From: Candidatus Buchananbacteria bacterium
GTDB lineage: Bacteria > Patescibacteriota > Patescibacteriia > 2-01-FULL-39-33 > JBAYJR01
Direction of reading: 5' to 3'
DNA: 64,000 nucleotides
Assembly (NCBI GenBank): GCA_041665005.1
Contig: JBAYJR010000004.1
Coordinates: forward strand, 20,669 to 84,668
Shown here: positions 1 through 64,000 of the stretch, one piece after another
Layout of the letters: every line of letters begins with the position of its first letter
Numbering within the stretch: position 1 is the first letter of the stretch
The notes under the pieces: generated by a model
Database searches by the model: none
The model's input: the letters and a program-made list of their open reading frames with translations, nothing else
Told to the model about the DNA's origin: nothing
Position numbers and translations under genes: made by a program

Positions 1-984
1 ATAATTTTGTAAGGCCGCCGGATCTCTTAATAATTCTTTAACTAACTTAACCAACAACTGATCCGTTAAAAATTGTTGCATTATCACCAGCGCCGCATTG
101 TGTTTTTGGTAATACAAAGCATTGTCTTCTTGATGACTATCGGCAATCGGAATTAAAATAGTCGGTTTACCCAGCACCGATAACTCCGTCATAGTGCCAA
201 GCCCTGCCCGTGACACCACCACATCAGCGGCCGCCAACGCCTCGGGCATTTCGGTGCTTAAAAATTCAAAATTATGATACTGAGAATGCTCTATTCCTTC
301 AATTGTTTTACCGCGACCGGAAGAATGAATAATTTGACAAAATTGTAACAACTCAGGCAAGGCCTTAACTAACACCTCATTAATAAACTGCGCGCCAGTC
401 CCACCACCTAACACCAATAAAGTTGGTAAATCTGGCGACAATTGAAAAAAATCCAAGCCACGCTGTTTGGTACAATTCAAGATTTCTTGACGGGCTGGAT
501 TACCTAAACATTCCGTTTTGGCGGCCGGATAATACTTTAAAGAATCAGGAAAGGTAACCGTAATTTTATCCGCCAACGGGGCGCAAATTTTATTAGCTAA
601 ACCGGGCCGTAAATCTTGCTGATGAATTAAAATTTTTTTTCGCAATAAAAACGCCGCTATCACCACCGGCACCGAAACAAAGCTGCCAGCCGAAACTACC
701 ACCGTTGCCCTAAATTGCCAAATAATTTTTAAGGCTTGACCCAGGCCAACCAAAATTAAAAAAGGATCAACTAAATTATGCCAATCTAAATAACGTCGCA
801 ATTTACCGGACCAAATTGCCTTAAACTCAATTTGATATTTTTCAACTACCGCCTTTTCTGGCCCCGTCTTCGTCCCAATAAACAAAAATTCGGTAGCCAA
901 ATCAAGATTTTTTATTTCTTCATATAAAGCTAATAATGGACTAACCGAACCCATCGTACCGCCACCAGTTAAAATAATCTTCAT
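1..984 (-). CDS. murG: MurG undecaprenyl-PP-MurNAc-pentapeptide GlcNAc transferase (3' part runs off window start)
   Basis: Minus-strand reading frame with ATG at 982-984, absent from the supplied track because it is truncated by the window edge. Translation begins MKIILTGGGTMGSVSPLLALYEE... with the GT-B glycosyltransferase Gly-rich loop. It sits immediately downstream of ftsW, the normal dcw-cluster position. Confidence 0.8.
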   Translation of the reverse strand, partial: MKIILTGGGTMGSVSPLLALYEEIKNLDLATEFLFIGTKTGPEKAVVEKYQIEFKAIWSGKLRRYLDWHNLVDPFLILVGLGQALKIIWQFRATVVVSAGSFVSVPVVIAAFLLRKKILIHQQDLRPGLANKICAPLADKITVTFPDSLKYYPAAKTECLGNPARQEILNCTKQRGLDFFQLSPDLPTLLVLGGGTGAQFINEVLVKALPELLQFCQIIHSSGRGKTIEGIEHSQYHNFEFLSTEMPEALAAADVVVSRAGLGTMTELSVLGKPTILIPIADSHQEDNALYYQKHNAALVIMQQFLTDQLLVKLVKELLRDPAALQNY

Positions 985-1002
985 ATAAAATTAAAATAAT
1001 AA

Positions 1003-2169
1003 TTAACGAACATTGGTCTGCCGAGAAATATTAACTAAAATTCCCATCGCTGACAAGCCGGCTAACAAGGCGCTGCCGCCATAACTAATAAATGGCAGGG
1101 GCACGCCAGTTAAAGGCATTAAGCCAAGCATAGCGCTAATATTTAGAAAAGCTTGGCCGATTATCCAACTAATAATTCCCACCGCTAATAATTCACCAAA
1201 TTTATCCGGCGCCCGCCTAGCCACTTTAATGGCCCGAGCAAATAATACCAAGAAAGCTATAATTAAACCAGCGGAAAATAAAAAACCCATCTCTTCACCA
1301 ATTACCGCAAAAATAGAATCTCCCGTTACTTCCGGTAAATACTGAAACTTTTGGCGTGAATAACCTAAACCCCGACCCAACAGACCACCTGAACCAATGC
1401 CAATCATCGCCTGACGCAACTGGTAGCCTTGATCCTGACTCTCCACCGTGGCAGGATTTAAAAAAGTTTGTAGTCTTTGTTTAGCATGACTAGAGGTCAA
1501 CAATAAGCCCCCAACCAACACTAAGCCAACCGTCGCCAACACTGCCAAATGTCGATAACGAGCACCAGCCACAAAATATAAAGTAGCGCCCATTAACAAA
1601 AAAATTGACATAGTGCCAAAATCTGGCTGTAAAGCCACTAAACCTAGTACCACTAACAAAATAACAACCACCGGCAACACCCCCAGCCATAAATTCTTTA
1701 CGGCCTCGCCTTTTTGGGCCAAAAAAGCGCTAAAAAACAAAGCAAAAACTACCTTAGCCAACTCGGATGGCTGGACCGGTATGCCAAAAAGTTGCACCCA
1801 GCTTAAGGCACCTTTGTTTAAAGAAGTGCCCAAACCTGGAATAAAAACTGACAATAATAAGGCCAGCAAAGCCACTGCCACCCAGGTTTTAGCTTTAAGC
1901 CAAAAATGATAATCTAGGCGTGATAAAATAAAAAATAAAATTAGACCCGGTAAAAAGCCAACCAATAATTGATGCTTAATAAAATAAAAAGAATCACCAA
2001 ATTTTTGATACCCCACCGCCGAACCAGCCGAAGCCAGCATAAACAAACCGACAAAAACAATAAAAAATAACGAGCCGAGCAACCAATAATCCGGCCGATG
2101 CAAATAATTGCTGGCGGATAAATTTTGCGTTAAAAAACGCGAAGATGATCTGGTGCGACGTCTAATCAT
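1003..2169 (-). CDS. ftsW: FtsW/RodA (SEDS) family peptidoglycan polymerase / cell-division protein
   Basis: 388-aa polytopic membrane protein with a conserved C-terminal SEDS segment (...PLTGVPLPFISYGGSALLAGLSAMGILVNISRQ). Located between murD and murG as in dcw clusters. Confidence 0.8.
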   Translation of the reverse strand: MIRRRTRSSSRFLTQNLSASNYLHRPDYWLLGSLFFIVFVGLFMLASAGSAVGYQKFGDSFYFIKHQLLVGFLPGLILFFILSRLDYHFWLKAKTWVAVALLALLLSVFIPGLGTSLNKGALSWVQLFGIPVQPSELAKVVFALFFSAFLAQKGEAVKNLWLGVLPVVVILLVVLGLVALQPDFGTMSIFLLMGATLYFVAGARYRHLAVLATVGLVLVGGLLLTSSHAKQRLQTFLNPATVESQDQGYQLRQAMIGIGSGGLLGRGLGYSRQKFQYLPEVTGDSIFAVIGEEMGFLFSAGLIIAFLVLFARAIKVARRAPDKFGELLAVGIISWIIGQAFLNISAMLGLMPLTGVPLPFISYGGSALLAGLSAMGILVNISRQTNVR

Positions 2170-2171
2170 AA

Positions 2172-3590
2172 TTATTTTAATTTCTTAATATTTTTTAAAA
2201 ACTGCTGACCGCGATCAAATTCATTTTTAAACAAGCCAAAAGAGGCACAGGCTGGTGATAATAAAATTACCCCTCCCCGCTTAGCCTTTAGCCAAGCCAG
2301 CTTAACCGCCTCGGACATGCTGCTCACTTCAGCTAAACTGGAATAATTTTTTAAGTCAGCTTTAATTTTTTCCGTGCCCGCACCGGGCAATAATACTAAA
2401 TATTTAACCCGGCGCTTAATTTCTTTAGTTAATCCAGAAAATTCTAGTTTTTTATCAGCCCCCCCAGCAATTAAAATTATTTGCTGGGCAGTTTTGGTTA
2501 AGGCCTGCAAAGCAGCTAAGGTGGCATCTGGCGTCGTCGCCGTAGTGTCATTATAAAAATTTATACCGCGTAAACCTTTTACTAATTCCAACCGATTAGC
2601 TAGGCCCACAAATTTTAAACTTTGCTTGCGAACAATTTTTAAGGGCACTCCAAAAGCCAAAGCGGCCGTAGTGGCAATTAAAACATTTTTAACGTTGTGC
2701 TCACCTAAAACTTTTAATTGCTTAACGCGACAAATTTTTTGCTCTTGACCGAACCGTCTAAAATATAAAACTTGATTTTTAATAAACCCACCATTTTGTT
2801 CGGCAAAATATTTTTGACTAACCCAAAACCTTTGGGCTAAACAACGAATACCCATCGCTTTGGTAAATTTATTATCCAAATCAAACACTGCAATATCTGA
2901 TGGTTGTTGATAGCGCCAAAGATGTTCCTTGGCCGCGGCATATTCTTTAAGATTTTTATAAGTGTTTAAATGATCCGGCAAAATATTAGTAACGATTGCT
3001 AATTGCGGAGATTTTTTAAGATCAGCCAAGCTTTCTGCCATCCAAGAAGAAATTTCTAAAACTACCGGCGTGGTTGGTTTTAAATTTTTTAAGTGCAATA
3101 ATGGCGATTGCCCTAAATTACCCCCCAGTAAACTTTGCGGCTCCCAGGCTTTGATAATTTGGTAAAGTAAAGTAGCGGTAGTGCTTTTACCACGGGTGCC
3201 GGTCACGCCTAAAATTGGCCCGGCATAAAGTTTAATAAATAAACTAATATCGGTATAAATCGGAATTTTATTGGCCCGCGCCAACTTTAAAAAATTTGAA
3301 CTAGCTGGCACTCCCGGGTTGCGAATAATTATTTTAGCCGCGGCAAAATCTTTGGCCCGATGCTTGCCTAAAACAAAAGTTAATTTAGCCAAAGGATGTT
3401 GCTTAGCAAATTTTTGTAATTCCTTAACTGGTTTAGCAAGTTGTTTACTGGTTTTTAAATCGGTTATCAAAACTTTAGCTTGTTGCTCAATAAAAAATTT
3501 GGCCGCGGAAATACCGCTACCTTGTTCGTATAGGCCTAAGCCCATAATTACTACTTTTTGGCCAAAAAAATTGTTGGATTTTTCTACCAT
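2172..3590 (-). CDS. murD: UDP-N-acetylmuramoylalanine--D-glutamate ligase MurD
   Basis: 472 aa with a Mur-ligase P-loop (GVTGTRGKSTTATLL) and an N-terminal Rossmann segment (VVIMGLGLYEQGSG). Its position upstream of ftsW supports the murD call. Confidence 0.85.
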   Translation of the reverse strand: MVEKSNNFFGQKVVIMGLGLYEQGSGISAAKFFIEQQAKVLITDLKTSKQLAKPVKELQKFAKQHPLAKLTFVLGKHRAKDFAAAKIIIRNPGVPASSNFLKLARANKIPIYTDISLFIKLYAGPILGVTGTRGKSTTATLLYQIIKAWEPQSLLGGNLGQSPLLHLKNLKPTTPVVLEISSWMAESLADLKKSPQLAIVTNILPDHLNTYKNLKEYAAAKEHLWRYQQPSDIAVFDLDNKFTKAMGIRCLAQRFWVSQKYFAEQNGGFIKNQVLYFRRFGQEQKICRVKQLKVLGEHNVKNVLIATTAALAFGVPLKIVRKQSLKFVGLANRLELVKGLRGINFYNDTTATTPDATLAALQALTKTAQQIILIAGGADKKLEFSGLTKEIKRRVKYLVLLPGAGTEKIKADLKNYSSLAEVSSMSEAVKLAWLKAKRGGVILLSPACASFGLFKNEFDRGQQFLKNIKKLK

Positions 3591-3672
3591 ATAACTTGTC
3601 TAGTATAACAAAAATCCGCGGTTTTTTCAAACCGCGGAATAAAGTAAAAAAAATAAAATCAAAGACCAAAGA

Positions 3673-4737
3673 TCAAAGAATACTCACCAAAAAACGGCCA
3701 GCCTTGCTGGAATTGGGATTGCCCGGAGCGCCCTGAATCAAGTCGACCTGCGCAAAGTTACGATAGAAATAGACATACGGCACGCAGCCAAGTTTTTTTA
3801 AACAACTGCTAAGCAGATAACAAGCCTTGCTCGAACCTTGATAACCATCAATCACTTGGTTGGTTTGGGTTAAGTGGCTTAAGGCATAAATTAACCATGA
3901 TTCTGGGGTTAGACCTTGTTCACCTTTATACTGAGGGTCGGTTTGGAGTTGTTTAAGATAGTTATTGGGTGATTGGTTAGCTTCTGGTTGCTGGCGATGA
4001 GCGATGATTTTACCTTGGCCTTCGGGTGGAAGGTCGGGTAGGTCTTCAAGTAACAGGACTTGCCAGGCTTGGGTGGGTAAAAGTTCTTGTTTGGTTTTAC
4101 CTTGGTGATCAGTTTTGGAATATTCTTGGGGGAAATATGCTAAATCTCCTGTGGCTTCAGCTTCTACCAATCCAGCATCATCAAAAATAAACTTTGTGCC
4201 AATCTCTTTATTAAGCCCTAAGGGTTGATTTTGGGTATCTCGGAGCTCACCTCGCTGATGATGTTCTATTAGAGCCCTGTCATAAGCCTCTATTAGAGAA
4301 CCTATTGGTAAACCAAAAGGAACAAGGATTAGTTTAACAAAGCCTTGTTTAATTTTAGTTTCAAAAAACTTACGTTTTTCTAGCATTATTTCTTCAATCT
4401 GTTCTAGGGTGGGTATGGGGTATTCTTGCTTATCAATTGCTTCAATACCTAATTTGCCAGTGGAGAGGGTTTTTAGGAGGTTGTTTTTACGGAGAATGTC
4501 TACTTGGGCTTCATACTGGGCTTTAAGGTTTTCTGGGGTTAGTTCGGGGGTGTTGAGCCAGAGTTGGTCTTGGAGTTCTTGGAGGGTTTGTTCTAATTTA
4601 GTTTTAGCTTCTCTGATAAAGATAAGATCGTCTGACTTTCCTGTTTGCGGTAAACCGGCTAATTCTTGATTGAATGTTTGTTTTAGTTGTTTAAGAGACT
4701 CTAGTTCAAGGGTAAGTCTTTGACAGGATTGAGGCAT
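3673..4737 (-). CDS. Hypothetical protein, paralog family member 1: conserved N-terminal coiled-coil module plus C-terminal domain 'A'
   Basis: 354-aa ORF with a canonical ATG. N-terminus MPQSCQRLTLELESLKQLKQTFNQEL...; C-terminal ~290 aa are ~70-75% identical to ORFs 6049..7107 and 51558..52631 (shared LGIEAIDKQEYPIPTLEQI, ELLPTQAWQVLLLEDLPDLP, YLKQLQTDPQYKGEQGLTPESW). No signal peptide and no recognisable catalytic motif. Confidence 0.6.
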   Translation of the reverse strand: MPQSCQRLTLELESLKQLKQTFNQELAGLPQTGKSDDLIFIREAKTKLEQTLQELQDQLWLNTPELTPENLKAQYEAQVDILRKNNLLKTLSTGKLGIEAIDKQEYPIPTLEQIEEIMLEKRKFFETKIKQGFVKLILVPFGLPIGSLIEAYDRALIEHHQRGELRDTQNQPLGLNKEIGTKFIFDDAGLVEAEATGDLAYFPQEYSKTDHQGKTKQELLPTQAWQVLLLEDLPDLPPEGQGKIIAHRQQPEANQSPNNYLKQLQTDPQYKGEQGLTPESWLIYALSHLTQTNQVIDGYQGSSKACYLLSSCLKKLGCVPYVYFYRNFAQVDLIQGAPGNPNSSKAGRFLVSIL

Positions 4738-4762
4738 AAAATATTTTTAAAAAATATTATAC

Positions 4763-6037
4763 TTAAATCTGTTTATTTATTTCTAAATACTTAACAAAAG
4801 TTTTAAAATCAACCGGAAGATCTTGGGCTAATCTATCTAAAGGACTTTTGTCTGCAAAAAGACCCTTTCTGCTTGCTATTTTTTCAAATATTTCATTTCT
4901 AAAGCCCCAAGCCTGAGGAGAATCTAAACCAGCTAAACTTCTAACCAAGCCAAAAAATATATCAGTATTTATGGTTGAATTTTCAGTAGTGGCTAAGATT
5001 AGATTTCTTAAATTCCACGCCTCTGGGGAGTCTAATCCCGCCAAACTTTTGGCAAGCTCTTTATTATAATTTGTATTTAATAAATTCCTTCGCCACTCCC
5101 AAGCTTGCTCAGAATCCAAGCCGGTTAAACTTTCAATAGTATTAATTATATTTGCTCCTCCTACTGTTAAACCCAACTTTTTTCTAAACTCCCAAGCTCT
5201 GGCAGAGTCTAAACCGGCCAAACTGGACATAAGTTTGTTACTACGACTAATCTTATTTTGTTTTGTCGTAGCTTTTAAAATATCTCCCCTAAACTCCCAG
5301 GCGGCCGGAGAATCCAAACCTTTTACACTCTCAATTATACGATCCAAATCTACTTGCTGGTCAAATAATTCTGCTCTAAATTCCCAGGCGGCCGGAGAAT
5401 CCAAACCGACCAAGCTAAGGACTAACTCGGGTATATTTTCCTTTTGCTTTAACAATTTTTTTCGCCACTCCCAAGCCTGAGGAGAATCTAAACCATCTAA
5501 ACTACGAGCAATATAACCATTAGTTAATTCGTCCGACAACTTTTCTCGCCACTCCCAAGCTCTGGCAGAATCCAAGCCAGTCAAGCTAGTTGCTATAAAG
5601 CCTTTTCTTCCTACCTGGGCTAAAAGATTTTCTCGCCATTCCCAAGCTTTAGGAGAATCCAAACCAGTTAAACTGATTTCCAAACAACCTTCGGCTACTT
5701 TTTGTGCTAATAACCTTTCTCTTAATTTCCAAGCCGAATCGGAATCAAAATATTTTAATCCCAAGGCAATAAAATTTTGATCAAAATTTTCGGCTAAAAG
5801 TTGCTCGTAATATTCAAGACAATGTTGTTCAAATTCGGCATAAATAAATTCCGGCATTGACCGCTCAATTTTTTTTAAAGCAAATTTAAAATCTTCTTTA
5901 ATTTTCCTAAGCAAAGCTAAGTCCTCGGACTTTTTGGAGTCTAGATCTTTAATTTTAGTTAATTCCAAATCAAACTGTTGTTTAAGCGTTTTAAGGGATT
6001 CTAGTTTGGTAGTAAGTTCTGGGCAAAGTTGGGGCAT
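4763..6037 (-). CDS. Hypothetical protein, paralog family member 2: same N-terminal module fused to ten tandem ~30-aa helical repeats (motif sLxGLDSPxAWEWRxxLL)
   Basis: 424-aa ORF. The first ~35 codons are near-identical at the DNA level to the 5' end of ORF 6049..7107. The remainder is ten tandem repeats (GLDSPKAWEWRENLL, GLDSARAWEWREKL, GLDSPQAWEWRKKLL, GLDSPAAWEFRAEL, ...) resembling TPR/HEAT-like alpha-solenoid units. Confidence 0.6.
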   Translation of the reverse strand: MPQLCPELTTKLESLKTLKQQFDLELTKIKDLDSKKSEDLALLRKIKEDFKFALKKIERSMPEFIYAEFEQHCLEYYEQLLAENFDQNFIALGLKYFDSDSAWKLRERLLAQKVAEGCLEISLTGLDSPKAWEWRENLLAQVGRKGFIATSLTGLDSARAWEWREKLSDELTNGYIARSLDGLDSPQAWEWRKKLLKQKENIPELVLSLVGLDSPAAWEFRAELFDQQVDLDRIIESVKGLDSPAAWEFRGDILKATTKQNKISRSNKLMSSLAGLDSARAWEFRKKLGLTVGGANIINTIESLTGLDSEQAWEWRRNLLNTNYNKELAKSLAGLDSPEAWNLRNLILATTENSTINTDIFFGLVRSLAGLDSPQAWGFRNEIFEKIASRKGLFADKSPLDRLAQDLPVDFKTFVKYLEINKQI

Positions 6038-6048
6038 AAATATTTTAT

Positions 6049-7107
6049 TTAAGAAATACTTACTGCAAACCGGCCGGTACCGTCAGAACCGGAATCGTCC
6101 GGATCATACTGAACCAAGTAGACCCGAGCACGGCCACGGCCGAAGCCGGCGAACGGCACGCTGCCAAATTCTTTAAAACAACTACTAAGTAAATAACAAG
6201 CCTTACCCGAACCCTGATAATTATCAATCACTTGGCTAGTTTGTTCTAAATGACTTAGGGCATAAACTAGCCAGGATTCCGGGGTTAAACCTTGTTCACC
6301 TTTATATTGAGGGTCAGTTTGGAGTTGTTTAAGATAGCTATTGGGTGATTGGTTAGCTTCTGGTTGCTGACGTTTAGCTATGATTTTACCTTGACCTTCA
6401 GCTGGAAGGTCGGGTGAGTCTTCAAGTAGTAGGACTTGCCAGGCTTGGGTGGGTAGAAGTTCCTGTTTGGTTTTACCTTGATGAGTAGTTTTGGAGTATT
6501 CTTGGGGAAAATATACCAAGTCTCCTTTTTCATCAGCCTTTGCGTATTCAACCAAGTCATTAATAGGTTCTCCCTTAAGCTCTAAGGGTTTATTTTGGGT
6601 GTCCAAAAGTTTGCCTTGCTGGTGGTGTTCGGTTAGGGCATCGCCATAGGCCTCTTTCAGAGAGCTAATTGGTAAGCCAAAGGGAACAAGAACTAGCTTG
6701 ACAAAACCTTGATTGATTTTGGTTTTAAAGAATTCTGGTTTTTCTAGAATTGTTTCTTTAATCTGTTCTAGGGTGGGTATGGGATATTCCTGCTTATCAA
6801 TTGCTTCAATGCCTAGTTCACCAGTGGTGAGGGTTTTTAGGAGGTTGTTTTTACGGAGGAGGTCTACTTGGGCTTCGTACTGAGTTTTAAGGCTTTCTTG
6901 AGCTAGTTCAAGAGTTTCTATCCATATTTTGTTTTGAAAGTCTTGGAGGGTTTGGTTTAGTTTGGATTTTATATTTCTGATGAAAATAAGATCGTCTGAC
7001 TTTTTGGAATCGAGATTTTTAATTTTAGTAAATTCCAAATCAAACTGTTGTTTAAGCGTTTTAAGGGATTCTAGTTTGGTAGTAAGTTCGGGGCATTGAG
7101 AATTCAT
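6049..7107 (-). CDS. Hypothetical protein, paralog family member 3 (N-module plus domain 'A')
   Basis: The track ORF 6049..7128 opens with a TTG. The conserved family start MNSQCPELTTKLESLKTLKQQFDLEF... corresponds to the ATG at 7105-7107. The C-terminal domain is homologous to 3673..4737 and 51558..52631. Confidence 0.6.
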   Translation of the reverse strand: MNSQCPELTTKLESLKTLKQQFDLEFTKIKNLDSKKSDDLIFIRNIKSKLNQTLQDFQNKIWIETLELAQESLKTQYEAQVDLLRKNNLLKTLTTGELGIEAIDKQEYPIPTLEQIKETILEKPEFFKTKINQGFVKLVLVPFGLPISSLKEAYGDALTEHHQQGKLLDTQNKPLELKGEPINDLVEYAKADEKGDLVYFPQEYSKTTHQGKTKQELLPTQAWQVLLLEDSPDLPAEGQGKIIAKRQQPEANQSPNSYLKQLQTDPQYKGEQGLTPESWLVYALSHLEQTSQVIDNYQGSGKACYLLSSCFKEFGSVPFAGFGRGRARVYLVQYDPDDSGSDGTGRFAVSIS

Positions 7108-7151
7108 AAAGATAGCAATTAACAACAAAAACTATTAAATCAGTTAACCAA

Positions 7152-8195
7152 CTATATTTTATCCAACAAAAATATAATCAAGCCAATCGCCGCCATTACT
7201 CCGGAGATTACCCAAAACCGCATCACAATTTTTGTTTCCGGCCAACCAATCGCCTCCAAGTGATGGTGGATTGGTGCGGATAAAAAAACTTTTCGCTTAA
7301 ATACCTTTTTAGAAAAGACTTGGATGATTACTGATAAAGATTCAATTACAAACAATAAACCAATAATTGGCAACAACAAAACTTGATTAGTTAACATCGC
7401 CACAATTCCTAAAACCACCCCCAAAGACATTGCCCCAGTATCTCCCAAAAAGAATCTAGCGGGATTAATATTAAACCACAAGAAGGCTAATAGCGCTCCC
7501 GAAATCACCCCGCACAAAGTTGCTAAATCATATTTACCTTGAGCAAAAGCAATAATACCATAAGAAGCAAAAGCGGCCATTAAGGTGCCACCGGCCAAAC
7601 CATCCAAACCATCAATTTCATTGACCGAAAAAGCGGTGGCCACAATTACAAAAATAAACATTGGAAGATACCACCAGCCAATTTCATAATTACCCATAAA
7701 TGGCACATGAATAAAATTCCAACCCAATTTATAATAAAACCAATAAGCTCCTACGGTCGCAATTAAAGTGTAAGTTAACAAACGGGCCTTAACGCTTAAA
7801 CCGCCACCCTTAGGGCCCCAGCGCCAAACATTTAATAAATCATCAACTAATCCAACTACCGCCGCGGCCACCAAAGCACCCAAAGGCAACCAGGTTTGAC
7901 TACGACTTAAAAAATTTAAATCCGACCAAAAACCGTCAAAATATTGACTGAGGTAATAAACTGCCAAGGCTAAAACTAAAGTAGTCACCCACACCAACAA
8001 GCCACCCATCGTCGGCGTGCCGGATTTTTTTTGATGAATGGCCGACATAATCGGCGCGGCTTCGGAAGCGCGAATTTGCTTGCCTAGTTTATATTTATAC
8101 AAAAAGTGAGTCAACAGCGGCGTCCACATTACTGCCAACACAAAAGACAAAGTAGTTAAGAAAAAAGTTTTAGCAATTAACAAATTTAAACTCAT
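7152..8195 (-). CDS. mraY: Phospho-N-acetylmuramoyl-pentapeptide transferase MraY
   Basis: 347-aa polytopic membrane protein carrying the MraY/WecA signature (VNEIDGLDGLAGG) and the conserved C-terminal HHHLE motif (SAPIHHHLE). Confidence 0.9.
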   Translation of the reverse strand: MSLNLLIAKTFFLTTLSFVLAVMWTPLLTHFLYKYKLGKQIRASEAAPIMSAIHQKKSGTPTMGGLLVWVTTLVLALAVYYLSQYFDGFWSDLNFLSRSQTWLPLGALVAAAVVGLVDDLLNVWRWGPKGGGLSVKARLLTYTLIATVGAYWFYYKLGWNFIHVPFMGNYEIGWWYLPMFIFVIVATAFSVNEIDGLDGLAGGTLMAAFASYGIIAFAQGKYDLATLCGVISGALLAFLWFNINPARFFLGDTGAMSLGVVLGIVAMLTNQVLLLPIIGLLFVIESLSVIIQVFSKKVFKRKVFLSAPIHHHLEAIGWPETKIVMRFWVISGVMAAIGLIIFLLDKI

Positions 8196-8566
8196 ATATT
8201 GATTGAATAAATTAAACTAACCGCAATTAAAAAAATTATTTGAACAATCGTAGTTATTTGAATTAAAACTAAACTTAATAACTTTTCTTTAGTGTATAAA
8301 AATAAGGCTAAGCCAAAATTTAAAACTACCAAAAAACCCGCTAAGGCCGGATAAACCAGCAACCAGGTCCAAGGGCCTAAAAAATCTACGCCAAAATAGA
8401 TATTGTAATGCAAGACTAAAGAATGAGAAACTGGTTGAGCCAATAACAACACCAAAAACCACAGCACCGGATAAAGCACTAAACACAACCAAAAATTTAC
8501 CAGCACAAACAAGTCACGTCTGGCCGGATGATTAGCTAAATATTCTTTAGCGCGAGTGTAAAACAT
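8192..8566 (-). CDS. Hypothetical small membrane protein (about 4 TM helices)
   Basis: 124-aa hydrophobic ORF whose stop overlaps the mraY start by 4 nt. No recognisable family. Confidence 0.35.
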   Translation of the reverse strand: MFYTRAKEYLANHPARRDLFVLVNFWLCLVLYPVLWFLVLLLAQPVSHSLVLHYNIYFGVDFLGPWTWLLVYPALAGFLVVLNFGLALFLYTKEKLLSLVLIQITTIVQIIFLIAVSLIYSINI

Positions 8567-8640
8567 AAAAATATTTTACCAAAAAACCCAGGCTTTGTCC
8601 AATTAATTCAAACACTGACCTAGGTTAATAATCCCCTAAA

Positions 8641-8668
8641 TAAAGCAGGGACAAAATTATTTGTCCCT
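8641..8668 (-). terminator. Candidate intrinsic terminator downstream of ORF 8681..9100
   Basis: Perfect 10-bp inverted repeat CAGGGACAAA-tta-TTTGTCCCTG at 8641-8665. On the minus strand it is followed by a short U-rich stretch (CUUUAUUU). Confidence 0.4.
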
Positions 8669-8680
8669 GAAAAAAACTTG

Positions 8681-9100
8681 TTAAAAATTAAATTTTCTAA
8701 TCCGCTCAAGCAGTAATTCTAACTGCTTAATTAAATAATCATAATCTGGCTGACTTAAAGCTTCAGGCTTAACAATAACTCGAGCTAAGCCCGCGCTCAC
8801 TTTATTGGTCTCAAACTCCCAACAGTTCCTAACTACCTGACTGACAAACAAGGCCAACATACCCTCATCATCCTTATTTACCTCGTTGGTAGTTTCTTGG
8901 TTATGCTCATCGGCAAAAACCAAAAGATTACGCGTTTTAACAAACCAATGATTTTTTTCCTGCGCGACAGTTTTGTTGCCAAATTCATGACGAGCTAAAT
9001 CATGTAACCGAACAATGGTGTTATTCAGGATGTGCTCTAAGTCAGATTTATGTTGCAAAACTGGCAGTTGAACAATCCCAGCGGAGTTCTCGCCACTCAT
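8681..9100 (-). CDS. Hypothetical protein
   Basis: 139-aa ORF with no recognisable motifs, divergent from the pilus operon. Confidence 0.4.
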   Translation of the reverse strand: MSGENSAGIVQLPVLQHKSDLEHILNNTIVRLHDLARHEFGNKTVAQEKNHWFVKTRNLLVFADEHNQETTNEVNKDDEGMLALFVSQVVRNCWEFETNKVSAGLARVIVKPEALSQPDYDYLIKQLELLLERIRKFNF

Positions 9101-9180
9101 AATAATCCCTCCTTTAGTTTAGATTATTAATGTTTTAACAAAGAACGATGAAACAGTCAAGTTTTTAATTAATTGATAAA

Positions 9181-9210
9181 TTGTTTTACTCCTAATAATT
9201 ATGTTATAAT
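9181..9210 (+). promoter_or_regulatory. Candidate sigma-70 promoter with extended -10 for the pilus operon
   Basis: TTGTTT at 9181-9186, an 18-nt spacer, then TGtTATAAT at 9202-9210, about 28 nt upstream of the pilB ATG. Confidence 0.45.
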
Positions 9211-9237
9211 ATACTAAGTTTTAATCTCTCAAACTCC

Positions 9238-10971
9238 ATGCTTAACCAACATCATTTATCCAAAATAATTGTCCAAGCCAAAATCGTGACTGAGGACAAA
9301 TTAAAAGAGCTGGAAACTGAAGCCCAAAAAAGGCAACAAAGCCTGGAAGATTATATAATTTCCCAAAAAATGATTAGCGAGGAAGCCCTTTACGAAACCG
9401 CAGCCAAGTATTACCAAGTTCCTTTCATTAATTTAAAAAATCAAGTAATCCGTAAAGATATTCTTTTTTTAGTGCCGGATATAGTCGCACAAAATCAACA
9501 AATCGTTGCCTTTGAGGCGGATAATAAAAACATCAGCCTGGCCACTTTAGATCCAGTTAACCTAGAAATTTTTGAGTTTATCAAGAAAAAAGCCAATTTG
9601 GAACCGAAAATATACCTAACCACCCCGGAAAGTATCAAAGAAGTAATCAAGCAGTATCACAAAGGTTTACAGGCAGAATTTAAAGATTTAGCTAAAGAAG
9701 AGGAAGTAGCTACCCTTAGTGAAAAAGGGGCTAAAGATTTAAAACAACTCGCCGAAGATTTACCGGTAGTACGCATTGTTGATACTTTATTAGAATACGC
9801 TATTTTAGAAGGTGCTTCGGATATCCACATTGAACCCGCCGAAAAAGAAATTAATGTCCGCTACCGAGTTGACGGTATTTTACGCAACGTTATGACTTTG
9901 CCTAAAACCGTCCAGTCGGGAGTAATCGCTAGAATTAAAATTTTGTCTAACCTAAAAATTGATGAACATCGCCTGCCTCAAGACGGCCGTTTTAAAGTCC
10001 AAACCAATGAATATAAAATTTCCTTCCGGGTTTCCATTATTCCCACCTTTGAAGGCGAAAAAGTGGTCTTGCGTTTACTAAATGAGCAAGCCAGAATTTT
10101 AACCTTAGAACAACTGGGCTTGCAAACAAAATCTTTAGAGGTAGTTAAAAGAAATATTACTAAGCCCCATGGCATTATTTTAGTCACCGGACCCACCGGC
10201 TCCGGCAAAACCACTACCTTATATACCGTTTTAAATTTACTAAACACTCCTCAGGTTAATATCTCTACTGTAGAAGACCCTATTGAATACCGTATGAACG
10301 GCGTTAACCAAAGCCAGGTTAACCCCCGCATTGGCTACACCTTTGCTTTAGGCTTACGCGCCTTGATGCGTCAAGACCCTAATATCATTATGGTTGGAGA
10401 AATTCGTGATACCGAAACCGCTGATATCGCCATTAACGCCGCCATGACCGGACATTTAGTCCTAAGTACTTTTCACACCAACGACGCCGCCACCGCCCTG
10501 CCCCGCTTACTAGACATGGGCATACCTTCTTTTTTAATCGCCTCCACTATTAATATTATTGTAGCGCAACGTTTGGTACGCAAAGTTTGTCAAAATTGTT
10601 TAGAAAGTTATAACTTAGATAAAAAATCCGCCACCGAAATTACTCAAGAATTCGATATCCCCTCCTTAATAAAAATGTTAGAAAAAGAAAAACTGGCTAG
10701 TAGTAAACAAACCTTAGAAACCATGCTTTTTTATCGTGGCAAGGGCTGTAAACAATGTAACAACGAAGGTTTTAAGGGGCGCCTGGGTATTTACGAAGTC
10801 CTAGAAATTACTCCCGAAATTTCTGATTTAATTTTAAAACGAGGCAGTTCAGACGAAATTAGAAATAAAGCCATTGAGCAGGGCATGCTTACTTTATTAC
10901 ATGATGGTTTTATTAAAGCCAAAACTGGCTTAACCACCATTGAAGAAGTTTTACGTGTTAGTAAAGAATAA
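9238..10971 (+). CDS. pilB: Type IV pilus assembly / type II secretion ATPase (PilB/GspE family)
   Basis: 577 aa with Walker A (GPTGSGKTT), Asp/His boxes and the C-terminal tetracysteine motif (CQNC...CKQCNNEGFKGRLG). N-terminal GspE-N-like domain. Confidence 0.9.
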   Translation: MLNQHHLSKIIVQAKIVTEDKLKELETEAQKRQQSLEDYIISQKMISEEALYETAAKYYQVPFINLKNQVIRKDILFLVPDIVAQNQQIVAFEADNKNISLATLDPVNLEIFEFIKKKANLEPKIYLTTPESIKEVIKQYHKGLQAEFKDLAKEEEVATLSEKGAKDLKQLAEDLPVVRIVDTLLEYAILEGASDIHIEPAEKEINVRYRVDGILRNVMTLPKTVQSGVIARIKILSNLKIDEHRLPQDGRFKVQTNEYKISFRVSIIPTFEGEKVVLRLLNEQARILTLEQLGLQTKSLEVVKRNITKPHGIILVTGPTGSGKTTTLYTVLNLLNTPQVNISTVEDPIEYRMNGVNQSQVNPRIGYTFALGLRALMRQDPNIIMVGEIRDTETADIAINAAMTGHLVLSTFHTNDAATALPRLLDMGIPSFLIASTINIIVAQRLVRKVCQNCLESYNLDKKSATEITQEFDIPSLIKMLEKEKLASSKQTLETMLFYRGKGCKQCNNEGFKGRLGIYEVLEITPEISDLILKRGSSDEIRNKAIEQGMLTLLHDGFIKAKTGLTTIEEVLRVSKE

Positions 10972-10986
10972 ACTAATTTACCTTTT

Positions 10987-12054
10987 ATGAACTTAGAAAA
11001 AGCTTGGCAAAATTGGCAAAAAATTCCAGCGATGCAAAAAATTTTTATGGTCCAAAATTTGGCCGTCATGATTAAGGTCGGCATTTCTTTGTCAGAAGCT
11101 CTAAAAACTTTAGCCCTGCAAAGTACTTCTAAAAAATTAGCTAATATTTTGGTTGATCTACAACAAAAAGTAGAAAAAGGCAACGAACTAGGCAAATCTT
11201 TAGAAATCTATCAAAAAGATTTTGGCGAACTTTTTGTTAATATGGTTAAAGCTGGCGAAGCTTCCGGTAAACTGGAAGATGTTTTAAACCAACTTTATAT
11301 TCAAATGAAAAAAGATCATGAAATTTCTAGCAAAATAAAAGGAGCGATGATCTATCCCATTATTGTTGTCACCACCATGTTGGTAGTTGGTGTTTTAATG
11401 ATGATTTATGTTATTCCTAGCTTAACTGTAGTCTTTAAAGAGGTGGATGTAGAACTGCCTTTGGCTACTCGCATTTTAATTAACACCTCTGATTTTATGG
11501 CCGCCAATACTTTGTGGCTAGGCTTAGCCGGTTTGGTTTTAGTAGTTGCAATCATTAAATTCTTTAGTACCGAAACTGGTAAATTTTGGCTATCAAAATT
11601 TACCGTCTATGCGCCAATTATTTCCCCCGTGGCCAAAAAAATAAACTTAGCAAGATTTTCTCGTACTTTAAGCTCTTTATTAAAAACCGACATAGCCATT
11701 ATTCAAACTTTGCAAATTACTAGCCAAGTTATCACTAATCGTTTATACCGCCAAGCTTTATTAGAGGCAGCCGAAAAAGTAAAAAAAGGGGTCCGATTAG
11801 CAGAAATTTTTAATGACTACCCCCGACTATTCCCCCCCTTGATTATTCAAATGATTACGGTGGGCGAAGAAACCGGGGCAATTGATGATATTTTAGATAA
11901 AATTGCTAATTATTACGAAGAAGATGTTACTCAAACCATGAACACCCTACCTTCAATTATTGAGCCAGTTTTAATGGTAGTTTTGGGCGTCGCAGTCGCC
12001 GGCATGGCCGTAGCGGTAATTATGCCAATGTATACTCTAACCGAAACAATGTAA
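10987..12054 (+). CDS. pilC: Type IV pilus / T2SS inner-membrane platform protein (PilC/GspF family)
   Basis: 355 aa with a duplicated GspF domain and 3 TM segments. Immediately downstream of pilB. Confidence 0.85.
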   Translation: MNLEKAWQNWQKIPAMQKIFMVQNLAVMIKVGISLSEALKTLALQSTSKKLANILVDLQQKVEKGNELGKSLEIYQKDFGELFVNMVKAGEASGKLEDVLNQLYIQMKKDHEISSKIKGAMIYPIIVVTTMLVVGVLMMIYVIPSLTVVFKEVDVELPLATRILINTSDFMAANTLWLGLAGLVLVVAIIKFFSTETGKFWLSKFTVYAPIISPVAKKINLARFSRTLSSLLKTDIAIIQTLQITSQVITNRLYRQALLEAAEKVKKGVRLAEIFNDYPRLFPPLIIQMITVGEETGAIDDILDKIANYYEEDVTQTMNTLPSIIEPVLMVVLGVAVAGMAVAVIMPMYTLTETM

Positions 12055-12512
12055 TGCTAAATCAAAGCTTTCGTCACGGTTTTTCGCTAATTGAAATGGT
12101 GGTTTTAATTTCCATTATCGGCGTAGTGACCATGATAACTATGCCCCTAATTCAAAACTACCAACCAACCTTAAGGCTAAACACTGCTTCCCGAAATTTA
12201 GCCACTGATTTGCGTTACGCCCAGCAACGCACAGTTACCGAGCAAACCAACTACCAAATTGCTTTTGATTTACCTAATCGCACTTATCAGGTTATCAAGA
12301 AAGCCACTGGCCAAATAATAAAAACCGTTACTATTAGCAACGACTTAAATTGGTCCATTAATCAACCGGGCTTTACTAATGATCGCGTGGAATTTGTAAT
12401 AACCGGAGCCGCCTTACAAGCCGGCCAATTAGTAATTACTAATCGTCAAAATCGTTTTTTAACTATTGAAATAAAACCTTCTGGTTATGTTAAAATTTCC
12501 CAAACCAACTAG
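12054..12512 (+). CDS. Prepilin-type N-terminal cleavage/methylation domain protein (pseudopilin)
   Basis: Class III signal ...RHG|FSLIEMVVLISIIGVV. The start overlaps the pilC stop (TAATG). Confidence 0.7.
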   Translation: MLNQSFRHGFSLIEMVVLISIIGVVTMITMPLIQNYQPTLRLNTASRNLATDLRYAQQRTVTEQTNYQIAFDLPNRTYQVIKKATGQIIKTVTISNDLNWSINQPGFTNDRVEFVITGAALQAGQLVITNRQNRFLTIEIKPSGYVKISQTN

Positions 12513-12921
12513 ACCCGGCTTTACTTTAATCGAAGTGGCAATTTCTATTTTTTTAGTTTCTGCCATTGCCACTACTATTTTAAGTATGTTCCCGTTTATT
12601 CTAAGAATTGGCAAAAATTCCGAAATGAATTCTTTAGCCACTGCTCTAGCTCAGGGAAAAATTGAAGAGCTATCAACCGGTGACTACGACAGCTTAACAA
12701 CCGGCACTTTGGAAAATCATGTTCGTGTATCCACCAATCCTGAAAGTTTTTTTTACAACTACTGGCGCACTACTACCATTAATTACCTTGACACCAACTT
12801 AATAACTTCGGCTAGCGACCAAGGTTTAAAAAAAGTGGCCGTTACTATTTATTGGAAAATTGCAATTTCTTTACCGATCGAAAAAAGTCTAACTATTCAA
12901 TCAATAATTGCCAAAAAATGA
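12487..12921 (+). CDS. Type IV pilin-like protein
   Basis: Canonical prepilin motif KPTRPG|FTLIEVAISIFLV. Confidence 0.7.
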   Translation: MLKFPKPTRPGFTLIEVAISIFLVSAIATTILSMFPFILRIGKNSEMNSLATALAQGKIEELSTGDYDSLTTGTLENHVRVSTNPESFFYNYWRTTTINYLDTNLITSASDQGLKKVAVTIYWKIAISLPIEKSLTIQSIIAKK

Positions 12922-13487
12922 AGCTAGCTTACAAAAACCTAGGATTTACTTTAGCCGAAACCATCGTCGCGATTGGTCTTTTAGCCTTATTAGTTTTACT
13001 GGTACTTTCTGTTTTTATGTTAGCCCAGAAAGCTTATTGGCAAAATGATAACCGCGCGGAATTAATCCAAAATGGTCGCGTAATTTTAGATCGCTTAGAA
13101 AGAGAACTAAGACAAGCCAGCGATATTGTAACCGAAATCCCTCCAGACGATAGCAACTCGCTCTTAATACCCCATGAAATTATCTTCCAAGATGGTCATG
13201 ACTCTACCACTATTCATTATTTGCGTTATTACCTAAATGGCCAAAATTTAAAAAGACAAATAATTGCTTATTACTTCAGCGAAAGTCCTAACACCTATGT
13301 CAAACATGACTCCGTGGATATCTATAGCAACCCGCCCCAGAAACTAATCCTAGAAGACAACATTGTGGGTGAATACCTAGACAATATTAGTTTCTATGGT
13401 AATGACATTATTTATATTTTTTTACAACTGAGCAACAAAAATAAACAAATTAATTTACTAACTGGATTTTATGCGAGAAATTTATAA
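12918..13487 (+). CDS. Type IV pilin-like protein
   Basis: The internal ATG at 12918 gives MKLAYKNLG|FTLAETIVAIGLLALLVLLV, a prepilin signal. The track ORF starts earlier (12852), overlapping the previous gene. Confidence 0.6.
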   Translation: MKLAYKNLGFTLAETIVAIGLLALLVLLVLSVFMLAQKAYWQNDNRAELIQNGRVILDRLERELRQASDIVTEIPPDDSNSLLIPHEIIFQDGHDSTTIHYLRYYLNGQNLKRQIIAYYFSESPNTYVKHDSVDIYSNPPQKLILEDNIVGEYLDNISFYGNDIIYIFLQLSNKNKQINLLTGFYARNL

Positions 13488-14715
13488 AAAAATAGACTCC
13501 AAGGGTTTTGCTTTAATTGCTTCCATGGTAGTAATGACGGCCTTAATTCTGTTAGGAGTTTACGCTTTAAATTTTACTATCGGCGAACATGGTATTTCAC
13601 AAAGCCAAAGCCAGGCCACTAAAACTTACTACTTTGCCGAGGCCGGAATTAATGAAATGATTCATAAAGTCAAAAGTGATTACAATACTACTCAAGCTTT
13701 TTTAAACGGCTCACTTAATTCTAGCTTTACCATCAACCGAAGTGATGTCTTGGCTGATCCCAAAGCTTCTTACTTAGTAACTATTATTAGCACTGGCCCC
13801 GCTACCGCACAAATTATCGCTACTTCCACCTACCAAATCGGCAACACTGTCGCCCGCCGCGTTATTAAAGCAGATATTAATAAGGCTACTAACAGCACCG
13901 AAACCTGGCCCAGTGGTTTGGTAGCTGGTGGACTCGATGGTTATATTAAATTTACCGGCAACAACGGCAACTATACTGAAACCGGCGGAAAAATTCATGC
14001 TAACGGCTTTATCCAAGTTACCGGCAACAACACTACCGTTAAAATTAACAACGGCTCACTTTCTGCCAAACAATCAATCACCGTTGCTGGCAATAATAGC
14101 AGTATTGCAACTCCCCCGCCCTCCTACCAATCAACTCCCACCTCTACTACTATAAACCTACCACAAATTGATTTTAACTCGGCCGCTACTACCTCCTGGT
14201 ACAACCGGGCCAACACTAAAATGACTTGTACCGAATTTCGTAATTTATTTGGCAATAACCAAACCATCAATTTAACCGGCGTTACTTATGTTTCCAACTG
14301 CACCGGCTTAACTATTAGCGGCAATAACAATACTTTGAACATTAAGGGTATTTTAGTAATCTATGGCGGTATTACTTTTGGTGGTAATAATTTAATTTTT
14401 AAAATTTCTCCTGAAACCGATCATCCGGAAAACGGCGCCGGAATTTTAGTTAGTGGTAACCTGACGATTAACGGCAATAATTTGAGCGCTAATGTTAACG
14501 GCTTAATATACACCGCTGGTAATTTAAACATTGGCGGCAATAATCCAATTTTAGCTTTCAAAGGTGGGATTGTTTGTAACTCAGCCGACTTTGGTCATAA
14601 CAATTCTACTTTAAATTTAATTTACGATGAATCAGTAATCTTACCGCCTTTAGCGCCCGCCCTAAATACTGATTCACCAATCATCAGAATTAACCATTGG
14701 GAAGAACAATATTAA
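13471..14715 (+). CDS. Large pilin-like protein (PilX-N-like N-terminus plus Gly-Asn-Asn repeat beta-solenoid-like region); possible pilus tip or minor pilin adhesin
   Basis: N-terminus KG|FALIASMVVMTALILLG is a degenerate prepilin signal lacking Glu5. The body contains about 8 repeats of x(T/S)GNN (TGNNGNYTETGG, VTGNNTTVKINNG, SGNNNTLNIKG, NGNNLSANVNG, GGNNPILAFKG). Confidence 0.5.
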   Translation: MREIYKKIDSKGFALIASMVVMTALILLGVYALNFTIGEHGISQSQSQATKTYYFAEAGINEMIHKVKSDYNTTQAFLNGSLNSSFTINRSDVLADPKASYLVTIISTGPATAQIIATSTYQIGNTVARRVIKADINKATNSTETWPSGLVAGGLDGYIKFTGNNGNYTETGGKIHANGFIQVTGNNTTVKINNGSLSAKQSITVAGNNSSIATPPPSYQSTPTSTTINLPQIDFNSAATTSWYNRANTKMTCTEFRNLFGNNQTINLTGVTYVSNCTGLTISGNNNTLNIKGILVIYGGITFGGNNLIFKISPETDHPENGAGILVSGNLTINGNNLSANVNGLIYTAGNLNIGGNNPILAFKGGIVCNSADFGHNNSTLNLIYDESVILPPLAPALNTDSPIIRINHWEEQY

Positions 14716-14717
14716 CT

Positions 14718-15788
14718 ATGTCTTTTTTAAACCCTTCGCCTCAAGCTTTTGGTTTAGACATTAACGATTTTTCCTTAAAATTAGTTAAGTTGGTTAAGCT
14801 TGGCAAAAAAATTGAACTAAAGTCCTACAACCTAATAACAATTCCCCCGGGAGTAGTTAGTAATGGCGAAATTAAAGATCCACTAGTTTTTATTACTAGC
14901 CTACAAAAACTAATCAAAACCCGACACGGTGGTGGTTCCTTAGGCCGCGAAGTAATAACTGTTTTGCCAGAAACTAAAACTTTTCTTAAAAATATCATCA
15001 TTGATAAACCAGACAACAATGAAGACTTGGAACCAAAAATTATTAAAGAAATAGAAAAAAATCTGCCTTACAATTTATTAGAGGTTTATTTAGACTGGCA
15101 AATTTTTAACCAACCCAACGAAAACAAAACGAATATTTTAGTGGGCGCCGCCCCCCAAAAAGTAGTTAACGAATATTTAGCCGTCTTACAACAAGCCGGA
15201 CTAGCTCCTTTAGCCTTAGAAATTGAAGCCGTAGCTCTTGGTCGATCTTTAATAAACCCTAAACAAGATTTAACTGACACCGCCTCAATTATTATTGATC
15301 TGGGAGCCACCCGTAGTGGTTTAGTAATTTATAATCAAGGCATCCCCCAAACTACCATCAGTCTACCCATTGCTGGCAATCAAATTACCCAAAAAATTAT
15401 CGATACCCTACAACTCAATTGGGAACAAGCCGAAAAGGCTAAAATAATTTGCGGTTTAAACAAAGCTAAATGCAGCGGCGCTTTAAATGAAATTTTGGAT
15501 CAAACTTTTACTGATTTAGCCGAAAAAATAAACCAAGCCGTAGAATTTTATTATGACCACTTTACTAACCCTAATAAAATTAAAGAAATTTTAATTTGTG
15601 GTGGTGGTGCTAATTTTTCTGAAATTGATGAGGTATTAACCCAAAAAACCGGTATTACCACTAAAATTGGTAACCCTTGGATTAATTTAGCCAATAACCA
15701 AAAAACTCCCCTACCCAACGACCAGGCTCTAATTTTTACCTCGGCGATTGGCTTAGCCTTAAGAGGTTTAGATTCAGAAAATATATGA
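14718..15788 (+). CDS. pilM: Type IV pilus assembly protein PilM (actin-like ATPase fold)
   Basis: Start MSFLNPSPQAFGLDINDFSLKLVKL... matches the PilM N-terminus. The protein has two sugar-kinase/actin-like lobes. The track start 14697 is a TTG upstream. Confidence 0.8.
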   Translation: MSFLNPSPQAFGLDINDFSLKLVKLVKLGKKIELKSYNLITIPPGVVSNGEIKDPLVFITSLQKLIKTRHGGGSLGREVITVLPETKTFLKNIIIDKPDNNEDLEPKIIKEIEKNLPYNLLEVYLDWQIFNQPNENKTNILVGAAPQKVVNEYLAVLQQAGLAPLALEIEAVALGRSLINPKQDLTDTASIIIDLGATRSGLVIYNQGIPQTTISLPIAGNQITQKIIDTLQLNWEQAEKAKIICGLNKAKCSGALNEILDQTFTDLAEKINQAVEFYYDHFTNPNKIKEILICGGGANFSEIDEVLTQKTGITTKIGNPWINLANNQKTPLPNDQALIFTSAIGLALRGLDSENI

Positions 15789-16318
15789 TGATTACTTTAA
15801 ATATTATTTCTCCTCAACAAAAAGAAGATTTAAAACTAAAAAAGCTTTACCATGAAGCCCGAAATTTAATTACTATTATTTTATTGTTTACTATTATCGC
15901 CGCGATTATGGTTTTAGTCGCCCGTTACATTTTACAAAAAGAATTTTATGAGCTAGTCAAGCAAAACACCCTAGTTTCGCAGAGTAACCAAAAAATTAAC
16001 CGTCAAATCAGAACTCTAAACCAACAAGTAACAACTGTGGATAAAATACAAACTCAATACAAAGACTATCATGCTTTTTTGGGAAATTTTTTTCAACTCG
16101 TACCATCAGGAATACAGCTTTACTACTTTAAAATTAACTCCGAACAAATAACAGAGCTTAAGGGCCGAGCCACTACTCGTGACGCCTTGCTGACTTTTAA
16201 GCAAGCTTTGGAGAAAAATCCCGGCCTCAGCAACATCAACTTACCCGTCAGTAACCTTTTAGATCAAACTAATCTTAATTTTTCTTTAACTTGCAAAATA
16301 ACTACTTGGCTAAAATAA
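15785..16318 (+). CDS. PilN-like bitopic membrane protein
   Basis: 177 aa with a single N-terminal TM then a coiled region. The start overlaps the pilM stop (ATGA). Position and topology match PilN. Confidence 0.5.
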   Translation: MMITLNIISPQQKEDLKLKKLYHEARNLITIILLFTIIAAIMVLVARYILQKEFYELVKQNTLVSQSNQKINRQIRTLNQQVTTVDKIQTQYKDYHAFLGNFFQLVPSGIQLYYFKINSEQITELKGRATTRDALLTFKQALEKNPGLSNINLPVSNLLDQTNLNFSLTCKITTWLK

Positions 16319-16319
16319 T

Positions 16320-16883
16320 ATGACTTGGATGAAAAAAAAGGTTTTTTTAACTCTCGGCGGCTTAATTATCTTTTTGCTGATAATTTTTGAATTTTTTATT
16401 GTCCAGGCCGTTACTGATATAAAACAGATTAATCAAGAAGTTTATCGTCAGCGCCAAGAATTGGAAGAAAAATTTTTAGCCGGCCAAAACTTACGCAAGA
16501 CCACTGAGGATTTAAAAAAATTAGAGGAAAAAATACCCGAACTAAATTTTATTTTTGTTGAAGAAAATAAAGAATTAGAGTTTATTACCGCCTTAGAAAA
16601 AATTGCCAAAAATAATTCTTTAACCCAAAAAATAGAACTGGATAATAACGCCGAAATTATCTCGGCCAACATCAAAGCCTTGCCTTTACGTCTCTATTTA
16701 TCTGGTAGCTTTAATAAATTTACAAACTATCTAACCGACTTGCAAAAATTAAATTACTATATTAACTTTGACACCCTAACTGTCAACAACGCCCAAGGCA
16801 CCAACAAAAGCCAAGAACTATCCGGAGAAACCTTAGAGTTTTTTATTGGGGGAAAAATCTTTTGGCGCAAACTTAATATTTAA
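16320..16883 (+). CDS. PilO-like bitopic membrane protein
   Basis: 187 aa with an N-terminal TM and coiled-coil (EELEEKFLAGQNLRKTTEDLKKLEEK), immediately after the pilN-like gene. Confidence 0.45.
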   Translation: MTWMKKKVFLTLGGLIIFLLIIFEFFIVQAVTDIKQINQEVYRQRQELEEKFLAGQNLRKTTEDLKKLEEKIPELNFIFVEENKELEFITALEKIAKNNSLTQKIELDNNAEIISANIKALPLRLYLSGSFNKFTNYLTDLQKLNYYINFDTLTVNNAQGTNKSQELSGETLEFFIGGKIFWRKLNI

Positions 16884-16895
16884 TTGCAAATCCCT

Positions 16896-17231
16896 ATGAA
16901 CGAACAACTAAGAAAAATTAAACAACTAATTGCGCAAGCACCACTTTACAAAATAATTCGCTTTGGCTATTTATTTACTATTATTTTAATTATTACCTGC
17001 TTAGTCGGTTTATTTTATTTTTTGTACAATAATTTTTATGAGACTTTATCACAAACCAAAAAAATTGAACTACTCCGAAAACAGGTTCCCTTAGAAGCAG
17101 TAAATACTAAACTATTTCAAATCGTAGAACAGCGCTTACAACAAAAAACTAACAATACCACTACCACTGAAATCAGCAACCCCTTTACTAAACCAGCTGA
17201 AATCGCCACTTCTACCAAAAAAATTAAATAA
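16896..17231 (+). CDS. Hypothetical membrane-anchored protein (last gene of the pilus operon)
   Basis: ATG at 16896 (the track uses TTG at 16884). It has a single TM helix and is followed by a terminator. Confidence 0.35.
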   Translation: MNEQLRKIKQLIAQAPLYKIIRFGYLFTIILIITCLVGLFYFLYNNFYETLSQTKKIELLRKQVPLEAVNTKLFQIVEQRLQQKTNNTTTTEISNPFTKPAEIATSTKKIK

Positions 17232-17249
17232 CCTTTTCTTTAGCTAATA

Positions 17250-17281
17250 AAAAAAGCGTGGCGTAAGCCACGATTTTTTTA
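17250..17281 (+). terminator. Bidirectional intrinsic terminator
   Basis: Hairpin GCGTGGC-gtaa-GCCACG flanked by an A-run upstream and TTTTTTT at 17274-17280. It lies between the convergent pilus operon and the nfu-like gene. Confidence 0.65.
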
Positions 17282-17291
17282 TTCTACAAAA

Positions 17292-17516
17292 TTAAACTGC
17301 CACAACTTCTTTAACTTCCGGTAATTCTTCCTTGATCCGACTTTCCACTAAAGATTTTAAAGTAATCTGTGCCATTGGACAATGTGCGCAAGCACCAATT
17401 AATCTAACTTCCAGACGACCCTTGGCCTGATCAAAATTAACCAATTCAATGTCGCCACCATCCTGTTGAATCTGCGGACGAATTTTGGCCAACACTTTTG
17501 TTATTTTAGCTTGCAT
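17292..17516 (-). CDS. NifU-like (Nfu) Fe-S cluster scaffold domain protein
   Basis: 74 aa with the Nfu C-terminal-domain signature GACAHCPMAQITLK. Confidence 0.8.
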   Translation of the reverse strand: MQAKITKVLAKIRPQIQQDGGDIELVNFDQAKGRLEVRLIGACAHCPMAQITLKSLVESRIKEELPEVKEVVAV

Positions 17517-17540
17517 AATATCAAAAATTATTTTTTAAGT

Positions 17541-17580
17541 TTTTTTTAAAAAAAGGGGGGTTATTTTTAGCCTTAACCCC
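17541..17580 (-). terminator. Intrinsic terminator for ORF 17584..17850
   Basis: Minus-strand hairpin GGGGTTA-n10-TAACCCC followed by UUUUUUU (the plus-strand A-run at 17548-17554). Confidence 0.5.
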
Positions 17581-17583
17581 ACT

Positions 17584-17850
17584 TTACCAAAATCTAATCT
17601 TGCCAATCACCCAACTTATTGTTTCATTACAATTTTCAGCTAAATGATAAATCGGATGAAATCCGTACTTAATTAATTTCCTACCAAAATCATAAGAAAT
17701 TAACTTTTGGTACAATCGGGTCTTAGTTAAATTATTTCCTTGTTTAACTAAAAAAGCCGGAAAAAATCTAATTAGGACCATAAAGCCTAAAAGATAGATG
17801 AGTTTGGACAAAACAAACCCACCTACTGAAAAAATTAATAACTTAGTCAA
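17584..17850 (-). CDS. Hypothetical small membrane protein
   Basis: 88-aa ORF with one hydrophobic helix. Weak coding evidence. Confidence 0.3.
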   Translation of the reverse strand: MTKLLIFSVGGFVLSKLIYLLGFMVLIRFFPAFLVKQGNNLTKTRLYQKLISYDFGRKLIKYGFHPIYHLAENCNETISWVIGKIRFW

Positions 17851-17907
17851 GTTACGCCCTCCTTTGATTTTTTACTAGTCTACCTTAAAAACTTAAAAAA
17901 ATCAAGT

Positions 17908-18663
17908 CTATTTCAATAAACCAGAAACCACAATTATTACCGCTTGGCCATTGGAGACCTGGCCTTGATTCCAGTCATGAATTGCCTCAATTAATCTTTG
18001 ATACAAATACTGATAGCCCGAGCCATTTTTGGTACCCGGATCATTAGTAATAAAACTTTTATCATTATAACCACGAATTACTAACATATGATACAGTGGC
18101 CCGGGATTACGAAAATTAGGATTACCTAATTCCCGACCGGCTACTGGTATAATAATCGGATTACCCTTAAGCAACTCGCCTTTAATCAACTCCGGAGTGA
18201 CTGTCTTGACAGCTCTAGCATTAATTGAGAAATAATCCGCTAAAATTTTTACTACTTCTGAGGCCGTTAAATCAATGGCGTAACCTTGTTTTTGCTCCCA
18301 AGCTACTAGCTTTAAGATTTCTTCGTTCATTATCGCAGCCGAAAGCGTTTCCTGTTTAAAATACTTAGCCACCATAATCATTGAGGCCTCTTCGCAGGCC
18401 TCATTATAGAGTGGCCGCCAATCTCCCAACGGTGCCTGGGAGGCAAAAGGAACCGACAACAAATGGCTTACAGGTATCTTAGAATTATCACTATCTAAAA
18501 CCACCATCTCAGAATTTAGCTTTGGCGCGTTTTTGTTCGCTAACTCTTGATTAATAACCGGCGCAACGATGCCTATTTGAGTAGGTTTGGTTGCCAACTT
18601 AGCCTGGTTAGTACAGCCAAATAGAAACAAGGGAATAATTAAAATTTTTAAGATTTTAGTCAT
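17908..18663 (-). CDS. Putative lipoprotein, possibly a papain/C39-like peptidase fold
   Basis: N-terminal lipobox MTKILKILIIPLFLFGC. The C-terminal region has His/Asn-rich motifs (HMLVIRGYNDKSFITNDPG) reminiscent of the C39-like peptidase family. The family assignment is tentative. Confidence 0.45.
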   Translation of the reverse strand: MTKILKILIIPLFLFGCTNQAKLATKPTQIGIVAPVINQELANKNAPKLNSEMVVLDSDNSKIPVSHLLSVPFASQAPLGDWRPLYNEACEEASMIMVAKYFKQETLSAAIMNEEILKLVAWEQKQGYAIDLTASEVVKILADYFSINARAVKTVTPELIKGELLKGNPIIIPVAGRELGNPNFRNPGPLYHMLVIRGYNDKSFITNDPGTKNGSGYQYLYQRLIEAIHDWNQGQVSNGQAVIIVVSGLLK

Positions 18664-18687
18664 TTTAATAAAGTTAAGGCTAAATTC

Positions 18688-18716
18688 TTGACTTATTTTA
18701 GCAAATAGTTTATAAT
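18688..18716 (+). promoter_or_regulatory. Consensus sigma-70 promoter for rpmA
   Basis: TTGACT at 18688-18693, a 17-nt spacer, then TATAAT at 18711-18716. Confidence 0.6.
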
Positions 18717-18783
18717 ATGGGAAGTTAAAAAATAATCAAGTTAATTCCGCCAAAACGGAATTACTTCTTTTGTTAAAAATTAT

Positions 18784-19065
18784 ATGGCTCATAAAAAAGC
18801 AGGTGCTTCTACTTCACTTGGTCGCGATTCACAAAGTAAACGACTAGGCGTTAAATTATACGGCGCTGAATACGCTAAAGCTGGCAGTATTATTGTCCGT
18901 CAACGAGGCAGTAAAATTCGTCCCGGTAAAAATACATTACTTGGTAGCGACGATACTATTTTCTCTACCATAACCGGTAAGGTCAAATTTACCACCAAGA
19001 CTAAAATTAATTTTGACGGTTCTCGAAAAAAGCGACCGGTTGTTTCTGTTGAACCCTTAACTTAA
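18784..19065 (+). CDS. rpmA: 50S ribosomal protein L27
   Basis: [50 protein letters not shown]... is a near-canonical L27. Confidence 0.95.
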
Positions 19066-19085
19066 TTTAAAAAATACTACTAGAC

Positions 19086-19118
19086 CAAAAACCCGAGTTT
19101 GCTCGGGTTTTTGTTTTA
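19086..19118 (+). terminator. Intrinsic terminator (bidirectional) between rpmA and rplI
   Basis: ACCCGAG-tttg-CTCGGGT hairpin at 19091-19108 followed by TTTTTGTTTT. Confidence 0.7.
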
Positions 19119-19134
19119 AAATATTTACTAAAAA

Positions 19135-19575
19135 TTATTCAGTCACGATAACTGTTACCTCGCTTTCTAAATTGTGCGGTAATTTAATTAGTACCCGATA
19201 GTCCCCCACTTCTTTAATTGGCTCCATAATAAATACTTGCTCTTTTTTTATAACACAACCTTGCTTCTTTAATAAACTAGCAATTTGTCCCGGTAAAATT
19301 TTGGCATACAAAGTACCGACTTCGTTAGTTTTACCCTTAATTACTACTTCGACGGTTTGTAATTTTTCGGCCAACTCTTGGGTTTGCTGTAAATCCGCTT
19401 CGGCCCGGAGACTTTTTTGTGCCTGTTGCTTTTTTAATTCTAATTCCAAGCCCGGCGTGGCTAAAGCAGCTAAATTTTTTGGCAACAAAAAATTACGCGC
19501 ATAACCATCAGAAACTTCTTTGGTGGCGCCTTTAACACCTAAGGCTGGCACATCTTTTAATAAAACTACCCGCAT
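19135..19575 (-). CDS. rplI: 50S ribosomal protein L9
   Basis: MRVVLLKDVPALGVKGATKEVSDGYARNFLLPKNLA... is a canonical L9 N-domain. Confidence 0.9.
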   Translation of the reverse strand: MRVVLLKDVPALGVKGATKEVSDGYARNFLLPKNLAALATPGLELELKKQQAQKSLRAEADLQQTQELAEKLQTVEVVIKGKTNEVGTLYAKILPGQIASLLKKQGCVIKKEQVFIMEPIKEVGDYRVLIKLPHNLESEVTVIVTE

Positions 19576-19599
19576 ATTAAAAAATATAATTACAATAAA

Positions 19600-19851
19600 T
19601 TAACTAACCTTAAAAACTTCTACCCCTTCTTTTACTAATTGATCTATTTTTAATCCCGCACTTTCACCGGCCTGCACTTCCGTTACTGGTGCATGATCTA
19701 CTTGCATTGAACTTATAACTTGTGAAAAATCTATTCCGTGACCAACCAAATGAATAGTATCACCAACTTTAATAGAACCCGTGGTTACTTCCAGCACAGC
19801 AATGCCGATTTTACTAAAAAAGTGAGTAATTTTACCAATTTTTTCTTCCAT
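19600..19851 (-). CDS. Small beta-barrel protein resembling a stand-alone EF-Tu domain-2 fold
   Basis: 83 aa; the KVGDTIHLVGHG...QVISSMQVDHAPVTEVQAGESAGLKI pattern resembles translation-factor domain 2. Weak, composition-based call. Confidence 0.4.
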   Translation of the reverse strand: MEEKIGKITHFFSKIGIAVLEVTTGSIKVGDTIHLVGHGIDFSQVISSMQVDHAPVTEVQAGESAGLKIDQLVKEGVEVFKVS

Positions 19852-19875
19852 AATTCACCCCCTTTCTTAGGGTAA

Positions 19876-21129
19876 TTATTTTAATAATTCTAAAGCCTTA
19901 GTTAATTGTGGGTCATTACCATTTTTAATATCGCTATCTAACAATTTTACCTCCAAATTTGGCTTTATGCCAACTTCATCAATCGTCCGACCCAAAGGAG
20001 TCAACCATTTAGCAATGGTCAATTTAACCGAAGAACCATCGGGTAGTTTATTCAAATCTTGAACCGAACCCTTACCAAAAGTTTTTTCACCAACCAAAGT
20101 AGCTAATTTATAATCCTGTAAAGCACCGGCCACTATCTCAGAAGCCGAGGCACTACCACCATCAACCAGTACTACTGTTTTTGTTTTGCCTAACCGGGGT
20201 TCTATTGCCGAATTATAAATTTCTTGGCGCTGATCAGAAAATTTTTCAATCACCGCTGGCTTGCCATCCAGCCATTCCCCTGCTACATCGATAGCTACAT
20301 CTAAAAATCCACCGGGATTACCTCGTAAATCCAAAATTAAACCACGCGGTTTTTCTAATAAAATATCGGCCACCGCCTGGCTAAATCTTTCTTTGGTGTC
20401 TTCATTAAAATGAGAAATTTTAATGTATGCTATTTTGTCTGCCTTAATTTCCCAACTAACACTAACAATTTTAATAGTGTCTCGCATAATTGAAAATTCC
20501 AATGGTTTATCCTGACCCTCTCTAATTATGACTAACTTAACTGTAGTACCACGTTTACCCCGAATTATGTTAACTGCCTGGTCCACCGCCATACTAGTTG
20601 TATCGATATTATTAATCCCAGCAATTACGTCACCAGACTTTAAACCAGCCTTAGCCGCCGGAGTTTCCGGCAAAGATGAAATTACTGTTAAACGATTTTG
20701 GCGAATGCCAATTTCTGCACCAATCCCCTCAAAACTACCACTCAAATCTTCCGTAAATTTTTTAGAAATTTCTGGTGGTAAAAAAACCGAATAAGGATCC
20801 GCTAACGAGGCCACAATACCAGACAAGGCCCCATAAAACAATTGCGTGTCAGGAATATCTTTTTTATAATAATTTTGCTTAATCAAAGTAACTACTTTAT
20901 TAAACAAAGAAAAATCTACATCTTTACTTAAATAGTCAGGACGTTGAACGGGAGTATTTAATACTTGACCATTAATCATCTCGCTGCCATTTAAATTGAC
21001 CGAGGTTTCGACTTTATGACCAAAATAAAAACCAATCACAAAAGTTAACAACAGCAAAACTGCCGAAATATATAGACTTAAATACTTACTCCAAACAAAG
21101 CCCTTCATTCTCTCTAATAATTTAATCAT
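19876..21129 (-). CDS. ctpA: Carboxyl-terminal processing protease (S41 family, CtpA-like) with PDZ domain
   Basis: N-terminal TM anchor, a PDZ segment (GIGAEIGIRQNRLTVISSLPETPAAKAGLKSGDVIAGINN) and an S41 catalytic region (LVDGGSASASEIVAGALQD...GEKTFGKGSVQ). Confidence 0.85.
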   Translation of the reverse strand: MIKLLERMKGFVWSKYLSLYISAVLLLLTFVIGFYFGHKVETSVNLNGSEMINGQVLNTPVQRPDYLSKDVDFSLFNKVVTLIKQNYYKKDIPDTQLFYGALSGIVASLADPYSVFLPPEISKKFTEDLSGSFEGIGAEIGIRQNRLTVISSLPETPAAKAGLKSGDVIAGINNIDTTSMAVDQAVNIIRGKRGTTVKLVIIREGQDKPLEFSIMRDTIKIVSVSWEIKADKIAYIKISHFNEDTKERFSQAVADILLEKPRGLILDLRGNPGGFLDVAIDVAGEWLDGKPAVIEKFSDQRQEIYNSAIEPRLGKTKTVVLVDGGSASASEIVAGALQDYKLATLVGEKTFGKGSVQDLNKLPDGSSVKLTIAKWLTPLGRTIDEVGIKPNLEVKLLDSDIKNGNDPQLTKALELLK

Positions 21130-21257
21130 AATTAGTTAAATAATTGTTTCAATTTAATACTAATATTTTAACAAATTTAACAAAAATAGGCAAAATATTA
21201 AAGAAAAGTAAAACCTTATTTATTTTTTAATAACCATTTTTTTATTAAATTTTAACC

Positions 21258-21286
21258 TTGTCAATACCAAGTTATAATGCTAGAAT
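21258..21286 (+). promoter_or_regulatory. Candidate sigma-70 promoter for murA
   Basis: TTGTCA at 21258-21263, a 17-nt spacer, then TAGAAT at 21281-21286. Implies a ~140-nt leader. Confidence 0.45.
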
Positions 21287-21431
21287 ACTCAAAGAAAACA
21301 TGTCCATCACAAGCAATTTAGAGGCCCGCTGTGTATAGGCAGGACAAAAACCAAAAGATAACATTTTTTATAAGAAGCAAAACAACAACTTAAAAAATAA
21401 TCAAAAAAAATTATTAAATTTTCTACGGAGT

Positions 21432-22688
21432 ATGGAAAAATATCAAATTATTGGTGGTAATCAATTAACTGGCGAAATACCAGTAGCTGGAGCCAAAAAT
21501 GCGGCTTTAAAAATTTTAGCCGCCAGTTTATTATCCACCAAACCCTTGACAATTACCAATTTACCAGTTATTGAAGATATCAATCGCATGAAAGATTTAT
21601 TGCTAGATTTGGGTGCAAAGATTTCGAATACTACCACTAGTACCATCATTGACACATCAACAGTAGCTAAAACTTCCCCCACCCCAGAGCTAGTACGTAA
21701 ACTCCGTTCTTCGGTAATGCTAGCTGGCCCATTATTGGCTAGATTTGGCGAGGTAACCCTAGTTCATCCCGGTGGTTGTATTATCGGCAAACGACCGATT
21801 GACCTGTTCTTGGAGGGTTTTAAGGCCTTAGGCGCTGAAGTAGTTGAACAAGCCGACGGCTACCAATTAAAGGCTAAAAAACTAACTGGTGCAAAAATTA
21901 TTTTACCAAAAGTCAGCGTTACCGTAACCGAAGCTATAATGATGACTGCCACCTTGGCCAACGGTACAACTAGAATAATTAATGCGGCAATGGAGCCAGA
22001 GATCCCGGCCTTGGCTGATTATCTAAACAACCAAGGAGCCAAAATTTCTGGAGCCGGCACTTCTGAAATTATCATTGAAGGCGTACAAGAATTATCCGCC
22101 GGCGAATTTACTTTAATCCCCGACCGTATTGAAACCGGTACCTTTGTTATCCTGGGTGCCCTGACTAATAGTGAAATTACCGTTACTAATTGCCAACCGG
22201 CTCACTTGGAAATTTTATGGTCGATCTTACAAAAAATTGGCGTGCCCTTAGAAATTGGAACAAATCAGATAACCACCAAACCTTGGAAAAAATTACAAGC
22301 CAACGATTTAATTACTCATGAATATCCGGGTTTTCCTACGGATCTGCAAGCACCGATGACGGTATTGCTAACCCAGGCCCAAGGCCCTAGCTTAATTCAT
22401 GAAACAATTTTCGAAGGTCGGCTATTTTACACAGACATTTTAAACCAAATGGGTGCTAATATTATTATGTGCGACCCACATCGGGTAGTGGTTAATGGCC
22501 CAACTAAATTATTCGGCCGCCATTTAACTAGCCCTGATTTACGCGCAGGCATGGCCTTAGTCTTGGCCGCCTTAATTGCTGAAGGTAATTCGGAGATTGA
22601 AAATATTTATCAAATTGATCGCGGTTATTCTAATATCGTTTCGCGTTTAGGAAAACTGGGGGCAAAAATTAACAAGATTACTGAGTAA
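21432..22688 (+). CDS. murA: UDP-N-acetylglucosamine 1-carboxyvinyltransferase MurA
   Basis: 418 aa beginning MEKYQIIGGNQLTGEIPVAGAKNAALKILAASLL with the EPSP-synthase-like fold, including the active-site Cys region LVHPGGCIIGKRPID. Confidence 0.9.
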   Translation: MEKYQIIGGNQLTGEIPVAGAKNAALKILAASLLSTKPLTITNLPVIEDINRMKDLLLDLGAKISNTTTSTIIDTSTVAKTSPTPELVRKLRSSVMLAGPLLARFGEVTLVHPGGCIIGKRPIDLFLEGFKALGAEVVEQADGYQLKAKKLTGAKIILPKVSVTVTEAIMMTATLANGTTRIINAAMEPEIPALADYLNNQGAKISGAGTSEIIIEGVQELSAGEFTLIPDRIETGTFVILGALTNSEITVTNCQPAHLEILWSILQKIGVPLEIGTNQITTKPWKKLQANDLITHEYPGFPTDLQAPMTVLLTQAQGPSLIHETIFEGRLFYTDILNQMGANIIMCDPHRVVVNGPTKLFGRHLTSPDLRAGMALVLAALIAEGNSEIENIYQIDRGYSNIVSRLGKLGAKINKITE

Positions 22689-22693
22689 AGTTT

Positions 22694-24019
22694 ATGACCC
22701 TTTTACAAAAGAGATTTATCTACAGTGGCTTCTTTCTATTATTTGCTATTTCAACTCCTCTATTAATTTTTTACACCGCCGGCTATAGCTACAATACCAA
22801 ACGCGGTGCTTTACAGAATACTGGTTTAATTATGGTTGAAGCAAAACCAAAAAGCTTAAATATATTATTAAATAATATCCTGGTTGCACAACAAACGCCA
22901 GCCCGTATCAAAGATTTAACGCCAGGAAAGTATTTGCTGACCTTAGCTAAAGACAACTATTACCCCTGGGAAAAAAATATAACCATCACTGCTGATCAAG
23001 CTAATTTTATCCAAAATATTACTTTAATTAAAAAAAACATACCCCAACAATTATTTGAAGCTGAAGAATCAAATATTAAACCTTTATTTAACGCTAATAA
23101 AATCCTTTATTTGGCCAAGGCCAAGACTGCTCCAGAACTAATAATTTATGACCTGACAAATAATCAAACACAAAAAATTTATACCTTTAAAACAGGTGAA
23201 AAAATAGAACTACTAGCAGTGGCGCCTAGCGAAAATAAGATACTACTTAAAAATTCTCTCAATAATTACTCCATTTTTAATTTAAGTACAAACGAAATCT
23301 TTAACTTAACCACCTTAATTGGCAAAACTTCAACCATTAAGTGGCATTTGTCTGATGACAATATTGTTTATTTTACTAACTCCCAAGGCTTGTGGCAAGC
23401 CGATTTATTTAATGGTAAAAAAATCTTAGTTGAATCAGTAACCAACTTATCGGATTTTTGGCTAACGGAAAAACAAAAAATTACAATCTTTAAAGTAAAT
23501 GACCGAAACTTATTTAAATACCAAGATTTGCTAACCAACTGGCAGCAAGTTGGCACCATAAAAAATAATCTAAAAATTTGGGGGGTATGGCAAAATAAAA
23601 TTATTTTCAAAGACCCAATAAATCAAGAAGTTTTAGTTGCTGATATTTTTTCTACCGAAAAACAACAAAGACTAATGGCTAAAAATTTAATTTGGTGGGA
23701 CGACCACACCTTACTAACATACACTGACTGGGAGATAAGCTTTTACAGCTTAACCGAGGAAAAATCCTATTTGATTAATCGCTATGGCGAAAAAATTCAG
23801 GCTCTGACTACATTAGATCAAAACCGCCGACTGGTTTTAGTTTTAAACAACAACCTACAACTCATGGAATTAGCTGACACCGAAAGACTAAATAATTTAG
23901 ACTTACTAAAAACCGAGAAAATTAGTAATCTCTCGGTTGACTTGACCGGCAAAAACTTGTTTTTCTCAGCCCAAATTGGCCAACAAAGTGGTTATTACTT
24001 ATTAAATTTACTTGACTAG
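22694..24019 (+). CDS. Hypothetical membrane-anchored protein with PEGA-like domain and a probable beta-propeller/TolB-like C-terminus
   Basis: N-terminal TM, a PEGA-like segment (LTPGKYLLTLAKDNYYPWEKNITI), then repetitive beta-rich sequence. Confidence 0.45.
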   Translation: MTLLQKRFIYSGFFLLFAISTPLLIFYTAGYSYNTKRGALQNTGLIMVEAKPKSLNILLNNILVAQQTPARIKDLTPGKYLLTLAKDNYYPWEKNITITADQANFIQNITLIKKNIPQQLFEAEESNIKPLFNANKILYLAKAKTAPELIIYDLTNNQTQKIYTFKTGEKIELLAVAPSENKILLKNSLNNYSIFNLSTNEIFNLTTLIGKTSTIKWHLSDDNIVYFTNSQGLWQADLFNGKKILVESVTNLSDFWLTEKQKITIFKVNDRNLFKYQDLLTNWQQVGTIKNNLKIWGVWQNKIIFKDPINQEVLVADIFSTEKQQRLMAKNLIWWDDHTLLTYTDWEISFYSLTEEKSYLINRYGEKIQALTTLDQNRRLVLVLNNNLQLMELADTERLNNLDLLKTEKISNLSVDLTGKNLFFSAQIGQQSGYYLLNLLD

Positions 24020-24421
24020 CGCCTGTTTAATTTTTTCTTGATACTGAGCTATTTCTTCTGGTTGATAGACCTTACTTGGCCAATTAGTCAGACCATCATT
24101 TTTTTTACGCGGAATCAAATGAAAATGTAAATGCTCAATTACCTGCCCAGCAACTGCACCATTATTTACTCCTAAGTTAAAGCCCTCAGCCTGGCTGCCA
24201 GCTACCACAGCAGGAGCAATTTTTTTAATAACCGCCAAAACCGCTGCTAAATCAGTTTCCTCGGCTGCAGGTAAATCAAGATAATGCTTTTTAGGAATAA
24301 CTATTGTGTGACCTTTGGTGGTGGGATTGATATCTAAAAAAGCTAAAACCGAGTCATCTTCATAAATTTTATAGCTGGAAACTTCGCCGGCCACAATTCT
24401 ACAAAAAACACAATTTGACAT
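24008..24421 (-). CDS. HIT-family (histidine triad) nucleotide hydrolase
   Basis: 137 aa with the HIT motif HLHFHLIP plus HTIVIPKKH. Confidence 0.85.
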   Translation of the reverse strand: MSNCVFCRIVAGEVSSYKIYEDDSVLAFLDINPTTKGHTIVIPKKHYLDLPAAEETDLAAVLAVIKKIAPAVVAGSQAEGFNLGVNNGAVAGQVIEHLHFHLIPRKKNDGLTNWPSKVYQPEEIAQYQEKIKQALVK

Positions 24422-24425
24422 AAAT

Positions 24426-26027
24426 TTAGGGATTTATTTTATATAAGTAGCCCAGCTGAGCGAAAGAGCCTACCAACTTAGCCGTCAACTGAGAATTTTT
24501 AGTTAAATAATCTATCTCGGTTTGATTAGAGCTATAAAAATAAACCGGTACGGCCTTGGCCAGTAAACTGATGTTGGCCAAAAATCTTGGCTCCTGCCAA
24601 TAAAAAATTACTTTACGAGTGGGGAAAAATATTTTATCACTATAGCTACTTATAATAATAGAATTTTCCTCAGTCAACAACCTAACTTTTTGGTTAATTT
24701 GTTGATAACCGCCAATGGTTTGCTTAATCGCCGCTAAACTTTCAGGGCCAATTTTCACCACCGTTTGATAAGCACAAAAAAAACAACCAATTAATAAAAC
24801 AATTAAAATAATATTCTGCCAAATAACTTTTTTAAACAGCAAGGCTAGCCAATCTATAAAATAGGCAGCCCAAGGTAACAAACTAAGATAAAAAGGCAAA
24901 AAATAGCGAACCTGGGAAGAACCGATTGAAACTTGCTGCATAACATTGTCATAAAAAAACCAACTACCATAAAACAACCAAATTAAAACGCTAACCATTA
25001 AACTGCCCACCAAATACTGCTGCTGACTTTTGGTTAATCTTTTTTGGCGGTGGTAAACAACTGCCAAGACTAATCCGGCCAAAACTAAACTGGCTGGCAA
25101 CCAAAAAATCTTTAGCCAATAACCATAAAAATTATACAGAATATTTTTTAAAACTAAGCCGTGTGGTAAAATAATTTTTTGCAGCAAAGACCAAATTCCG
25201 CCACCCGCCGCTATTTTGCTTAGACCCTCTGGTACATAACCGGTAACAAATGGGCTATTAAACAACTGCTGTTGGCCAATTAGCACTGGCACAAAGCAAA
25301 AAAAGACTAGCAATCCCGCTAAGGCAAACTTAACCAAATTATTAGTTTTAGTTCGCCAAAGCAGCAAACCAATCAGCAAAACCCCTACCCAAAATATTTC
25401 TGAAGTTCTTAAAATTAAGGCTAGACCAAAAGTAAAATTTGCCAATAAAAAATAAACCACTTGTTCTTTCAAAAAATATTTCTGAAAAAAATATAAACCG
25501 ATAATTATTAAATCTATAAATAAAATATTATTAAACAAAGCTCGGGCGTTATAATACCAAAAGGCCGGAAAAATAATCAACAAAAAAGTGGCCACCAAAG
25601 CCACTCTTTCTCTAAAAATATTTTTTAACAGCAAATAAAAGCAAACAATAGCCAAGCCGGAAACGATTGGCGTAACTACCGGAATAGCCCAAGCACCAAA
25701 GATTTGTCCAATCAAGCCTAATAACAAAATAAAACCCAACCAACTACCGGGCACAATACTTTTATTAACTACCGTCGTACTACGCGGATGAACTAAATTT
25801 AATTCCCCCGAAAGATAATTCAAAGGCTCTAGTTTGGCTAAACTCTGACCTTGCGCTAAGCGACTGCTAAAAAAATAATTAGCCGTTTCATCCGGAGTGT
25901 TAAAAATAAAAATATCACTGCCAAACTGCGCCGGTCGCAAAAACCAATAAAAAGAGGCATAAGCAACGCTGGCCAGTATAGCCAAAATTATCACCCAAAA
26001 AATATTTTTTTTAAGTAAATCCAACAT
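24426..26027 (-). CDS. Polytopic membrane protein, possibly a GT-C type glycosyltransferase (ArnT/PMT-like)
   Basis: 533 aa with more than 10 predicted TM helices and a loop/TM architecture similar to GT39/GT83 enzymes. No catalytic motif confirmed. Confidence 0.4.
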   Translation of the reverse strand: MLDLLKKNIFWVIILAILASVAYASFYWFLRPAQFGSDIFIFNTPDETANYFFSSRLAQGQSLAKLEPLNYLSGELNLVHPRSTTVVNKSIVPGSWLGFILLLGLIGQIFGAWAIPVVTPIVSGLAIVCFYLLLKNIFRERVALVATFLLIIFPAFWYYNARALFNNILFIDLIIIGLYFFQKYFLKEQVVYFLLANFTFGLALILRTSEIFWVGVLLIGLLLWRTKTNNLVKFALAGLLVFFCFVPVLIGQQQLFNSPFVTGYVPEGLSKIAAGGGIWSLLQKIILPHGLVLKNILYNFYGYWLKIFWLPASLVLAGLVLAVVYHRQKRLTKSQQQYLVGSLMVSVLIWLFYGSWFFYDNVMQQVSIGSSQVRYFLPFYLSLLPWAAYFIDWLALLFKKVIWQNIILIVLLIGCFFCAYQTVVKIGPESLAAIKQTIGGYQQINQKVRLLTEENSIIISSYSDKIFFPTRKVIFYWQEPRFLANISLLAKAVPVYFYSSNQTEIDYLTKNSQLTAKLVGSFAQLGYLYKINP

Positions 26028-26866
26028 TATTTAAGTTTAAATAATTGATTAGCGTTTTGCCAGGTTTGCGCAACTACCTGAGCTAATTCTAACTCTTTTA
26101 ACTCCGCAACCTTTTTGGCCACAAATTCTACATGCAACGGCTCGTTACGCTGGCCGCGAAAAGGCTCAGGCGCTAAATATGGCGCGTCAGTTTCAATTAA
26201 CATCTTCTCGGCTGAAATATTTTTAATTACCGCTTGCAGCTTGTCAGTTTTAGAAAAAGTAATCACCCCGGTAAATCCTAAGCTTAAATTCAAGTTTAAA
26301 AAAATTTCTGCCAAGGACCAATCCGCGGTAAAACAATGCACTACTCCCCTAATCTCACCAAACCCCTTAACCAAGCTAATTAGATCTTGATACGCCTTGC
26401 TCGGATTATCTTTAGCACCTCTGACGTGGATAATTACTGGCAAATCAAAATCTTTGGCTAATTGTAAGTGCTGCAAAAAAACCTCACTTTGAATTTTTTT
26501 CGCCGATTCTAGATCCGATTGTAAATGAAAATAATCTAGACCAGTTTCACCAATCGCTACTATTTTTTCGTTTGGCAACATCTTTTTAAATTCTTTAATA
26601 ACTTCCGCCGCGCTTAATTTGGCTTTTTCTTCGACAATTGCTTCTTCATGATCAACTTCAGAATCAGTAACATGAATTGGGTGTAACCCTAAAGAAGCAT
26701 ACAGACCAGGATATTTCTGCGCCAACTCCAAAGCCATACGAGAAGTTGGTAACTGTGAACCGACATTAACTACTCGCATACCAGCCGCCAAGGTCCGCAA
26801 AATAACCGCTTCGCGATCAGCGGCGAAACCCTGAAAATTTAAATGAGCATGACTATCAAACAGCAT
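26027..26866 (-). CDS. tatD: TatD-family metal-dependent hydrolase (DNase)
   Basis: MLFDSHAHLNF... N-terminal HxH motif and TIM-barrel amidohydrolase pattern. Lies next to metG as in many bacteria. Confidence 0.85.
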   Translation of the reverse strand: MLFDSHAHLNFQGFAADREAVILRTLAAGMRVVNVGSQLPTSRMALELAQKYPGLYASLGLHPIHVTDSEVDHEEAIVEEKAKLSAAEVIKEFKKMLPNEKIVAIGETGLDYFHLQSDLESAKKIQSEVFLQHLQLAKDFDLPVIIHVRGAKDNPSKAYQDLISLVKGFGEIRGVVHCFTADWSLAEIFLNLNLSLGFTGVITFSKTDKLQAVIKNISAEKMLIETDAPYLAPEPFRGQRNEPLHVEFVAKKVAELKELELAQVVAQTWQNANQLFKLK

Positions 26867-26936
26867 AATTTAAAATTTAAAAAGCAAAATGTAAAATTAT
26901 AAATTAAAAATTATAACTTATTATCTACTCCGATTT

Positions 26937-27455
26937 TTATATTAAAGCCTGTAAACGACGCACTGCTTCTGGCACTAACCACAACACCACGTTAGTTAAC
27001 GAAACTACCCAAGCGGCCACTGGTGAGGCTACAATTTCGCTACTTAGCCACTCATTAACCGGGTAACGGGCACTAATAAAAATTAACAAACCACAAATTA
27101 AGGCTCCTTCTACTAGTCCCAAGACTGCGCCAATCAAGCGATTAAAAGTTTTTAAAAACGGCACAAAAGAAATTAAATCATACGCTTTGTTTAACAAGGC
27201 AAAAATTATTGCCACTACCCGATCAATGATAATAAAAATTAAAACAAAAGCTACTATCAAGGCCCAATTATCCGCCCCCATAAAAAATGGACTAAGCCAA
27301 CCAGCCACCACCTCATACCATTGGCCAGCGGCAAAAACCCCCAAGGCTAGGCCAACAATCCCACCAAAAGTTTGAATGGCCCCGACGGCATAACCAAAAC
27401 CCACAAAGAAAAAAACAATCACCATTAGAGCTACGTCTAAAATTGTAAATGTCAT
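26937..27455 (-). CDS. cvpA: CvpA-family membrane protein
   Basis: 172 aa, 4 TM; the N-terminus MTFTILDVALMVIVFFFVGFGYAVG is typical of the CvpA/colicin V production family. Confidence 0.65.
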   Translation of the reverse strand: MTFTILDVALMVIVFFFVGFGYAVGAIQTFGGIVGLALGVFAAGQWYEVVAGWLSPFFMGADNWALIVAFVLIFIIIDRVVAIIFALLNKAYDLISFVPFLKTFNRLIGAVLGLVEGALICGLLIFISARYPVNEWLSSEIVASPVAAWVVSLTNVVLWLVPEAVRRLQALI

Positions 27456-27490
27456 AAATTTAAACTTAATTTTAAAATTATTTGATCTTT

Positions 27491-28921
27491 TTAATTTAGC
27501 CGGGGAAATAAATTGCTAATTTTTTCAATTTTATCCACCGTTAAACCTTGAATAATTTTTTCGGCTGTTTGTGGTAAAAATGGTTGCAGCTGATACGCCG
27601 CAGTTAGAATCTGGCTGGTATAACTACTGAGAGCCTCTGCTAATTCCTGTTGCTTCCCCTCTTTAGCCAGCGCCCAAGGCTTATCGGTATTAATTTGGCC
27701 ATCCACCGCGCTCAAATTGCGCCAAATTTTAGCCAACGCTTCGTTGAATTGATAATTGTCTAACTCAGTCTTAATTTCACCTAGCGCCTGACCGCCATCA
27801 ACTCTCAACTCAAGCTTAATATTATTACTAGCGATCAAGTTAGTCACCCGCGAAACTAAATTACCCAAGCCATTAGCCAGGTCTGCGTTGTAACGTAAAC
27901 TAAATTTTTCTTGCGTAAAATCACCATCTTCAAATGGTGGTATTTCACTTAATAAGTAATAACGCACTGCGTCCGTACCAAATTTTTCTACCAAAGTAAA
28001 AGGATTAACTACATTACCTAAGGATTTACTCATTTTTTGGCCACCAGACGTAATAAAACCATGAATTAAAACACGACTGGAATTTGGCAAATCCGCCGAC
28101 ATTAACATCGCTTGCCACATGGCCGTTTGATGACGTAAATTATCCTTACCGGCCGTTTGAACACCGGGCCAAAATTCCTTAAACTTTTTTTCATCGTCTG
28201 GCCAACCTAAACACGAAATATAATTAATCAAAGCATCAAACCAAACATACATTACCTGTTCTTCGTCACCAGGTACTGGGATACCCCAAGGCATTTTATT
28301 TTTTAGGCGGGAGATAGAAAAATCTTGTAAACCATTTTTAACAAAATTAGTAATTTCAGTTTGCCGATGTTTGGGCCAAACAAAATCCGGCTGCTTGGCA
28401 TAAAAATCTAGCAACGGCTGTTGATATTTAGAAAATTTAAAAAAATAATTTTCTTCCTCAATAATCTGTATGGCCAAATTTGGATGAATTGGACATTCGC
28501 CTTCTACTAACTCAGAATCAGTTTTTTCCATTTCGCAGCCCACACAATATTTAGCTAAATAATTTTTTTTGTAAATATCACCCTTTTTATCGCAAAGTTG
28601 CCAAAATTCTTGCGCGGCCAAAATATGCGCGGGATCAGTGGTACGAATAAAATTATTGTATGACAAGTTTAAATTTGCTTTTAGCGCATCAAACTTGGCC
28701 GCGTATTCGTCGCAATAAGCTTGCGGTTCTTTCCCCTCTTCCAGCGCTTTCTGATAAATTTTTAACCCGTGTTCATCGGTGCCGGTGTTAAAAAATACTT
28801 CCGCGCCAAAAAAACGTTGCGCCCGGGCAATAACATCGGCTTGCACGATTTCTAAAGCAAAACCAATGTGTGGTTCCGCATTAACATATGGCAAGGTGGT
28901 GGTAAGATAAAACTTAGACAT
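27491..28921 (-). CDS. metG: Methionine--tRNA ligase (class I)
   Basis: HIGH-region variant PYVNAEPHIGF and KMSKS motif (KMSKSLGNVV). 476 aa, no C-terminal Trbp111 domain. Confidence 0.9.
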   Translation of the reverse strand: MSKFYLTTTLPYVNAEPHIGFALEIVQADVIARAQRFFGAEVFFNTGTDEHGLKIYQKALEEGKEPQAYCDEYAAKFDALKANLNLSYNNFIRTTDPAHILAAQEFWQLCDKKGDIYKKNYLAKYCVGCEMEKTDSELVEGECPIHPNLAIQIIEEENYFFKFSKYQQPLLDFYAKQPDFVWPKHRQTEITNFVKNGLQDFSISRLKNKMPWGIPVPGDEEQVMYVWFDALINYISCLGWPDDEKKFKEFWPGVQTAGKDNLRHQTAMWQAMLMSADLPNSSRVLIHGFITSGGQKMSKSLGNVVNPFTLVEKFGTDAVRYYLLSEIPPFEDGDFTQEKFSLRYNADLANGLGNLVSRVTNLIASNNIKLELRVDGGQALGEIKTELDNYQFNEALAKIWRNLSAVDGQINTDKPWALAKEGKQQELAEALSSYTSQILTAAYQLQPFLPQTAEKIIQGLTVDKIEKISNLFPRLN

Positions 28922-28956
28922 AACAAAGGTAAAATTTAAATATCAAAATGTAAAAT

Positions 28957-29631
28957 TTAATTTTCAATTATAATTACAAATTCCCCTTTTTCATTCTTTT
29001 TGTCGCTGAGTATCGTTTGTTTAACTTCCGCAACTGTTCCGCGATAGATAGTTTCAAACATTTTAGTTAACTCGCGGCCGATAATAACTGGGCGTTCCGG
29101 AATTAATTTGGCTAAAGCTTCTAAACATTTAACCACGCGATGACTAGATTCGTAAAAAATGACCGGAACCTCACTAGCCACAATTTTTTTATACATCGTT
29201 TCACGACCCTTTTTATGCGGCAAAAATCCCAAAAATAAAAAATTATCTAAAGAAATACCGGCTACACTAATTAAGGTGGCTAACGCCGTAACTCCAGGAA
29301 TGGGCACAATTTGTACTTCTGGCGCCTTTTGTAAGACCTGACTGACCAAATAGCCACCCGGATCACACAGCCCGGGCGTGCCCGCGTCGGATACTACCGC
29401 AATATTTTTACCACTCTGCAACTGCTCTACTAAATAATCAATTTTTTGTACTTTAGAATGCTGATGATAAGAAATAGTCGGCTTGGAAATTTGATAATAA
29501 GCCAACAATTTTTTAGTCTGGCGCGTGTCTTCGCAGGCAATCAAATCCACCTCTTGCAACGTCTTAACCGCGCGAAAAGTAATGTCGGCTAAATTGCCGA
29601 TGGGCGTTGCAATAAGATAAAGATTGGCCAT
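28957..29631 (-). CDS. rsmI: 16S rRNA (cytidine1402-2'-O)-methyltransferase RsmI
   Basis: MANLYLIATPIGNLADITFRAVKTLQEVDLIACEDTR is the canonical RsmI N-terminus with a tetrapyrrole-methylase fold. Confidence 0.85.
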   Translation of the reverse strand: MANLYLIATPIGNLADITFRAVKTLQEVDLIACEDTRQTKKLLAYYQISKPTISYHQHSKVQKIDYLVEQLQSGKNIAVVSDAGTPGLCDPGGYLVSQVLQKAPEVQIVPIPGVTALATLISVAGISLDNFLFLGFLPHKKGRETMYKKIVASEVPVIFYESSHRVVKCLEALAKLIPERPVIIGRELTKMFETIYRGTVAEVKQTILSDKKNEKGEFVIIIEN

Positions 29632-29738
29632 AAAACTGTTTATATTTTAACACTTTTTAACAATTCTGACAAATAAAAGACCTCTTGACATTATTAATAA
29701 AAACCTATAAGCTACGGCTATAAAAGGAGGTGGCAAAA

Positions 29739-30236
29739 ATGCCCGAAAAAAATGTAATATGTAAAATTATAGCTACTGCGCAGTTAAAAAAATTTTTTCC
29801 TGAACTAACCTGCGTCAGCGATTATGTGTGCATCCCACTATTTGATGCAGTTTACGAAAAGTTTTGCAACGAAATCAACAAAACAGACAATCCCTACGAC
29901 GTCACTGACATTTGTTATGATGACGGAAGTCAAAAGTACTCCATGCATGGATCCTCACACAGTTACACGTTAGTAATTAAAGGGAAGATCGTCAAACTCA
30001 CGGTACGTGAAAAAAACCTTGACAACTATCGTGAAGATAGCGACTTTATCTGGCAAAAGGATTTGGTTGAATTTGCTGGAAGAGAATCTCTAACCCAAAA
30101 TTTATGCAATCAATTTATTGATTTCATAAAGCAACAGAGGTTGGAAGAGCTACGAGAAGCGGCAAGCAAAAAATTACAAGAAAAAAAGACCCACCACCTA
30201 GCTCCAGAACTTCAATCATATTTCGATCTAGTATAA
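29739..30236 (+). CDS. Hypothetical Cys-rich protein
   Basis: ATG at 29739 preceded by GGAGG 8 nt upstream (the track uses GTG at 29730). 165 aa with no recognisable family. Followed by a terminator. Confidence 0.45.
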   Translation: MPEKNVICKIIATAQLKKFFPELTCVSDYVCIPLFDAVYEKFCNEINKTDNPYDVTDICYDDGSQKYSMHGSSHSYTLVIKGKIVKLTVREKNLDNYREDSDFIWQKDLVEFAGRESLTQNLCNQFIDFIKQQRLEELREAASKKLQEKKTHHLAPELQSYFDLV

Positions 30237-30252
30237 GAGACTATTTCTCAAC

Positions 30253-30281
30253 AAGGAATTAACACAATTCCTTGTTTTTTT
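30253..30281 (+). terminator. Intrinsic terminator
   Basis: CAAGGAATT-aacac-AATTCCTTG perfect 9-bp stem followed by TTTTTTT. Confidence 0.7.
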
Positions 30282-30331
30282 ATCTAGTAATTTTTCTGCT
30301 TTTTGGTAAATTGAAACGCCAATATTATTCA

Positions 30332-30610
30332 CAGAAAGCCTGGGGGTTTGGGGGAACCAATTGAACCCCAGGGATTACTTATAAAAATAAACAAATTATC
30401 AGCTAGTAGCGTGCCAGCCCTAGGCTGGTCCGCCTTGGGCGGAAATTTGTGCCCCCAAAACTTTTGCCTGCCCCGCATGGCGGTGGGTCCTTTTGGTTAC
30501 AAAAGGACAAGAATATTAAGGATGACATTCTACTGAAATTTAATCACTTTGAGAGTAAAAGTGACAACACAAATTAATCTGGATTCTGGGCCAAGCCCGG
30601 AATGACAAAA
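30332..30610. repeat. Structured GC-rich intergenic repeat element, copy 1 (putative ncRNA or MITE-like element)
   Basis: About 280 nt sharing conserved blocks with 53974..54312: ...AAACAAAyTATCAGCTAGTAGmGyGCCAGCCCyAGGCTGGTCCGCCtGGGGCGGAAATTTGT... at the 5' side and ...AGTGACAACmyAAATTAATCTGGATTCyGGGyCAAGCCCGGAATGACAAA at the 3' side. It contains a tandem double hairpin at 30414-30443 and a long-range pairing TTTGGGGG / CCCCCAAA. Confidence 0.6.
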
Positions 30611-30617
30611 ATAAATA

Positions 30618-32192
30618 CTATTTCACCATCCCCTGACTTCTCTTTAACCGATGAAAACTGATCGCAAAACGATGAGCTTCGTCGCGAAGGCGTTGCACTA
30701 ATTTTAAGGCTGGTGATTTTTTATTTAATTTAACCGGATATTGCGAACCAAAAGTATAAAGTTCTTCTTCTCGCTTAGCTAGCGCCACCACCGGCAAAGC
30801 CAAACCTAAATCACGCATGACTTGCAAGGCTGCGGATAATTGCGGCCGGCCACCATCTACCATCAGTAAATCTGGCAAAGGTTTTTTTTCGGCCAACAAC
30901 CGGCTGTAACGACGATAAATTATTTCTTTCATCATGGCAAAATCATTTTGCCCGGTCACCGTTTGAATAATAAAGTGCCGATAATTATTTTTATCCGGCC
31001 GGCCGGCCTTAAAATTAACCATCGAACCAACGGCGTTAGTTCCTTGAATTTGCGAAATATCAAAACATTCAATCACTTCTGGCAAACGCGGCAATTGCAA
31101 AGCATTTTGTAATTCTAGTAAAGCCGGCTCCCCTAATTGCGCGGAAATTAAAATATTCTTTTTTACTAATTCCAACAAGGCCAACTTATCCCCCTTTTCC
31201 GGCACAATTATTTTTACTTTTTTCTGCGCCAACTGACTTAAATACTCGGCAATCAATTCTTGTTCAATCAACATTTGTGGCACAATTACTTCACTAGGAA
31301 TTTCTTGTTGAAAATAATATTGCTTAATAAATTCACTAAATTTTTCTAAAGCCAACTCTTTGGTGGCAGTTAAACGATACTCCCGGCGGCCGGAAACTAG
31401 CCCATGAAGCACGTTAAACAATTGAATTACTAATTCCGGGCCAATGACTTGATAATTAATAACATCCTGATTGTAACCTTTAGGTAAAGAGACACGCTGT
31501 TTTTCTGCTAAATTGGTCAGCGTCAAAATTTGGTCGCGACGAATTTTAGCACTTTCATAATTTTGTTGCTGAGAAAAAATTTTCATCTCACGCCGAAGTT
31601 CTCTAATTAATTCCGGAGTTTGTCCTTTTAATAAACTTTCGGCCTTTTTAACATTAGTCTGGTAATCAACGGCACTAATCTGGCCAATACAAGGCGCCGA
31701 GCATTGCTTAATATGATAAAGTAAACAGGCAATTTTAGGTAAACGTTTACAAACACGCAACTTAAATAAGGTATTAGCCAAATAAATTGCCTGACGCCGA
31801 GTTTCACCCGAGACGAAAGGTCCAAAAACTTTTTCCGTGGTTTTAAATTCGCGCACACTAACTAGACGCGGAAATTTATCCTCAGTAATTTTAATATAGG
31901 CATAACGCTGTCCTTCTTTTAATAAAATATTATAAGGTGGCTGATGATCGCGAATTAACTTGGCTTCCATAATCAACGCTTCCACTTCGGTATTAGTCAA
32001 GAAAAAATCAAAATCCGCCACTAACCTGACCAAAGCTCGCGTTTTGGGATCGTGATCTTTTTTTTGCCAGTACGAAGACACGCGCTTGCGTAAATTCTTA
32101 GCCTTACCAACATAAACAATCTTACCTTTTTTGTTTTTAAAAAGGTAACAACCGGGGCCATTGGGAATAATTTTTAATTTATTGCTCAACAT
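30618..32192 (-). CDS. uvrC: Excinuclease ABC subunit C
   Basis: N-terminal GIY-YIG (GCYLFKNKKGKIVYVGKAKNLRKRVSSY), a UvrC central domain and C-terminal RNaseH-like/HhH regions. Confidence 0.9.
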   Translation of the reverse strand: MLSNKLKIIPNGPGCYLFKNKKGKIVYVGKAKNLRKRVSSYWQKKDHDPKTRALVRLVADFDFFLTNTEVEALIMEAKLIRDHQPPYNILLKEGQRYAYIKITEDKFPRLVSVREFKTTEKVFGPFVSGETRRQAIYLANTLFKLRVCKRLPKIACLLYHIKQCSAPCIGQISAVDYQTNVKKAESLLKGQTPELIRELRREMKIFSQQQNYESAKIRRDQILTLTNLAEKQRVSLPKGYNQDVINYQVIGPELVIQLFNVLHGLVSGRREYRLTATKELALEKFSEFIKQYYFQQEIPSEVIVPQMLIEQELIAEYLSQLAQKKVKIIVPEKGDKLALLELVKKNILISAQLGEPALLELQNALQLPRLPEVIECFDISQIQGTNAVGSMVNFKAGRPDKNNYRHFIIQTVTGQNDFAMMKEIIYRRYSRLLAEKKPLPDLLMVDGGRPQLSAALQVMRDLGLALPVVALAKREEELYTFGSQYPVKLNKKSPALKLVQRLRDEAHRFAISFHRLKRSQGMVK

Positions 32193-32194
32193 AC

Positions 32195-35056
32195 TTACTT
32201 ACTATATTTTTTAGCGCCAATCACGGACTTTAAATATTTACCGGTCGCACTCCATTTAGCACATTTAACAATTTTTTCCGGCGTACCTTCGGCGATTACC
32301 CGCCCCCCCTTATCACCGCCACCTGGACCCAAATCAATCAGCCAATCGGCAGTTTTGATAACATCCAAATTATGTTCAATTACCAAAACAGTGTTTCCTT
32401 TTTCTACCAAGCGTTGTAATACTTCTAATAATTTAGCTACATCGGCAAAATGTAACCCCGTAGTAGGTTCATCTAAAATATACAAAGTGTTGCCCGTAGC
32501 GCGACGAGATAATTCGGTCGCCAATTTAATTCTTTGGGCTTCACCGCCAGACAAAGTAGTTGCCGCTTGACCCAGCTCAATATAACCTAAACCGACTTCC
32601 AACAACAAATTGAGTTTATTGGCCAAGCTAGGAATATTAACAAAAAATCGAGCCGCCTCTTCAACATTCATCCGCAAGACTTCCGCAATATTTTTTCCTT
32701 TGTAGGTAACGGCTAAAGTTTCTTGATTATATCTTTTGCCTTTACATTTTTCGCATTCCACATAAACATCCGGCAAAAAATGCATCTCAATTTTAATCAA
32801 ACCATCCCCTTGGCAATGTTCACACCGACCACCCGCCACATTAAAGCTAAAACGGCCTACTTTATAACCCCTAATTTTTGCCTCTTTAGTGCTGGCAAAC
32901 AAATCTCTGACTTCGGTAAAAAAACCAACATAAGTCGCGGGATTAGACCGCGGGGTGCGACCAATCGGCGACTGATCAATAATTACCACTTTATCCAAAT
33001 TGCCAAATCCTTTAATTAATTTGTGGGCGCCCGGTTTTTCAGTTGCGGCATTTAACTTTTGCGCCAAAGCTTTATACAAAACATCATCTACTAGCGTGCT
33101 TTTGCCACTACCAGACACCCCCGTAATACAAGTAAAAGTGCGCAAAGGAATCCGCACGTCAATTTCTTTCAAATTATTCTGCTTGGCACCCATAATTTCT
33201 AACCAATCAAAAGCCTTACGTCTGACTTCTGGTACCGCAATTTTTTGTTTACCACTTAAATACTGACCGGTAATCGAAAGTTTATTCTTCATCAATTGCT
33301 GGGCCGTGCCTTGAGCCACCACTTGCCCGCCGTGTACTCCCGCTCCCGGACCCAAATCCACTACATAATCAGCCGCCATAATAGTTTCCGCATCATGTTC
33401 TACCACAATTACCGTATTGCCCAAATCACGTAAACGTTTTAAAGCCTCAATTAGTTTTTCATTGTCTCGTTGGTGCAAGCCAATTGATGGCTCGTCCAAA
33501 ATATACATCACTCCCCGCAGTTCTGAGCCAATTTGAGTTGCTAAACGAATACGCTGTGCTTCCCCACCGGACAAAGTTCCGGCTTGACGACTTAAAGTTA
33601 AATAATCTAAACCGACATTCAACAAAAACTGTAACCGTGACAGTAATTCTTTCAACACCAACTTGGCAATTAATTTTTCCTTGGCTGTTAATTCTAAATT
33701 GGCAAAAAACTTTAATAATTGATCAATTGATAAATTAGTTATTTCATAAATACTCTGTTCACCAATAGTCACCGCCAAAGCCTCCGGTTTTAATCTTTTT
33801 CCCTGACAAGCTGGGCAAGGATTATTGGACATATATTTATGCATGTCTTCTTTGCGCCATTCCGATTCAGTTTGATGATATAAACGTTTTAAGGTTAATA
33901 AAACACCTTCAAATTTACCCTGAAAAGAATAACTACTATGATCACCTTCCATTTTAACTGGAATAGCGTCAGTTGAACCATAAAGTACCGCCTGCACAAA
34001 AGTTTTAGGCAAATCTTTAAAAGCCAACCAAGGATCAACTTTATAATGTTTAGCCAAGCTTTGTAAATACTGACCGCGCCAACCATCAACCTGGTTACGC
34101 CAAGGAGCAATCGCCCCTTCCATTAAAGATTTATTTTTATCCGGAACAACCAAATCAACATCAAATTCCATTAAAGCCCCTAAACCATGACAGGTAGGGC
34201 AAGCGCCAAATGGCGAATTAAAACTAAACAACCGTGGTTGGATTTCGGCAATTGAGATATTACAATGGGTGCAGGCATTATGCTGAGAAAAAGTTTTAAC
34301 CTTACTTTTTTTACCAGTCCCAAATTTAACCATCAACAAGCCTTCGGCTAACTGCGCCGCTTGTTCAACCGAACCAGTTAGCCGAGCCATAAAATCTTCA
34401 CTTTTGGCTTTAATGCTCAAGCGATCAACAATTACTAAAATATCGTGGTTATATTTTTTATCTAACTTAATTTTTTCCCAATCCGTTAACTCATATTCCC
34501 GACCATCAACCTCAACCGCCACAAAACCTTGCTCTAGCCAAGTTTGAAATTGTTGTTCATAACTCCCCTTGCGACCACGCACCACCGGCGCTAAAATAAT
34601 TATTTTAGTACCGATTGGTTCAGTTAATAAATTTTCCACAATACTTTCCAAGCTTTGTTGCTTAATTACCCGGCCACAATTGGGACAGTGTGGTATACCA
34701 ATCCGCGCGTAAAGCAAACGTAAATAATCATAAACTTCCGTCACAGTACCAACCGTAGAACGGGGATTTTTGGAAACAGTTTTTTGTTCAATAGAAATTG
34801 CCGGCGATAAGCCATGAATGCTGTCTAAATCCGGTTTATGCATTAACCCCAAAAATTGTCTAGCATAAGCCGACAAACTCTCAACGTATCGTCGTTGACC
34901 TTCAGCATAAATAGTATCAAAGGCCAAGGTTGATTTACCCGAACCAGACAAACCGGTAAATACCACCAATTTATCCAACGGTAAATCTATATCAATATTT
35001 TTTAAATTGTGCTCGCGGGCTCCTCTAATGCTCAAATATTCCTTTTTTTCTGTCAT
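32195..35056 (-). CDS. uvrA: Excinuclease ABC subunit A
   Basis: 953 aa with duplicated ABC ATPase modules ([25 protein letters not shown]), zinc-finger Cys clusters and LSGGEAQR signatures. Confidence 0.95.
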
Positions 35057-35067
35057 ATAATATATAA

Positions 35068-37026
35068 TTAATGATCAAATTTTTCTTTAAACTTAGCGAT
35101 TTTTTCTCTTAACTCAATCGCTTTTTCAAAATCCAAATTTTCGGCCGCCACCAACATTTGGCCCTCTAAATCAACTAGCACTTTTTCTAATTCCAGTTCT
35201 TTTCCTTTAAATTCTGGCAAGACCGCTGCTTCTTCCGCTTTAATCGCCTTAATAATACTTTGCGGGGTAATTTTATGTTTTGAATTATAAGCAAGTTGTC
35301 GCTCTCGACGCCGATCAGTTTCCCAAATTGCCTCTTTAATACTTTCAGTTTTTTTGTCGGCATACATAATTACTCTAGAATCAATATTACGCGCCGCCCG
35401 GCCAATCGTTTGAATCAAGCTACGGGCATTGCGCAAAAAACCTTCTTTATCCGCATCTAAAATGGCCACTAAAGCTACTTCCGGCAGATCTAAACCTTCT
35501 CGCAATAAATTAATACCCACCAAAATATCAAATTTGCCTAAGCGTAAATTTTTAATAATTTTACTCCGCTCTAAAGTTTCTATTTCGCTATGCAAATATT
35601 CCGCCCGATGACCATGTTGACGTAAATAGCTTTGTAGTTCTTCGGCCATTTTTTTAGTTAAGGTGGTAATTAACACCCGATAACCTTTAGCCACTGTTTG
35701 CTTAATCTCTTTGGCTAAATCCTCAACTTGCCCGGCGGTTGGTCGAATAATTATTGGTGGCTCAACAATGCCGGTCGGCCGAACAATTTGTTCAACCACC
35801 TGCTGGGAATTTTGCAATTCATAATCTCCGGGTGTGGCTGAAACATAAATTACCTGCTTTAAATATTTTTCGAATTCAGCAAACTTTAGTGGACGATTAT
35901 CATAAGCGCTAGGCAACCGCCAACCGTAATCAATTAGATTTTTTTTACGTGAATGGTCGCCTTCATACATACCCCGCACCTGTGGCGTAGAAGCATGACT
36001 TTCATCAATAAACAAAGTCCAACCAGTTGGTCCAGCAGCATAATTAAAAAAATCTAACAAGGTATAGGGTGGGGTGCCGGGCTTACGACCATCAAAGTGA
36101 CGCGAATAGTTTTCAATCCCCTTGCAGTAGCCCAACTGCTCAATCATTTCTAAATCATATTTAACCCGTTGACTTAAACGATAGGCCTCTAGCGTGCCTA
36201 ATTCTGGTAAACGTTGTGCTAACTCGGCCCGAATACTTTTTAAAGCATTAAAAATTTTGTCTGGCGGCACCACGAATGGTTTGGCTGGAAAAATTCTAAC
36301 CTCGGTTAAACTATTAGTCTTTTTTCCGGTTAATTTATGAACATCGCTGATCGCCACCAAATGCTCATCTGCAAACTGTAAACGCACCATATTACTGTTG
36401 GCCGAACCTTGAATTAAATCAACCACGCCGCCCCGCACCCGAAAACGTCCTGGCCGTAATTCTAAATCATTACGCTGATACTGAATATCAATTAATCGAC
36501 TAATAACTTCGCGCTGAGTAATTTTGGTGCGGTTATTTTTAGCTAAAGACAAAGCAAAAGATTCTTGTTTAAAATCTTCCGGTTGGCCAAAACCATAAAT
36601 GCAAGAAACTGAGGCAATTACAATTACATCTTTTCTGGACATTAAAGCAGCGGCAGTTTCTAAACGCAACCGTTCAATTTCTTCATTAATCATGGCATCC
36701 TTTTCAATAAAAGTATCAGTTTGCGGCAAATAACTTTCGGGCTGATAATAATCATAATAAGAAATGAAAAAACAAACTTGGTTTTCGGGAAAAAAACTTT
36801 TGAACTCATTATACAATTGCGCGGCTAAAGTTTTATTATGCGACAAAATTAAGGTTGGCTGGCCAATTTTTTCAATTACTTTAGCCATAGTAAAAGTCTT
36901 GCCTGAGCCGGTTACGCCCAACAAAGTTTGTTGTGAATATTTTTGATAGCCCGTAATCAATTTTTTGATGGCTTGCGGTTGATCACCGCGCGGCTGATAA
37001 TTTGCCACTAACTTAAACTTGTCCAT
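35068..37026 (-). CDS. uvrB: Excinuclease ABC subunit B
   Basis: 652 aa with a helicase Walker A ([10 protein letters not shown]), beta-hairpin region and C-terminal UVR domain. Confidence 0.95.
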
Positions 37027-37239
37027 ATATACTGCAGACTTTGTTATTGAGTGTTTATTAATAGCACAAAATGACCCCGCTAAGCACTTTTTGGCCTATT
37101 TGGGGCTTATAATTAAACTTTGTCTATTATATCGCAAAAACTAGTCATTGACAACTCTTGACAACTTAACAAAATAGTGATAAAAATCTTTCACAGCTGG
37201 CACCTTACAACGCAACAAAAATTTAAGAAGGAGGAAACC

Positions 37240-38286
37240 ATGGCTACCAGAAAAGCAATCTGCAAATACTGCCAACATCCAAATTATTTTGACATCGGAA
37301 ACTTTGATACAAGTAGTCGGCCGGGCGGTTTTGAAAATAAACTCCACCGGCATTGTGCAGTCTGTAAAGCCGAATATCATTTATTAAGCAACAGTCAAAA
37401 TCCGTATTGGCACCAAACTTGTGCCACTGTTAAATATTTAAGGGAGCGTCAACGACAGACAGCAATTTTAATTGCCAGACTCTCCCCTGCTTTACAGAAA
37501 GAACTGCAACAATTAAAGCAAGAACTAAAAAAACTTAGTAAAGAAAAAATAGCTAGTTTTAATTTACCACTTGTAGAACTGGCTAAATTGAATGAAAGAA
37601 TAAGGGAACTGAAATCGCAAATAACAACAATTATTGACTCGGCCAAAGTAATCAAGGTTAATGCCAACCAAATTACGCCTACCCCCGAAAAAATTAAGGC
37701 CAAAAAATTAATAATAGTTTGCGACGTGGACGGGGTGATGCGGGATATTATTAATCCCCTTGTTGACTACTGCAACTCAAGATGGCATCTAAACTATGAT
37801 CGCAAAAACTTTGTGGGCTATGATAGTATTTTTGATCATCCCAAAATGCCCGTTGATGCCAAAAAAACTATTTTTTCGGATATCAACTTTTGGCAGGGCC
37901 GAACACCTTATCTGGGTGTGGAAGTTTATCTGCCAAAGATTATTGCCAATGGCATAATCACTTACGCCTGCACTCATCAAGACCAGGCCGTTGAACATTT
38001 AGTACCAAAATGGTTTAAGCAATTTAATCTGCCAATTACCGAAGATAAAATTATCTTCGCTAAACCGGAAGAAAAAATTGCGGTTTGCCAAAGACTAAAT
38101 ACTGATTGGCTGGTTGAAGATAATCCTCAAACTGTTTTACAGGCTGCTCAGGCCGGCCTAAAAGTAATAGCGGTTATCAGGCCCTATAACCGCGAAATCT
38201 TAAAATTTAAAAGTGAGTTTATCTTTCCCGTTAAAAACTGGAAAGAAATCTATAACCTCATTGAACAAAAACGACCAACTGTTTAA
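37240..38286 (+). CDS. Hypothetical protein: N-terminal Cys4 zinc-ribbon, coiled-coil, and C-terminal HAD-like 5'(3')-deoxyribonucleotidase (NT5C-like) domain
   Basis: ATG at 37240 with AAGGAGG 8 nt upstream (the track start 37177 is further upstream). Contains CKYCQ...CAVC and the HAD motif I IIVCDVDGVMRD. Confidence 0.5.
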   Translation: MATRKAICKYCQHPNYFDIGNFDTSSRPGGFENKLHRHCAVCKAEYHLLSNSQNPYWHQTCATVKYLRERQRQTAILIARLSPALQKELQQLKQELKKLSKEKIASFNLPLVELAKLNERIRELKSQITTIIDSAKVIKVNANQITPTPEKIKAKKLIIVCDVDGVMRDIINPLVDYCNSRWHLNYDRKNFVGYDSIFDHPKMPVDAKKTIFSDINFWQGRTPYLGVEVYLPKIIANGIITYACTHQDQAVEHLVPKWFKQFNLPITEDKIIFAKPEEKIAVCQRLNTDWLVEDNPQTVLQAAQAGLKVIAVIRPYNREILKFKSEFIFPVKNWKEIYNLIEQKRPTV

Positions 38287-38297
38287 ACAGTTGGTCT

Positions 38298-38645
38298 TTA
38301 ATTTGCTCTAATTATTTCGCAATTAGCAGTTACTTCCACCAAATGCTCGGCGGTAGACCCGTAAGCTGAGCACTGATTTGCTAACTTTTCATCAACCGCC
38401 TGTCGCGGATCGTGAGCGATGTCACACACCCAACCAGGCTTGATACTATTAGCCAAACAGGGTCCTTGGCTTAAATCAATTTCTTGTTCTAACTTTTTTT
38501 GACACAACTTAACGCACAAATTTTTAGCTTGACTTTTGACTAAAAAAATTTGGTTGGCGGTTTGTAGAATATCAGTTCTAAAATAGATAAACAATAAAAC
38601 AAAAACAACCACCAATAAGCCGGCGATTGTGAATTTATTAAACAT
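38298..38645 (-). CDS. Hypothetical membrane-anchored Cys-containing protein
   Basis: 115 aa with an N-terminal TM helix and 6 Cys. No family recognised. Confidence 0.35.
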   Translation of the reverse strand: MFNKFTIAGLLVVVFVLLFIYFRTDILQTANQIFLVKSQAKNLCVKLCQKKLEQEIDLSQGPCLANSIKPGWVCDIAHDPRQAVDEKLANQCSAYGSTAEHLVEVTANCEIIRAN

Positions 38646-38656
38646 AACTTTAACAA

Positions 38657-39643
38657 TTATTTTTTACGCCGAATAACTTTTTTGGCTTGCGCAATTATTT
38701 GTCTGGTATTAATCTGATACTTATCCAATAACTCTTGAGCCTCTCCTGATTCACCAAATTTATCTAGCATCGCCACCGCTTCTATCGGCACCGGAAACTT
38801 TTGCGCCAACAATTCTGCGACCGCGCCAAATAAACCACCATTGATTTGATGTTCTTCAACTACGACCACGGCTCCAGTTTTCTGAGCCGCCTTAATGATG
38901 GCCAGTTGGTCTAAAGGTTTAATAGTGTGATTATTAACCACCAAACTGTTTATTTTTTTCTGAGCCAAAGCCTGCGCGGCCAATAAGGCTGAATAAACTA
39001 CTGGTCCACCAGCAATAATGGTAACTTGCGGGTTTTGACCAGTCCAAAAAATTTCCGCCCGGCCAACCTTAAAAGGTGTTTTAGTAGTAGTAAAAACCGG
39101 CGTAGCCTGGCGCGTTAAACGGAGATAAACCGGCCCCTTAATTTTAGCCGTCGCTAATACTGCCTGTTTTGTTTCTTCGTAATCGCTCGGAGCAATAACC
39201 GTTAAATTAGGCAACACCCGCATTAAAGCTAAATCTTCCAACGCTTGATGAGTGGCGCCATCCGGACCAACCGAAAGACCACTATGGCCACCAATAATTT
39301 TAACATTAGCCTTGTTGTAAGCGATACCAACCCGAATTTGTTCCCAATTACGGCCCGGAGAAAAAACCGCATACGAAGAAATAAAAGGTATCTTGCCCGC
39401 TAACGCCAAACCCGCAGCCAGACCGGCCAAATTTTGTTCGGCTACCCCCACTTCAAAAAAACGTTCAGGAAATTTCTGAGCAAAAGCTTCACAACGAGTT
39501 GATTCAGTTACATCCGCGCACAACACTACTACTTGCTTATTTTTTTGACCTAATTCCACCAAAGCTTCACCAAACCCATCGCGCGTGGCTTTAGTAATAA
39601 TTGACTTAGTAAAAATATTTTTAGCTAAACTTTTTTCTAACAT
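38657..39643 (-). CDS. tktB: Transketolase, C-terminal subunit (pyrimidine-binding + C-terminal domain)
   Basis: 328 aa with Pyr-binding and C-terminal domain motifs (GPDGATHQALEDLALMRVLPNLTV). Split-transketolase arrangement with the upstream gene. Confidence 0.85.
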   Translation of the reverse strand: MLEKSLAKNIFTKSIITKATRDGFGEALVELGQKNKQVVVLCADVTESTRCEAFAQKFPERFFEVGVAEQNLAGLAAGLALAGKIPFISSYAVFSPGRNWEQIRVGIAYNKANVKIIGGHSGLSVGPDGATHQALEDLALMRVLPNLTVIAPSDYEETKQAVLATAKIKGPVYLRLTRQATPVFTTTKTPFKVGRAEIFWTGQNPQVTIIAGGPVVYSALLAAQALAQKKINSLVVNNHTIKPLDQLAIIKAAQKTGAVVVVEEHQINGGLFGAVAELLAQKFPVPIEAVAMLDKFGESGEAQELLDKYQINTRQIIAQAKKVIRRKK

Positions 39644-39644
39644 A

Positions 39645-40502
39645 TTATAAAAATTTACCGGCTAATTGTTTACCCAATATTTGCAACTCAGCTAAAGCTT
39701 TCTTGGCCTCAACTTCGTTTGGCGCTTTACCGTGCCATTGATAATTATTTTCCATAAAACTAACCCCTTTACCCGGAATAGTTTTGGCCAAAATTACCGT
39801 TGGCTGTTTAAGATTAACTTTGGCTTGCTGACCAGCCTCAATAATTTTTCCTAAATTGTTGCCGTCAATTTCTATTACCTGCCAACCAAAAGCTCGCCAT
39901 TTATCCGCTAACGGCTCTAAGGGCATTACCTGTTCAGTTGGGCCGCCAATTTGAATATTATTACGATCAACAATAGCTGTTAGATGCGTTAATTTATGTT
40001 TGGCGGCAAACATTATCGCTTCCCAACTTTGGCCCTCATCTAACTCACCGTCGCTCATTAAACAATAAACCCAATAATCTTGTTTATCCAGCTGTCGCGC
40101 TAACGCTAGACCAATCGCCTGCGACAAGCCCTGACCCAAAGGACCACCAGAAGTTTCAATACCCGGCAAGCCGTGATTAAAAGTAGAATGTCCTTGCAGT
40201 CGCGAGCCTAATTTTCTTAAGGTGACTAATTCTTTCTTAGAAAAAAAACCACGTTCAGCTAAGGTGGCGTAAAGTACTGGGCAAATATGAGCATTAGATA
40301 AAACCAAGCGATCACGTTCCGACCAATGTGGCTTTTTCGGATCAACTTTTAAAAGATTAAAATACAAAGCCGTAAAAACATCAGCCATCCCCAAAGACCC
40401 AGCGCTATGACCAGACTTGGCGGCTAACAACATTTTGATGACTTCTTGTCTAATATTATTAGCCGTTACGGCTAAGTTTTGATAATTAATTTGCTCTGAC
40501 AT
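39645..40502 (-). CDS. tktA: Transketolase, N-terminal subunit (TPP-binding)
   Basis: 285 aa with the TPP-binding motif (GHSAGSLGMAD...CLMSDGELDEG). Confidence 0.85.
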   Translation of the reverse strand: MSEQINYQNLAVTANNIRQEVIKMLLAAKSGHSAGSLGMADVFTALYFNLLKVDPKKPHWSERDRLVLSNAHICPVLYATLAERGFFSKKELVTLRKLGSRLQGHSTFNHGLPGIETSGGPLGQGLSQAIGLALARQLDKQDYWVYCLMSDGELDEGQSWEAIMFAAKHKLTHLTAIVDRNNIQIGGPTEQVMPLEPLADKWRAFGWQVIEIDGNNLGKIIEAGQQAKVNLKQPTVILAKTIPGKGVSFMENNYQWHGKAPNEVEAKKALAELQILGKQLAGKFL

Positions 40503-40552
40503 TTGACAATTTAATAAATTAAGAGTTAACTTAGTTAAAAGGAGGGTATTAT

Positions 40553-40909
40553 ATGAAACGAGTTTTAGTAATTGCCAATGACTTAGATGTTTTGGCTACT
40601 TTAAACCTATTACTAGAAAGTAATAAGTATAAGACGGTGTGTACTCAAGACCCGGATCAAGGTTTATCTTTGTTGAAATACTGCCAAGACATATCCAGGA
40701 CTAAATTTGATGCAATAGTAGTTAATACTGAGAATAACTATGACGACTATCTAGAGAAATTTCTGGTTTCAGCTGATTCGGCCAAAGTAATTGCCCTGGA
40801 CTGCGATTACATCAAAAAAAGACCGAAGGAATTAATTATTATTAATTCCATATTAAATTATACCGAAGAACTACTAAACCAATTGCAACAACTCACCCCT
40901 TCTCAATAA
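40553..40909 (+). CDS. CheY-like receiver-domain-like protein (stand-alone)
   Basis: 118 aa, MKRVLVIANDLDVLATLNLLL...FDAIVVN, with a GGAGGG RBS at -10. The acidic pocket is only partly conserved, so this is a low-confidence call. Confidence 0.35.
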   Translation: MKRVLVIANDLDVLATLNLLLESNKYKTVCTQDPDQGLSLLKYCQDISRTKFDAIVVNTENNYDDYLEKFLVSADSAKVIALDCDYIKKRPKELIIINSILNYTEELLNQLQQLTPSQ

Positions 40910-40919
40910 AGGGGTGATT

Positions 40920-41555
40920 TTATTTTGCCAGCTGTAATGAACTTAACCTTGATTGATTGTCCAAATAATTACCAATCGCTAAAATATCCACCCCGGCTTT
41001 TACTATTTTTGAAGTAATTTCAAGCTTAACTCCCCCATCAACTTCTATTATAGCACGAGGAAATAACTGACGTAACTGCATAATCCGAGCTAATTGTTTA
41101 GGATCAAATTTTTGCCCACCGCGGCCCGGCGCTACCGACATTACCAAAATTAAGGGTTTAGTTTGTTGTTTTAAATAAGGAATGATCTTGATTAAATTAG
41201 TCTGCGGATTAATTGCCAAACAAAACTCTCGCTTATTTTTTTGCAACAATTCTTGTAAAGCTAAAAATTTTGCCTGATTTAAAGTTTCAACGTGAATAAT
41301 AAATTTTAAAACCTGTTTAACTGCTAGCCATTGTTGCACATAAACCATCGGATTTTTTACCATTAAGTGCACCTCCCATTTAAACCCGGCAATGTTTTTG
41401 ACCGCCTGGGGTTTAAGCCAAGTAACCGGCTTAGTAAACTTACCGTCAACAATATCTAATTGTGCTGTAGCTAGCCTTAATTTTTTTAAAACCACTAACC
41501 GATCTAAAAAATCTTTTTGGCTCCTGGCTAAAATTGTTGGCACAATTTTTACCAT
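40920..41555 (-). CDS. rpe: Ribulose-phosphate 3-epimerase
   Basis: VPTILARS, QLDIVDGKF and EVHLMV motifs of the Rpe TIM barrel. Confidence 0.75.
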   Translation of the reverse strand: MVKIVPTILARSQKDFLDRLVVLKKLRLATAQLDIVDGKFTKPVTWLKPQAVKNIAGFKWEVHLMVKNPMVYVQQWLAVKQVLKFIIHVETLNQAKFLALQELLQKNKREFCLAINPQTNLIKIIPYLKQQTKPLILVMSVAPGRGGQKFDPKQLARIMQLRQLFPRAIIEVDGGVKLEITSKIVKAGVDILAIGNYLDNQSRLSSLQLAK

Positions 41556-41557
41556 AT

Positions 41558-41995
41558 TTATTTTTCTAAGTCAGCAATTTGCGCTAAACGACGACGATGC
41601 CTAGCCTCACCAGAAAATTTAGTTTGTAACCACTGTAAAACTAATTTAATGGCTAATTGTTGATCAAATTGACGCGCCCGTAAACTGGCAATATTAGCAT
41701 TGTTATGTAAACGCGACATTTTGGCGGTATAAGCATCATAAATTGGCGTCGCCCGTGCTCCTTTAACTTTATTAGCCGCAATCTCCATACCTTCGCCACT
41801 GCCACAAATTAAAACACCGCGATTATTTTTATTTTTAACTACCGATTTAGCCACCGCCGCGGCCACTAAGGGATAATCTACGGATTGAGTAGTATTAGTA
41901 CCTAAATCAACAAATTTAAGTTTTTTTTGCTCCAAAACTTTTTTTAATTTGGCTTTCAATTGGTAACCGGCATGATCCGCACCTAAATAAATCAT
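41558..41995 (-). CDS. rpiB: Ribose-5-phosphate isomerase B
   Basis: MIYLGADHAGYQLK...GVLICGSGEGMEIAANK is a canonical RpiB/LacAB fold. Confidence 0.85.
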   Translation of the reverse strand: MIYLGADHAGYQLKAKLKKVLEQKKLKFVDLGTNTTQSVDYPLVAAAVAKSVVKNKNNRGVLICGSGEGMEIAANKVKGARATPIYDAYTAKMSRLHNNANIASLRARQFDQQLAIKLVLQWLQTKFSGEARHRRRLAQIADLEK

Positions 41996-41996
41996 A

Positions 41997-43493
41997 TTAT
42001 TTGATGGTATAAATTTTTAATTTTTTAATGGCCGCTAAAGCCATATTAATCCGTTCTTGATTGGCGGCATACATAGTAAAGATTCGGTCGCCTTTTTTAA
42101 TTTTTTGACCCAATCGCACATTTAAATAAAGTCCCGCCAACTTATCCAACGGTGTTCCTAAAATTCTAGCAATTTCGGAAATCCGCTTATTATCAACTAT
42201 TCTTACTTTACCCGTTTTATCAGCATTGACATAAGATTTAACTGCCGACAAAGTAATCTTTTCCGAATCAATTTGACCATTGCCGCCCTGAGCAGTAATA
42301 ATCTCTTGCATCTTTTTCCAAGCTTGGCCGGATTTCAAAGCCGCGGTAGCCATTTTGATTCCCTGACCCTTTTTGGCCTTACCACATAATTCTAACAACT
42401 TACCGGATAGAAAAATTGATTTTTTTTCTAAGTCCAGTGGCCGATTTTCTTTTTGTTGTAATACCCGCAAAACATCGCGGGCTTCTAACGCCGGACCCAC
42501 TCCCCGCCCAATCGGTTCTAAGGCAGCGGTAAACACCACTTCACATTTAATATCAAACTTTTTGGCTAAAAACAAAAATTTTTCTCTAATCATCTTGGCT
42601 ACCTTTAAATTTGGCACCTTAGCTGTTGGTCCAACCGGCACATCAATAATTAAATATTTAATATCGCAGGCCACTTTTTTAGCCATAATTGACACTAACA
42701 TTTTACTGTAAGGTTCTAATGACAACGGATAAGATACTTGAATAATTTTATCATCAGCGGGTGCTAAATTTAAACCACCACCCCAAACAATACAGCTATG
42801 ATGTTCTTGCACGATACTTTTAATCCGACTGGTTTTTAAGGCGACTGGCGCTAAAACCTCCATCGTATCTGCGGTCCCCGCTGGTGAAGTAATGGCTCGC
42901 GAAGAAGTTTTGGGAATCGTTAAACCTAAACTGGCAATAATTGGAATCGTCACCATCGTAGTGCGATTACCCGGCAAACCGCCAATTGAATGTTTATCTA
43001 CCACCACGCCCCTAAATTTTAAAGTTTCTCCGGTTTTCGCGGTGGCTTTAGTTAAATAAAAAAGTTCTTCATTAGAATAATCATGAACAAATCCCGACGC
43101 CACAAAATAGGCAATTTCGGTCATGGACAGACGATTATTAACAATATCTTTAATAATATTTTCAATTTCTTCGTAAGATAAAGAATGCCCTAATAACTTT
43201 TTTTTAATTGCTTCAATGGATGGTGGGCGCGAAACAAAATGCATTTCTACTAATTCACTGGCCTCGACCGGATAATTTTTCCAAACTTCTTTATAAAAAC
43301 CAATTTGCCCCCGCTTGACTTCTTCGCGCGATAAATTAGCTGAAGCCACCACATTTTGGCCGCGCCAATTTATCTTAATGCGATCGCCCGCCTTAATACC
43401 CAAGTGCCAGGCTTCGTCAGTATTTAAAACCACCACCAAGTGTTCTTGCCCGACTGTAATATCTAATTTTTTTGCTTTAAGAAAAAAAGCCAT
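41997..43493 (-). CDS. AMP phosphorylase / thymidine phosphorylase family protein with N-terminal extension (DeoA-like)
   Basis: 498 aa with glycosyl-transferase family 3 motifs (DKHSIGGLPGNRTT, SRAITSPAGTADT) plus a ~90-aa N-terminal domain, as in archaeal-type AMP phosphorylases. Confidence 0.7.
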   Translation of the reverse strand: MAFFLKAKKLDITVGQEHLVVVLNTDEAWHLGIKAGDRIKINWRGQNVVASANLSREEVKRGQIGFYKEVWKNYPVEASELVEMHFVSRPPSIEAIKKKLLGHSLSYEEIENIIKDIVNNRLSMTEIAYFVASGFVHDYSNEELFYLTKATAKTGETLKFRGVVVDKHSIGGLPGNRTTMVTIPIIASLGLTIPKTSSRAITSPAGTADTMEVLAPVALKTSRIKSIVQEHHSCIVWGGGLNLAPADDKIIQVSYPLSLEPYSKMLVSIMAKKVACDIKYLIIDVPVGPTAKVPNLKVAKMIREKFLFLAKKFDIKCEVVFTAALEPIGRGVGPALEARDVLRVLQQKENRPLDLEKKSIFLSGKLLELCGKAKKGQGIKMATAALKSGQAWKKMQEIITAQGGNGQIDSEKITLSAVKSYVNADKTGKVRIVDNKRISEIARILGTPLDKLAGLYLNVRLGQKIKKGDRIFTMYAANQERINMALAAIKKLKIYTIK

Positions 43494-43498
43494 AAATA

Positions 43499-44122
43499 TT
43501 ATTTATTTTTTAACTTAGAATTTTTAAAATATTTAACCGCTAAAGTTTTACCGGCTTGATTTAAAATTAATTGATAAACATCACCTGTTTCTAAGGGCCA
43601 ATGATGCAACTGGTTCAGATCCTTTTTCTGCCAAGCCAGCAAACCATAACGAATGGTGTCGGCATGAGAAACTACCACAATATTCTGACCGACGTGTTTT
43701 TTGGCTACCAATTTAATAAATTTAACTACCCGTTTAGCTACTTGGATAGCCTTTTCCCCAGTAATTTGCTTGGCCGGATTTTTAAGGTGAATCTGCCAAT
43801 TAATTGGGTCTTGTTTAATTATTTGTTTAATATACAAACCGGCCCAAGGATGATTCCATTCATTTAACAAATTATTTTTTACCGCTTTGGCTAAACAATA
43901 ATCCCCAATAATTTTAGCAGTTTGAGCGGTACGTAACAACGGACTGGTATAAATTTTACTAATCTCTTTGAACGTTAACCAACGCCCTACTCTTTTAATT
44001 TGTTTAACGCCGGTTTGACTTAAAGGATAACCAGGCAGACGACCGTATAAAAAATCGCTACGACCAATCACGTCGCCATGGCGAACCAGATAAACATTAG
44101 TTTTTTTAAGCAGGCTTTTCAT
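43499..44122 (-). CDS. Histidine phosphatase (phosphoglycerate-mutase-like) family protein
   Basis: Start at the internal ATG (the track ORF 43499..44197 overlaps trxB). Contains the RHG motif (VYLVRHGDV) and downstream His (VVSHADTI). Confidence 0.65.
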   Translation of the reverse strand: MKSLLKKTNVYLVRHGDVIGRSDFLYGRLPGYPLSQTGVKQIKRVGRWLTFKEISKIYTSPLLRTAQTAKIIGDYCLAKAVKNNLLNEWNHPWAGLYIKQIIKQDPINWQIHLKNPAKQITGEKAIQVAKRVVKFIKLVAKKHVGQNIVVVSHADTIRYGLLAWQKKDLNQLHHWPLETGDVYQLILNQAGKTLAVKYFKNSKLKNK

Positions 44123-44123
44123 A

Positions 44124-45044
44124 TTACCAGGCAGTCGTTTTACCCAAAACCAATTCGGTAGCCGACATGGCCGCCTTAGCTCCTTCCCCAGCCGCAATTA
44201 CTGTTTGTTTATAAGGTGTGTCGGTAATATCACCGGCGGCAAAAATTCCTGGCACCGAAGTAGCATTCTTTTCATTAATTTTTATTTCTCCCTTATCGTT
44301 TAATTCAACAATTCCTTGCAACCACTCCGTCGCCGGGACATAACCAATTTCCACAAACACCCCGTTAACGGCCAAAGTTTTGGTCTGCTGTTCGTGTTCC
44401 ACAACAATTCCTTGAACTATTCGATCGCCGATAATTTCCTGTACCTTGGCGCCAGTTAAAACCTGAATATTTGGACTATTCAAAACCTGTTCCTGACGAA
44501 CTCTTTCTCCCCGCAAATCCGGTAAGGCTTCAATTAAATACACCTGGGGACAATAAGCCGCTAACTGCAAAGCGGCGGCTAAACCAGAATTACCTCCCCC
44601 GACTACCGCCACCGGTTTATTCTTAAATAACGGGCCATCGCAAGTAGCACAATAGGTAACTCCTTTGCCATAAAATTCTTTTTCTCCCACCGCATTTAAT
44701 TGTCGGGAATTTTTACCAGCCGCAATAATAACTGTTTTAGCTAAAAAATTAGTTTGGTCAGCTAAAGTTAGTTGATAACCTTCGGCCAGCGCTGAAATTT
44801 TTACCGCTTCTACGGCAATCTTTATTTCTACGCTAGACAAAGCCTTAACCTGTTCTAGCATTTTTTGACTTAAAATAAGTCCAGAAACTTCTAAAAAGCC
44901 TGGAAAGTTTTGAATGCAATGCGACAAAGCTGTTTGTCCGCCAATATTTTTGATTAACAACAAAGTTTTTAATTGTTGCCGACCACAATAAATTGCCGCC
45001 GTTAAACCGGCTGGCCCACCGCCTAAAATTATCACTTCGTACAT
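44124..45044 (-). CDS. trxB: Thioredoxin-disulfide reductase
   Basis: FAD GxGxxG (ILGGGPAGLTAA), redox-active CATCDG and an NADPH site. Confidence 0.9.
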   Translation of the reverse strand: MYEVIILGGGPAGLTAAIYCGRQQLKTLLLIKNIGGQTALSHCIQNFPGFLEVSGLILSQKMLEQVKALSSVEIKIAVEAVKISALAEGYQLTLADQTNFLAKTVIIAAGKNSRQLNAVGEKEFYGKGVTYCATCDGPLFKNKPVAVVGGGNSGLAAALQLAAYCPQVYLIEALPDLRGERVRQEQVLNSPNIQVLTGAKVQEIIGDRIVQGIVVEHEQQTKTLAVNGVFVEIGYVPATEWLQGIVELNDKGEIKINEKNATSVPGIFAAGDITDTPYKQTVIAAGEGAKAAMSATELVLGKTTAW

Positions 45045-45097
45045 AGAATTTAGTTAATATTTTCACTCTTATTATAGAGGATTTTGACAATTTTGGC

Positions 45098-45130
45098 AAA
45101 GAAAAAAGACGGGTTTTAAATTACCCGTCT
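45098..45130 (-). terminator. Intrinsic terminator for the fabZ-like gene
   Basis: AGACGGGT-n8-ACCCGTCT 8-bp stem, followed on the minus strand by UUUUUUCUUU. Confidence 0.6.
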
Positions 45131-45140
45131 ATAACTATTC

Positions 45141-45596
45141 CTATGGCTGTTCAACTAAGGCCCCGGTGAATTCACCGAAAGCCACTAGCTGACCATTACA
45201 ACGAACCTCCCCCTTAAACTTATAAATATTACCCCGGCTCTTCAGTAGCCAGACCTTTGTCTCCAAAAATCTAGTTCTGACCGGAAGCAACCAACGCATT
45301 TTTTCAGCACTGGCCAAAGCCGGCATTATAGCCTTACCATGGCTAGTCTGACTAATCCTTAGTGACAACACCGCGCCAGCCTGGGCCATAGCCTCAGCCA
45401 TTAAATACCCAGGGAATACCTTAAAGTGATCCGAAAACAGCTTTTCCGACAACCCAACCTGACAAATAATATAAGGTTTGCCATTGTCAGAATCATCTTC
45501 GGTAAAAATTTCTGCCGACTGCAACAGGGCCAAATCGCCACGATGCGGTATCAGGTTATAAATCATCTCCTGATTACCAAAAAAAATGTAGGCCAT
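45141..45596 (-). CDS. FabZ/FabA-like hot-dog fold dehydratase
   Basis: 151 aa with IPHRGDLALLQ (compare LPHRYPFLLVD) and a hot-dog core. Confidence 0.55.
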   Translation of the reverse strand: MAYIFFGNQEMIYNLIPHRGDLALLQSAEIFTEDDSDNGKPYIICQVGLSEKLFSDHFKVFPGYLMAEAMAQAGAVLSLRISQTSHGKAIMPALASAEKMRWLLPVRTRFLETKVWLLKSRGNIYKFKGEVRCNGQLVAFGEFTGALVEQP

Positions 45597-45699
45597 AGTC
45601 TTCCTCCTTTTAAATAGTTGCTTAATTTATAGCAAAGATTAAGCTTTTTGTCAATCCACCAAAGTAACTAAACTTACTGGCGAAGCAAAAAACACCCAA

Positions 45700-45733
45700 C
45701 CAAAAAACCGCCCAAAATTTGGACGGTTTTTTT
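45700..45733 (-). terminator. Intrinsic terminator for hup
   Basis: AAAACCG...CGGTTTT inverted repeat with an internal CCAAA/TTTGG and a flanking T-run. Confidence 0.55.
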
Positions 45734-45744
45734 AGTGCTAAAAA

Positions 45745-46029
45745 CTATAAAATAGCTTCTTTGGTAGCTTTAGCCACGCGGAACTTAACTACAGTCTTGG
45801 CGGGAATTTTAATTTGTTCACCCGTCGCTGGGTTGCGACCCATTCTGGCATCGCGATGCTTTTTGACCAGCTTACCTAAACCGGGAACCGTAAATTCGCC
45901 AGCGCTTTTAACTTGCGCATAAGCGACTTCAGTCATTGCTTCTAAAACGGCGGCCACATCTTTCTTGGCTTGACCAGTCTTTGAGGCAATGGCTTCCAAA
46001 ATTTGAGCTTTGGTTAAACCTTTAGCCAT
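45745..46029 (-). CDS. hup: DNA-binding protein HU
   Basis: 94 aa, MAKGLTKAQILEAIASKTG...GEFTVPGLGKL...RNPATGEQIKIPAKTVVKF, a canonical HU/IHF fold. Confidence 0.9.
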   Translation of the reverse strand: MAKGLTKAQILEAIASKTGQAKKDVAAVLEAMTEVAYAQVKSAGEFTVPGLGKLVKKHRDARMGRNPATGEQIKIPAKTVVKFRVAKATKEAIL

Positions 46030-46262
46030 AGGCTTATGTAAATTAATTATTAATCTTGCTTTTGAGGCACCTTCATTATAGCAGATTCCTTAACAAACAT
46101 TAAGAAAGTGTCAATACCGACCGAACCAAAATCAACTTTAATGATTTGTTACAACTGAAAAATAGCAATCACCAACTTAAAAAATATCTCTAAAAAATAA
46201 AATTGCTAGGTTAATATTATCTAATTTCTTGGCTAAATTAAGCCTTTTTGTTCCTAAAAAAC

Positions 46263-48311
46263 TTACAAAGCCAACTCTTTTACTTTCTCCCAAGTAGCTT
46301 CATTTATAACTATAATTTTTTGCTGACCAATTAAATATAAATAATCATTAAGATATACTGCTCGGGAAATCGCCTCCCCGCTAATAGCTTTAGTTAGTTG
46401 CAACTGATCTTTAGCATAAGAGAAAATATAGCCACCCTGACCACCCGGCAAGAAAAATACCTCTTTTTTTTCATCCTGCAAAAAAGCATGATGATTATTA
46501 ATCGCCTCAGAATAGTATTCATTTAACAAATATTTACTAACTTCCTGTGGCGCCTGCGGGTTGCTAACATCAAACAACGACAATTTTACTTGCGAACCTT
46601 CCTGACCCACCCCTAAAATTTTATGTTCCGCCAAAGGATGTAGGTAGCCGGAGTAACCTGGAATTTTTAACTCCCCGGACAAACGAGGTGCTTTAGGATT
46701 ACTTAAATCCAAAACATAAAATGGATCAGTTTGTCTAAAAGTAACCACATAGCCTTGACCAGCAATAAAACGCACAGCATAAATTCTTTCACTTAACCCT
46801 AAATCTTTAACAGCACCTAAAATACCCAAACTGCCATCCAAGACATAAACATCATTAGTGGATTTAACGCTGCCAACATTAACCGGAAAACCCCACCAGC
46901 CATTATTACCAATTGCCGTAGCAACCCGTAAATTACCTTGATACTCATCTAAAGAAAATTGATTGAGCGGATAACCCGGCACCACCCCAGTGGCCATAAC
47001 GGTAAATTTAGCTAAACTAATTTTCATAATGCCGGTTGATTCGGTCTGCCGTAAATTTGCTTGATAATAAACACTTAGTTGATTGGCTAAATCATTTTGT
47101 TTTTGTAATTTTTCATCGGCACCAAGACTATTAAAATATTTTTCCAAAATCGCCTGCATTTCTAAGCGCTTGGCTGGCGCGCTTAAATCATAGCTATTTA
47201 ATTTAACTAATTTTTGCAACACTTCGTTAGGAATAGTTTTTTGACCCGTGGTCTGAAAAAAATCCAGCAAAAAGGCTACCGTGTCTCCTTGATAAGAATA
47301 AGTCAAATACAAATTATCATTGGACATATACACCAGACTTTGAGCGGAGGAACCAGTCACTGCCGTCTTTTTATCAACCTGACCAGAAACCGGATCAATC
47401 GCTAAAATTGAAAAAGTAACATCGGTCGGTACCGCGGTAATTGGATGATAAATTTCCGTACACGGCAACACCAAAGATTTTTCCCCGAGCTTTAATAAAG
47501 GCATCGGACAAGGCTGGTTATAATTTATATAATTTTGCGTGATTAAATACAATTTACCGTCTTTTAAGCGCGCCGTTTTTAAACTAGTATTTTCCGCTAA
47601 ACTAATCTGCCATTTTTCTACTGGCGCTTGCGGATTATCAACCGCAAAACCAAAAATTTTCTGGTCAGCCAATACCACTAATATTTTTTTATCTTTAATT
47701 ACCAATAAATCTCCTGACTGTTTAATCTCTCCGGCCTTCGCTAAACTAGTGGGTGGCCAAGCGGTAATAATTTGAGTCAAACCAACTGGCGTTTGATAAG
47801 GCGGCATCGCTCTAATACTATCAACCGGAGCCATCATTGGCTGAACCTTTGAATAATATAATTGCTGACCAGAATAATAAATATTTTGGCCATCAGTTTT
47901 TACAATGTCCGGCTCATCAATGCCTAGCACTTGAACATTGGTTTCCGATACCCGCGCTGGTGTAGCTATGGCTTTATCACTACTAGGCGCGCTAACTGCC
48001 ATTCCTTCGGACCTCGCGTTAAGTGTTGCTATTCCGCCACTAACGCCAGAGCCACTACTCAAATCTTGGGTCAAGGTTAAATATTTTTTAAAATCATCAA
48101 CCGAGGCAAATTGCTTAATGGTCTCCGAAACCTTTTTTGACTGTTTGATTTCTTCGGCGCTCGGTGGCGGTAAAATACCATTTAAATAAATTACCGGCTG
48201 ATAAATTAAACTTAGTTGCCACCACATCATTAATAATACCGCCACAGCCAAAATGATAATTAACGGCACGGCTAATTTATCAGAAACTGATTTTTTAAAA
48301 GGATTTACCAT
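46263..48311 (-). CDS. Secreted/membrane-anchored beta-propeller domain protein
   Basis: 682 aa with an N-terminal TM/signal anchor (LAVPLIIILAVAVLLMMWW) and a long beta-rich repeat architecture similar to 'beta-propeller domain' proteins of Firmicutes/Archaea. Confidence 0.45.
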   Translation of the reverse strand: MVNPFKKSVSDKLAVPLIIILAVAVLLMMWWQLSLIYQPVIYLNGILPPPSAEEIKQSKKVSETIKQFASVDDFKKYLTLTQDLSSGSGVSGGIATLNARSEGMAVSAPSSDKAIATPARVSETNVQVLGIDEPDIVKTDGQNIYYSGQQLYYSKVQPMMAPVDSIRAMPPYQTPVGLTQIITAWPPTSLAKAGEIKQSGDLLVIKDKKILVVLADQKIFGFAVDNPQAPVEKWQISLAENTSLKTARLKDGKLYLITQNYINYNQPCPMPLLKLGEKSLVLPCTEIYHPITAVPTDVTFSILAIDPVSGQVDKKTAVTGSSAQSLVYMSNDNLYLTYSYQGDTVAFLLDFFQTTGQKTIPNEVLQKLVKLNSYDLSAPAKRLEMQAILEKYFNSLGADEKLQKQNDLANQLSVYYQANLRQTESTGIMKISLAKFTVMATGVVPGYPLNQFSLDEYQGNLRVATAIGNNGWWGFPVNVGSVKSTNDVYVLDGSLGILGAVKDLGLSERIYAVRFIAGQGYVVTFRQTDPFYVLDLSNPKAPRLSGELKIPGYSGYLHPLAEHKILGVGQEGSQVKLSLFDVSNPQAPQEVSKYLLNEYYSEAINNHHAFLQDEKKEVFFLPGGQGGYIFSYAKDQLQLTKAISGEAISRAVYLNDYLYLIGQQKIIVINEATWEKVKELAL

Positions 48312-48458
48312 AAAATTTTCGCTAAATTAAATTTTTAAGACTACCTGAATTATAGCAAAAAATCAGGGTTGATGCTATTACTGTAACAATTTAAGGGTTT
48401 TCACGTCTACTCAAGTGCCTGGCAATTTGGATAATTTTGTTTTAAGAAGGAGGATAAA

Positions 48459-48563
48459 ATGGGTATCTACCAAATTTTACAATTAAAATTACCTCAAGTA
48501 GATGCAGTACAGATTGGCATTTTGCTAATTGTGCTGGTGACCGTAAGATTATTTTTAAGATAA
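48459..48563 (+). CDS. Candidate small ORF (34 aa), Ile/Leu/Val-rich hydrophobic peptide
   Basis: Strong RBS AAGAAGGAGG 7 nt upstream of the ATG. Peptide MGIYQILQLKLPQVDAVQIGILLIVLVTVRLFLR; an intrinsic terminator at 48647-48673 follows. Either a micro-membrane protein or a branched-chain amino-acid leader peptide. Confidence 0.3.
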   Translation: MGIYQILQLKLPQVDAVQIGILLIVLVTVRLFLR

Positions 48564-48646
48564 AGGCCACCAAACCCAACAAGGAAAGACGCTGTCTAAG
48601 CCTTACTAAAATAAGACTTATACACCACTTTTCCTTAAAACTCAAA

Positions 48647-48673
48647 CCCCACAAATTTATTTGCGGGGTTTTT
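48647..48673 (+). terminator. Intrinsic terminator
   Basis: CCCCACAAAT-tt-ATTTGCGGGG (one mismatch) followed by TTTTT. Confidence 0.55.
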
Positions 48674-48680
48674 ACAACTC

Positions 48681-48709
48681 TTGACAAAGTTTTAGCCCCG
48701 CGCTATGCT
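48681..48709 (+). promoter_or_regulatory. Candidate promoter for the leu leader/leuA transcript
   Basis: TTGACA at 48681-48686, a 17-nt spacer, then TATGCT at 48704-48709. Confidence 0.45.
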
Positions 48710-48721
48710 TAATTTAAGTAT

Positions 48722-48805
48722 ATGTTTAAAATTATTAAACCAATCCAAACCGGACTAAACCTAAATTTGTTAGGCTTGTTGTTATCGCCGGCTAGGTTTG
48801 GCTGA
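48722..48805 (+). CDS. Candidate leucine-rich leader peptide (27 aa) of the leuA attenuator
   Basis: MFKIIKPIQTGLNLNLLGLLLSPARFG: 7 Leu codons among 10 consecutive codons (CTA AAC CTA AAT TTG TTA GGC TTG TTG TTA). The stop lies inside alternative stem-forming sequence. Confidence 0.45.
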   Translation: MFKIIKPIQTGLNLNLLGLLLSPARFG

Positions 48806-48834
48806 TAGTTTTTAAACACCGTTACGTGTTAGCC

Positions 48835-48862
48835 GCCTAGCCTCAGTCAGCTAGGTTTTTTT
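48835..48862 (+). terminator. Attenuator terminator hairpin immediately upstream of leuA
   Basis: CCTAGC-ctcagtca-GCTAGG stem followed by TTTTTTT, ending 36 nt before the leuA RBS GGAAGGAGGG. The upstream GGCTAGG (48790-48796) can alternatively pair with CCTAGCC (48836-48842) as an antiterminator. Confidence 0.5.
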
Positions 48863-48898
48863 GTACCTTACAATTAAAACAGGAAGGAGGGACATTAT

Positions 48899-50482
48899 AT
48901 GTCCAACAAAATTTACATTTTTGACACCACCTTAAGGGATGGTCAACAGTCAGCTTGTGCCAGACAATTAAGTCTGGAAGAAAATTTAATGGTAGCCCGG
49001 CAATTAGCCGCTTTAAACGTGGATATTATTGAAGCGGGTTTCCCGATCGCCTCCCCCAAAATTAAAGAGGCGGTTACGGCGATTGCCCAGACCATTCAAG
49101 GCCCCACCATCTGCGGTTTAGCGCGCGCCTTGGAACCAGATATTTCAGAATGCTGGGACGCCGTCAGATTTTCTACCGACCCCCGAATTCACACCTTTAT
49201 CGCCACCAGCGATATTCATGTGAACGAAAAATTTAAAAGTTGGGGTAATACTTTAGCCGCCAGACGTGACCGCGTGATCGCCCAAGCGGTGCTAGCGGTT
49301 AAGCTGGCTAAAAGTAAAACTGCTGATGTTGAATTTTCCGCGGAAGATGCTGGCCGTACGGATTTGGGCTATCTAATTGAAGTAGTCGCCGCCACTATTG
49401 CCGCTGGTGCGACTACGATTAACATTCCCGATACGACTGGCTTTTGTACTGGGATTGAAATGTATGAAAAAATTAAAATCCTCAAAGAACGTGTGCCAGG
49501 AATTAATCAGGTGGTATTAAGTGTCCACTGTCATAATGATTTGGGACAAGCCACACCGAATTCTTTGATGGCAATTAAAGCGGGGGCCCGGCAAATTGAA
49601 GGCTGTATTAATGGTGTCGGCGAACGCGCTGGTAACACTCCCTTAGAAGAAGTAATTGTCACTTTGATGACTCGAGCCGACTACTACGGGGTCGGTACAC
49701 AAATCAACACCGAACAACTTAAACAGACCAGTGATTTAGTCGCTAGACTTCTGGCCATCCCCGTCCAACCCAATAAGGCGATTGTTGGAAAAAATGCTTT
49801 TCAGCATGCCGCCGGTATTCATGTTCATGGCGTGACCCTTAATCCTGAAGTTTATGAAGCAGTTGACGCTGGTAAAATTGGTCAGCAAGCCGCGACGATT
49901 GTTTTGACCAGACAAACCGGTAAACATGGTGTACAAAACCGTCTGACCACCTTGGGTTATCAGAATCTTGGCGAAGAATTTATCAACCAATTCTACGAAC
50001 AAAAATTTCTACCATTGGCAGATAAAGTCGGCGAGGTTACCGATCAACATCTCCGCGCTTTAATGGATGAACCACTTAGTAATAAACCAACCGAAATGAT
50101 CATTTATGTTAATTATGACATTGCTAAACGGCAAAATGGTTGGAACGCCTGGTTAAAAGTTAAACTAAATCCCGCCGCTGACTTACTGGAAGAAGCTGGT
50201 CAGGGTGACGGACCAATTGATGCCTTGATTTCAGCTTTAACCAAAATTTCGGCTAAGTTAGATTTAAAGTTTAGCTTAACAAAATTTGAAACGGTTGGCG
50301 TGGCCCGCGGAGCCAATGACTTAGGTGAGGCGACGGTAGTTTTACAAGATAATGGCCTGACCGCTTTGGGTCGGGGTTCCTCAACGGATACCATTGAAGC
50401 GGCAATTAAAGCTGCTATCAATGCGGTCAATCAATTATTAGTGGCGCGGACTGAACCACCAATAATTAAAGACCGACTATAA
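48899..50482 (+). CDS. leuA: 2-isopropylmalate synthase (LeuA/CimA family, with C-terminal LeuA-dimer regulatory domain)
   Basis: IFDTTLRDGQQS N-terminal DRE-TIM motif, HCHNDLG metal site and a ~120-aa C-terminal regulatory domain. The Leu leader upstream supports leuA over cimA. Confidence 0.8.
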   Translation: MSNKIYIFDTTLRDGQQSACARQLSLEENLMVARQLAALNVDIIEAGFPIASPKIKEAVTAIAQTIQGPTICGLARALEPDISECWDAVRFSTDPRIHTFIATSDIHVNEKFKSWGNTLAARRDRVIAQAVLAVKLAKSKTADVEFSAEDAGRTDLGYLIEVVAATIAAGATTINIPDTTGFCTGIEMYEKIKILKERVPGINQVVLSVHCHNDLGQATPNSLMAIKAGARQIEGCINGVGERAGNTPLEEVIVTLMTRADYYGVGTQINTEQLKQTSDLVARLLAIPVQPNKAIVGKNAFQHAAGIHVHGVTLNPEVYEAVDAGKIGQQAATIVLTRQTGKHGVQNRLTTLGYQNLGEEFINQFYEQKFLPLADKVGEVTDQHLRALMDEPLSNKPTEMIIYVNYDIAKRQNGWNAWLKVKLNPAADLLEEAGQGDGPIDALISALTKISAKLDLKFSLTKFETVGVARGANDLGEATVVLQDNGLTALGRGSSTDTIEAAIKAAINAVNQLLVARTEPPIIKDRL

Positions 50483-50488
50483 CAAAAA

Positions 50489-50520
50489 GCCCAGAGAACA
50501 ATTCTCTGGGCTTTTCTATC
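50489..50520 (+). terminator. Bidirectional intrinsic terminator
   Basis: GCCCAGAGAA-caa-TTCTCTGGGC perfect 10-bp stem, with a T-run after it and an A-run before it. Confidence 0.7.
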
Positions 50521-50531
50521 TGACAAAAATT

Positions 50532-50846
50532 TTAGTAACGACTGCGGCCAAAACCTCTGCTGCTGCCGCTATTGCCACCAGCGCGAGGAGCGCGTGGCTC
50601 CATTGGTCTGGCTTCGTTGACTTTCAAGGCACGGCCTTCAAAGTCTTTGCCGTCAAGCATTTCAATGGCTTTGGCAGCTTCTTCATCAGAAGCCATTTCT
50701 ACGAAACCAAAACCTTTGGATCTACCTGACATCTTGTCAGTTATAATAGTAGCGGATTCTACAGCACCGGCCTGAGCAAAATAATCTTGCAAAGACTGTT
50801 GAGTGGTGCCATAGGATAAACCACCGACATATAACTTTTTTCCCAT
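50532..50846 (-). CDS. RRM-domain RNA-binding protein with Gly/Arg-rich tail
   Basis: ATG at 50844-50846 (the track uses an upstream TTG). RNP2/RNP1 motifs LYVGGL and KGFGFVEM; the C-terminal RAPRAGGNSGSSRGFGRSRY. Confidence 0.8.
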   Translation of the reverse strand: MGKKLYVGGLSYGTTQQSLQDYFAQAGAVESATIITDKMSGRSKGFGFVEMASDEEAAKAIEMLDGKDFEGRALKVNEARPMEPRAPRAGGNSGSSRGFGRSRY

Positions 50847-51041
50847 AAAATGTATATTTGACTTAATTAAATGCAAGTCGACCTCTTCTAAGTCGTTCCT
50901 CGCTTAAGCCCAAATAGATTATGGGCAAGACAAAGGAAAACTACTTAAAACTACTTACAATAAACAGTATAGCACAAAAAATAGTTAATGTCAAGCTGTA
51001 AATTAGTCGCTAATTAACAACTTTTTGTTACTTATTCACTC

Positions 51042-51443
51042 TTAAAACAAGCCGTGATCGTGAAAACACTTAACATATTTTTTGTCTTGAACACTCAAAT
51101 GATCAACCAACCAATCTTCCAAAAAATCTAACAGTTCTGTCGCCACCTCTTGGCCGGCTTCATAAGCTTTTTTTAAAGCTAAAACTTTGGTAGTTAATTT
51201 TTGATGTTCTGCCTTATGCTCAACCGAAAATTCATAATTAAACAAATCAAAATATTTTTCTTCGGTTGCAAAATGATTAGTTGCATAAACTACCAGATCA
51301 TTGATAATCTTTTCTATAGCTTGAGTTACTTGTTGCTCAGTAATTGCTGTATAGAGACCGTTTAAAATACCAATAAAATGTTGGTGCTGTTGATCAATTT
51401 CTTTAACCCCTACGCTATATTCTTCCTGCCAAATAATTGCCAT
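51042..51443 (-). CDS. Hemerythrin-like (bacteriohemerythrin) domain protein
   Basis: 133 aa, MAIIWQEEYSVGVKEIDQQHQHFIGILNGLY...HFATEEKYF...EHKAEH, the HHE cation-binding pattern. Confidence 0.75.
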   Translation of the reverse strand: MAIIWQEEYSVGVKEIDQQHQHFIGILNGLYTAITEQQVTQAIEKIINDLVVYATNHFATEEKYFDLFNYEFSVEHKAEHQKLTTKVLALKKAYEAGQEVATELLDFLEDWLVDHLSVQDKKYVKCFHDHGLF

Positions 51444-51557
51444 ACAAATTTTAGTTACTAATTAATAGTCTTATTATAGCATTATCTTTTAAAATTTTCA
51501 CTGCTAATTAATAAGCGGGCGGGGTGCCAGGAGCAAAGTCGGGGCATACAAATTTAT

Positions 51558-52631
51558 TTAAAAAATACTCACCGCAAAACGAACAGATTTTCTAGGACTA
51601 GAATACGTCGGCTCGTTCTCATCCAACTCGACCCGCGCATGACTACGGTAAAAATAGGCATACGGCACGCCGACGGGTTTTACAAAACAACTATTAAGCA
51701 GGTTGCAAGATTTACCTAAACCCTGACTATTATCAATCACTTGGTTAGTTTGTTCTAAGTGGCTTAAGCCATAAACCAACCAGGATTCTGGAGTTAAACC
51801 TTGTTCACCTTTATACTGAGGGTCAGTTTGGAGTTGTTTAAGGTACTCATCCGGCGTTTGATCGGATTCTGGTTGCTGACGATTAGCTATGGTTTTACCT
51901 TTACCTTTAAATGGAAGGTTTGGCAAGTCTTCAAGTAACAGGACCTGCCAGGCTTGGGTGGGTAAAAGTTCCTGTTTGGTTTTACCTTGATGATCATCAG
52001 AAAATTCTTTGGGGAAATATACTAATTCACCAGTGGCTTCGGCTTGGATATAATATTTAGTATCCTCATTATCAATAAACCTACCACCGACATATCCATC
52101 AAGCTCTAGGAGCTTACCTTGAGTGTCCAATAGCTTGCCTTGTTGATAATTTTCCATTAAAGCATTGCTATAAGCATCTATTAGGGAACTAATTGGCAAA
52201 CCAAAGGGAACAATAATTAGTTTAACAAAGCCTTGTGGTATTTTGGTTTCCAAGAGTTCTCGTTTTTCTAACATCCTTTCTTCAATCTGTTCTAGGGTGG
52301 GTATGGGGTATTCCTGCTTATCAATTGCTTCAATGCCTAATTCGCCAGTGGAAATTTTCTTTAGTAAGCCAGCCTTGATGAGAATTTCTTTCTGAAATTC
52401 ATATTGGGCTTTAAGGTTTTCTCGGGTTAACTCAGGAGTTTCTAGCCATATTTTGTTTTGGAGGTCTTGGAGGGTTTGGTTTAGGTTGGCTTTGATGTTT
52501 CTGATGAATATAAGATCATTAGACTTTTTGGAGTCTGAGTTTTTGACTTTAGACAATTCCAAATCAAACTCTACCTTGAGTTGTTTGAGGGAGGCTAGTT
52601 TGGTAGTGAGTTCGGGGCAAAGTTGGGGCGT
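51558..52631 (-). pseudogene. Paralog family member 4 (N-module plus domain 'A') whose ancestral ATG is ACG; possible pseudogene or non-AUG-initiated gene
   Basis: The reading frame continues upstream of the track start (TTG at 52560-52562) and encodes TPQLCPELTTKLASLKQLKVEFDLE, colinear with the MPQLCPELTTKL... starts of the paralogs. The homologous start codon at 52629-52631 is ACG. An in-frame TAA lies 2 codons upstream and the only in-frame near-cognate codons are ATT or TTG. Confidence 0.5.
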
Positions 52632-52641
52632 AGAAATTTAT

Positions 52642-53811
52642 TCAATCTACTTTATCACCATCCCAGATTTTAACAGCCTCATCCCAACTACCCGAAACAA
52701 TGCGGCCATCGGGGAGAACTTGGATGGCGGACACAGAATCAGTATGTCCTTTGAGGGTTTGAGTATTTTGATAGTTGCCTTGGCTATCTGGTTGCCAAAT
52801 CTTAATGGTGCTGTCAAAACTACCCGAAACAATGCGGCCATCGGGTAGGACTTGGAGGGTCCACACAGGGCCATTATGTCCTTTGAGGGTTTGGGTGTTT
52901 TGATAGTTGCCTTGGCTGTCTGGTTGCCAGATTTTGATAGTTTTATCAGAGCTACCCGAAACTATCCGGCCATCAAGGAGGACTTGGAGGGTAGGCACAG
53001 AATTAGCATGTCCTTTGAGGGTTTGGGTATTTTGATATTTGTTTTGGCTGTTTAATTCCCAAATTTTAATAGTGCTATCATCACCCGAAACAATGCGACC
53101 GTCGGGTAGGACTTGGAGGGTCCACACAGGGCCAGTATGTCCTTCAAGAGTTTGAGTGATTTGATAGTTGTTTTGTTTGTCTAGTTCCCAGATTTTAATA
53201 GTGTTGTCATTACTACCCGAAACAATACGACTATCAGGGAGGACTTGCAGAATGAACACAGAATCAGCATGTCCTCTAAGAGTTTGTGTATTCTGATAGT
53301 CGCCTAGGCTGTCTGATTTCCAGATTTTAATAGTTTTATCATCACTACCTGAAACAATGCGGCTATCGGGTAGGACTTGAAGGGTGAGCACAGAATCAGT
53401 ATGTCCTTTGAGGGTTTGTGTATTTTTATAATTGCCTCGTCTATCTAGTTGCCAGATTTTGATAGTGTCATCATGACCACCCGAAACAATCCGACCATCG
53501 GTTAGGGTTTGCAGAGCACGCACAGAATTAATATGCCCTTCGAGAGTTTTAATTTCGTGATAATTTATTTTCTTTTCTACCGTGGTTAGCTCTTGAGGAG
53601 AATTGGCATAAAACTTTTGCCATTCAATTAGCGTAATTTGTTTCCGAAGCTCTTTAAGGGCTTGGTTTAGTTTAATCTTAGCTTCTCTGACCAAAACTAA
53701 ATCCTCTGTCTTGCCTGTTTGGGGTAGACTGGATAATTCCAAATCAAACTGTTGTTTGAGTTGTTTGAGGGAGGCTAGTTTGGTGGTAAGTTCGGGGCAA
53801 AGTTGGGGCAT
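52642..53811 (-). CDS. Paralog family member 5: N-terminal module fused to a seven-bladed WD40 repeat domain
   Basis: 389 aa, MPQLCPELTTKLASLKQLKQQFDLELSSLPQTGKTEDL...WQKFY..., followed by 7 near-identical WD40 units (GHTDSVLTLQVLPDSRIVSGSDDKTIKIW ...). Confidence 0.7.
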   Translation of the reverse strand: MPQLCPELTTKLASLKQLKQQFDLELSSLPQTGKTEDLVLVREAKIKLNQALKELRKQITLIEWQKFYANSPQELTTVEKKINYHEIKTLEGHINSVRALQTLTDGRIVSGGHDDTIKIWQLDRRGNYKNTQTLKGHTDSVLTLQVLPDSRIVSGSDDKTIKIWKSDSLGDYQNTQTLRGHADSVFILQVLPDSRIVSGSNDNTIKIWELDKQNNYQITQTLEGHTGPVWTLQVLPDGRIVSGDDSTIKIWELNSQNKYQNTQTLKGHANSVPTLQVLLDGRIVSGSSDKTIKIWQPDSQGNYQNTQTLKGHNGPVWTLQVLPDGRIVSGSFDSTIKIWQPDSQGNYQNTQTLKGHTDSVSAIQVLPDGRIVSGSWDEAVKIWDGDKVD

Positions 53812-53973
53812 AGAAATATTTCAAAATTTAACTGATTTTTGACATCTAAACTATGCTTATCTTAACAAAAACCCATACTTTTTACAAACAATTTAACTTG
53901 GTTGGCCATCTTTAGTTCAACAACTAATCTTAGGTTCTATTGGGTGTTTTAATTATTATTTATTTTTAACCCT

Positions 53974-54312
53974 GTCAGAAGCACCCTGGGTCTGGGTGAC
54001 AATTGAGCGTCAAGGATTAAGAATGAAAAACAAACAAACTATCAGCTAGTAGAGCGCCAGCCCCAGGCTGGTCCGCCTGGGGCGGAAATTTGTCACCCAG
54101 CAGTTTTGGATACTTCCTGCCTGCCGGCAGGCAGGTTGCTGCCAAAAGTATCAAGAAATAATAAGGAGGGTGTTCTGCTGAGAAGTAGTCACTTCGGGAG
54201 TAATAGTGACAACCTAAATTAATCTGGATTCCGGGTCAAGCCCGGAATGACAAAGGGATTGGATCCTGAATCCGCCGCCGATGGCGGGGCAAGCAAACCA
54301 GGAATGACAAAT
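53974..54312. repeat. Structured GC-rich intergenic repeat element, copy 2
   Basis: Homologous to 30332..30610 at both ends. Double hairpin at 54057-54086; long-range pairing CTGGGTGACAAAT (53988-54000 region) with ATTTGTCACCCAG (54086-54100); an internal perfect palindrome CCTGCCTGCCGGCAGGCAGG; a ~55-nt internal duplication of the GGAATGACAAA end. Confidence 0.6.
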
Positions 54313-54363
54313 AAAAAAACACCTCACAATCCCCCGCCGCCAAAAGATCGTTTGGTGCTTTAT

Positions 54364-54795
54364 TTAAAGTTGCCCCGTGGAACCAAATTTACCTCGGCTA
54401 ATTTTATGGGCCTTGGTAATTTCCTGAAACTTAACTTTTTCGTAACGCAAAACCAACAACTGGGCGATTCTAACACCCCGCTTAATGACTACGGTTTTTT
54501 TAGTAATATTTAAAGCGGCTAACAAATATTCATCTTCATCTCCACAAAAATCGGCGTCACCAATGCCAATCGCGTTGGCCGGCATAATCCCTAATTTATG
54601 CGTTGAGCCACGCGCGGCCAATAACACAAAACAGTCTTTAGGAATTTTTAAAATAACATTGAGCGGAATATAACCAATTTTCCCGGGTAAAATTTTAACA
54701 TCAATTCTAGCGGACAAATCCAAACCCGCCGCGCCCTTAGTTTTATAGGCCGGTAAAGGCAAGTTTTTATCTACTCGTTTAATTTTGATTTGCAT
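54364..54795 (-). CDS. dut: dUTP diphosphatase
   Basis: 143 aa, MQIKIKRVDKNLPLPAYKTKGAAGLDLSA..., a dUTPase jelly-roll with conserved motifs. Confidence 0.85.
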   Translation of the reverse strand: MQIKIKRVDKNLPLPAYKTKGAAGLDLSARIDVKILPGKIGYIPLNVILKIPKDCFVLLAARGSTHKLGIMPANAIGIGDADFCGDEDEYLLAALNITKKTVVIKRGVRIAQLLVLRYEKVKFQEITKAHKISRGKFGSTGQL

Positions 54796-54880
54796 ACCTT
54801 AATATTATAGCAAACCAAGCAAAAATACCAAACTAATAAAAAAGAGCTATAAGTTTTTGCTTATAGCTCTGATAAAATTT

Positions 54881-55684
54881 CTAACTGGATTTTTTAGTAA
54901 GCATCAACAGACTTTCCTTGAAAATCTCCCCGGAGAATTCTCCTCCTCCGGCGATTTCTTCGGTTAATGCCTGGAAAAATCCAATCCCCTCAGCATGTTG
55001 GCGATCAAGCGCCTTCATATTCGCCAAGGCGGCCAAATTCTGGCCAGTCAGCCGAGCTTTCAAATATTCTCGGATGACCAATTCATAAAAATTCTTTTGG
55101 CGTTTATGTTCCTTAACAAACTCCAAAAGTTTCCGAATCTTTTCCTGACCAGCCGAAACGCTCTGGGCAACCGGCAGTTCACAAACTGCCGCAAAGAACG
55201 CCGCTACTTCATTGCTATCGCTCCCAAAAAAGTTGCCACCGAAGTCTCCGCTGTCACCGAAAAACTCCAATTGACCAGCGGGATTAATTCTGAGATGCCC
55301 ACCGACATAAACATACGGAGAAAAATAACTCTCCGTGAACTTATCGTCGTGCTCAACGGTAAGCTCTTTCAAAATCTTACCGTGTTCGTGGACAATATCG
55401 CGATGGTTTGGTAGGTCTAGACTGGCTAGATCGGCCAAAATCAGATCACCAAAGTTAGTGAATCTGATCCCCAGGACATATTTTTGATCTTTTGCAATAT
55501 TAGCTCCCTGCTCAATCAGGGTTCTAATATTCAAACAAGCAATCTTGTCCGGATTAAATGGTATATTACCTTCCGAACAAATTGCAAAACCGAACATCCG
55601 TTTTGCCAAATTACTCGCAGCCTCGATAAAGGCCCGATTAATTGGCATAATTAAACCAACTTCTTTATTGTTTAGTATATTCAT
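54881..55684 (-). CDS. Hypothetical protein
   Basis: 267-aa ORF with no recognisable motifs. Confidence 0.4.
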   Translation of the reverse strand: MNILNNKEVGLIMPINRAFIEAASNLAKRMFGFAICSEGNIPFNPDKIACLNIRTLIEQGANIAKDQKYVLGIRFTNFGDLILADLASLDLPNHRDIVHEHGKILKELTVEHDDKFTESYFSPYVYVGGHLRINPAGQLEFFGDSGDFGGNFFGSDSNEVAAFFAAVCELPVAQSVSAGQEKIRKLLEFVKEHKRQKNFYELVIREYLKARLTGQNLAALANMKALDRQHAEGIGFFQALTEEIAGGGEFSGEIFKESLLMLTKKSS

Positions 55685-55872
55685 TTTTCCCTCCTAATAA
55701 ATTGTAATTATAAGCTAAAAAGCTTATTTAAAATCCTAGCACTTTTTGGCCCTATTGTCAATAACCCAAAACATCAAACTTGATTACCTTGATAATAAAT
55801 TAAGCGTAAAATAAAAACCTCTTACTAAAAAACCGTTAGAACTGTTTTTAACAATTCTAACGGTTTTAAATT

Positions 55873-56655
55873 TTAATAAAATTTCTTATTATAGTAGGTT
55901 AGTTTTAACCTACCATTTTCTCCATGTTGTGGCATTCCAGAATACAGGGTAACTCCACAATTACAGGGTTTGTAGTTACGATCGAGTTCCATAAACTCTT
56001 TTTCCGACAACCGTTCCAAATTGGCTCTAATGCCCAAAATGGATAAATGATGAGTAATAACCAAAACTTTTTTGCTGTGGTAGTCCCGCACTAAAGAATT
56101 GATCCATGACCGTAAACGATCACGTAGCATCGGCACATTTTCGCCTTGAGGATAAGTGTACCAATATAATCCCTGCCTCTCATTCAGTAATCTCTGCTCG
56201 GGATGAAGCGTCTGAAAAACGCGCCAGTCATTATACAGAGAGCTGATCCCGTGGTCCTGCTCTCTAATACGCTCTTCTTCAAAAGTCTTAACATTAGCTA
56301 ACTCCGGCCAACCCGCTACTAAGCCTTTAAAAGTTTGGCGGGTTCTTAAATAGGGTGAACAGAATATCACCTCTGGTAGGTCAAACTTTTCTTTTAAGGC
56401 CACGCCAACAGTTTTGGCGTTTTTACTTTCAACATCTACTAACGAAGTGTTAGCATCGCTAACCTCTAAGGCATATTTGCGAGCTATCACCCTGGCTAAC
56501 TCTACAGTCGCCAAGCTTTCTGGTTCGGTTTCAAAGGCCTTAATAAACTGCTGATAAGTTGGATCTTTAGCCTTTTGATGTTTCAGAACATTATGTTCTG
56601 AAACATCATGACGAATCAAGACCAGCCACTGCGGCCATTTCATATATTTCTCCAT
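55873..56655 (-). CDS. Histidine-phosphatase superfamily protein (branch 1-like, divergent)
   Basis: Catalytic-like WLVLIRHDVSEHN and LVITHHLSILGIRA. Divergent RHD instead of RHG. Confidence 0.45.
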   Translation of the reverse strand: MEKYMKWPQWLVLIRHDVSEHNVLKHQKAKDPTYQQFIKAFETEPESLATVELARVIARKYALEVSDANTSLVDVESKNAKTVGVALKEKFDLPEVIFCSPYLRTRQTFKGLVAGWPELANVKTFEEERIREQDHGISSLYNDWRVFQTLHPEQRLLNERQGLYWYTYPQGENVPMLRDRLRSWINSLVRDYHSKKVLVITHHLSILGIRANLERLSEKEFMELDRNYKPCNCGVTLYSGMPQHGENGRLKLTYYNKKFY

Positions 56656-56769
56656 ATCTTCCTCCTTTTAATTTTATTTATTTTAATCTAACACAATCAG
56701 TCCGGCTTGTCAATCATAAAACGACCAAGAAATTTGTTGGCCGTCTAACAACAAAAAAAATAAGCTTCT

Positions 56770-56844
56770 TGGCTCTGCGAGCTGGACTCGAACCAGCAAC
56801 CTACCGGTTAACAGCCGGTTGCTCTACCATTGAGCTATCGCAGA
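56770..56844 (-). tRNA. tRNA-Asn (anticodon GTT), CCA encoded
   Basis: Manual fold: acceptor TCTGCGA/TCGCAGA, D-arm GCTC-AATGGTA-GAGC, anticodon arm ACCGG-CTGTTAA-CCGGT (GUU), T-arm GCTGG-TTCGAGT-CCAGC, discriminator G, CCA. Confidence 0.85.
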
Positions 56845-56967
56845 ACCAAAAAGCTTATCTTAAATTTTAAACAATCATCTTAAACAACGTACCTACCATT
56901 GCCAGCCCAAGGCTGGTCGGCCTCGGGCCGAAGCTATCGCAGAACCAAAAAGCTTATCTTAAATTTT
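56833..56967. repeat. Tandem ~97-bp duplication of the tRNA-Asn 5' end plus upstream flank, with a 30-nt GC-rich double-hairpin inserted in the D-loop of the fragment copy
   Basis: AGCTATCGCAGAACCAAAAAGCTTATCTTAAATTTTA occurs at 56833-56869 and 56931-56967. Between them CCAGCCCAAGGCTGGTCGGCCTCGGGCCGA (56902-56931) interrupts ...CAATGGTAG / GATAGCT of a tRNA 5'-fragment copy. Confidence 0.6.
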
Positions 56968-57007
56968 ACTCCCTGTATAATAACGAATTTTTTAAAAATC
57001 GTCAAGG

Positions 57008-58267
57008 TTAATAGTCTCTTAACTTTTCAATGCCTTTAAATTTTTCAATTTTTTCCAAGGCTTTGGCCTCAATTTGCCGAATCCGTTCGCGAGTGACGTC
57101 AAATTCTTTACCCACTTCCTCTAAAGTGTGCGAAACCCCATCCAATAAGCCAAACCGCATTTCTAGCACCTTTTGTTCCCGCGGCGTAAGCTCGCGAATT
57201 ACTTCTTTAACGTAATCACGCAACAATTGCAAAGCCGCCACTCGGTCCGGAGTTACGGTTTTAACATCCTCAATAAAGTCTTCCAAAGTGCTATCATCAT
57301 CGTCTTCACCAACCGAAGTACCCAAAGAAATAGTTTCTTGAGAAATTTTAATAATGTGATTGATTTTTTCTATATCTTCATTCATTTCCGAAGCAATTTC
57401 TTCGGGCAAAGGTTCGCGACCCAAATCTTGAATTAACTGCCGTTCAATCTGTTGAAATTTATTAATATTTTCTACCATATGCACCGGAATACGAATCGTC
57501 CGTGACTGATCAGCCAAACTGCGCGTAATTGCCTGCCTAATCCACCAAGTAGCATAAGTAGAAAATTTATAGCCCCGACGATAATCAAATTTTTCGACCG
57601 CCCGAAACAAACCGATATTACCTTCTTGAATCAGATCTAACAAGCTTAAACTTTTACCTACAAATTTTTTGGCGATTGAAACCACTAACCGTAAATTGGC
57701 CTCAATTAATTTATGGCGAGCCTCTTGATCCCCTCGCTCAATCCTTTTGGCTAACACCGTTTCTTCTTCCGAAGCCAATAATGGCACTTTGCCAATTTCG
57801 CGTAAATACATTTGAATTGAATCATCAGAAATTTCACCCAAATCTAACGGGGATTTTTCACGAAAGGCCACTTTGGCCAAAATTTCTTCCCGCGTTTTAC
57901 TGGTCAACAAAACGCCGCCCGGTTCAACAATGGAAACGCTGTTAAGCTGTAGCTTGTCTAAAAAATCTTCGTATAGTTCTAAATATTCCTCCACTTCGGC
58001 AAAAACCTTCATTACTTCTATCTCAGTCAAAAAACCGCGCGACCGGCCTTTGCGCAACAATTCTTTCAATTCTATTTCAGTTGGTTTAATAACTGGTAAA
58101 ACTACTTCCTTTTTAATTTTAACCTCGGCCTTAGACTTAGATTTTTTAAATCTAATTTTAGCCTTAGGTATTTTTTTTACCTTGGCAAATTTTTTAGCCT
58201 TAACTGATTTTTTAACTTTGAAAAGTTTTTTAAACTTTTTAATAATTTTAGATTTGGCTTTAGCCAT
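57008..58267 (-). CDS. rpoD: RNA polymerase sigma factor RpoD (sigma-70) with Lys-rich N-terminal tail
   Basis: Regions 2-4: [40 protein letters not shown], and region 4.2 [24 protein letters not shown]. Confidence 0.9.
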
Positions 58268-58268
58268 A

Positions 58269-60248
58269 TTAAGAAAGTAAAAGTAATTGTTCCGTTAAAC
58301 TATTAAATTCTTGCAATAGTTGGTTGGTACTTTCGCCTTTGTTTTCCAACTGTTGAATTAGACCAGTTAGCTCCTGTAGCCGAAAATGCAAAAATCCTTG
58401 TTTAATCAATTTGACGGTTTGTTTTAATTCTTCTTTAATTTCTTTGGCCGAAAAGTTTATTAAATCCCTTTCCGCCAATAATAAAAGCGCCCCGACTTGG
58501 GTCGTCATCTGCGTTTGTAACTCTTTGGTAAGGTATGAAGAATTGGCCAAGATCTCTTGTTTAAAGGCCTCGCTGTCAAAAATTAGCGGGCCGCTGGCCA
58601 AAGATGCATTATTATTTCTATTTTTAGTATAATAGATTATTAAGCTTTTGTAAAGCTCCTGCCAAAACTTATCTAATAAGATTTCGGGCGATAAATTATT
58701 AATCAAATACTCCTGATATTCCGGAAATTTAAACGCAATCATTAGGGCTCGTTCAGCCAAAATGGCAATTCGAGTTTTTACTAATGGCTGAAAAGGCTTG
58801 ACCGTTTTGTCATCTTTAGGCCTAACCGTCGCTTTAGCACCCGGTAAAATTTCCCGCAAAATATTTTCTGAAACATTTAGAGTTTCGGCTAATCTTTTTA
58901 ACCAATGTTCGCGTTCCAAAGGATTACCAAGCTTGGCAATTATCGCCAACAAAGTTTTGGCGATTTGTTTTTTGACCTGCGGAGAATTTAAATCCGCCCC
59001 CACCACATTTTTTTCCCAATAATACTGCATAATTTCTTTGGCTTCCTGCACCGCTTTAAGCCAAGCGCTGGCGGAAGTTTTGATGCACTCATCCGGATCC
59101 TTGCCAAATGGCAAAATAATTACCTTAACATCCGCTTCTTGCTGTAAGGCTAAATCAATCCCCCGCCGCGCGGCGGTCTCTCCGGCCAAATCCGCATCTA
59201 AAGCAATAATTAAATTATTAGTATAACGTTTTAAAATTTTTATTTGCTCAGTGGTTAAGGCGGTACCCGAAACTGCCACCACATTTTTGGTACCCGCCTG
59301 CCAAGCGGCAATTACATCCATATAACCTTCCACCAACACTACCGAATCAAGTTTTTTAATTTCTAGTTTAGCTTTATCCAAATTAAATAAAATCGCGCTT
59401 TTGTTATAAAGATCGGTTTGGGGAGTGTTCATATATTTAGCCGAGCTTTTGCTCTGCCCGGTCGGATCCCACAATCGTCCGCCAAACCCGACCACGTTAC
59501 CGTGTAAATCATTAATCGGAAACATTACCCGACTACGAAAGCGATCATAAAAACCCACTCCCCGATCCTGTTTAACGGTTAAGCCGGCCAAAAAAAGTTC
59601 TGATTCGCTAAAACCTTTTTTCTTTAAAAAATTTTGCAATAAATCTGAGCTATCTGGAGCAAAGCCTAATTGGAATTCTTCAATGGTCTGATTGGTTAAA
59701 CGTCGCTCCTTAATTAAATAATCTAAAACTGATTTGGCCGAGGCTGATTCCCATAAAATCTTTTGCCAAAATCTAGCCGTTAAATCTCCAACATCCAGTA
59801 AGCGATTTCTTTGACTGGTGGAAGCAGAGTCAAAACTGGCCAATTTTACTCCCGCCTTATTAGCTAAAATTTTTAAAGCTTCCGGAAATTCAATATTTTC
59901 CATTTTCATGACAAAAGAAAAAATATCGCCACCTTCGCCACAGCCAAAACAATGCCAAATTTGCTTTTCGGTAGAGACCATAAAACTAGGCGTCTTTTCC
60001 TGATGAAATGGACACGGCGCTTTAAAGTTAGTGCCCGCCGGATTTAGGCGGATATATTCCTGCACTACTTCCAAAATGTCTAGTTTTGATTTAATTTCGT
60101 CAACTGATGATAAGGCCATAAAATTCAAGACTTGGCTGATCAACTTAATAAAAAATACCATCAGCCAATCCTGCCTATACTCTACTGAAAAAAACGAGTT
60201 TTGTCTACTTATCCAGCCTTCGACTGACCGGCTAAAAATGGCTGACAA
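58269..60248 (-). CDS. dnaG: DNA primase DnaG
   Basis: Zn-ribbon [30 protein letters not shown] and a TOPRIM region (VLVEGYMDV...DADLAGE). The track start is a TTG; the likely true start is the internal ATG giving [19 protein letters not shown] (near 60118-60120). Confidence 0.85.
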
Positions 60249-60339
60249 AAATAGAGCCCCGAGCTCTGTTTTTACTAAACTGCTAAAACAATTACCAAAA
60301 CCTCATTGCTGAAGAGTTTTTATAATAGCTTTATGATCG

Positions 60340-60957
60340 TTAAAAATATTTTTTTAAAACATCGATCGCTCGGCGAAAAGCCTGACCACGATGATTAATA
60401 ACAATTAAATCTTTAGGATCAAGCTCGGCATTAGTTTTTTGGTAGTCAAAATCTTTAGCTAAAAAAATCGGAGCGTAGCCAAAGCTTTTATTACCCCGCG
60501 GAGTTAAGGCTATTTTACCTTCCCAAATTCCCGAAACTGTTTCCACAAATTTGCTTTGCGGATCATAAATGGCAACCGTACAATTATAATGGCAGTCACG
60601 CTGCTCAAATGGTATCTCTTTTAGCTCATTCAATAATTTTGTGTTGTTGGCTTGATCGGTTTTTTCTGGCGAATAACGGGCGGAAAAAACTCCCGGCTGA
60701 CCATCCAAAACATCAACGCACAAACCGCTGTCATCTACTAAGGTAACCAGACCGAGTAAATCACCGACGATAATTGCTTTAATCAAAGCATTCCCCTCAA
60801 AACTCTTAGCATTCTCTTTAATTTGTAAATCTTTTAATCGCTCAGAAAAATCAAACAAAAACTTAACAGTAAAATCCGTATCAGCAAAAATTTCTTGAAT
60901 TTCTCTAGCCTTGCCACGATTAGCAGTGGCAATTAATAATTCTTTATTTTTTATCAT
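60340..60957 (-). CDS. rdgB: Non-canonical purine NTP pyrophosphatase (RdgB/Ham1 family)
   Basis: LLIATANRGKAREIQEIF N-terminal motif and Ham1 fold. Confidence 0.75.
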   Translation of the reverse strand: MIKNKELLIATANRGKAREIQEIFADTDFTVKFLFDFSERLKDLQIKENAKSFEGNALIKAIIVGDLLGLVTLVDDSGLCVDVLDGQPGVFSARYSPEKTDQANNTKLLNELKEIPFEQRDCHYNCTVAIYDPQSKFVETVSGIWEGKIALTPRGNKSFGYAPIFLAKDFDYQKTNAELDPKDLIVINHRGQAFRRAIDVLKKYF

Positions 60958-61200
60958 AATATTTTATAACAATTCGGTTCGGACATTTCTGCTTTTTGCT
61001 ACCCCAAAACTCTTTCCATTAGTTAATGAATTGTGGAAATTATAATTTAGTAATCTGGCTTACTGCATCACGCCGAAGCCGAGCTACGGCGAAGCGAAGG
61101 CGGTGTAGTCGGGTTAAGTACCCGAGGTTACAAGTGTTATAAGGGTATTTTGACAGACTTTCAGAAATTTAATTGAGGTATGCGAGTCTCTATGTGTTGT

Positions 61201-61638
61201 TTAATTTTTTGGACGAGAACCTATTAAGTGAAATTTGAAACTGTCTATGTTATCACTATTGACCAACCCAATGTCTTTTCTAACTTCAATAACCAACTTG
61301 GTTAAAAGCTCATCGTGTCTACCAGGATTTTTTTGGTTATTAGAAAATTTAACATAATCATGAAATCCCAAAAGAGCTTTTATAACATCTTGAGAGGCAA
61401 TTAACGCTATGGAATTAAAGGCTTTTGAAAAACGTTGATTAGCATCTTCTTTGTCTGTGCCATCAATAGCTAAATCAGAAAGTGCGATAAATAGGTTTTC
61501 ATAATAAGATATCTTCCTCTTCCTCCATTCAGTTTTTATCTCATAACGTTTTGTTAAAAAGAAACCAAAAGCAGCAACTACTAAAGAGCCGAAAGTGCTG
61601 ATGATAACTACTACGATTTCTGTGCTTATTGTAGGCAT
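61201..61638 (-). CDS. Hypothetical membrane-anchored protein immediately 3' of tRNA-Ser
   Basis: ATG at 61636-61638 (the track ORF 61201..61764 runs through the tRNA gene). 145 aa with an N-terminal TM helix (IVVVIISTFGSLVVAAFGFFL). No family recognised. Confidence 0.4.
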   Translation of the reverse strand: MPTISTEIVVVIISTFGSLVVAAFGFFLTKRYEIKTEWRKRKISYYENLFIALSDLAIDGTDKEDANQRFSKAFNSIALIASQDVIKALLGFHDYVKFSNNQKNPGRHDELLTKLVIEVRKDIGLVNSDNIDSFKFHLIGSRPKN

Positions 61639-61664
61639 ATAGGTTGTACGATACTTAATTCTCT

Positions 61665-61753
61665 TGGCGGAGAGTGAGGGATTCGAACCCTCGAACCCTT
61701 GCGGGTTACACGCTTTCCAAGCGTGCGCACTAGACCAACTATGCGAACTCTCC
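61665..61753 (-). tRNA. tRNA-Ser (anticodon GGA), long variable arm, CCA encoded
   Basis: Manual fold: acceptor GGAGAGT/ACTCTCC, anticodon arm CACGC-TTGGAAA-GCGTG, long variable arm, T-arm GAGGG-TTCGAAT-CCCTC, discriminator G, CCA; 89 nt. Confidence 0.85.
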
Positions 61754-61805
61754 AAACAAAACAATTTTAGCCAAAATATTACTCTTTGTCCAGTCTTTAG
61801 TTTGA

Positions 61806-62189
61806 TTATTTAAGAAAATCTATATAAATGGCGTAGGCCATAGCAATAAATGAAAAAAAGAAAATAGCAATATAATTCCAACGAGCCAAACTAGTACTTA
61901 AGCTCTTGATGATATAAACTAACGCCGCTTTGTCTTCGGGGTTAAATTCCTGCGTGGCCGTCACCTTTTTGGTTAATTCTAACTTTTTAATTAACTCTTC
62001 CCGCTGGGTTTCTACCAACCAACGATGACCAAAATACCAAATAAAACCTACCGTGCCAACATACCAAGCCACCTCCACCCAAAACTGACTATAGTGATTT
62101 AAAACTACCACCAATCGATAAGCAATGGTGGCAATTACTCCCACCACAAAAATCCAAAAGCGATAAACTGAGTTACTTAACCGTACCAT
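61806..62189 (-). CDS. Hypothetical 3-TM membrane protein
   Basis: 127-aa hydrophobic ORF. Confidence 0.35.
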   Translation of the reverse strand: MVRLSNSVYRFWIFVVGVIATIAYRLVVVLNHYSQFWVEVAWYVGTVGFIWYFGHRWLVETQREELIKKLELTKKVTATQEFNPEDKAALVYIIKSLSTSLARWNYIAIFFFSFIAMAYAIYIDFLK

Positions 62190-62325
62190 ATACTTTAGTT
62201 ATTTTTAATTATTAACTTAATTATAGCATTTTTTAAAATTTTAAGCGGCTAGTCTAATTATCCTTAAAAAACTACTAAAAAGAGCGGCAAAACCTCGCCA
62301 CTCTTTTTATATTTATCCATCACTT

Positions 62326-62394
62326 TATACTTTTAACTTTCTACTTTCTGCTTTCTACTTTTTACTTTCAACTTTCTACTTTCCGTTTTCTATT
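62326..62394. repeat. Imperfect tandem repeat, ~14-nt unit (minus-strand GAAAGTAGAAAGTA x5)
   Basis: Plus strand ...AACTTTCTACTTTCTGCTTTCTACTTTTTACTTTCAACTTTCTACTTTCCGTTTTC..., immediately downstream of the stop of the DsbA-like gene. Confidence 0.5.
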
Positions 62395-63139
62395 TCAACG
62401 CCGCATCAATCGCGGTTTTAATCTGTTCAAATGGTACTGCCCCAGCAATTACTTGACCATTAATTACTACCGCCGGAGTTCCCTGAATCCCCGCCGCTAA
62501 GCCTTGCTGCTGATCCGCCTCCACCTTATCACCATATTTTTTAGCGGCATAGCATTCACTAAACTTATCCGTCGCTACCCCTAATTGTTTAGCTAGACTG
62601 GCATACAAGGTATCACTTAAAGCTGTTTGATTAGCAAATAACTTATCCACATACTGCCAATAAACTTCTGTCCCACTAATATTAGCGACGCATTCCGCCG
62701 CATTAGCTGCTGGCCGAGCGTTGGGATGAATTGAATCTAACGGAAAATTTTTAAAGACTACGCGAATTTTATTCCCATAAGTTGTTAAAGCTTGTTTAAC
62801 CGCGGGATGAAAACGGCCGCAATAAGGACATTGAAAATCTGAAAATACCACCATCGTAACCTTGGCATCAGGATTGCCAATAATATTATCGGCGCTGGTT
62901 ATTTTAATCTCCACCGGGCCAGTTACGGCCGCGGGTTGATTGACCGCCGCATTAACATTCGCCTTAACTACCGGTTTAGTGGTAGTACCGGTATTTTTGC
63001 CACCAACAAATAACACTAACAAAATGATAAAACCAACCGTGCTAATAACCGCTATACCGCCTAATAAACCCATAAAAAAACTAACTTGAGGCGTCGCCGT
63101 ACTTAAGCCACTATTGGCCTTTTTAAAAATGTTCCACAT
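62390..63139 (-). CDS. DsbA-family thiol:disulfide oxidoreductase, membrane-anchored
   Basis: N-terminal TM helix and a thioredoxin fold with a CPYC active site (FSDFQCPYCGRFHP). Confidence 0.7.
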   Translation of the reverse strand: MWNIFKKANSGLSTATPQVSFFMGLLGGIAVISTVGFIILLVLFVGGKNTGTTTKPVVKANVNAAVNQPAAVTGPVEIKITSADNIIGNPDAKVTMVVFSDFQCPYCGRFHPAVKQALTTYGNKIRVVFKNFPLDSIHPNARPAANAAECVANISGTEVYWQYVDKLFANQTALSDTLYASLAKQLGVATDKFSECYAAKKYGDKVEADQQQGLAAGIQGTPAVVINGQVIAGAVPFEQIKTAIDAALK

Positions 63140-63229
63140 AGAAAAATAAATTAATAATTAGTTAAATAATTATATCACAAAAATTATTGGCCAACAACTA
63201 GCCTAAAAATTTTGAGATTAAAAAGAAGT

Positions 63230-63955
63230 TTAAACAATTACCGCCCGGGCACCTAAAAGTATGCCCCGATTTCTGGCCACATAACTATTTATATAAGTTC
63301 CACCATTTATATTATTATAATAAATCCCTGGTACGACGCCACTCTTAAACTGAGAACCGTTACATAAAGTAATAGTATTAACATCTAAGTTCTGACCGGT
63401 TTCTTTTAAATACTTCAAACCATGAAGCAAGCGTTCTTCAAAAGTTTCCGTTGCTAACTTTTGATCTTTTATTTGTTCGCTAGATAAACCAGTTAATTCT
63501 TTATCGGGTTCTTGGCTATCACGCACCCAAATAGCATAAGCGGTTTTAGTGGTGCGATCAGAATAAATAGAATTAAACATAGCCGCCATATCAAATTCGC
63601 CATAAAGCTCTCCGCGATCAACACTTCTGGTTTTAGCCAAAAGCTGTTCAAAAGTAAGCCCTTGAGCCATAATCAGCAACCGATCAAAGCCCTCCTGTTT
63701 TTCAGGAATGGCCACATCAGAAAAGTCACACTCCAAATCCAAAACTTCTTGATAAAACTTTTCCCAGTCACCAAGGGGCAGACGTTCTCGAAGCTCTTTA
63801 AGGTTATGTTGTAATTTTAGTTTAAGTTCCCTAATAGAAACCAAATCCCCTGTCTTGCCTGTTTGAGGTAGACTAGATAATTCTAAATCAAACCCTGTTT
63901 TAAGCTGTTTGAGGGATTCTAACTTAGTAGTAAGAGTAGCACAATCTTTTTGCAT
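63230..63955 (-). CDS. Paralog family member 6: N-terminal module fused to an unrelated ~180-aa C-terminal domain
   Basis: MQKDCATLTTKLESLKQLKTGFDLELSSLPQTGKTGDLVSIRELKLKLQHNLKELRERLPLGDWEKFY... The 5' ~170 nt are conserved with the WD40 paralog; the rest has no similarity to other members. Confidence 0.6.
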   Translation of the reverse strand: MQKDCATLTTKLESLKQLKTGFDLELSSLPQTGKTGDLVSIRELKLKLQHNLKELRERLPLGDWEKFYQEVLDLECDFSDVAIPEKQEGFDRLLIMAQGLTFEQLLAKTRSVDRGELYGEFDMAAMFNSIYSDRTTKTAYAIWVRDSQEPDKELTGLSSEQIKDQKLATETFEERLLHGLKYLKETGQNLDVNTITLCNGSQFKSGVVPGIYYNNINGGTYINSYVARNRGILLGARAVIV

Positions 63956-63969
63956 AAAAATAAAATTTA

Positions 63970-64000
63970 AAAAACACTCACCGCAGTACGAACTCCAAAA
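63970..64000 (-). CDS. 3' end of a further paralog (domain-'A' type) running off the window end
   Basis: The minus-strand frame reads ...FGVRTAVSVF-stop (TAA at 63967-63969), matching the C-termini of the domain-A paralogs (GRFLVSIL, GRFAVSIS, VRFAVSIF). Only 10 codons are visible. Confidence 0.35.

Follow-up and report, generated by a model that had tools for sequence, protein, structure and literature searches.

In NTP-dependent conflict systems, effector-associated domains (EADs) are small, non-enzymatic and mostly all-helical and stand at a protein terminus (Kaur, Burroughs, Iyer and Aravind, eLife 2020; PMC7159879). One domain of this kind is carried on varied effectors and sensors, often in adjacent genes, and homotypic coupling was proposed as its role (PMC7159879). 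The family described here resembles the EADs and the Death-like adaptor domains in several respects: its common module, called N, is likewise small, all-helical and non-enzymatic and stands at the protein terminus, it is fused to many partners in one genome with up to about 20 paralogs, often in adjacent genes, and WD40 and other superstructure-forming repeats occur among its partners.

The mraY-murD junction and its predicted transcription signals

The window, i.e. the whole stretch of 64,000 nucleotides that was analysed, carries the minus-strand order murG, ftsW, murD, A1, R, A2, mraY (Table 1). The Pfam assignments and the coordinates agree with the first-pass annotation that the four dcw genes lie on the minus strand, and murD, ftsW and murG are contiguous on that single strand. 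mraY does not adjoin murD, since 3.56 kb separate them, and ORFs and alignments bear out that this interval is filled by three same-strand paralogs of the types N-A, N-repeat and N-A. The gaps inside the block are 11 bp (A2-R) and 25 bp (R-A1), and the mraY-A2 gap is 23 or 47 bp depending on the choice of start codon (the alternative start of A2 is a TTG at 7128, where the ORF listing begins). The spacing of 10-25 bp to the neighbours, as first described, does not hold for the A1-murD gap, which measures 82 bp.

Table 1. Positions of the genes and predicted signals in the window
Feature	Positions	Strand	Remarks
murG	1-984	minus	Pfam Glyco_transf_28 (GT28) N and C domains; 3' end beyond window edge
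ftsW	1003-2169	minus	Pfam FTSW_RODA_SPOVE, 2.3e-89
murD, downstream of block	2172-3590	minus	Pfam MurD-like_N, Mur_ligase_M, Mur_ligase_C
sigma-70-like promoter candidate, murD-ftsW-murG	3602-3630 (3630..3602)	minus	TTGAAA-17-TATACT, TG extension
intrinsic-terminator-like hairpin and T-run closing block	3605-3638 (hairpin 3638..3615)	minus	
A1	3673-4737	minus	N hairpin (residues 1-62) and A domain (63-354), 354 aa; WCW02_02025
R	4763-6037	minus	N hairpin and ten ~29-aa GLDSPxAWEWR alpha-solenoid repeats (predicted), 424 aa
A2	6049-7104	minus	N hairpin and A domain, 351 aa from ATG 7104; WCW02_02035
mraY, upstream of block	7152-8195	minus	Pfam Glycos_transf_4 (1.8e-31) and MraY_sig1
small membrane protein	8192-8566	minus	kept 5' of mraY in relatives
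A3, third N-A paralog	51558-52628	minus	ACG at the start-codon position where paralogs have ATG
W, directly upstream of A3	52642-53811	minus	N hairpin and seven-blade WD40 propeller
X	63230-63955	minus	N hairpin and reduced A-like domain, 241 aa

The A1-murD gap also holds a strong hairpin with a T-run, contrary to the initial impression that the block has no obvious terminator. This hairpin (TCCGCGGTTTGAAAAAACCGCGGA then TTTTTGTTAT; 10 pairs, 6 of them G-C) starts 34 nt past the A1 stop, combines the stem-loop and the U-run of a predicted terminator, occurs once in the window and is the best terminator-like candidate within the first 9.5 kb. The fold of the 90-nt gap region is -21.5 kcal/mol (z = -4.84 against shuffles). 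In 88 relatives, a search that passed its positive control found no comparable hairpin ahead of murD. The hairpin is overlapped by the promoter candidate of murD-ftsW-murG; both signals are predicted from consensus sequences, the organism's own signals being uncharacterised.

Between mraY and the block genes, and within the block, no terminator-like site was detected. Upstream of the small membrane protein gene there are a promoter-like site (8601..8573) and a terminator-like hairpin (8669..8646), which together point to the likely start of a transcription unit reading into the block. Since the genes share one strand, are separated by gaps of 11-47 bp and have no terminator-like site between them, co-transcription of the block with mraY is plausible. 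The earlier suggestion of co-transcription with the cell-wall genes can thus be kept for mraY, but not for read-through into murD, in view of the terminator-like hairpin and the separate promoter-like site. We propose that the trio would be carried on a transcript begun upstream of the small membrane protein gene and mraY, that this transcript would end at the block's own predicted terminator, and that murD-ftsW-murG may restart from the candidate promoter overlapping it. The predicted block terminator and the overlapping candidate promoter of murD suggest that the insertion split the operon and did not join it.

The junction was compared in 160 mraY-centred loci (80 from genomes and 80 from metagenomes, with some contigs in both sets), where MraY identity was 63-75%, the upper value being that of the closest available relative. 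No family member was found within 8-10 kb of mraY in any of these loci, thus the trio is a lineage-specific insertion, as had been supposed, relative to every available relative. The murD gene directly follows mraY in 63 of the 160 loci, and so the junction is not the inviolate one that had been assumed. In 23 loci ftsW comes directly after mraY, in 11 other genes such as Lon, and in 18 unrelated genes of 0.7-3.3 kb stand between mraY and murD; these inserts include a glycosyltransferase, a P-loop kinase-like gene, a cupin, a NUDIX hydrolase, a 911-aa restriction-like protein, an Ldh-like gene and murI. Overall, about 30 of the 160 loci have unrelated genes after mraY, which together with the 23 loci having ftsW there means that the junction is not strongly conserved in this lineage.

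The mraY-murD junction is repeatedly interrupted by unrelated genes across related Patescibacteria, and the supposedly universal dcw order is loose in this lineage. The block is comparable to the non-dcw genes of other dcw clusters, which occupy the same junction in about 18 of the 160 related Patescibacteria loci, but it differs from them in consisting of three paralogs from one expanded orphan family and in having its own predicted terminator. Since the junction is a recurrent landing site and the insert brings its own predicted terminator, the location says little about cell-wall biology; since the junction is often interrupted in the lineage, the gene family is more interesting than the place where it was found.

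Family membership, expansion and the origin of the block

A1 and A2 share 69% identity from end to end (E 1e-147), R has only the first approx. 60 residues in common with them (36-65% identity), and the N module matches have E values from 1e-7 to 1e-17. By sequence comparison, the trio members are real paralogs, chance matches being excluded by these E values. Six family members were found within the window by tblastn, the other three being A3, W and X, the last of which matched the A profile with an hhalign probability of 97%. A1 has 74 database homologs, about 21 of which bear WCW02_ tags and come from one Candidatus Buchananbacteria MAG. The approx. 21 N-A genes of this source MAG make up about 2% of its roughly 1000 genes and are spread over at least 7 contigs, frequently in tandem; those whose surroundings were seen lie immediately 3' of housekeeping genes. 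Other family loci include one after ileS (L081), one flanked by a hemerythrin-like gene and dut, and one 5' of dsbA. The trio is one locus of a heavily expanded, lineage-specific paralog family. As a separate and anecdotal observation, three distant A homologs, each from another genome (L165, L166 and L084), have division or cell-wall genes no more than about 5 kb away.

The N module is a hairpin of about 60 residues with two antiparallel helices (residues 2-27 and 35-59 in the AF2 model of A1) and a near-invariant Cys at about position 5. A search with the N profile returned 149 cluster representatives among 1.84 billion, and in nearly all of them the match covers residues 1-60. A Cys was present within the first 10 residues in 136 of the 149, and 3 of the 149 had a hydrophobic, membrane-like stretch; no family member with a signal peptide or a membrane segment was found. 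The partners of N (n=128) were the A domain in 69 cases, WD40 in 12, WG repeats in 9, R repeats in 8, LRR in 5 and DUF5701 in 1, and many of the remaining C-termini were unknown singletons. N-A and N-repeat genes cluster with each other, as A2-R-A1 and W-A3 do in the window, and the distant genome L082 has two further N-protein genes only a few genes away from an N-A gene.

The location of the trio could mean that its products are tied to cell-wall synthesis or division, e.g. by scaffolding or regulating MraY/MurD or the septum. The shared strand with mraY, the tight spacing and the probable co-transcription are in line with such a tie, as are an A homolog near ftsA-ftsZ, another directly after a YkuD L,D-transpeptidase gene and two genes before mraZ-rsmH-ftsI, and a third 2.3 kb from murJ (L165, L166 and L084, respectively). 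However, about 20 other N-A paralogs of the same genome stand at unrelated loci, none of the 160 dcw neighbourhoods of relatives has a family member, and further contexts (gatA|gatB together with toxin-antitoxin genes, tsaD/tsaE, groups of unknown genes) have no relation to the wall. The proteins are predicted to be soluble, with no membrane segment, the predicted terminator divides the block from murD, and the relatives' junction takes many unrelated genes. We therefore consider a link to the envelope or the septum, one of the two options first put forward, quite improbable, given the scatter of the paralogs over many loci such as those by ileS, dut and dsbA.

The other option was a mobile or selfish element, recently inserted in the dcw cluster, which the family either constitutes or is carried by. 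The insertion is found in this genome alone among the available relatives, the family is multi-copy with the copies seen placed in intergenic junctions directly 3' of housekeeping genes, and in another genome a toxin-antitoxin/defence island that splits gatA|gatB contains two A homologs lacking N, all of which would suit an element of this kind. Against it, the repeat search found no target-site duplication or inverted repeats at the block ends, where the boundary comparison gave an AT-rich 9-mer, ATTTTTGTT, as the sole common string. There is no transposase, integrase or tRNA at the site: neither Pfam nor NCBIfam matched any of the three ORFs, and the block holds no other plausible ORF of at least 80 aa. 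The GC and GC3 values of the block are inside the range of the neighbouring genes, the best paralog pair reaches 80% protein identity with dS values of 0.5-0.8, A1 and A2 are not sister copies, and the phage, plasmid and IMG/VR collections gave no matches. With native composition and such old paralogs, mobility of the family is very improbable.

The R repeats and the A domain

R contains ten repeats of about 29 residues with the consensus sLxGLDSPxAWEWRxxLL. In its AF2 model the repeats form all-alpha helix pairs (pLDDT 85-95 in the repeat core), and the tandem two-helix arrangement of the model suggests a HEAT/ARM-like alpha-solenoid. The matches in the PDB were generic HEAT/ARM-like ones only (aminopeptidase N C-domain, Rpn2 and alphaRep; probability 0.9-0.99, E 0.03-0.3), and no Pfam repeat family matched the repeats. 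Pfam MciZ matches in R homologs were rejected, as they are artefacts of the repeats and none has a domain that passes the threshold. Homologs of the repeat domain form the C-terminal arrays of dTMP-kinase fusion proteins from myxobacteria (E 1e-25 and weaker; the best match, 1e-44, is unannotated). These long "dTMP kinase" proteins, with PF02223 followed by a C-terminal array, have the GLDSPxAWxxR repeats in common with R, but in R the N hairpin replaces the kinase domain. In other proteins, R-type repeats are joined to P-loop kinase and AAA_5 ATPases, and one myxobacterial genome has several such paralogs, a pattern typical of sensor arrays.

The A domain is an alpha/beta domain of about 290 residues, modelled with high confidence in A1 (AF2, pLDDT 92.9, pTM 0.87), and A1 had no match in Pfam, NCBIfam, PADLOC, the PDB or BFVD (viral structures). 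The notable part of the finding is the family, an orphan domain with a confident model and no sequence or structural relative in the libraries searched, joined to a conserved Cys-hairpin that is also found at the head of WD40, LRR, WG and solenoid proteins. A P-loop NTPase was considered on account of HQGKTK followed by WQVLLLED (a Walker-like GKT and hhhhED), and was rejected since the first Gly of Walker A is absent, Foldseek against the PDB gave no NTPase with E < 1, and there was no Pfam match; no catalytic motif was identified in the domain. Among the paralogs dN/dS was 0.26-0.37 overall, 0.11-0.30 in the core and 0.47-1.27 in residues 291-354. The identity profiles of the paralogs are mosaic, which suggests gene conversion.

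Proposed function and comparison with known systems

In reduced symbiont genomes, large paralog families are seldom retained except for defence or host interaction, which makes the N family a candidate for the recognition of partners or invaders. We give about even chances to the reading that the trio is a locus of a modular N-hairpin family with its own predicted terminator, and that the family is a diversifying recognition system and has no peptidoglycan or septum function. The putative role of N would be that of a docking or oligomerisation hairpin, linking family members to each other or tying them to a common partner. The members with repeat scaffolds (R, W) would be the binding or recognition subunits, the A-domain members may be the working subunit, with specificity set by the fast-evolving C-terminal beta-subdomain, and the whole could serve in defence or conflict, or in interaction with a host cell. 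Among 24 N domains, those of adjacent genes were not mutual closest relatives, with the exception of the P0004/P0005 pair. No N-bearing NTPase or other core component was found by Pfam among 20 non-A representatives, many of which have a truncated or unannotated C-terminus. In L082 the N-A gene has an AAA_5 protein without N as its neighbour. More tentatively, the N family could be an undescribed modular CPR recognition system, in which a Cys-hairpin adaptor assembles alpha-solenoid, WD40, LRR and WG scaffolds with the new-fold A domain. If true, about 2% of a symbiont genome of roughly 1000 genes would amount to a large outlay on immunity or on dealings with a host.

Alternatively, the proteins could be secreted or surface effectors fitting an episymbiotic lifestyle, with N as a non-classical export or targeting hairpin or a type IV pilus signal, and the variable C-termini would then bind host-cell molecules. 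N stands at the very N-terminus in every case and forms a helix-loop-helix hairpin, the C-termini consist of binding repeats of a eukaryote-like kind, A has a hypervariable C-terminal subdomain, and the conserved Cys could make extracellular disulfides. A DsbA gene adjoins X, the dcw segment borders on a complete type IV pilus cluster (9238-16883), and heavy expansion of a family within a reduced symbiont genome suits host interaction. However, the proteins have no signal peptide or membrane anchor, Pfam gave no match to WXG100, LXG or PE, the hairpin loop is LPQTGK or KNLDSKK with no WxG motif, PilB was the sole secretion ATPase seen among the genes scanned in part of the window, and the pilus and DsbA genes may lie nearby by chance. 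We regard export as unlikely, and the preferred reading remains the recognition system.

The type VII substrates WXG100, LXG and PE are like the N family in having an N-terminal helix-turn-helix hairpin, polymorphic C-termini and multiple copies. They differ in that N has neither their Pfam match nor the WxG loop motif, and no type VII machinery was identified in the genes scanned; Patescibacteria are not known to have such a system. Compared with the EADs, N was not found on a core NTPase (VMAP, STAND/iSTAND, GAP1) or on Ubl in the 20 representatives scanned, adjacent N copies are not nearest relatives apart from the pair named above, and no EAD or Death-like family matched the N proteins in Pfam at E up to 1. 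In addition, the host of N is a CPR bacterium with a reduced genome and is not multicellular, and the main partner, A, is itself unannotated. The F-box adaptors offer no more than an analogy, as N would follow their logic of a short N-terminal helical docking module with interchangeable WD40, LRR or other recognition domains in large families. The two have no sequence or Pfam similarity, N is a hairpin of two helices and the F-box has three, and no Skp1-like partner is known. Nothing similar to the adaptor logic of Death domains or F-boxes is known in the CPR lineage; if the more tentative reading above is true, the N family would be its prokaryotic analogue.

Gene order at the mraY/murD junction

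The four cell-wall genes mraY, murD, ftsW and murG were verified by Pfam, and the arrangement occupies the first 8.2 kb of the window, with the paralogs A2, R and A1 between mraY and murD. A1 and A2 share 69% identity along the entire protein, and the similarity of R to both is limited to its first ~60 residues, the helical hairpin N, which is followed by ten repeats of ~29 residues with the pattern sLxGLDSPxAWEWRxxLL. The first-pass annotation, which had described an N-A, N-repeat, N-A trio in the dcw cluster, was thus correct about the architecture. Its observation is real, with the terminator and the spacing to be corrected: instead of 10-25 bp throughout, the gaps from mraY to A1 are 11-47 bp and the gap on the murD side is 82 bp.

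Family members and neighbouring genes in the window
Feature	Position	Strand	Description
murG	1-984, cut by window edge	minus	Pfam
ftsW	1003-2169	minus	Pfam
murD	2172-3590	minus	Pfam
A1	3673-4737	minus	N-A
R	4763-6037	minus	N + ten repeats
A2	6049-7104 from ATG (alternative ORF start TTG 7128)	minus	N-A
mraY	7152-8195	minus	Pfam
Small membrane protein	8192-8566	minus	upstream of mraY
Type IV pilus set	9238-16883	+	pilB, pilC, three or four pseudopilin-like, pilX-like, pilM, pilN, pilO
A3	51558-52628	minus	N-A
W	52642-53811	minus	N + seven-blade WD40 propeller
X	63230-63955	minus	N + reduced A-like domain, hhalign probability 97%

The junction was compared across loci surrounding MraY relatives, 80 from genomes and 80 from metagenomes, some contigs being present in both sets; no MraY in the two collections is more than 75% identical, and the source genome is in neither. 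No family member was found within 8-10 kb of mraY in any of the 160 loci (tblastn, E 1e-5), which makes the presence of the trio here specific to the lineage. The insertion is genuine relative to these loci, but the site is permissive in this lineage, and the premise of a highly conserved mraY-murD adjacency fails in this clade. In 63 of the 160 loci mraY is succeeded by murD at a distance of up to 400 bp; in 18, unrelated genes, 0.7-3.3 kb in total, lie between the two, for instance a glycosyltransferase, a P-loop kinase-like gene, a cupin, a NUDIX hydrolase, a hydrolase, a 911-residue restriction-like protein with its partner, Ldh-like genes or murI. The ftsW gene comes straight after mraY, with murD not nearby, in 23 loci, and Lon or other genes follow mraY without murD in 11; the remaining loci end too early or show neither murD nor ftsW. 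In many relatives (L001-L164) murD appears to be located elsewhere or to be missing from the mraY locus.

The type IV pilus set just upstream of the mraY segment is complete and lies on the opposite strand, with a 139-aa ORF (8681-9100) in between. In case of the 187-aa ORF listed at 61201-61764 (minus), the 5' end overlaps a tRNA-Ser (61665-61753), so translation must in reality begin further 3', probably with the Met of 'MPTISTEIVVV'.

Predicted transcription signals of the block and age of the family

The A1-murD gap, for which no obvious terminator had been reported, holds a strong terminator-like hairpin, TCCGCGG-TTTGAAAAAA-CCGCGGA, followed by the T-run TTTTTGTTAT, at 3638..3615 (minus). 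It is the strongest such hairpin in the first 9.5 kb and occurs once in the window; the predicted fold of the 90-nt gap region has -21.5 kcal/mol (z = -4.84). A promoter-like TTGAAA-17-TATACT, a consensus match only, overlaps the hairpin. A further terminator-like hairpin (8669..8646) and a promoter-like site (8601..8573), likewise consensus matches only, are located upstream of the small membrane protein gene, and from this gene to A1, all on the same strand, no terminator-like site was detected between the genes. Among 88 relatives, scanned with identical detection criteria and a positive control, no such hairpin was present within 130 nt upstream of murD, and the distance from mraY to the murD start is ~20 bp or less in most of these.

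The simplest reading of these predicted signals is that the block would be transcribed together with mraY, from a start upstream of the small membrane protein gene, and would end at a transcription stop of its own, either brought along or acquired, after which murD-ftsW-murG would be re-initiated. The co-transcription with cell-wall genes proposed earlier would then hold for mraY upstream and not for murD, where the hairpin and the promoter-like site intervene.

The suggestion that the family is mobile is not supported. The block ends carry neither inverted repeats nor a target-site duplication, and their sole common string is the AT-rich 9-mer ATTTTTGTT, no more than expected by chance for AT-rich stretches of 70-95 nt. 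No transposase or integrase was found in the block and no tRNA nearby, the GC and GC3 of the family genes are inside the range of their neighbours, and no family match was obtained by tblastn in phage and plasmid collections or, with A1 alone, in IMG/VR. In the neighbour-joining tree of 21 paralogs A1 and A2 fall into different groups and are not sister copies; no pair exceeds 80% identity, and dS among four copies is 0.5-0.8. Since the hallmarks are missing at the ends, the paralogs are diverged and the phage, plasmid and IMG/VR searches gave no match, the expansion is old and resident rather than a recent wave of a mobile element, an explanation that we regard as very improbable because every tested hallmark failed.

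The coding strand of A1 and A2 is richer in C than in G, which is unusual for the source genome, and in the composition profile the GC skew is locally reversed. At third positions the G-C skew amounts to -0.40 in A1 and -0.43 in A2, as against +0.07 (sd 0.31) in the other genes. Since GC3 is normal, this probably reflects Q/P/T/L-rich, CAA/CCx/ACx-heavy coding and not foreign origin.

Identity profiles between paralogs are mosaic, and the N regions of R and A2 are 86% identical over 129 nt, which is consistent with gene conversion among the copies. Overall dN/dS is 0.26-0.37, thus the genes are maintained. The values are 0.11-0.30 in the conserved cores (63-160, 201-290) and 0.47-1.27 in six comparisons of the C-terminal beta-subdomain (291-354), where the differences between paralogs concentrate, less so in 161-200. 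Such a pattern would be expected for a specificity surface.

The N module and its partners

About 21 N-A paralogs of the source, a Candidatus Buchananbacteria MAG, located on seven contigs and 44-71% identical to A1, are present in the protein database; they make up ~2% of the source genes (WCW02_ tags run beyond 05020 in steps of five). The best matches of A1 outside the MAG reach at most 49% identity. When a 61-position N profile was searched against 1.84 billion cluster representatives, 149 proteins were matched, nearly all at residues 1-60; a separate word-indexed protein search with the N profile gave only 2 matches. A Cys is found within the first ten residues in 136 of the 149, most often at position 5, and only 3 have a membrane-like hydrophobic stretch. 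The C-termini could be grouped for 128 members (representatives and the six window proteins): A in 69, WD40 in 12, WG repeats in 9, R-type repeats in 8, LRR in 5 and DUF5701 in 1, the rest including many unannotated singletons. From the position of the match and the variety of these groups, N is judged to be a genuine N-terminal module with interchangeable partners. The annotated partners are mostly protein-binding scaffolds, and N-A genes tend to adjoin or lie near N-scaffold genes, as in A2-R-A1 and W-A3 in the window; in L082, a locus of a distant genome, an N-A gene lies a few genes from two other N-proteins.

These proteins might be secreted effectors, as the hairpin is strictly N-terminal with a conserved Cys, the N partners are binding repeats, a DsbA gene adjoins X and a type IV pilus cluster is located in the window; however, neither a signal nor a known export machinery was found, which leaves this reading rather unlikely. 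A cell-wall or division role of the trio could be argued from its co-orientation with mraY and from three anecdotal neighbourhoods elsewhere (ftsA/ftsZ, YkuD with mraZ-ftsI, and murJ). These stand against many unrelated family contexts, hence we hold such a role to be quite improbable, and the proposed tie to the envelope or septum is unsupported.

Among those contexts, gatA|gatB, another normally tight operon, is broken by ~11 kb in L083 (GCA_964638435.1, contig CAZXAY010000003.1, 868-15065). The insert contains Fic/RhuM, two AbiEii toxin-antitoxin pairs, an AAA_14/DUF4143 ATPase and two A homologs without the N hairpin, each directly downstream of an AbiEii module. On two unrelated contigs (L166 9485-9898 and L167 2797-3921) an A homolog adjoins a TsaD/TsaB-family gene (PF00814), which may be coincidence.

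Two forms of the hairpin loop occur among the N domains of the six window proteins (A1, R, A2, A3, W, X) and of 18 paralogs from the same genome, a short 'S(S/G)LPQTGK(T/S)' and another with two extra residues, 'TK(I/V)KNLDSKKS'. In several tandem pairs the two forms are combined (A1 with R/A2, W with A3, 01130 with 01135, 05015 with 05020); in these few pairs the mixed forms could mark heterotypic pairing. The A3 gene has lost its canonical start (52629-52631, minus), reading ACG-CCC-CAA-CTT-TGC vs ATG-CCC-CAA-CTT-TGC in paralogs; its next in-frame start is TTG 52562 and the database version (P0016, ENA only) has 334 aa. Decay of the copy, use of a non-canonical start or an error in sequencing could each explain this. 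P0207 (564 aa), also in the A-domain cluster, is the sole profile match in which N is placed far from the N-terminus (residues 329-378), and two adjacent family genes may have been joined here by a frameshift or gene-calling error.

No Pfam, NCBIfam or PADLOC family was assigned to A1, R or A2 in single-protein scans, Pfam on each of 50 members of the A alignment gave nothing recurrent and no family for A or N, and a PDB sequence-profile search gave no match. Weak matches to DUF2357, a type I R-M specificity subunit, LmuB and V-SNARE, all coiled-coil-like, were judged noise. The residues Y106, K128, G132, P140 and E273 are invariant in the A family. A P-loop NTPase assignment from the Walker-like 'HQGKTK ... 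WQVLLLED' was rejected, the first glycine being absent and no P-loop fold matching; so was DUF5701, one of the N fusion partners, as a relative of A, its similarity to A and X being confined to the N part.

The predicted structure of R is an all-alpha solenoid of helix pairs with only generic HEAT/ARM/PC-repeat-like matches in the PDB, and Tandem Repeats Finder detected no DNA-level tandem array in it because the repeats are too diverged. The array is homologous to AAA_5 fusions and to the arrays at the C-terminus of myxobacterial proteins of ~560 residues that have a thymidylate-kinase-like P-loop start. In these 'dTMP kinase'-annotated Myxococcales proteins (P0091, P0096, P0112, P0126, P0130 and others), several paralogs of which occur per genome, GLDSPxAWxxR arrays form the C-terminal half; they are unlikely to be plain thymidylate kinases and look like P-loop-plus-sensor-array proteins. 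The FtsZ inhibitor family MciZ, precomputed by Pfam for two R homologs, was dismissed as a division link, as its score was summed over repeats with no single stretch over threshold, and R itself has no such match.

A possible adaptor role and its parallels

We propose that the N hairpins would associate with one another or with a shared hub, that the surfaces for binding would come from R and W, and that A would serve as the working subunit, its tip being the part that diversifies. The genomic part of this statement is held with high confidence and the adaptor mechanism only tentatively, below even chances; for the two combined, we see the case as evenly poised. What remains of interest is the protein family, which is modular, uncharacterised and strongly expanded in a reduced-genome bacterium and possibly has a new fold.

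The pattern matches that of adaptor-domain families, in which a short terminal helical module with varied partners occurs in gene clusters and is expanded in one genome. Among described systems the nearest are the effector-associated domains (EADs) and bacterial Death-like domains, for which homotypic coupling of effectors and sensors was proposed (Kaur et al. 2020, PMC7159879). Membership of N among the EADs is not claimed: N has no Pfam match, no copy on a core NTPase was found among the 20 non-A representatives scanned with Pfam, and N copies in neighbouring genes are not most closely related to one another. In its proposed adaptor logic the N family is also like the eukaryotic F-box proteins, which follow the same principle.

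Follow-up and report, generated by a model that had tools for sequence, protein, structure and literature searches.

What kind of gene family places one short N-terminal module in front of several different heads, repeatedly and in tandem? The question is raised by a 64-kb stretch of a Candidatus Buchananbacteria (Patescibacteria/CPR) MAG, referred to here as the window. The original prediction had counted seven ORFs that open with this module (hereafter the handle). Pairwise tBLASTn on the module recovers six minus-strand ORFs (g1–g6; E 1e-8 to 1e-30 throughout) and no further copy in the 64-kb window. The supposed seventh, at 63970..64000, encodes not a module but the C-terminus of P0019 (WCW02_02350), a domain-A gene whose 3′ end occupies 63967..64000 on the minus strand (FGVRTAVSVF and the stop codon in the correct frame). 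The remainder of P0019 lies past the window end, and its N-module is seen in L023 (8910–9989).

The six genes stand in tandem pairs or triplets, as had been described, with gaps of ~11–25 nt between tandem members. Domain A follows the handle in g1 (WCW02_02025, 354 aa, 3673..4737; handle aa 1–62, about 4552..4737), in g3 (WCW02_02035, 352 aa, 6049..7107; handle beginning MNSQC) and in g4 (WCW02_02280, 51558..52631). Other heads are carried by g2 (424 aa, 4763..6037), g5 (389 aa, 52642..53811) and g6 (WCW02_02345, 241 aa, 63230..63955). A terminator-like hairpin (3615..3638, minus strand; 10-bp stem, GAAA loop, T-run) separates g1 from murD, and the family arrays of this genome are flanked by housekeeping genes. 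Counted by WCW02_ locus tags, the genome holds at least 30 handle genes among ~1000 genes (~3%): 21 domain-A genes, at least four WD40 genes, three of the g6 type, one repeat protein and one truncated copy. The 21 domain-A paralogs are spread over at least seven contigs. The explanation that we favour, and hold as a whole to be probable, is that the window samples a lineage-specific expansion in this genome, in which variable heads of the diversity-generating retroelement (DGR) type share a common handle with WD40 propellers, a 10-unit helical repeat and a shortened lectin-like domain as alternative binding scaffolds.

The Candidate Phyla Radiation is particularly rich in DGRs. Their error-prone reverse transcriptase (RT) copies a template repeat (TR) and randomizes its adenines (AAY to NNY). 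The mutated cDNA replaces the variable region (VR), yielding new ligand-binding tips. C-type-lectin-fold variable proteins of this kind include Mtd of Bordetella phage BPP-1, TvpA of Treponema denticola and TaqVP of Thermus aquaticus. The family had been thought impossible to name; its fold and the DGR membership of its homologs show that domain A is the C-type-lectin-fold variable (target) protein of a CPR-type DGR. In homologs at six other Patescibacteria loci, the last ~115 nt of the gene pair with a template repeat, which places the variable region at the 3′ end of the gene in 6/6. Mismatches between TR and VR fall at template adenines in 23/25 and 20/22 cases at L003, 13/13 at L004, 18/20 at L005, 10/12 at L015, 17/17 at L017 and 18/18 at L018. 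Four of the six loci (L003, L004, L017 and L018) contain or adjoin an RT ORF, which scores RVT_1 in two of them, and Avd-like ORFs occur at two, one of them scoring bAvd. DGR targets carry their variable region in a binding domain of C-type-lectin or Ig-like fold, mostly C-terminal, and that of domain A is likewise located inside a C-terminal C-type-lectin-fold binding domain. In having neither a transmembrane nor a signal sequence, the family also resembles the DGR targets of CPR ‘clade 2’ (Roux et al. 2021, PMC8144416); CPR targets are reported there to carry no recognizable membrane or other domains, and DGR targets in general to be modular. It differs from known DGR targets in an extra alpha/beta domain of ~150 residues ahead of the lectin core, and in the conserved N-terminal Cys-hairpin, of which no description was found.

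The footprint expected of such a system is present in the window copies. Entropy among the 21 paralogs peaks in the C-terminal 45 codons, and the corresponding VR-like segments lie at the extreme C-terminus, as in other lectin-fold targets: 3694..3831 in g1 (about residues 303–348, where entropy is highest), about 6073..6207 in g3 and about 51582..51716 in g4. Within the VR, variation is greater at codon positions 1 and 2 than at position 3; elsewhere in the gene the order is reversed. Codons of the form NNY make up 120/130 (92%) in hypervariable columns against 169/300 (56%) in other variable columns (p = 5.6e-15), and the same comparison extended to 11 genes gives 82% against 61% (p = 1.6e-13). 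Amino-acid preference is not the cause of this C/T bias, because it holds in four-fold-degenerate codons alone, where 53/54 end in C or T compared with 439/600 elsewhere (p = 3.7e-6). A further candidate trace follows the g1 stop codon, where DGR targets have an IMH-like target-recognition sequence at or past the VR end. An 11-nt element, TTTGGTCTTTG (3660..3670, minus strand), begins 3 nt past the stop and is identical to the element that follows verified DGR targets in L017 and L018; it has one other exact match in the window, at 25185. The full post-stop element is kept by g1 alone. P0006 retains just TGATCTTTG of it, and in most copies the next gene begins within ~11–25 nt.

Adenine mutagenesis by a DGR has probably written these copies. 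Either a DGR in another part of the genome serves them as remote targets, or they were orphaned recently. Unlike known DGR targets, they have no template repeat, RT, Avd or adenine-biased repeat beside them in the 64-kb window, nor anywhere in the ~117 kb of this genome covered in total. The scan for TR-like copies and adenine-biased repeats covered the window, L001, L022, L023, L025 and L026; the protein search for a WCW02 RT covered 120 listed matches of 2890. Five core variable regions differ also at some synonymous and non-adenine positions, so they are not all fresh copies of one template. Current DGR activity in this genome is putative, given ~117 kb with neither TR nor RT. One copy, g4, has ACG instead of ATG as its first codon (the NCBI product is shorter) and carries more non-NNY codons in its VR than any other copy; on both counts it may be decaying.

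The remaining heads are of several types, though not as wholly unrelated as had been supposed. The head of g5 comprises seven WD40 repeats (Pfam), in agreement with the blade count read from the sequence, and its blades form a 132-nt DNA tandem repeat of 77% identity. That of g2 consists of ten ~29-aa GLDSxxAWxxR helical units, again the number predicted, with no Pfam match and no tandem repeat at the DNA level. The short head of g6 had been called an orphan; hhalign, run with N-modules removed, shows its last ~60 residues to be homologous to C-terminal sequence of domain A (94%, E 1.6e-7). All are binding scaffolds, which bears out the interaction role proposed for them.

The joining of a constant handle to shuffled heads is visible in DNA comparisons. 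Genes with different heads resemble each other in nucleotide sequence only within the 5′ module, as do g2 and g3 (92.7% over 109 nt) and g4 and g5 (89.4% over 94 nt). The module itself is thus conserved in DNA as claimed; the ~110 nt of conserved 5′ region is not, since similarity upstream of the start codon reaches only ~8–14 nt, and the 100% matches beyond it belong to the 3′ end of the gene before. The module has three linker variants, each of them found on several types of head. In 8/14 genes the best module match is the adjacent gene, bearing a different head (permutation P = 6.5e-4). The handle therefore appears, as far as sequence can tell, to be exchanged among adjacent genes. Local gene conversion or module exchange would keep it alike in co-resident genes.

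The handle comprises ~60 aa, predicted by AF2 to form two helices (residues 2–27 and 35–59). It invariably begins at residue 1, and at least six head types carry it. The Cys reported at position 5 is invariant, both in the window modules and in 23/23 diverse Patescibacteria sequences, where it occupies position 3–7 and is preceded by just 2–6 residues, polar or Pro. Whether the module might already have been described was asked at the outset: it has no match in Pfam, NCBIfam or PDB sequences, and within these collections it seems to correspond to no described domain. The hairpin shape predicted for it recalls WXG100 proteins. The turn reads LPQTGK, KNLDSKKS or TGDL, none of which contains a WXG or LXG motif; Pfam WXG100 and LXG give no match, and no T7SS gene was seen in the annotated parts of the window. 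Two WD40 members, one of them g5, have this Cys as their sole cysteine, so an intramolecular disulfide is impossible in them. The handle most likely serves as an assembly or docking element, homotypic or heterotypic, as may be inferred from these features. Cys5 would link molecules, bundling different heads or displaying them on one common partner.

Other accounts of the family give the handle a different role. The likeness to polymorphic toxins or effectors, drawn in the original prediction, implies a constant trafficking domain that delivers swappable C-terminal toxins. A constant 5′ module and N-terminus, variable C-termini, tandem arrays and recombination limited to the module and its junction with the head are indeed shared with polymorphic toxins, with LXG/WXG100 T7SS substrates and with mycoplasma variable lipoproteins. 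Unlike all of these, the family has no signal peptide, lipobox, WXG/LXG motif or toxin–immunity pairs, and its heads (lectin fold, WD40, helical repeats) are binding domains. Pfam, NCBIfam and PADLOC gave neither a toxin-like C-terminal domain nor an immunity gene or a secretion marker, and no toxin, LXG, WXG, Rhs, PAAR or secretion-family match. No small immunity-like genes lie between members, where gaps of 11–25 nt leave no room for them. A toxin cassette is accordingly very improbable. In another reading the proteins are surface adhesins. Here the handle would be a non-classical export or anchoring signal, its Cys5 lipid-modified or disulfide-linked to a pilus or envelope component, and the heads would lie outside an episymbiotic CPR cell, which would bind host cells or evade phage with them. 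TvpA and LdtA, DGR targets that are lipoproteins, and the mycoplasma variable lipoprotein families would be analogous. Most known targets of cellular DGRs are proteins of the surface (PMC8144416), and an unpaired, invariant N-terminal Cys would suit covalent anchoring. The g1–g3 triplet has a cluster of type IV pilus genes 2 kb away, and a gene for a membrane-anchored DsbA-like oxidoreductase stands directly downstream of g6, but each is found at one locus, and across the loci examined no secretion gene recurs beside the family. The predicted lack of a signal peptide holds: there is no hydrophobic N-terminus or segment and no lipobox, and 12-residue hydropathy within the first 40 aa never exceeds 0.71. 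With just 2–6 polar residues ahead of the Cys, the handle has neither the Sec/Tat signal peptide and hydrophobic core nor the lipobox before Cys that define a lipoprotein. We regard surface display as unlikely.

The absence of an export signal is what would be expected if the proteins were intracellular sensors, in which the handle would serve as a small adaptor or effector domain of homotypic type, akin to the effector-associated or coiled-coil domains of NLR-like systems, and the heads would be hypervariable sensors of phage or host proteins, ligand binding triggering handle-mediated assembly with a partner. C-type-lectin/FGE, WD40 and TPR-like domains form the sensor set of STAND/NLR-like conflict systems, some of them DGR-diversified (Doré et al. 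2024, PMC10907252). These systems also resemble the family in placing a small helical N-terminal module on several proteins per genome and in combining shuffling with hypermutation. The 77%-identical WD40 repeat of g5 would permit diversification by repeat recombination, and handle-bearing DGR targets at L003 and L004 adjoin AAA_5 and AAA_14/DUF4143 ATPases and large uncharacterized proteins. In contrast to the conflict systems, no NTPase domain, such as the central STAND/MoxR NTPase, is fused to any family member, and Pfam detects no similarity to their adaptor domains. Among the 16 representative matches seen, none joined the handle to a recognizable effector (peptidase, nuclease or TIR), and none was an effector partner bearing this module. 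PADLOC reports nothing specific, and the arrays are placed amid housekeeping genes. Sensors of this type are therefore quite unlikely.

A bolder form of the handle-and-DGR explanation can also be stated. The Cys-hairpin would be an unrecognized homotypic adaptor that gathers DGR-diversified lectin heads, recombining WD40 propellers and repeat heads on one partner, and a single trans-acting DGR would keep all 21 dispersed domain-A genes live as its remote targets. We consider this combined proposal unlikely as it stands. The family as a whole also has counterparts among multi-target DGRs, namely seven remote targets in Treponema denticola and eight tandem targets in Stenotrophomonas (PMC5758913), and 18 TR/VR loci in Trichodesmium erythraeum (PMC8867640). 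Like these, the present genome holds many dispersed lectin-fold paralogs, presumably served in trans. It has a comparable or greater number of copies within ~1 Mb, as against 3–8 Mb in those genomes, with trans activity putative here.

The family thus represents a known hypermutation system, the DGR, in a large and unusually organized example. Published surveys usually find one adjacent target per CPR DGR, one or two being typical (PMC5758913), whereas here at least 21 genes with the DGR footprint, within a family of at least 30 members among ~1000 genes, amount to an extreme target load. The Cys-bearing handle, found across Patescibacteria, is common to DGR targets, WD40 proteins and helical-repeat proteins, and provides a concrete element for tests of localization, assembly and partner binding. 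Two layers of diversification are combined: shuffling of modules and heads between neighbours, and targeted hypermutation. Large multicellular bacteria are where this combination has been described so far (PMC10907252). Should the targets be active in trans, the genome would offer a compact natural model for multi-target DGR homing. If, in addition, the reading of an adaptor served by a single trans-acting DGR is true, a ~1-Mb CPR cell would possess a combinatorial, antigen-receptor-like repertoire with the densest DGR target load known, and the handle may answer the question of why CPR DGR targets have no localization or signalling domain.

Six genes on the minus strand begin with the same module of about 60 residues, here termed the handle: g1 (3673..4737), g2 (4763..6037), g3 (6049..7107), g4 (51558..52631), g5 (52642..53811) and g6 (63230..63955), each read from the ORF listing and its translation. 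When their 70-aa N-termini are searched against the window by tBLASTn, all six modules recover one another reciprocally (E 1e-8 to 1e-30), and no further copy is found there. Seventeen columns are invariant among the six, Cys5 included. The original prediction counted seven copies; six modules are real, but the supposed seventh, at 63970..64000, is in the correct frame the C-terminal tail (…FGVRTAVSVF, then the stop codon) of a domain-A gene. The N-terminus of this gene, P0019 (WCW02_02350), was read in an overlapping ENA contig (L023) as MPQLCLELTTKL, so the gene is handle-bearing; a further WD40 member precedes it. The dominant head is domain A (g1, g3 and g4), which has a C-type-lectin fold. 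The ten GLDSxxAWxxR units described for g2 are upheld by a regular-expression count, and the seven WD40 repeats of g5 by Pfam. The description of the heads as entirely different requires correction for g6, because the C-terminal ~60 residues of its 'orphan' domain are homologous to domain A (hhalign 94%, E 1.6e-7, N-modules removed).

These genes belong to a large family in which a constant N-terminal hairpin is joined to interchangeable binding heads. A Candidatus Buchananbacteria metagenome-assembled genome (MAG; WCW02_ locus tags) encodes a protein identical to the g1 product, and that one genome holds 21 domain-A paralogs with identities of 44-100%. The census stands at no fewer than 30 genes: at least 21 with domain A, at least four with WD40, three of g6 type, one repeat protein and one truncated copy. 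The genome itself is estimated at about 1000 genes, because its locus tags reach 05020 in steps of 5. Additional arrays in five other loci of the organism (L001, L022, L023, L025 and L026) have co-oriented members 10-30 nt apart. Array types in this organism are A – A; A – WD40 – A – g6-type – A; WD40 – A – g6-type; A – WD40 – A; A – g6-type; and again A – A.

Housekeeping genes flank the family arrays in this genome. The cell-wall (dcw) cluster on the minus strand (1003..8195) is interrupted by the g3-g2-g1 triplet, with mraY (7152..8195) on one side and murD (2172..3590) on the other; ftsW (1003..2169, minus) belongs to the same cluster. Between the triplet and murD are a strong terminator-like hairpin (3615..3638) and a promoter-like site (3602..3630). 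Another pair sits between two MacB/FtsX permease genes. Several neighbouring features were recorded. A type IV pilus/type II secretion-like cluster, 2 kb from the triplet on the opposite strand (9238..14715, plus, possibly to 17231), encodes a T2SSE ATPase, a T2SSF platform protein, and pilins of GspH-like, N_methyl and PilX_N type. Directly downstream of g6 is a gene for a membrane-anchored DsbA/thioredoxin-like protein (62390..63139, minus); it might bear on the handle's invariant Cys, the adjacency being seen at one locus only. The 553-nt gap upstream of g5 (53812..54363) contains no convincing gene and gave no Rfam match at the gathering threshold; it holds G+C-rich palindromes, such as CCTGCCTGCCGGCAGGCAGG and CCCCAGGCGGACCAGCCTGGGG, although the genome is A+T-rich elsewhere. 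Just past the window end, the WD40 – A – g6 triplet has immediately upstream of it a gene with ATP-cone and Mrr_cat restriction-endonuclease-like domains (L023 7156-7974).

The identity of domain A came from relatives. Pfam, NCBIfam and PADLOC applied to the six proteins and to other handle-bearing proteins gave WD40 and coiled-coil noise only, and PDB sequence searches with domain-A and handle profiles gave coiled-coil noise only. Foldseek against the PDB at first returned nothing below E = 1; modelling domain A by itself gave the answer. Loci of domain-A homologues were taken from representative genomes of other Patescibacteria, and a reverse transcriptase (RT)-like neighbour recurs at them. 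In locus L003, a 121-nt repeat occurs three times: two domain-A genes each end with a copy, and a third copy is intergenic. The intergenic copy differs from the genic copies almost solely at its A positions. A systematic scan found such adenine-biased repeat pairs in six loci, with A mismatches accounting for 23/25 and 20/22 of the total in the two variable regions (VR1 and VR2) of L003, 13/13 in L004, 18/20 in L005, 10/12 in L015, 17/17 in L017 and 18/18 in L018. The variable copy of each pair occupies the final ~115 nt of a domain-A homologue. Pfam identifies RVT_1 reverse transcriptase and the accessory protein bAvd among the neighbours (RT in or beside four of the six loci, bAvd scored in one). 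Judged by these sequence features, the loci are complete diversity-generating retroelements (DGRs), and domain A is their variable protein. The motif GCGGTGAAWAGMMACC lies ~85 nt downstream of the VR and upstream of the template repeat (TR) in L003 (2160-2175), L004 (7241-7256) and L018 (4758-4773), with near-variants in L005, L015 and L017. The window has no copy of this VR-to-TR spacer motif, which may represent the 5' portion of the DGR RNA. Large proteins (650-900 aa) without Pfam match recur beside RT and targets in CPR DGR loci, accompanied by AAA_5 or AAA_14/DUF4143 ATPases (L003 3812-5986 and 7140-9146; L004 4702-5982 and 8903-11296; L010 10298-12883; L021 419-5470). Typical Patescibacteria-type domain-A genes also occur in MAGs labelled Gammaproteobacteria and Bdellovibrionales (L002 and L013), labels that could reflect mis-binning or horizontal transfer, and one domain-A homologue, P0073, is annotated as Ktedonobacteraceae.

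The main head of the family is thus a DGR variable protein, and its tip carries the DGR footprint. By far the most variable part of the 21 paralogs is the last ~45 residues, where codon positions 1 and 2 are more variable than position 3; the rest of the gene shows the reverse. The variable codons are nearly all NNY and stand between invariant GTG CCG … TTC … CGT … TTG … CCG … CGT TTT GCG GTN AGT ATT. A template, with A at the hypervariable positions, would be expected to match the conserved VR frame as …GTGCCG-AAY-GMC-AAY-TTC-AAY-CGT-AAY-AAY-GCG-CAG-GTC-…-CGTTTTGCGGT. NNY codons make up 120/130 at hypervariable VR columns versus 169/300 at other variable columns (Fisher p = 5.6e-15), and the bias persists in 11 genes with divergent ones included (82% versus 61%, p = 1.6e-13). 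Amino-acid preference does not explain it, since four-fold-degenerate codons end in C or T in 53 of 54 cases, versus 439/600 elsewhere (p = 3.7e-6) and 33/66 at conserved columns within that segment. This NNY pattern is the established outcome of DGR action, in which the adenines of AAY codons in the template are mutagenized. The derivation of NNY from AAY is consistent with published work (PMC5758913).

From this codon signature it is concluded that the window VRs were probably written by a DGR, which may still be writing them. Fresh writing from one template is opposed by differences among the VRs at some synonymous or non-A sites, and by the lack of a post-stop element in most copies. This element, the 11-mer TTTGGTCTTTG, begins 3 nt past the g1 stop (3660..3670, minus); it follows the stops of verified DGR targets in identical form (L017 5016-5026, L018 4682-4692), with just two other exact occurrences in 64 kb plus 24 loci. 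The 11-mer is a candidate target-site element conserved among CPR DGRs. The g4 copy also speaks against fresh writing. Its VR (51582..51716) has 6/26 non-NNY codons, more than any other copy, and its start codon is ACG (52629..52631), whereas the other five genes use ATG. The g5 stop lies 8 nt upstream of this start, the sole in-frame upstream alternative is ATT, and the NCBI annotation gives a shorter product. The gene may be a decaying copy or a user of a non-canonical start; the excess of NNR codons with loss of ATG suggests decay. No TR, TR-like copy, adenine-biased repeat or RT was found in the window and the five additional loci of the organism (~117 kb in all), and a protein search with a CPR DGR RT placed none from this MAG among the best 120 of 2890 matches. 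A DGR hairpin downstream of the VR was considered and rejected: a strong hairpin is present at g1 only and resembles an ordinary terminator.

Heads appear on the handle in several combinations. Three linker variants (…LPQTGK…, …K(I/V)KNLDSKKS… and …KAQSLSPNKPED…) each occur with several head types. As predicted, similarity between different-head genes is confined to the 5' module, at 92.7% over 109 nt for g2/g3 and 89.4% over 94 nt for g4/g5, ending inside the module. The proposed ~110 nt of conserved 5' region did not hold up: similarity begins ~8-14 nt upstream of the start codon, and what looks like identity farther upstream belongs to the 3' end of the gene before it. In 8/14 genes the best 81-nt match is the adjacent, different-head gene (permutation P = 6.5e-4; some margins small), a sequence pattern indicative of local gene conversion or of replaced heads. 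A second route to variation is possible in the WD40 heads. The g5 blades (52663..53506) form a tandem repeat at the DNA level, with a 132-nt period, 6.4 copies, 77% matches and no indels, and WD40 members vary in blade number (300, 389, 395 and 414 aa). In the NCBI MAG an assembly break falls at one WD40 copy. The g2 repeats are alike at the protein level only.

AlphaFold models the handle as two helices, residues 2-27 and 35-59, with pLDDT 70-89, below the confidence of the head. Pfam, NCBIfam and PDB sequence searches match it to no known domain, and it has no hydrophobic N-terminus. When 1.84 billion representative proteins were searched exhaustively with its profile, only 16 matched, always starting at residue 1, on heads of domain A, g6 type, WD40, GLxGLDSPEAW repeats and three others. 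A word-index protein search with the profile and a search of representative genomes found no match, and metagenome contigs yielded one locus only, from the same organism. The repetitive protein P0076 (993 aa) also matched the profile and was judged spurious on its sequence. A broader HMM detects the module on domain-A homologues of Azambacteria, Berkelbacteria, Magasanikbacteria and other Patescibacteria; the verified targets in L003 and L004 are among them, as is an array of four genes in L012. Verified targets of L005, L015, L017 and L018 lack it, so the handle is facultative. In a set of 23 diverse sequences, Met1 and the Cys are the sole invariant positions, and Phe22 comes close; the consensus reads M-P-x-x-C-x-Q-L-…-L-K-x-L-K-x-x-F-D-L, followed by a short turn and …L-W-P-F-E. 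Because Cys5 is the sole cysteine in g5 and in a second WD40 member, any role must be intermolecular or chemical, not an internal disulfide. The L012 array (5116-9132, Patescibacteria MAG FW300_bin.57) has the order typeX – A – A – typeX, with the Cys-hairpin on all four; the 'type X' head is 292 aa long, ends …GGLSNV…GFRLxVRF and has no Pfam match. By hhalign, the heads of 'type X' and of proteins P0082 and P0087 show no detectable similarity to domain A or to the g6 type.

Targets of CPR DGRs are a known class, reported without recognizable domains (PMC8144416), and for most CPR DGRs a single target is reported (PMC5758913). The largest published target sets found are 8 tandem targets and 7 remote targets (PMC5758913), and 18 TR/VR loci in Trichodesmium (PMC8867640). 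The Trichodesmium genome measures 7.75 Mb. The mechanism itself is thus not new. The handle appears to be new within the literature covered, though it may have been described earlier. Its sharing by DGR and non-DGR heads likewise appears new, as does the density at which footprinted paralogs occur in a genome of ~1 Mb.

Lipoprotein, T7SS substrate and polymorphic toxin identities were dropped, as a defining feature fails in each. The family may consist of intracellular sensors, a role favoured by the absence of an export signal of any kind and by a set of heads (lectin/FGE, WD40, TPR-like) that is also that of NLR-like conflict systems (PMC10907252). It may instead be placed at the surface for adhesion, for which surface-located DGR targets are a precedent and which the episymbiotic lifestyle proposed for CPR bacteria favours. 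The handle would serve in assembly or docking, with Cys5 as a putative intermolecular link. Many specificities could in this way be presented on one partner, or multivalent complexes formed, and the family would constitute a repertoire for binding changing ligands.

Follow-up and report, generated by a model that had tools for sequence, protein, structure and literature searches.

A two-copy repeat in a Candidatus Buchananbacteria genome as a probable mosaic of a scaffold and REP-like mini-palindromes

Introduction

BIMEs are mosaics of several palindromic units and other motifs. PATEs, which are non-autonomous derivatives of IS200/IS605, carry hairpins at both ends, leave the target site unduplicated and probably move as single-stranded DNA. 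REPs are described as GC-rich palindromes of 20-40 bp that are often paired, in some cases lie inside genes and carry an unpaired GTAG or CGTC motif at one end, and they have been proposed to be miniature transposons (PMC3733652). Short GC-rich hairpins are also found in AT-rich genomes as the mitochondrial double-hairpin elements (DHEs) of chytrid fungi and fission yeasts and as the repetitive hairpin elements of sponge mitochondria, where they are intergenic and occasionally sit in RNA or protein genes; different species can have identical copies, a sign of horizontal spread by a mechanism that is unknown (PMC10085805; PMC2800124). Rickettsia palindromic elements (RPEs), in turn, lie in frame within housekeeping genes that have no relation to one another, and appear in the translated proteins as additional stretches of peptide (PMC10969869).

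Here we describe a GC-rich repeat of about 280 nt that occurs twice in the genome of a Candidatus Buchananbacteria bacterium, in a stretch of 64,000 nt that was analysed as a whole (the window). The two elements are probably paralogous copies of a BIME-like mosaic repeat, in which a scaffold is combined with REP-like mobile mini-palindromes. The 280-nt repeat itself is of modest interest, and it is a 30-nt element of pan-phylum distribution, nested within it, that constitutes the notable result.

Results

Two copies beside housekeeping genes

A sequence-only reading of the window had described a non-coding structured repeat in two related copies, with conserved 5' and 3' blocks around a variable middle, next to uvrC, dut and a WD40 gene, with no ribozyme core that it recognised and with no mobile-element or CRISPR gene nearby. 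Each of these observations was borne out by the alignment, profile, folding, domain and Rfam searches given below. The copies and the genes that flank them are:

30332-30609, plus strand: copy 1 of the composite repeat (scaffold and three palindromic modules); profile match 30332-30610 at E=1e-93, fold z = -4.3
53974-54254, plus strand: copy 2 of the composite repeat; profile match 53974-54256 at E=9e-96, fold z = -3.7
30618-32192, minus strand: uvrC, flanking copy 1
54364-54795, minus strand: dut, flanking copy 2
52642-53811, minus strand: WD40 gene, flanking copy 2

The copies are 79% identical across about 287 columns (MAFFT), lie in the same orientation 23.6 kb apart and have sharp similarity boundaries, and copy 2 carries a 57-nt 3' extension that reaches 54311. 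A profile derived from the pair found full-length matches in the window to copies 1 and 2 only, together with one further partial match. This third, partial copy (a double hairpin alone, 56902-56931) had been overlooked in the sequence-only reading. No further copy was found in the approximately 9 kb past the right end of the window, for a total of two in about 73 kb. Both copies fold better than dinucleotide shuffles, with z values of -4.3 (copy 1) and -3.7 (copy 2) on the plus strand and of -3.2 and -5.4, respectively, on the minus strand.

In either case the stop codon of a minus-strand gene lies within 8-52 nt of the start of the copy. The 20 ORFs scanned within about 8 kb of either copy encode housekeeping domains only, including MetRS, RsmI, TatD, RpoD and DnaG, and none of the 20 has a transposase, reverse transcriptase, integrase or RAYT domain. 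A conserved small ORF in the scaffold was ruled out, as no small ORF is common to both copies and their indels are not multiples of three. Rfam 15 at gathering threshold returned two tRNAs from the window and no family for either copy, and a permissive search of both repeat regions (E<=10) gave chance-level matches, the best of which (E=0.32) falls outside the element.

Searches for the unit elsewhere were negative in each collection used. Among 5.8 billion proteins, the UvrC nearest to that of the source MAG is 66% identical, and the element is absent from the syntenic uvrC-rsmI spacer of the nearest relatives (UvrC 57-66% identical). No viral or genome contig matched the exact 5'-block pattern TATCAGCTAGTAGNNNGCCAGCC, a two-anchor pattern yielded three matches in metagenome contigs (in recF and elsewhere), all of them by chance, and blastn of copy 1 against phage and plasmid collections returned nothing.

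Palindromic modules nested in the repeat

The description of the element as GC-rich holds for the whole (45-51% GC vs 38% for the window) but not for all of its parts, as the excess is confined to palindromic modules of 65-69% GC; the scaffold has 36-41% and the adjacent spacer 25-27%. The modules of the two copies, together with a solo double hairpin (DH), are:

30414-30443, plus strand: DH of copy 1, CCAGCC-CTA-GGCTGG TCCGCC-TTG-GGCGGA; pattern match
54057-54086, plus strand: DH of copy 2, CCAGCC-CCA-GGCTGG TCCGCC-TGG-GGCGGA; pattern match
56902-56931, plus strand: solo DH, CCAGCC-CAA-GGCTGG TCGGCC-TCG-GGCCGA; nhmmer E=1.4e-4 (profile match 56899-56933), pattern match
30467-30487 (approximate boundaries), plus strand: GC-rich hairpin CCTGCCCCGCATGGCGGTGGG, copy 1 only; taken as a separate insertion
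54116-54135, strand not assigned: perfect 20-nt palindrome CCTGCCTGCCGGCAGGCAGG, copy 2 only
30581-30609, plus strand: 3' hairpin of copy 1, GGATTCTGGG-CCAAG-CCCGGAATGACAAA; GGATTCC...GGAATGAC family
54226-54254, plus strand: 3' hairpin of copy 2, GGATTCCGGG-TCAAG-CCCGGAATGACAAA; GGATTCC...GGAATGAC family
54255-54311, plus strand: extra module, copy 2 only; a diverged duplicate of the 3' hairpin (GGATCCTG...CAGGAATGACAAA) with CCGCC-GCCGAT-GGCGG nested in its loop

The tandem hairpins CCAGCC-nnn-GGCTGG and TCCGCC-nnn-GGCGGA, which the sequence-only reading had reported in both copies, are indeed present and form an exact 30-nt module of two 15-nt hairpins, CCAGCC-NNA-GGCTGG-TCnGCC-TNN-GGCn'GA. 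The solo DH differs from those of copies 1 and 2 by a compensatory C-G to G-C change in its second stem. The 3' hairpin, with the T-G wobble that had been noticed in copy 1 (a U-G pair on the plus strand only), belongs to a family of the form GGATTCC(N)G-loop-C(N)GGAATGAC, 26-30 nt in length, whose GGAATGAC end reads GTCATTCC on the opposite strand.

These modules also occur far from the repeat. A search for GGATTCC...GGAATGAC gave 21 matches vs 4 in a reversed-arm control, and free-standing 29-nt hairpins of this family are found in six genomes (L017, L051, L089, L090, L114, L122), their hosts being Daviesbacteria, Komeilibacteria, Moraniibacteriota, other Patescibacteria and one Pseudomonadota MAG. 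In one further case (L097), TCCGCC-TTT-GGCGGA is nested in the loop of a GGATTCC...GGAATGAC hairpin, the same architecture as in the extra module of copy 2 at 54255-54311, for which GGAATGACAAA was noted three times in the window. The 20-nt palindrome CCTGCCTGCCGGCAGGCAGG recurs identically in a Planctomycetales MAG (L009) and a Paceibacterota MAG (L079). Hairpins of the form CCTGCC-N3-6-GGCAGG (12 matches vs 1 in the control) and solo TCCGCC...GGCGGA hairpins (34 vs 4) are likewise in excess.

The middle of the repeat is variable because different GC-rich palindromes occupy different positions in each copy. Removal of DH and the middle palindromes, the boundaries of which are approximate, lifts the identity of the two copies from 79% to 85%. 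Much of what had been read as the same structure despite sequence change is therefore nested palindromic insertion and not RNA covariation. The view of DH and the 3' hairpin as the conserved structure of one RNA or one MITE is not supported, as both belong to widespread free-standing families. Logan contigs from an independent assembly of the source sample break off at 30482, within the hairpin at 30467-30487, and at 54226, where the 3' hairpin of copy 2 has its first base, which hints at branch points in the population or the genome at these two positions.

The sequence-only reading had offered a functional RNA or a MITE as explanations. A non-autonomous transposable element that moved as a whole 280-nt unit would fit two dispersed copies, 23.6 kb apart in one orientation with sharp edges, as well as assembly graphs that break within the copies, and a parallel exists in a Komeilibacteria repeat of about 150 nt that has GTCATYCCGA-type inverted ends and a DH inside. 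The features of a MITE are nevertheless missing from the 280-nt unit: neither copy has terminal inverted repeats, and the target-site duplications that had been proposed as a check were looked for and found at neither. Only two copies exist in about 73 kb and none in the other fetched genomes, and no transposase gene was found among the 20 ORFs scanned. Movement of the entire unit as a MITE is rather unlikely in light of these observations.

The double hairpin across bacteria

The distribution of DH was assessed with the exact pattern CCAGCCNNNGGCTGGTCNGCCNNNGGCNGA in GTDB, at one genome per species. At least 120 unrelated stretches in genome contigs match the pattern, vs an estimated 0.07 or so expected by chance, in addition to one viral contig. 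Among the matches listed, the hosts include many classes of Patescibacteria, Omnitrophota (with a closed chromosome), Planctomycetota and Bdellovibrionales, and further Cytophagales and other Bacteroidota, Lentisphaerales, a Leptospira MAG, a Verrucomicrobiota MAG and MAGs labelled as Gammaproteobacteria. The same matches come from many independent projects, nearly all as MAGs and one as a single-cell genome, and their flanks show no sequence relation from locus to locus. None of the fetched DH loci resembles the scaffold outside the 30-mer. The DH consensus had no match in 72,556 plasmids or 50,697 phage genomes; these collections derive largely from cultured organisms. No description of a bacterial 30-nt DH was found in the literature when searched by sequence, by encoded peptides or by related concepts.

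Among the 125 unique copies in the matches listed, the variable stem position is Watson-Crick paired in 117, the last base of loop 1 is A (96%) and the first of loop 2 is T (95%). On their left these copies are flanked by Y (93%) and then a base other than A, on their right by A-rich sequence, with AAA. The preferred insertion site is a loose Y-S|A-A. Copies from Bacteroidota have an A-T stem variant in common. Kissing loops, or DH as one long palindrome, were considered and rejected, with 14 fully complementary loop pairs vs 17.8 expected.

DH also lies within larger mobile or repeated DNA. One such setting is the Komeilibacteria repeat mentioned above; another is a 1.9-kb IS of Candidatus Moanabacter that encodes a DDE transposase, the only transposase found adjoining a DH among the loci fetched. 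This IS was rejected as the autonomous parent of DH: the 30-mer, downstream of the ORF for the transposase and some 45 nt short of the end of the IS, has the look of a passenger.

Insertion into tRNA fragments and reading frames

The solo DH of the window lies in a partial copy of a neighbouring tRNA gene:

56833-56968, minus strand: duplicated 5' fragment of tRNA-Asn holding the solo DH; from the repeat family and tRNA alignment
56770-56844: intact tRNA-Asn

Perfect 37-bp direct repeats at 56833-56869 and 56932-56968 bracket the solo DH. Read on the minus strand, the upstream pseudo-copy is TCTGCGATAGCT-[DH]-CAATGGTAG, with the D-loop sequence split by DH, and once DH is excised the flanks match the intact tRNA at 46/46 positions. 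This arrangement is not singular to the window. Among the 131 copies in the matches listed, 13 (about 10%, that of the window included) are located within a partial tandem tRNA duplicate that adjoins its intact neighbour, in the D-loop, the anticodon loop or the T-loop, and none of the 131 is within an otherwise intact tRNA gene. DH is not a tRNA intron, because its in silico excision, applied to all 131 copies, never restored a complete tRNA spanning the junction.

At seven sites the intact neighbouring tRNA provides an uninterrupted reference, against which the gain measures exactly 30 nt and the target site is not duplicated. Flanking direct repeats of at least 6 nt accompany 12% of the DH copies in the matches listed vs 1.9% in the control. 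A fixed target-site duplication was therefore rejected for DH, given its absence from the seven reference sites and the lack of short flanking repeats at most copies.

About half of the DH copies lie in frame within ORFs: of the 131 in the matches listed, 67 are in ORFs that span 150 codons or more and extend for 15 codons or more to either side of the insert. All six reading frames are used, and the commonest encoded peptide is S-A-x-G-G-P-A-x-G-W. MiaA, HisRS and the CCA enzyme are among the ORFs with an in-frame DH, each with 10 extra residues. When one MiaA (L035) is aligned with the solved structures 2qgn and 3d3q, the residues encoded by DH fall opposite an 11-residue gap after the P-loop helix and before the following strand, and two other Patescibacteria have a DH at the identical MiaA site. 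The insert SAKGGPASGW in a HisRS of Giovannonibacteria is found in 6 close homologs and is missing from most, including one that is 87% identical; it has decayed in five others, is down to 'SA' in two, and in one holds an extra 7-residue insertion. These patterns in MiaA and HisRS indicate that the DH segment is translated, polymorphic among close relatives and free to decay.

That the hairpin modules are artefacts of assembly or sequencing might be suspected, as nearly all DH matches listed are MAGs and plasmid and phage collections, largely from cultured organisms, contain no match. Such a view is hardly credible in the face of the many independent projects and assemblers involved, of a single-cell genome and a closed chromosome among the hosts, of loops that vary while stems covary, and of reading frames that stay open and orthologs that are occupied at identical sites.

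The scaffold as a possible small RNA

With the modules set aside there is a scaffold of about 200 nt that is found only in this lineage, with no homolog in relatives or in other fetched DNA. The structure proposed for both copies comprises 56 pairs in a closing helix, the long-range helix Hb of the sequence-only reading, a second long-range helix Hc found by RNAalifold, a middle hairpin, a GUCACU/AGUGAC hairpin and the 3' hairpin. Hb and Hc cross and must therefore be alternatives or form a pseudoknot. The long-range helix was reported correctly for copy 1 (TTTGGGGG/CCCCCAAA), whereas in copy 2 the 5' arm is actually CTGGGTGACAATT, which makes 11 contiguous pairs with TTGTCACCCAG and can be extended via one bulge.

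The compensatory changes that had been claimed for the long-range helix are present. Between the copies, both partners differ with pairing kept in 6 of the 56 pairs, a change in a single partner leaves pairing intact in 4, and 3 are broken; as these counts come from only two scaffold sequences, with helices chosen with both in view, they are weak evidence of covariation. Eight cells of the proposed helices are G-U on the plus strand, while the minus strand has no G-U and 9 broken pairs, and RNAalifold gives -58.9 kcal/mol for the plus strand vs -42.9 for the minus strand. Based on the six compensatory changes and on G-U pairs that occur on the plus strand only, the scaffold may be a structured small RNA of the plus strand. 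Consensus scans of that strand found neither a sigma-70-like promoter upstream nor an intrinsic terminator downstream of either copy.

The same evidence could be extended to the whole unit of about 280 nt, which would then be one functional structured RNA gene with two paralogs and only native hairpins. Such a gene would be in keeping with a unit that has no ORF conserved between copies, that is strongly structured (z = -4.3 and -3.7), that shows compensatory changes in its long-range helices with G-U pairs on the plus strand only, and that contains a scaffold richer in GC (36-41%) than the neighbouring spacer (25-27%). It is difficult to reconcile with DH, the 3' hairpin and CCTGCCTGCCGGCAGGCAGG standing free in unrelated contexts of other phyla, even inside ORFs, or with copies that carry different palindromes at different positions. 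Nor does it gain from the Rfam, promoter and terminator searches, all of which came back empty, or from relatives whose uvrC-rsmI spacer is without the element. A single RNA gene is thus an unlikely explanation for the entire unit, and of the RNA-or-MITE alternative the RNA part survives for the scaffold of about 200 nt only.

Another option is a minus-strand function, in which the elements would stabilise the 3'-UTRs of uvrC and dut or terminate their transcripts, a role classically proposed for REP and BIME sequences. Either copy starts 8-52 nt from a minus-strand stop codon, and REPs lie mostly downstream of ORFs, between convergent or unidirectional genes (PMC3733652). Palindromic modules can, moreover, fold on either strand, and for copy 2 the minus-strand z is -5.4. 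On the minus strand, however, the G-U pairs of the scaffold helices and of the 3' hairpin turn into C-A mismatches, with 9 broken pairs instead of 3, and no U-tract follows the hairpins. In addition, dut has its own terminator-like hairpin and T-run at 54351-54326, ahead of the element. We consider a 3'-UTR function for these elements improbable, and return below to the mosaic of scaffold and mini-palindromes as the preferred reading.

Discussion

The repeat is modular, its modules are broadly distributed among bacteria, and DH is inserted seamlessly, also within reading frames. The reading best supported by these sequence comparisons is that the mini-palindromes are not native domains of the scaffold; they would rather be REP-like selfish elements, which many bacterial phyla carry in contexts that are not related to one another. 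That the modules are mobile is suggested by their distribution and by their presence or absence among homologs. Nested in the scaffold would be members of three or more families of GC-rich mini-palindromes, namely DH, the GGATTCC-stem-loop-GGAATGAC hairpin, and CCTGCC...GGCAGG or CCGCC...GGCGG. A composite that already held DH and the 3' hairpin may have been duplicated within the genome, after which each copy would have gained further palindromes independently. The mini-palindromes could be mobilised in trans via a single-stranded hairpin intermediate, and the putative mobilising enzyme would be one that recognises hairpins, of the RAYT or IS200/IS605 type.

Perhaps DH and the GGATTCC...GGAATGAC hairpin even represent an undescribed class of ultra-small mobile elements in bacteria, a proposal that we make tentatively and with less confidence than the mosaic reading of the repeat. 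Uncultured lineages (mainly Patescibacteria, Omnitrophota, Planctomycetota, Bdellovibrionales and Bacteroidota) would pass such elements to one another horizontally. The elements would insert seamlessly into housekeeping ORFs and, where DNA can form a hairpin as in tRNA genes and other palindromes, into its loop, and some as yet unrecognised machinery would move them.

For the annotation of AT-rich uncultured genomes, these observations mean that GC-rich 'structured RNA candidates' can be mosaics of promiscuous mini-palindromes, and that an apparent conservation of structure between copies can stem from nested insertions and not from selection on RNA. In the Candidate Phyla Radiation (Patescibacteria), these modules should be masked before a genome is screened for new non-coding RNAs. 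With 30 bases that are near-unchanged across distant phyla, DH would be an unusually small and widespread selfish element. It lengthens enzymes such as MiaA, HisRS and the CCA-adding enzyme by ten residues and marks duplicated tRNA fragments. Proteins have in it a natural source of loop insertions, and it could serve as a tractable marker by which to follow the horizontal exchange of DNA between episymbiotic and ultra-small bacteria. The footprint-free movement of a 30-nt element would be of mechanistic interest in its own right.

Comparison with known systems

Compared with MITEs, DH lacks a target-site duplication at the seven reference sites and the 280-nt unit lacks inverted ends. PATEs resemble DH in having hairpins and in the missing target-site duplication, which for DH again refers to the seven reference sites. 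DH differs from PATEs in that its 30 nt leave no room for guide sequences that pair with cleavage sites, in that its target is a loose Y-S|A-A and not a fixed tetra- or pentanucleotide, and in that no TnpA gene was found.

DH, with its two 15-nt hairpins, and the GGATTCC...GGAATGAC hairpin of 26-30 nt both fall within the 20-40-bp GC-rich palindromes by which REPs are characterised (PMC3733652). Locations downstream of ORFs and some copies inside genes are further traits in common. In contrast to REPs, neither hairpin family has a GTAG or CGTC tag, judging from the 125 DH copies in the matches listed and from the GGAATGAC end (PMC3733652). The 30-mer is also common to many phyla instead of being species-specific, about half of its copies are intragenic, and no RAYT gene was found here among the 20 ORFs scanned.

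The mitochondrial DHEs resemble DH as two adjacent, short and GC-rich stem-loops in an AT-rich host, a likeness of form only, and copies that are identical in different species occur in both. DHEs are organellar, whereas DH is bacterial, extensively in frame in housekeeping ORFs and strongly tied to fragments of tRNA genes. In being in frame within ORFs and translated, DH recalls the RPEs. RPEs, however, are five times larger (about 100-150 bp) and are restricted to Rickettsia, whereas DH is a 30-nt element of 10 codons that is open in six frames and is found across many phyla.

The double hairpin in coding sequence, mobile elements and tRNA fragments

The 30-nt tandem double hairpin (DH) may itself be open to insertion, and it also rides within other elements. 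In a histidyl-tRNA synthetase, HisRS (P0121, 92% identical to the product of L020:3012-4391), seven extra residues split the DH-coded peptide (SAK-DARLPDGQ-GPASGW), which suggests a further insertion nested within a DH. Candidatus Moanabacter has at least eight copies, 97-99.9% identical, of a 1.92-kb insertion sequence whose 556-aa ORF is of the DDE transposase type (loci L019, L023, L055, L057, L066, L080 and L102). All of them contain a DH, placed some 45 nt short of the right end. A predicted viral contig from IMG/VR (L129:4944-4973) also has a DH, situated in the 74 nt that separate an ORF of 809 aa from the gene after it, so phages may carry the module as well.

A solo DH is also associated with a tRNA fragment upstream of tRNA-Asn(GTT) in the window (56833-56968). 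Here a pseudo-copy comprising the first 21 nt of the tRNA and 25 nt of leader has its D-loop sequence interrupted by the DH, and the region consists of a 62-nt insert between perfect 37-bp direct repeats. L012, L031, L050, L089, L100 and L116 show this arrangement too: one end of a tRNA is partially duplicated in tandem, and every copy except one contains a DH.

Paralogous genes and repeats within the window

Paralogous genes in the window share 200-300-nt blocks of 65-82% nucleotide identity (repeat families D2-D5):

3673-7128, paralogous genes with D2-D5 blocks
51558-53811, paralogous genes with D2-D5 blocks
63230-63955, paralogous genes with D2-D5 blocks

The WD40 gene, which has internal repeats of 132-nt period (D1), shares one such block, a 5' segment of 211 nt, with two other ORFs. 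Within the ORF at 4763-6037, a unit of about 84-108 nt recurs in tandem as eight to nine diverged copies (4887-5674; families D6 and D7). At 50532-50876 this Patescibacteria genome encodes a protein of 114 aa whose RNA recognition motif is of the eukaryote type (RRM_1, E=1e-22).

Module boundaries and a second hairpin family

Two Logan contigs (L004 and L132) assembled independently from the source sample, SRR6484324, end at 30482, inside copy 1 of the intergenic repeat, and at 54226, precisely where the 3' hairpin of copy 2 starts. Additional copies, or variation between strains at the module boundaries, could account for these breaks. A perfect palindrome of copy 2, CCTGCCTGCCGGCAGGCAGG (54116-54135), recurs exactly or in near-identical form in distant phyla (L009:3514, L079:6146 and L047:6592).

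The 3' hairpins of both copies belong to a second widespread family, GGATTCC(N)G-loop-C(N)GGAATGAC(A), whose loop sometimes houses another GC hairpin. Several Patescibacteria, and other MAGs as well, have free-standing members in spacers that are AT-rich. Positions of the family are:

30581-30609, window, 3' hairpin of copy 1
54226-54311, window, 3' hairpin and extra module of copy 2
L017, L051:68-100, L089, L090:526, L097, L114 and L122, loci of other genomes

Related to this family are the ends of a repeat of about 150 nt in Candidatus Komeilibacteria (L090 and L091). This repeat has a DH inside, its ends are inverted (GTCATYCCGA type), and it looks like a true MITE.

Follow-up and report, generated by a model that had tools for sequence, protein, structure and literature searches.

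This work indicated that the leuA gene of a Candidatus Buchananbacteria bacterium is preceded by a leader which probably functions as a ribosome-mediated, leader-peptide leucine attenuator, a reading that rests on sequence and on modelling of the RNA. Expression of leuA would thereby be tied to the supply of charged tRNA-Leu. The elements of this leader, the mutual exclusivity of its alternative folds and its geometry are established by sequence and computation, and taken jointly these elements are found far more than chance would lead one to expect. A ribosome-mediated layout had been proposed in an original prediction made on the same DNA, and every in silico test was consistent with it, including those of the promoter, the stems and the placement of the stop codon, as well as the search for a T-box, which found none. 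All coordinates below refer to the whole stretch of DNA that was analysed, 64 kb long and hereafter called the window, and the features on which the argument relies are as follows.

48681-48709, forward strand: sigma-70-type promoter, TTGACA (48681-86), 17-nt spacer and TATGCT (48704-09), a 10/12 match.
48722-48805, forward strand: leader-peptide ORF, MFKIIKPIQTGLNLNLLGLLLSPARFG followed by a stop, 27 codons from an ATG, without a Shine-Dalgarno (SD) sequence and AT-rich upstream.
48723-48753, forward strand: region 1, the 5' arm of the anti-antiterminator, pairing with 48788-48818 in the terminator conformer.
48755-48784, forward strand: putative regulatory codon run, 7 Leu in 10 codons (LNLNLLGLLL).
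48788-48818, forward strand: region 2, which pairs with region 1 or with region 3 (via 48790-97 and 48800-09) and holds the stop codon TGA.
48824-48842, forward strand: region 3, the 3' arm of the antiterminator (48824-34 and 48835-42), whose last 7 nt are the 5' arm of the terminator.
48850-48862, forward strand: region 4, the 3' arm of the terminator, GCTAGGT (48850-56), running into T7 (48856-62), with one T common to both.
48882-48890, forward strand: SD sequence of leuA, GGAAGGAGG.
48899-50482, forward strand: leuA, 2-isopropylmalate synthase, 527 aa, with HMGL-like catalytic and C-terminal LeuA_dimer regulatory domains (Pfam).
50489-50511, both strands: bidirectional terminator with 9-bp stems, closing the monocistronic leuA unit.

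The identity of the downstream gene is clear. The LeuA protein scored 580 bits against the NCBIfam isopropylmalate synthase model NF002086, the cut-off of which is 532, and its catalytic motifs are conserved in the alignment. The gene is among the few of the window that carry a strong AAGGAGG SD sequence. As to the host, a CPR-like genome had been suggested from the sequence, and this is borne out both by the protein, which is identical to MFA6428347.1, labelled Candidatus Buchananbacteria bacterium, and by the gene content. The Buchananbacteria belong to the Parcubacteria group of the Patescibacteria (CPR), and the window fits such an origin with its type IV pilus genes, mur, ftsW, uvrABC and a split transketolase, together with rpiB, rpe, an AMP-phosphorylase-like gene and many proteins without a family match. 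The claim that leuA stands alone was also upheld, in that no leuB, leuC, leuD or ilv gene was found within the 64-kb window. A leucine-regulated leuA with no leuBCD nearby is physiologically odd, and we find it puzzling. The neighbour on the 3' side, at 50532-50876, encodes an RNA-binding regulator of the RRM type; this gene is convergent with leuA and shares with it the terminator at 50489-50511.

The organisation of the transcription unit suggests that leuA depends on passage through the leader. The promoter lies directly 3' of the terminator (48643-75) of an upstream small gene, transcription presumably starts at about 48716-18, and the leader transcript, up to the end of the U-tract, would measure about 145 nt. 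Its terminator, the 3:4 hairpin (48835-41/48850-56), has 7 bp, an 8-nt loop and a free energy of -10.3 kcal/mol, and is followed by U7. The stem is modest, its 7 bp including four G-C pairs and one G-U pair for a total near -10 kcal/mol. The distance from the end of the U-tract to the leuA start codon (ATG, 48899) is 36 nt; the original prediction had taken these 36 nt as the distance to the ribosome-binding site, which in fact begins only 19 nt past the U-tract. A promoter scan found no promoter-like site between the terminator and leuA (48863-48898), so that leuA transcripts must traverse the terminator. A small hydrophobic ORF with its own terminator is also present just upstream, at 48459-48563.

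The leader ORF itself corresponds to what had been described, namely 27 codons at 48722-48805 with seven Leu codons among ten. These are CTA (48755), CTA (48761), TTG (48767), TTA (48770), TTG (48776), TTG (48779) and TTA (48782). The first two are thus of a kind that makes up 10% of the Leu codons here, and the others are TTG and TTA, with shares of 27% and 45%, respectively. The ORF is located 93 nt 5' of the isopropylmalate synthase gene, and its codon run is cognate to the pathway encoded downstream. Such runs are rare: at least seven Leu in 10 codons occur in only six places over the six reading frames of the 64-kb window. Among 1119 short ORFs of 10-45 codons in the window, two reach at least seven of any single amino acid per 10 codons, and the leader is the sole ATG-started intergenic one of these two. 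Leucine is the commonest residue of this genome, at 11.9%. The stop codon of the leader, TGA at 48803-05, sits within arm 2 of the antiterminator.

Translation of this ORF is assumed. Its ATG is not preceded by an SD sequence, the predicted start of transcription is no more than about 4-6 nt away, and an SD-less ATG so close to the 5' end of a transcript would be a serious objection if the host were Escherichia coli. A census of the window showed that 8 of its 60 genes have an SD sequence and that the other 52 have none, their upstream sequences being AT-rich like that of the leader, so that an SD-less leader is no anomaly in this genome.

The sequence following the leader ORF can adopt two folds that exclude each other. 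The core motifs named in the original prediction were confirmed, that is, GGCTAGG at 48790-96 with CCTAGCC at 48836-42 for the antiterminator, and CCTAGC with GCTAGG (48850-55) and the T7 tract at 48856-62 for the terminator. The antiterminator 2:3 hairpin combines 8 bp (48790-97/48835-42) and 10 bp (48800-09/48824-34), for -24.1 kcal/mol. Constrained folding of 48716-48864 gave two exclusive conformers which are practically isoenergetic, at -34.4 kcal/mol for the terminator form (1:2 plus 3:4) and -34.8 kcal/mol for the antiterminator form; such near-equal energies fit a switch that is decided kinetically. Regions 1 and 2 form an inverted repeat of 31 nt that is 71% complementary, and an alternative register of this helix pairs AAACCUA (48757-63) with UAGGUUU (48793-99). 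The region-1 arm (48723-48753) is absent from the earlier description, and it completes a scheme of 1:2, 2:3 and 3:4 helices. A small hairpin (48789-48804) with U5 behind it may serve as a pause site.

The competing structure was compared with those of other terminators by folding the 70 nt upstream of each of the 43 terminator-like sites of the window together with the 5' arm of the terminator. The leuA-proximal terminator ranked first of the 43, with -27.0 kcal/mol, and all 7 nt of its 5' arm were paired upstream in the competing fold. Dinucleotide shuffling of the upstream 70 nt matched this energy in 3 of 1000 cases. The leader as a whole is not unusually stable (z = -1.45). The 9-mer GCTAGGTTT occurs window-wide at only two positions, both of them arms of these structures, and is therefore not a dispersed repeat; an origin of the two copies from a mobile element was rejected on the same ground.

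From a mechanistic point of view, the scheme that we infer, from the start of transcription and the translation of the leader to ribosome stalling and the regulatory outcome, is the following. RNA polymerase would start from the TTGACA/TATGCT promoter, and the leader ORF, about 5 nt from the 5' end of the transcript, would be translated as the polymerase advances. With leucine in plentiful supply, the ribosome would reach the stop codon at 48803-05 and cover region 2 (48788-48818), leaving region 3 to pair with region 4 (48835-41/48850-56, then U7), and transcription would end 36 nt before the leuA ATG. With leucine scarce, the ribosome would stall in the Leu run, chiefly at one of the five or six Leu codons that come first (48755-48779), and cover nucleotides 48740-53 of region 1 so that region 2 stays free; the 2:3 pairing of 8 plus 10 bp, at about -24 kcal/mol, would then block the terminator and leuA would be transcribed. 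If the leader were not translated at all, the long 1:2 helix would form first and the terminator after it, so that termination would be the default.

The geometry of the leader agrees with this scheme. The ribosome is assumed to cover the RNA as far as about 12 nt past the A-site codon's first base. With this assumed footprint, a stall at any of Leu codons 1-6 leaves arm 2 usable and covers 48740-53, and a stall at the last Leu codon (48782) or at the stop codon occludes arm 2. A ribosome at codon 48782 covers several nucleotides of arm 2, and only part of the run would consequently signal read-through, the fit being poorer for the last one or two Leu codons. Masking gave a similar picture: when the free RNA began at positions from 48771 through 48791 the antiterminator was formed, and from 48796 onward the terminator.

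The leader was also compared with known RNA regulators and with the upstream regions of related genes. A scan of the whole window at the Rfam gathering thresholds returned two tRNAs and nothing else, and at E <= 10 the segment 48300-49000 gave no T-box (RF00230), no Leu_leader (RF00512), no Leu/Phe leader (RF01743) and no other credible family. The reading of this leader as a T-box or another known riboswitch was rejected on this basis, and the earlier statement that no T-box is present stands. The scan was able to find such elements, as it detected T-boxes before leuA in two other loci used as positive controls (L002 and L020). In a search of 5.8 billion proteins, the best relatives of LeuA other than itself were 48-49% identical and none exceeded 49%, and those placed in genome contigs were at 40-49% identity only, so that there is no orthologous leader to compare. 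Two of the nearest homologues (P0002 and P0003, 48% identity) carry a T-box before leuA, the evidence being a visible motif at one locus (L018) and the Rfam match at the other (L020). Related genes would thus rely on different RNA devices to read the same signal, and the pair of T-box and leader peptide would be a case of regulatory turnover. Other near homologues are located in ilvBNC-leuACDB operons. Two Cytophagales loci (L011 and L017) also have Leu-rich frames ahead of leuA; these were rejected as leaders, as they have neither a start codon nor a terminator and are attributed to chance in T-rich DNA.

A second case was found by scanning metagenome contigs for the pattern GGCTAGG-N(34-46)-CCTAGCC-N(5-11)-GCTAGGTTTT, the expected chance count of which we roughly estimate at near one in about 10^12 bases. 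The scan returned one locus (L022). This locus, with L031, belongs to Candidatus Komeilibacteria (GCA_001818435.1, contig MHKO01000048.1), another phylum of the Parcubacteria group (CPR). Its promoter reads TTGACT-17-TATAGT, and 11 nt past the -10 box begins an SD-less leader ORF of 20 codons, MMSHKHNAVVILSLLLLKRG and a stop, with an in-frame Leu run; the stop codon is the TAG within GGCTAGG. The 1:2 helix covers the Leu codons, a 13-bp terminator is followed by U6, and the fold is highly stable (z = -8.1). An ORF of 74 aa with an AAGGAGG SD sequence lies between the attenuator-like structure and leuA. The LeuA protein (OGY91359.1) is 42% identical to that of the window, and its gene is locally orphan: its neighbours are holB and a gene for a PRK-family kinase, and other leu genes and ilv genes are absent within 10 kb. 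A set of homologues shares 65-73% identity with this protein, and the few of them that carry a name are from Latescibacteria or Gemmatimonadetes metagenome-assembled genomes. In all four homologues examined of this set, leuA is inside an ilvC-leuA-leuCD cluster; ilvN precedes ilvC in three of the four, and an ILV-rich leader ORF precedes ilvN in two.

The two CPR leaders resemble each other in several respects, namely a host of the Parcubacteria group, a locally orphan leuA, a Leu-run leader, a TTGAC-type promoter, an SD-less ATG 11-12 nt after the -10 box, the core stems GGCTAGG(TTT), CCTAGCC and GCTAGG followed by a T run, and a next gene with a strong AAGGAGG SD sequence. They differ in that the Komeilibacteria leader encodes a 20-aa peptide instead of 27 codons, has its stop in GGCTAGG, folds far more stably (z of about -8) and is separated from leuA by the 74-aa ORF, and in that the LeuA proteins share only 42% identity. 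The stems are identical in both leaders because they were the search pattern. Homology of the two leaders is not claimed: blastn gave no match between their DNA, the LeuA proteins are only 42% identical as stated, and the 72% column identity of a MAFFT alignment is driven by the searched-for stems and the SD sequence. The stem pattern alone is non-specific, as indicated by a relaxed version of it which matched seven sites in viral contigs, six of them within phage coding sequence and the seventh an ordinary terminator upstream of tRNA genes. By contrast, the context of the Komeilibacteria locus, with a Leu-run leader and a leuA gene, cannot be chance. Seven Komeilibacteria contigs were identical over 460 nt, leader included, so no covariation could be drawn from variants, and the evidence base is one leader sequence from the window, with one independent sequence per lineage.

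Other explanations were weighed against attenuation by a translating ribosome. The terminator could be conditional and yet be switched by an RNA-binding protein, a small ligand or uncharged tRNA, with the Leu codons as a by-product of the CUA/UAG stems. We regard this as unlikely. The alternative structures do stand by themselves, the leader has no SD sequence and a very short 5' untranslated region, and the adjoining RRM gene (50532-50876) offers a candidate regulator; there is also, as a caution against the favoured reading, the precedent of Streptomyces coelicolor, where the attenuator-like leaders of ilvB and leuA behaved in a non-classical manner on mutation (Seliverstov et al., 2005, PMC1262725). 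Against these points, neither a T-box nor any other Rfam family was recovered at E <= 10, and a T-box would need a leader longer than about 145 nt. Of the seven Leu codons, just two are part of CUA motifs that form stems, and the stems do not require the five TTG and TTA codons. A by-product would leave unexplained the in-frame ATG and the stop codon in arm 2, and an in-frame Leu run is present in the Komeilibacteria leader as well.

It is quite improbable, too, that the 27-codon ORF is an independent gene for a hydrophobic peptide with an ordinary terminator, leuA being expressed by leaky read-through or from a weak promoter that overlaps the terminator, and no leucine being sensed. The hydrophobic ORF at 48459-48563, with its terminator, may indicate that small-peptide genes are common here, leucine is the most abundant residue in the genome, and the hexamer TACAAT at 48869-74 could act as a -10 box. 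This hexamer, however, has no acceptable -35 partner, and the promoter scan was blank between the terminator and leuA. Such a peptide gene would account neither for the strength of the antiterminator and its overlap with the arm of the terminator, nor for the stop codon within arm 2, nor for the same design before the leuA of Komeilibacteria. That the arrangement arose by chance in this AT-rich intergenic sequence, the hairpin being ordinary, leaky and of no regulatory function, is very improbable. The case concerns one sequence with an overall fold z of only -1.45, but several independent low-probability features come together in the 180 nt that precede the cognate gene: a Leu run of a kind seen in about 1 of 1119 short ORFs, an antiterminator that ranks best among 43 sites and is equalled by 3 of 1000 shuffles, two isoenergetic conformers and a promoter matching at 10/12 positions. 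A second CPR leuA has a matching design.

The leucine attenuator that we favour can be compared with known systems. The enterobacterial leuL leader comprises a short leader ORF, a Leu run including the rarer CUA codon, 1:2, 2:3 and 3:4 helices and a terminator before leuA. That leader (RF00512) resembles the one of the window in length, about 27-28 codons, and its logic is identical. The two differ in that there is no similarity by sequence or covariance model (no Rfam match at E <= 10), and in the arrangement of the Leu codons, interspersed in the window (LNLNLLGLLL) and four consecutive in leuL. The window also has an SD-less, near-leaderless leader, a single orphan leuA instead of leuABCD, and a CPR host. 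The Leu T-box leaders found with the nearest LeuA homologues act on the same gene and sense the same charging of tRNA-Leu as is proposed here; they differ as tRNA-binding RNAs of about 230-270 nt with no ORF, of which none was found in the window.

Outside Proteobacteria, a Leu-rich attenuator peptide of the ilv-leu operon of Staphylococcus aureus has experimental support and is conserved in staphylococci (Kaiser et al., 2018, PMC5794164). The operon comprises nine genes, and the attenuator, which precedes ilvD, works jointly with CodY (PMC5794164). It is like the leader described here in that terminator and antiterminator structures accompany a leader peptide rich in Leu in a lineage outside Proteobacteria, read-through being Leu-dependent in S. 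aureus; the two sequences are unrelated. In Actinobacteria, classical attenuators of trp and leuS have been described, as have Leu-run leaders before leuA (Seliverstov et al., 2005, PMC1262725). In the actinobacterial LEU element, located upstream of leuA, pairing of the Leu run with the SD sequence of that gene gives a pseudoknot, often with no terminator (PMC1262725). In the window, by contrast, the U7 terminator is clear, and the Leu run does not evidently pair with the SD sequence. The original prediction had considered leader-peptide attenuators unusual outside Proteobacteria, and with Leu leaders in both Actinobacteria (PMC1262725) and Firmicutes such as S. aureus (PMC5794164), this was overstated. 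The literature searched contained nothing relevant on attenuators or leuA in CPR bacteria, and no description of the Komeilibacteria leuA attenuator.

The probable leuA attenuator is a known mechanism in an unfamiliar lineage, and it brings no new principle. What makes it moderately interesting is its host lineage, a leader that is SD-less and near-leaderless, the orphan state of leuA and a second occurrence in another CPR phylum. One may speculate that an orphan leuA with a leucine attenuator is a recurrent, possibly ancestral, module of the CPR of the Parcubacteria group, a tentative idea that we hold to be doubtful. It starts from the occurrence in both phyla of GGCUAGG, CCUAGCC and GCUAGG with a U run, and of an SD-less leader, despite the differing origins of the leuA genes. 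Were it true, the regulatory region would have been retained while the gene behind it was replaced, and transcription and translation in these CPR bacteria would be coupled tightly enough for attenuation from a leaderless-type start. It would also imply a lone isopropylmalate synthase with a leucine-linked role in organisms thought to be devoid of amino-acid biosynthesis, possibly as a pathway step shared with the host.

Attenuation works only where transcription and translation are tightly coupled. That two CPR phyla have a complete attenuator speaks for coupling of this kind in these reduced, uncultured bacteria, from an SD-less and almost leaderless start. An attenuator would also imply that the charging of tRNA-Leu is monitored in these cells and answered by the production of isopropylmalate synthase. 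As there is no other Leu or branched-chain gene within the 64 kb of Buchananbacteria or within 10 kb on either side in Komeilibacteria, this regulation offers a lead on the role of a lone leuA in a symbiont with minimal biosynthesis. The element is small, at about 145 nt, and is suited to testing in heterologous hosts or in cell-free coupled systems, for which no culture of the organism is needed.

Within the window, leuA forms a monocistronic orphan unit (48899-50511), and the gene has a GC content of 45% as against 38% for the window. In the loci examined for near homologues (L028-L030), leuA lies within ilvBNC-leuACDB operons. The following features bound the unit or overlap its start:
48890-48904, small hairpin GGACAU/AUGUCC spanning the leuA start codon
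50489-50511, bidirectional terminator closing the leuA unit, common to leuA and the convergent gene
50532-50876, minus strand, gene for an RRM-type RNA-binding protein, convergent to leuA
The start-codon hairpin may add an extra layer of translational control on leuA.

A second small unit lies directly 5' of the leuA promoter:
48459-48675, plus strand, 34-aa ORF MGIYQILQLKLPQVDAVQIGILLIVLVTVRLFLR with its 3' structures
48581-48636, plus strand, hairpin 3' of the ORF
48643-75, plus strand, terminator after the hairpin
This region folds with a z-score of -3.7, and the ORF carries a strong AAGGAGG Shine-Dalgarno (SD) sequence. The C-terminal half of its product is rich in I, L and V. No family match was found for this product, and no antiterminator was found for the ORF. 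The ORF could encode a small membrane peptide or, alternatively, could be a tandem second leader of the ILV type.

Among the homologues nearest to the window LeuA, two (L018 and L020) have a T-box leader 5' of leuA, as does a Bacillota MAG (L002); leuA is thus under another tRNA-sensing RNA there than in the window:
L018 2093-2642, L020 3566-3834 and L002 2736-2962, T-box leaders
On two large metagenome contigs of 5.7 and 4.1 Mb (L023 and L024), whose LeuA shares 69-70% identity with that of Komeilibacteria, ILV-rich leader ORFs (for example ...GILLVLPVLLSLDLAI*) are preceded by a TTGACA-type promoter and followed by ilvN-ilvC-leuA-leuCDB; these leaders are probably branched-chain attenuators. 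These two and a third related locus, L025, share a conserved element or short ORF between ilvC and leuA, which has an SD of its own (ATGGAACCCGGTCT(A/T)GG(T/C)GACCT...):
L023 515-661 and L024 546-662, ILV-rich leader ORFs
L023 2371-2475, L024 2371-2496 and L025 about 2369-2470, conserved short ORF or element
In Komeilibacteria itself, a 74-aa ORF with an AAGGAGG SD, without a Pfam match and with no counterpart in the window, separates the attenuator from leuA:
L022 5351-5575 (the same as L031 9751-9975), 74-aa ORF

Considering all 60 gene starts of the window, an SD was present in only 8, most of them with a strong AAGGAGG (for example the genes starting at 8681, 40553, 45141, 48459, 48899 (leuA), 54881 and 55873). 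In genes devoid of an SD, the upstream region is AT-rich and in some cases contains a TATAAT box about 10 nt or less from the ATG. Taken together, these sequence features suggest that leaderless or SD-independent initiation is frequent in this genome.

Elsewhere in the window, a gene whose product is a family 3 glycosyl transferase with a PYNP_C domain adjoins rpiB, rpe and a split transketolase, a nucleoside-salvage and pentose-phosphate set that is typical for CPR genomes:
41997-43493, 38657-40502 and 40920-41995, AMP-phosphorylase-like gene (the glycosyl transferase) with rpiB, rpe and the split transketolase
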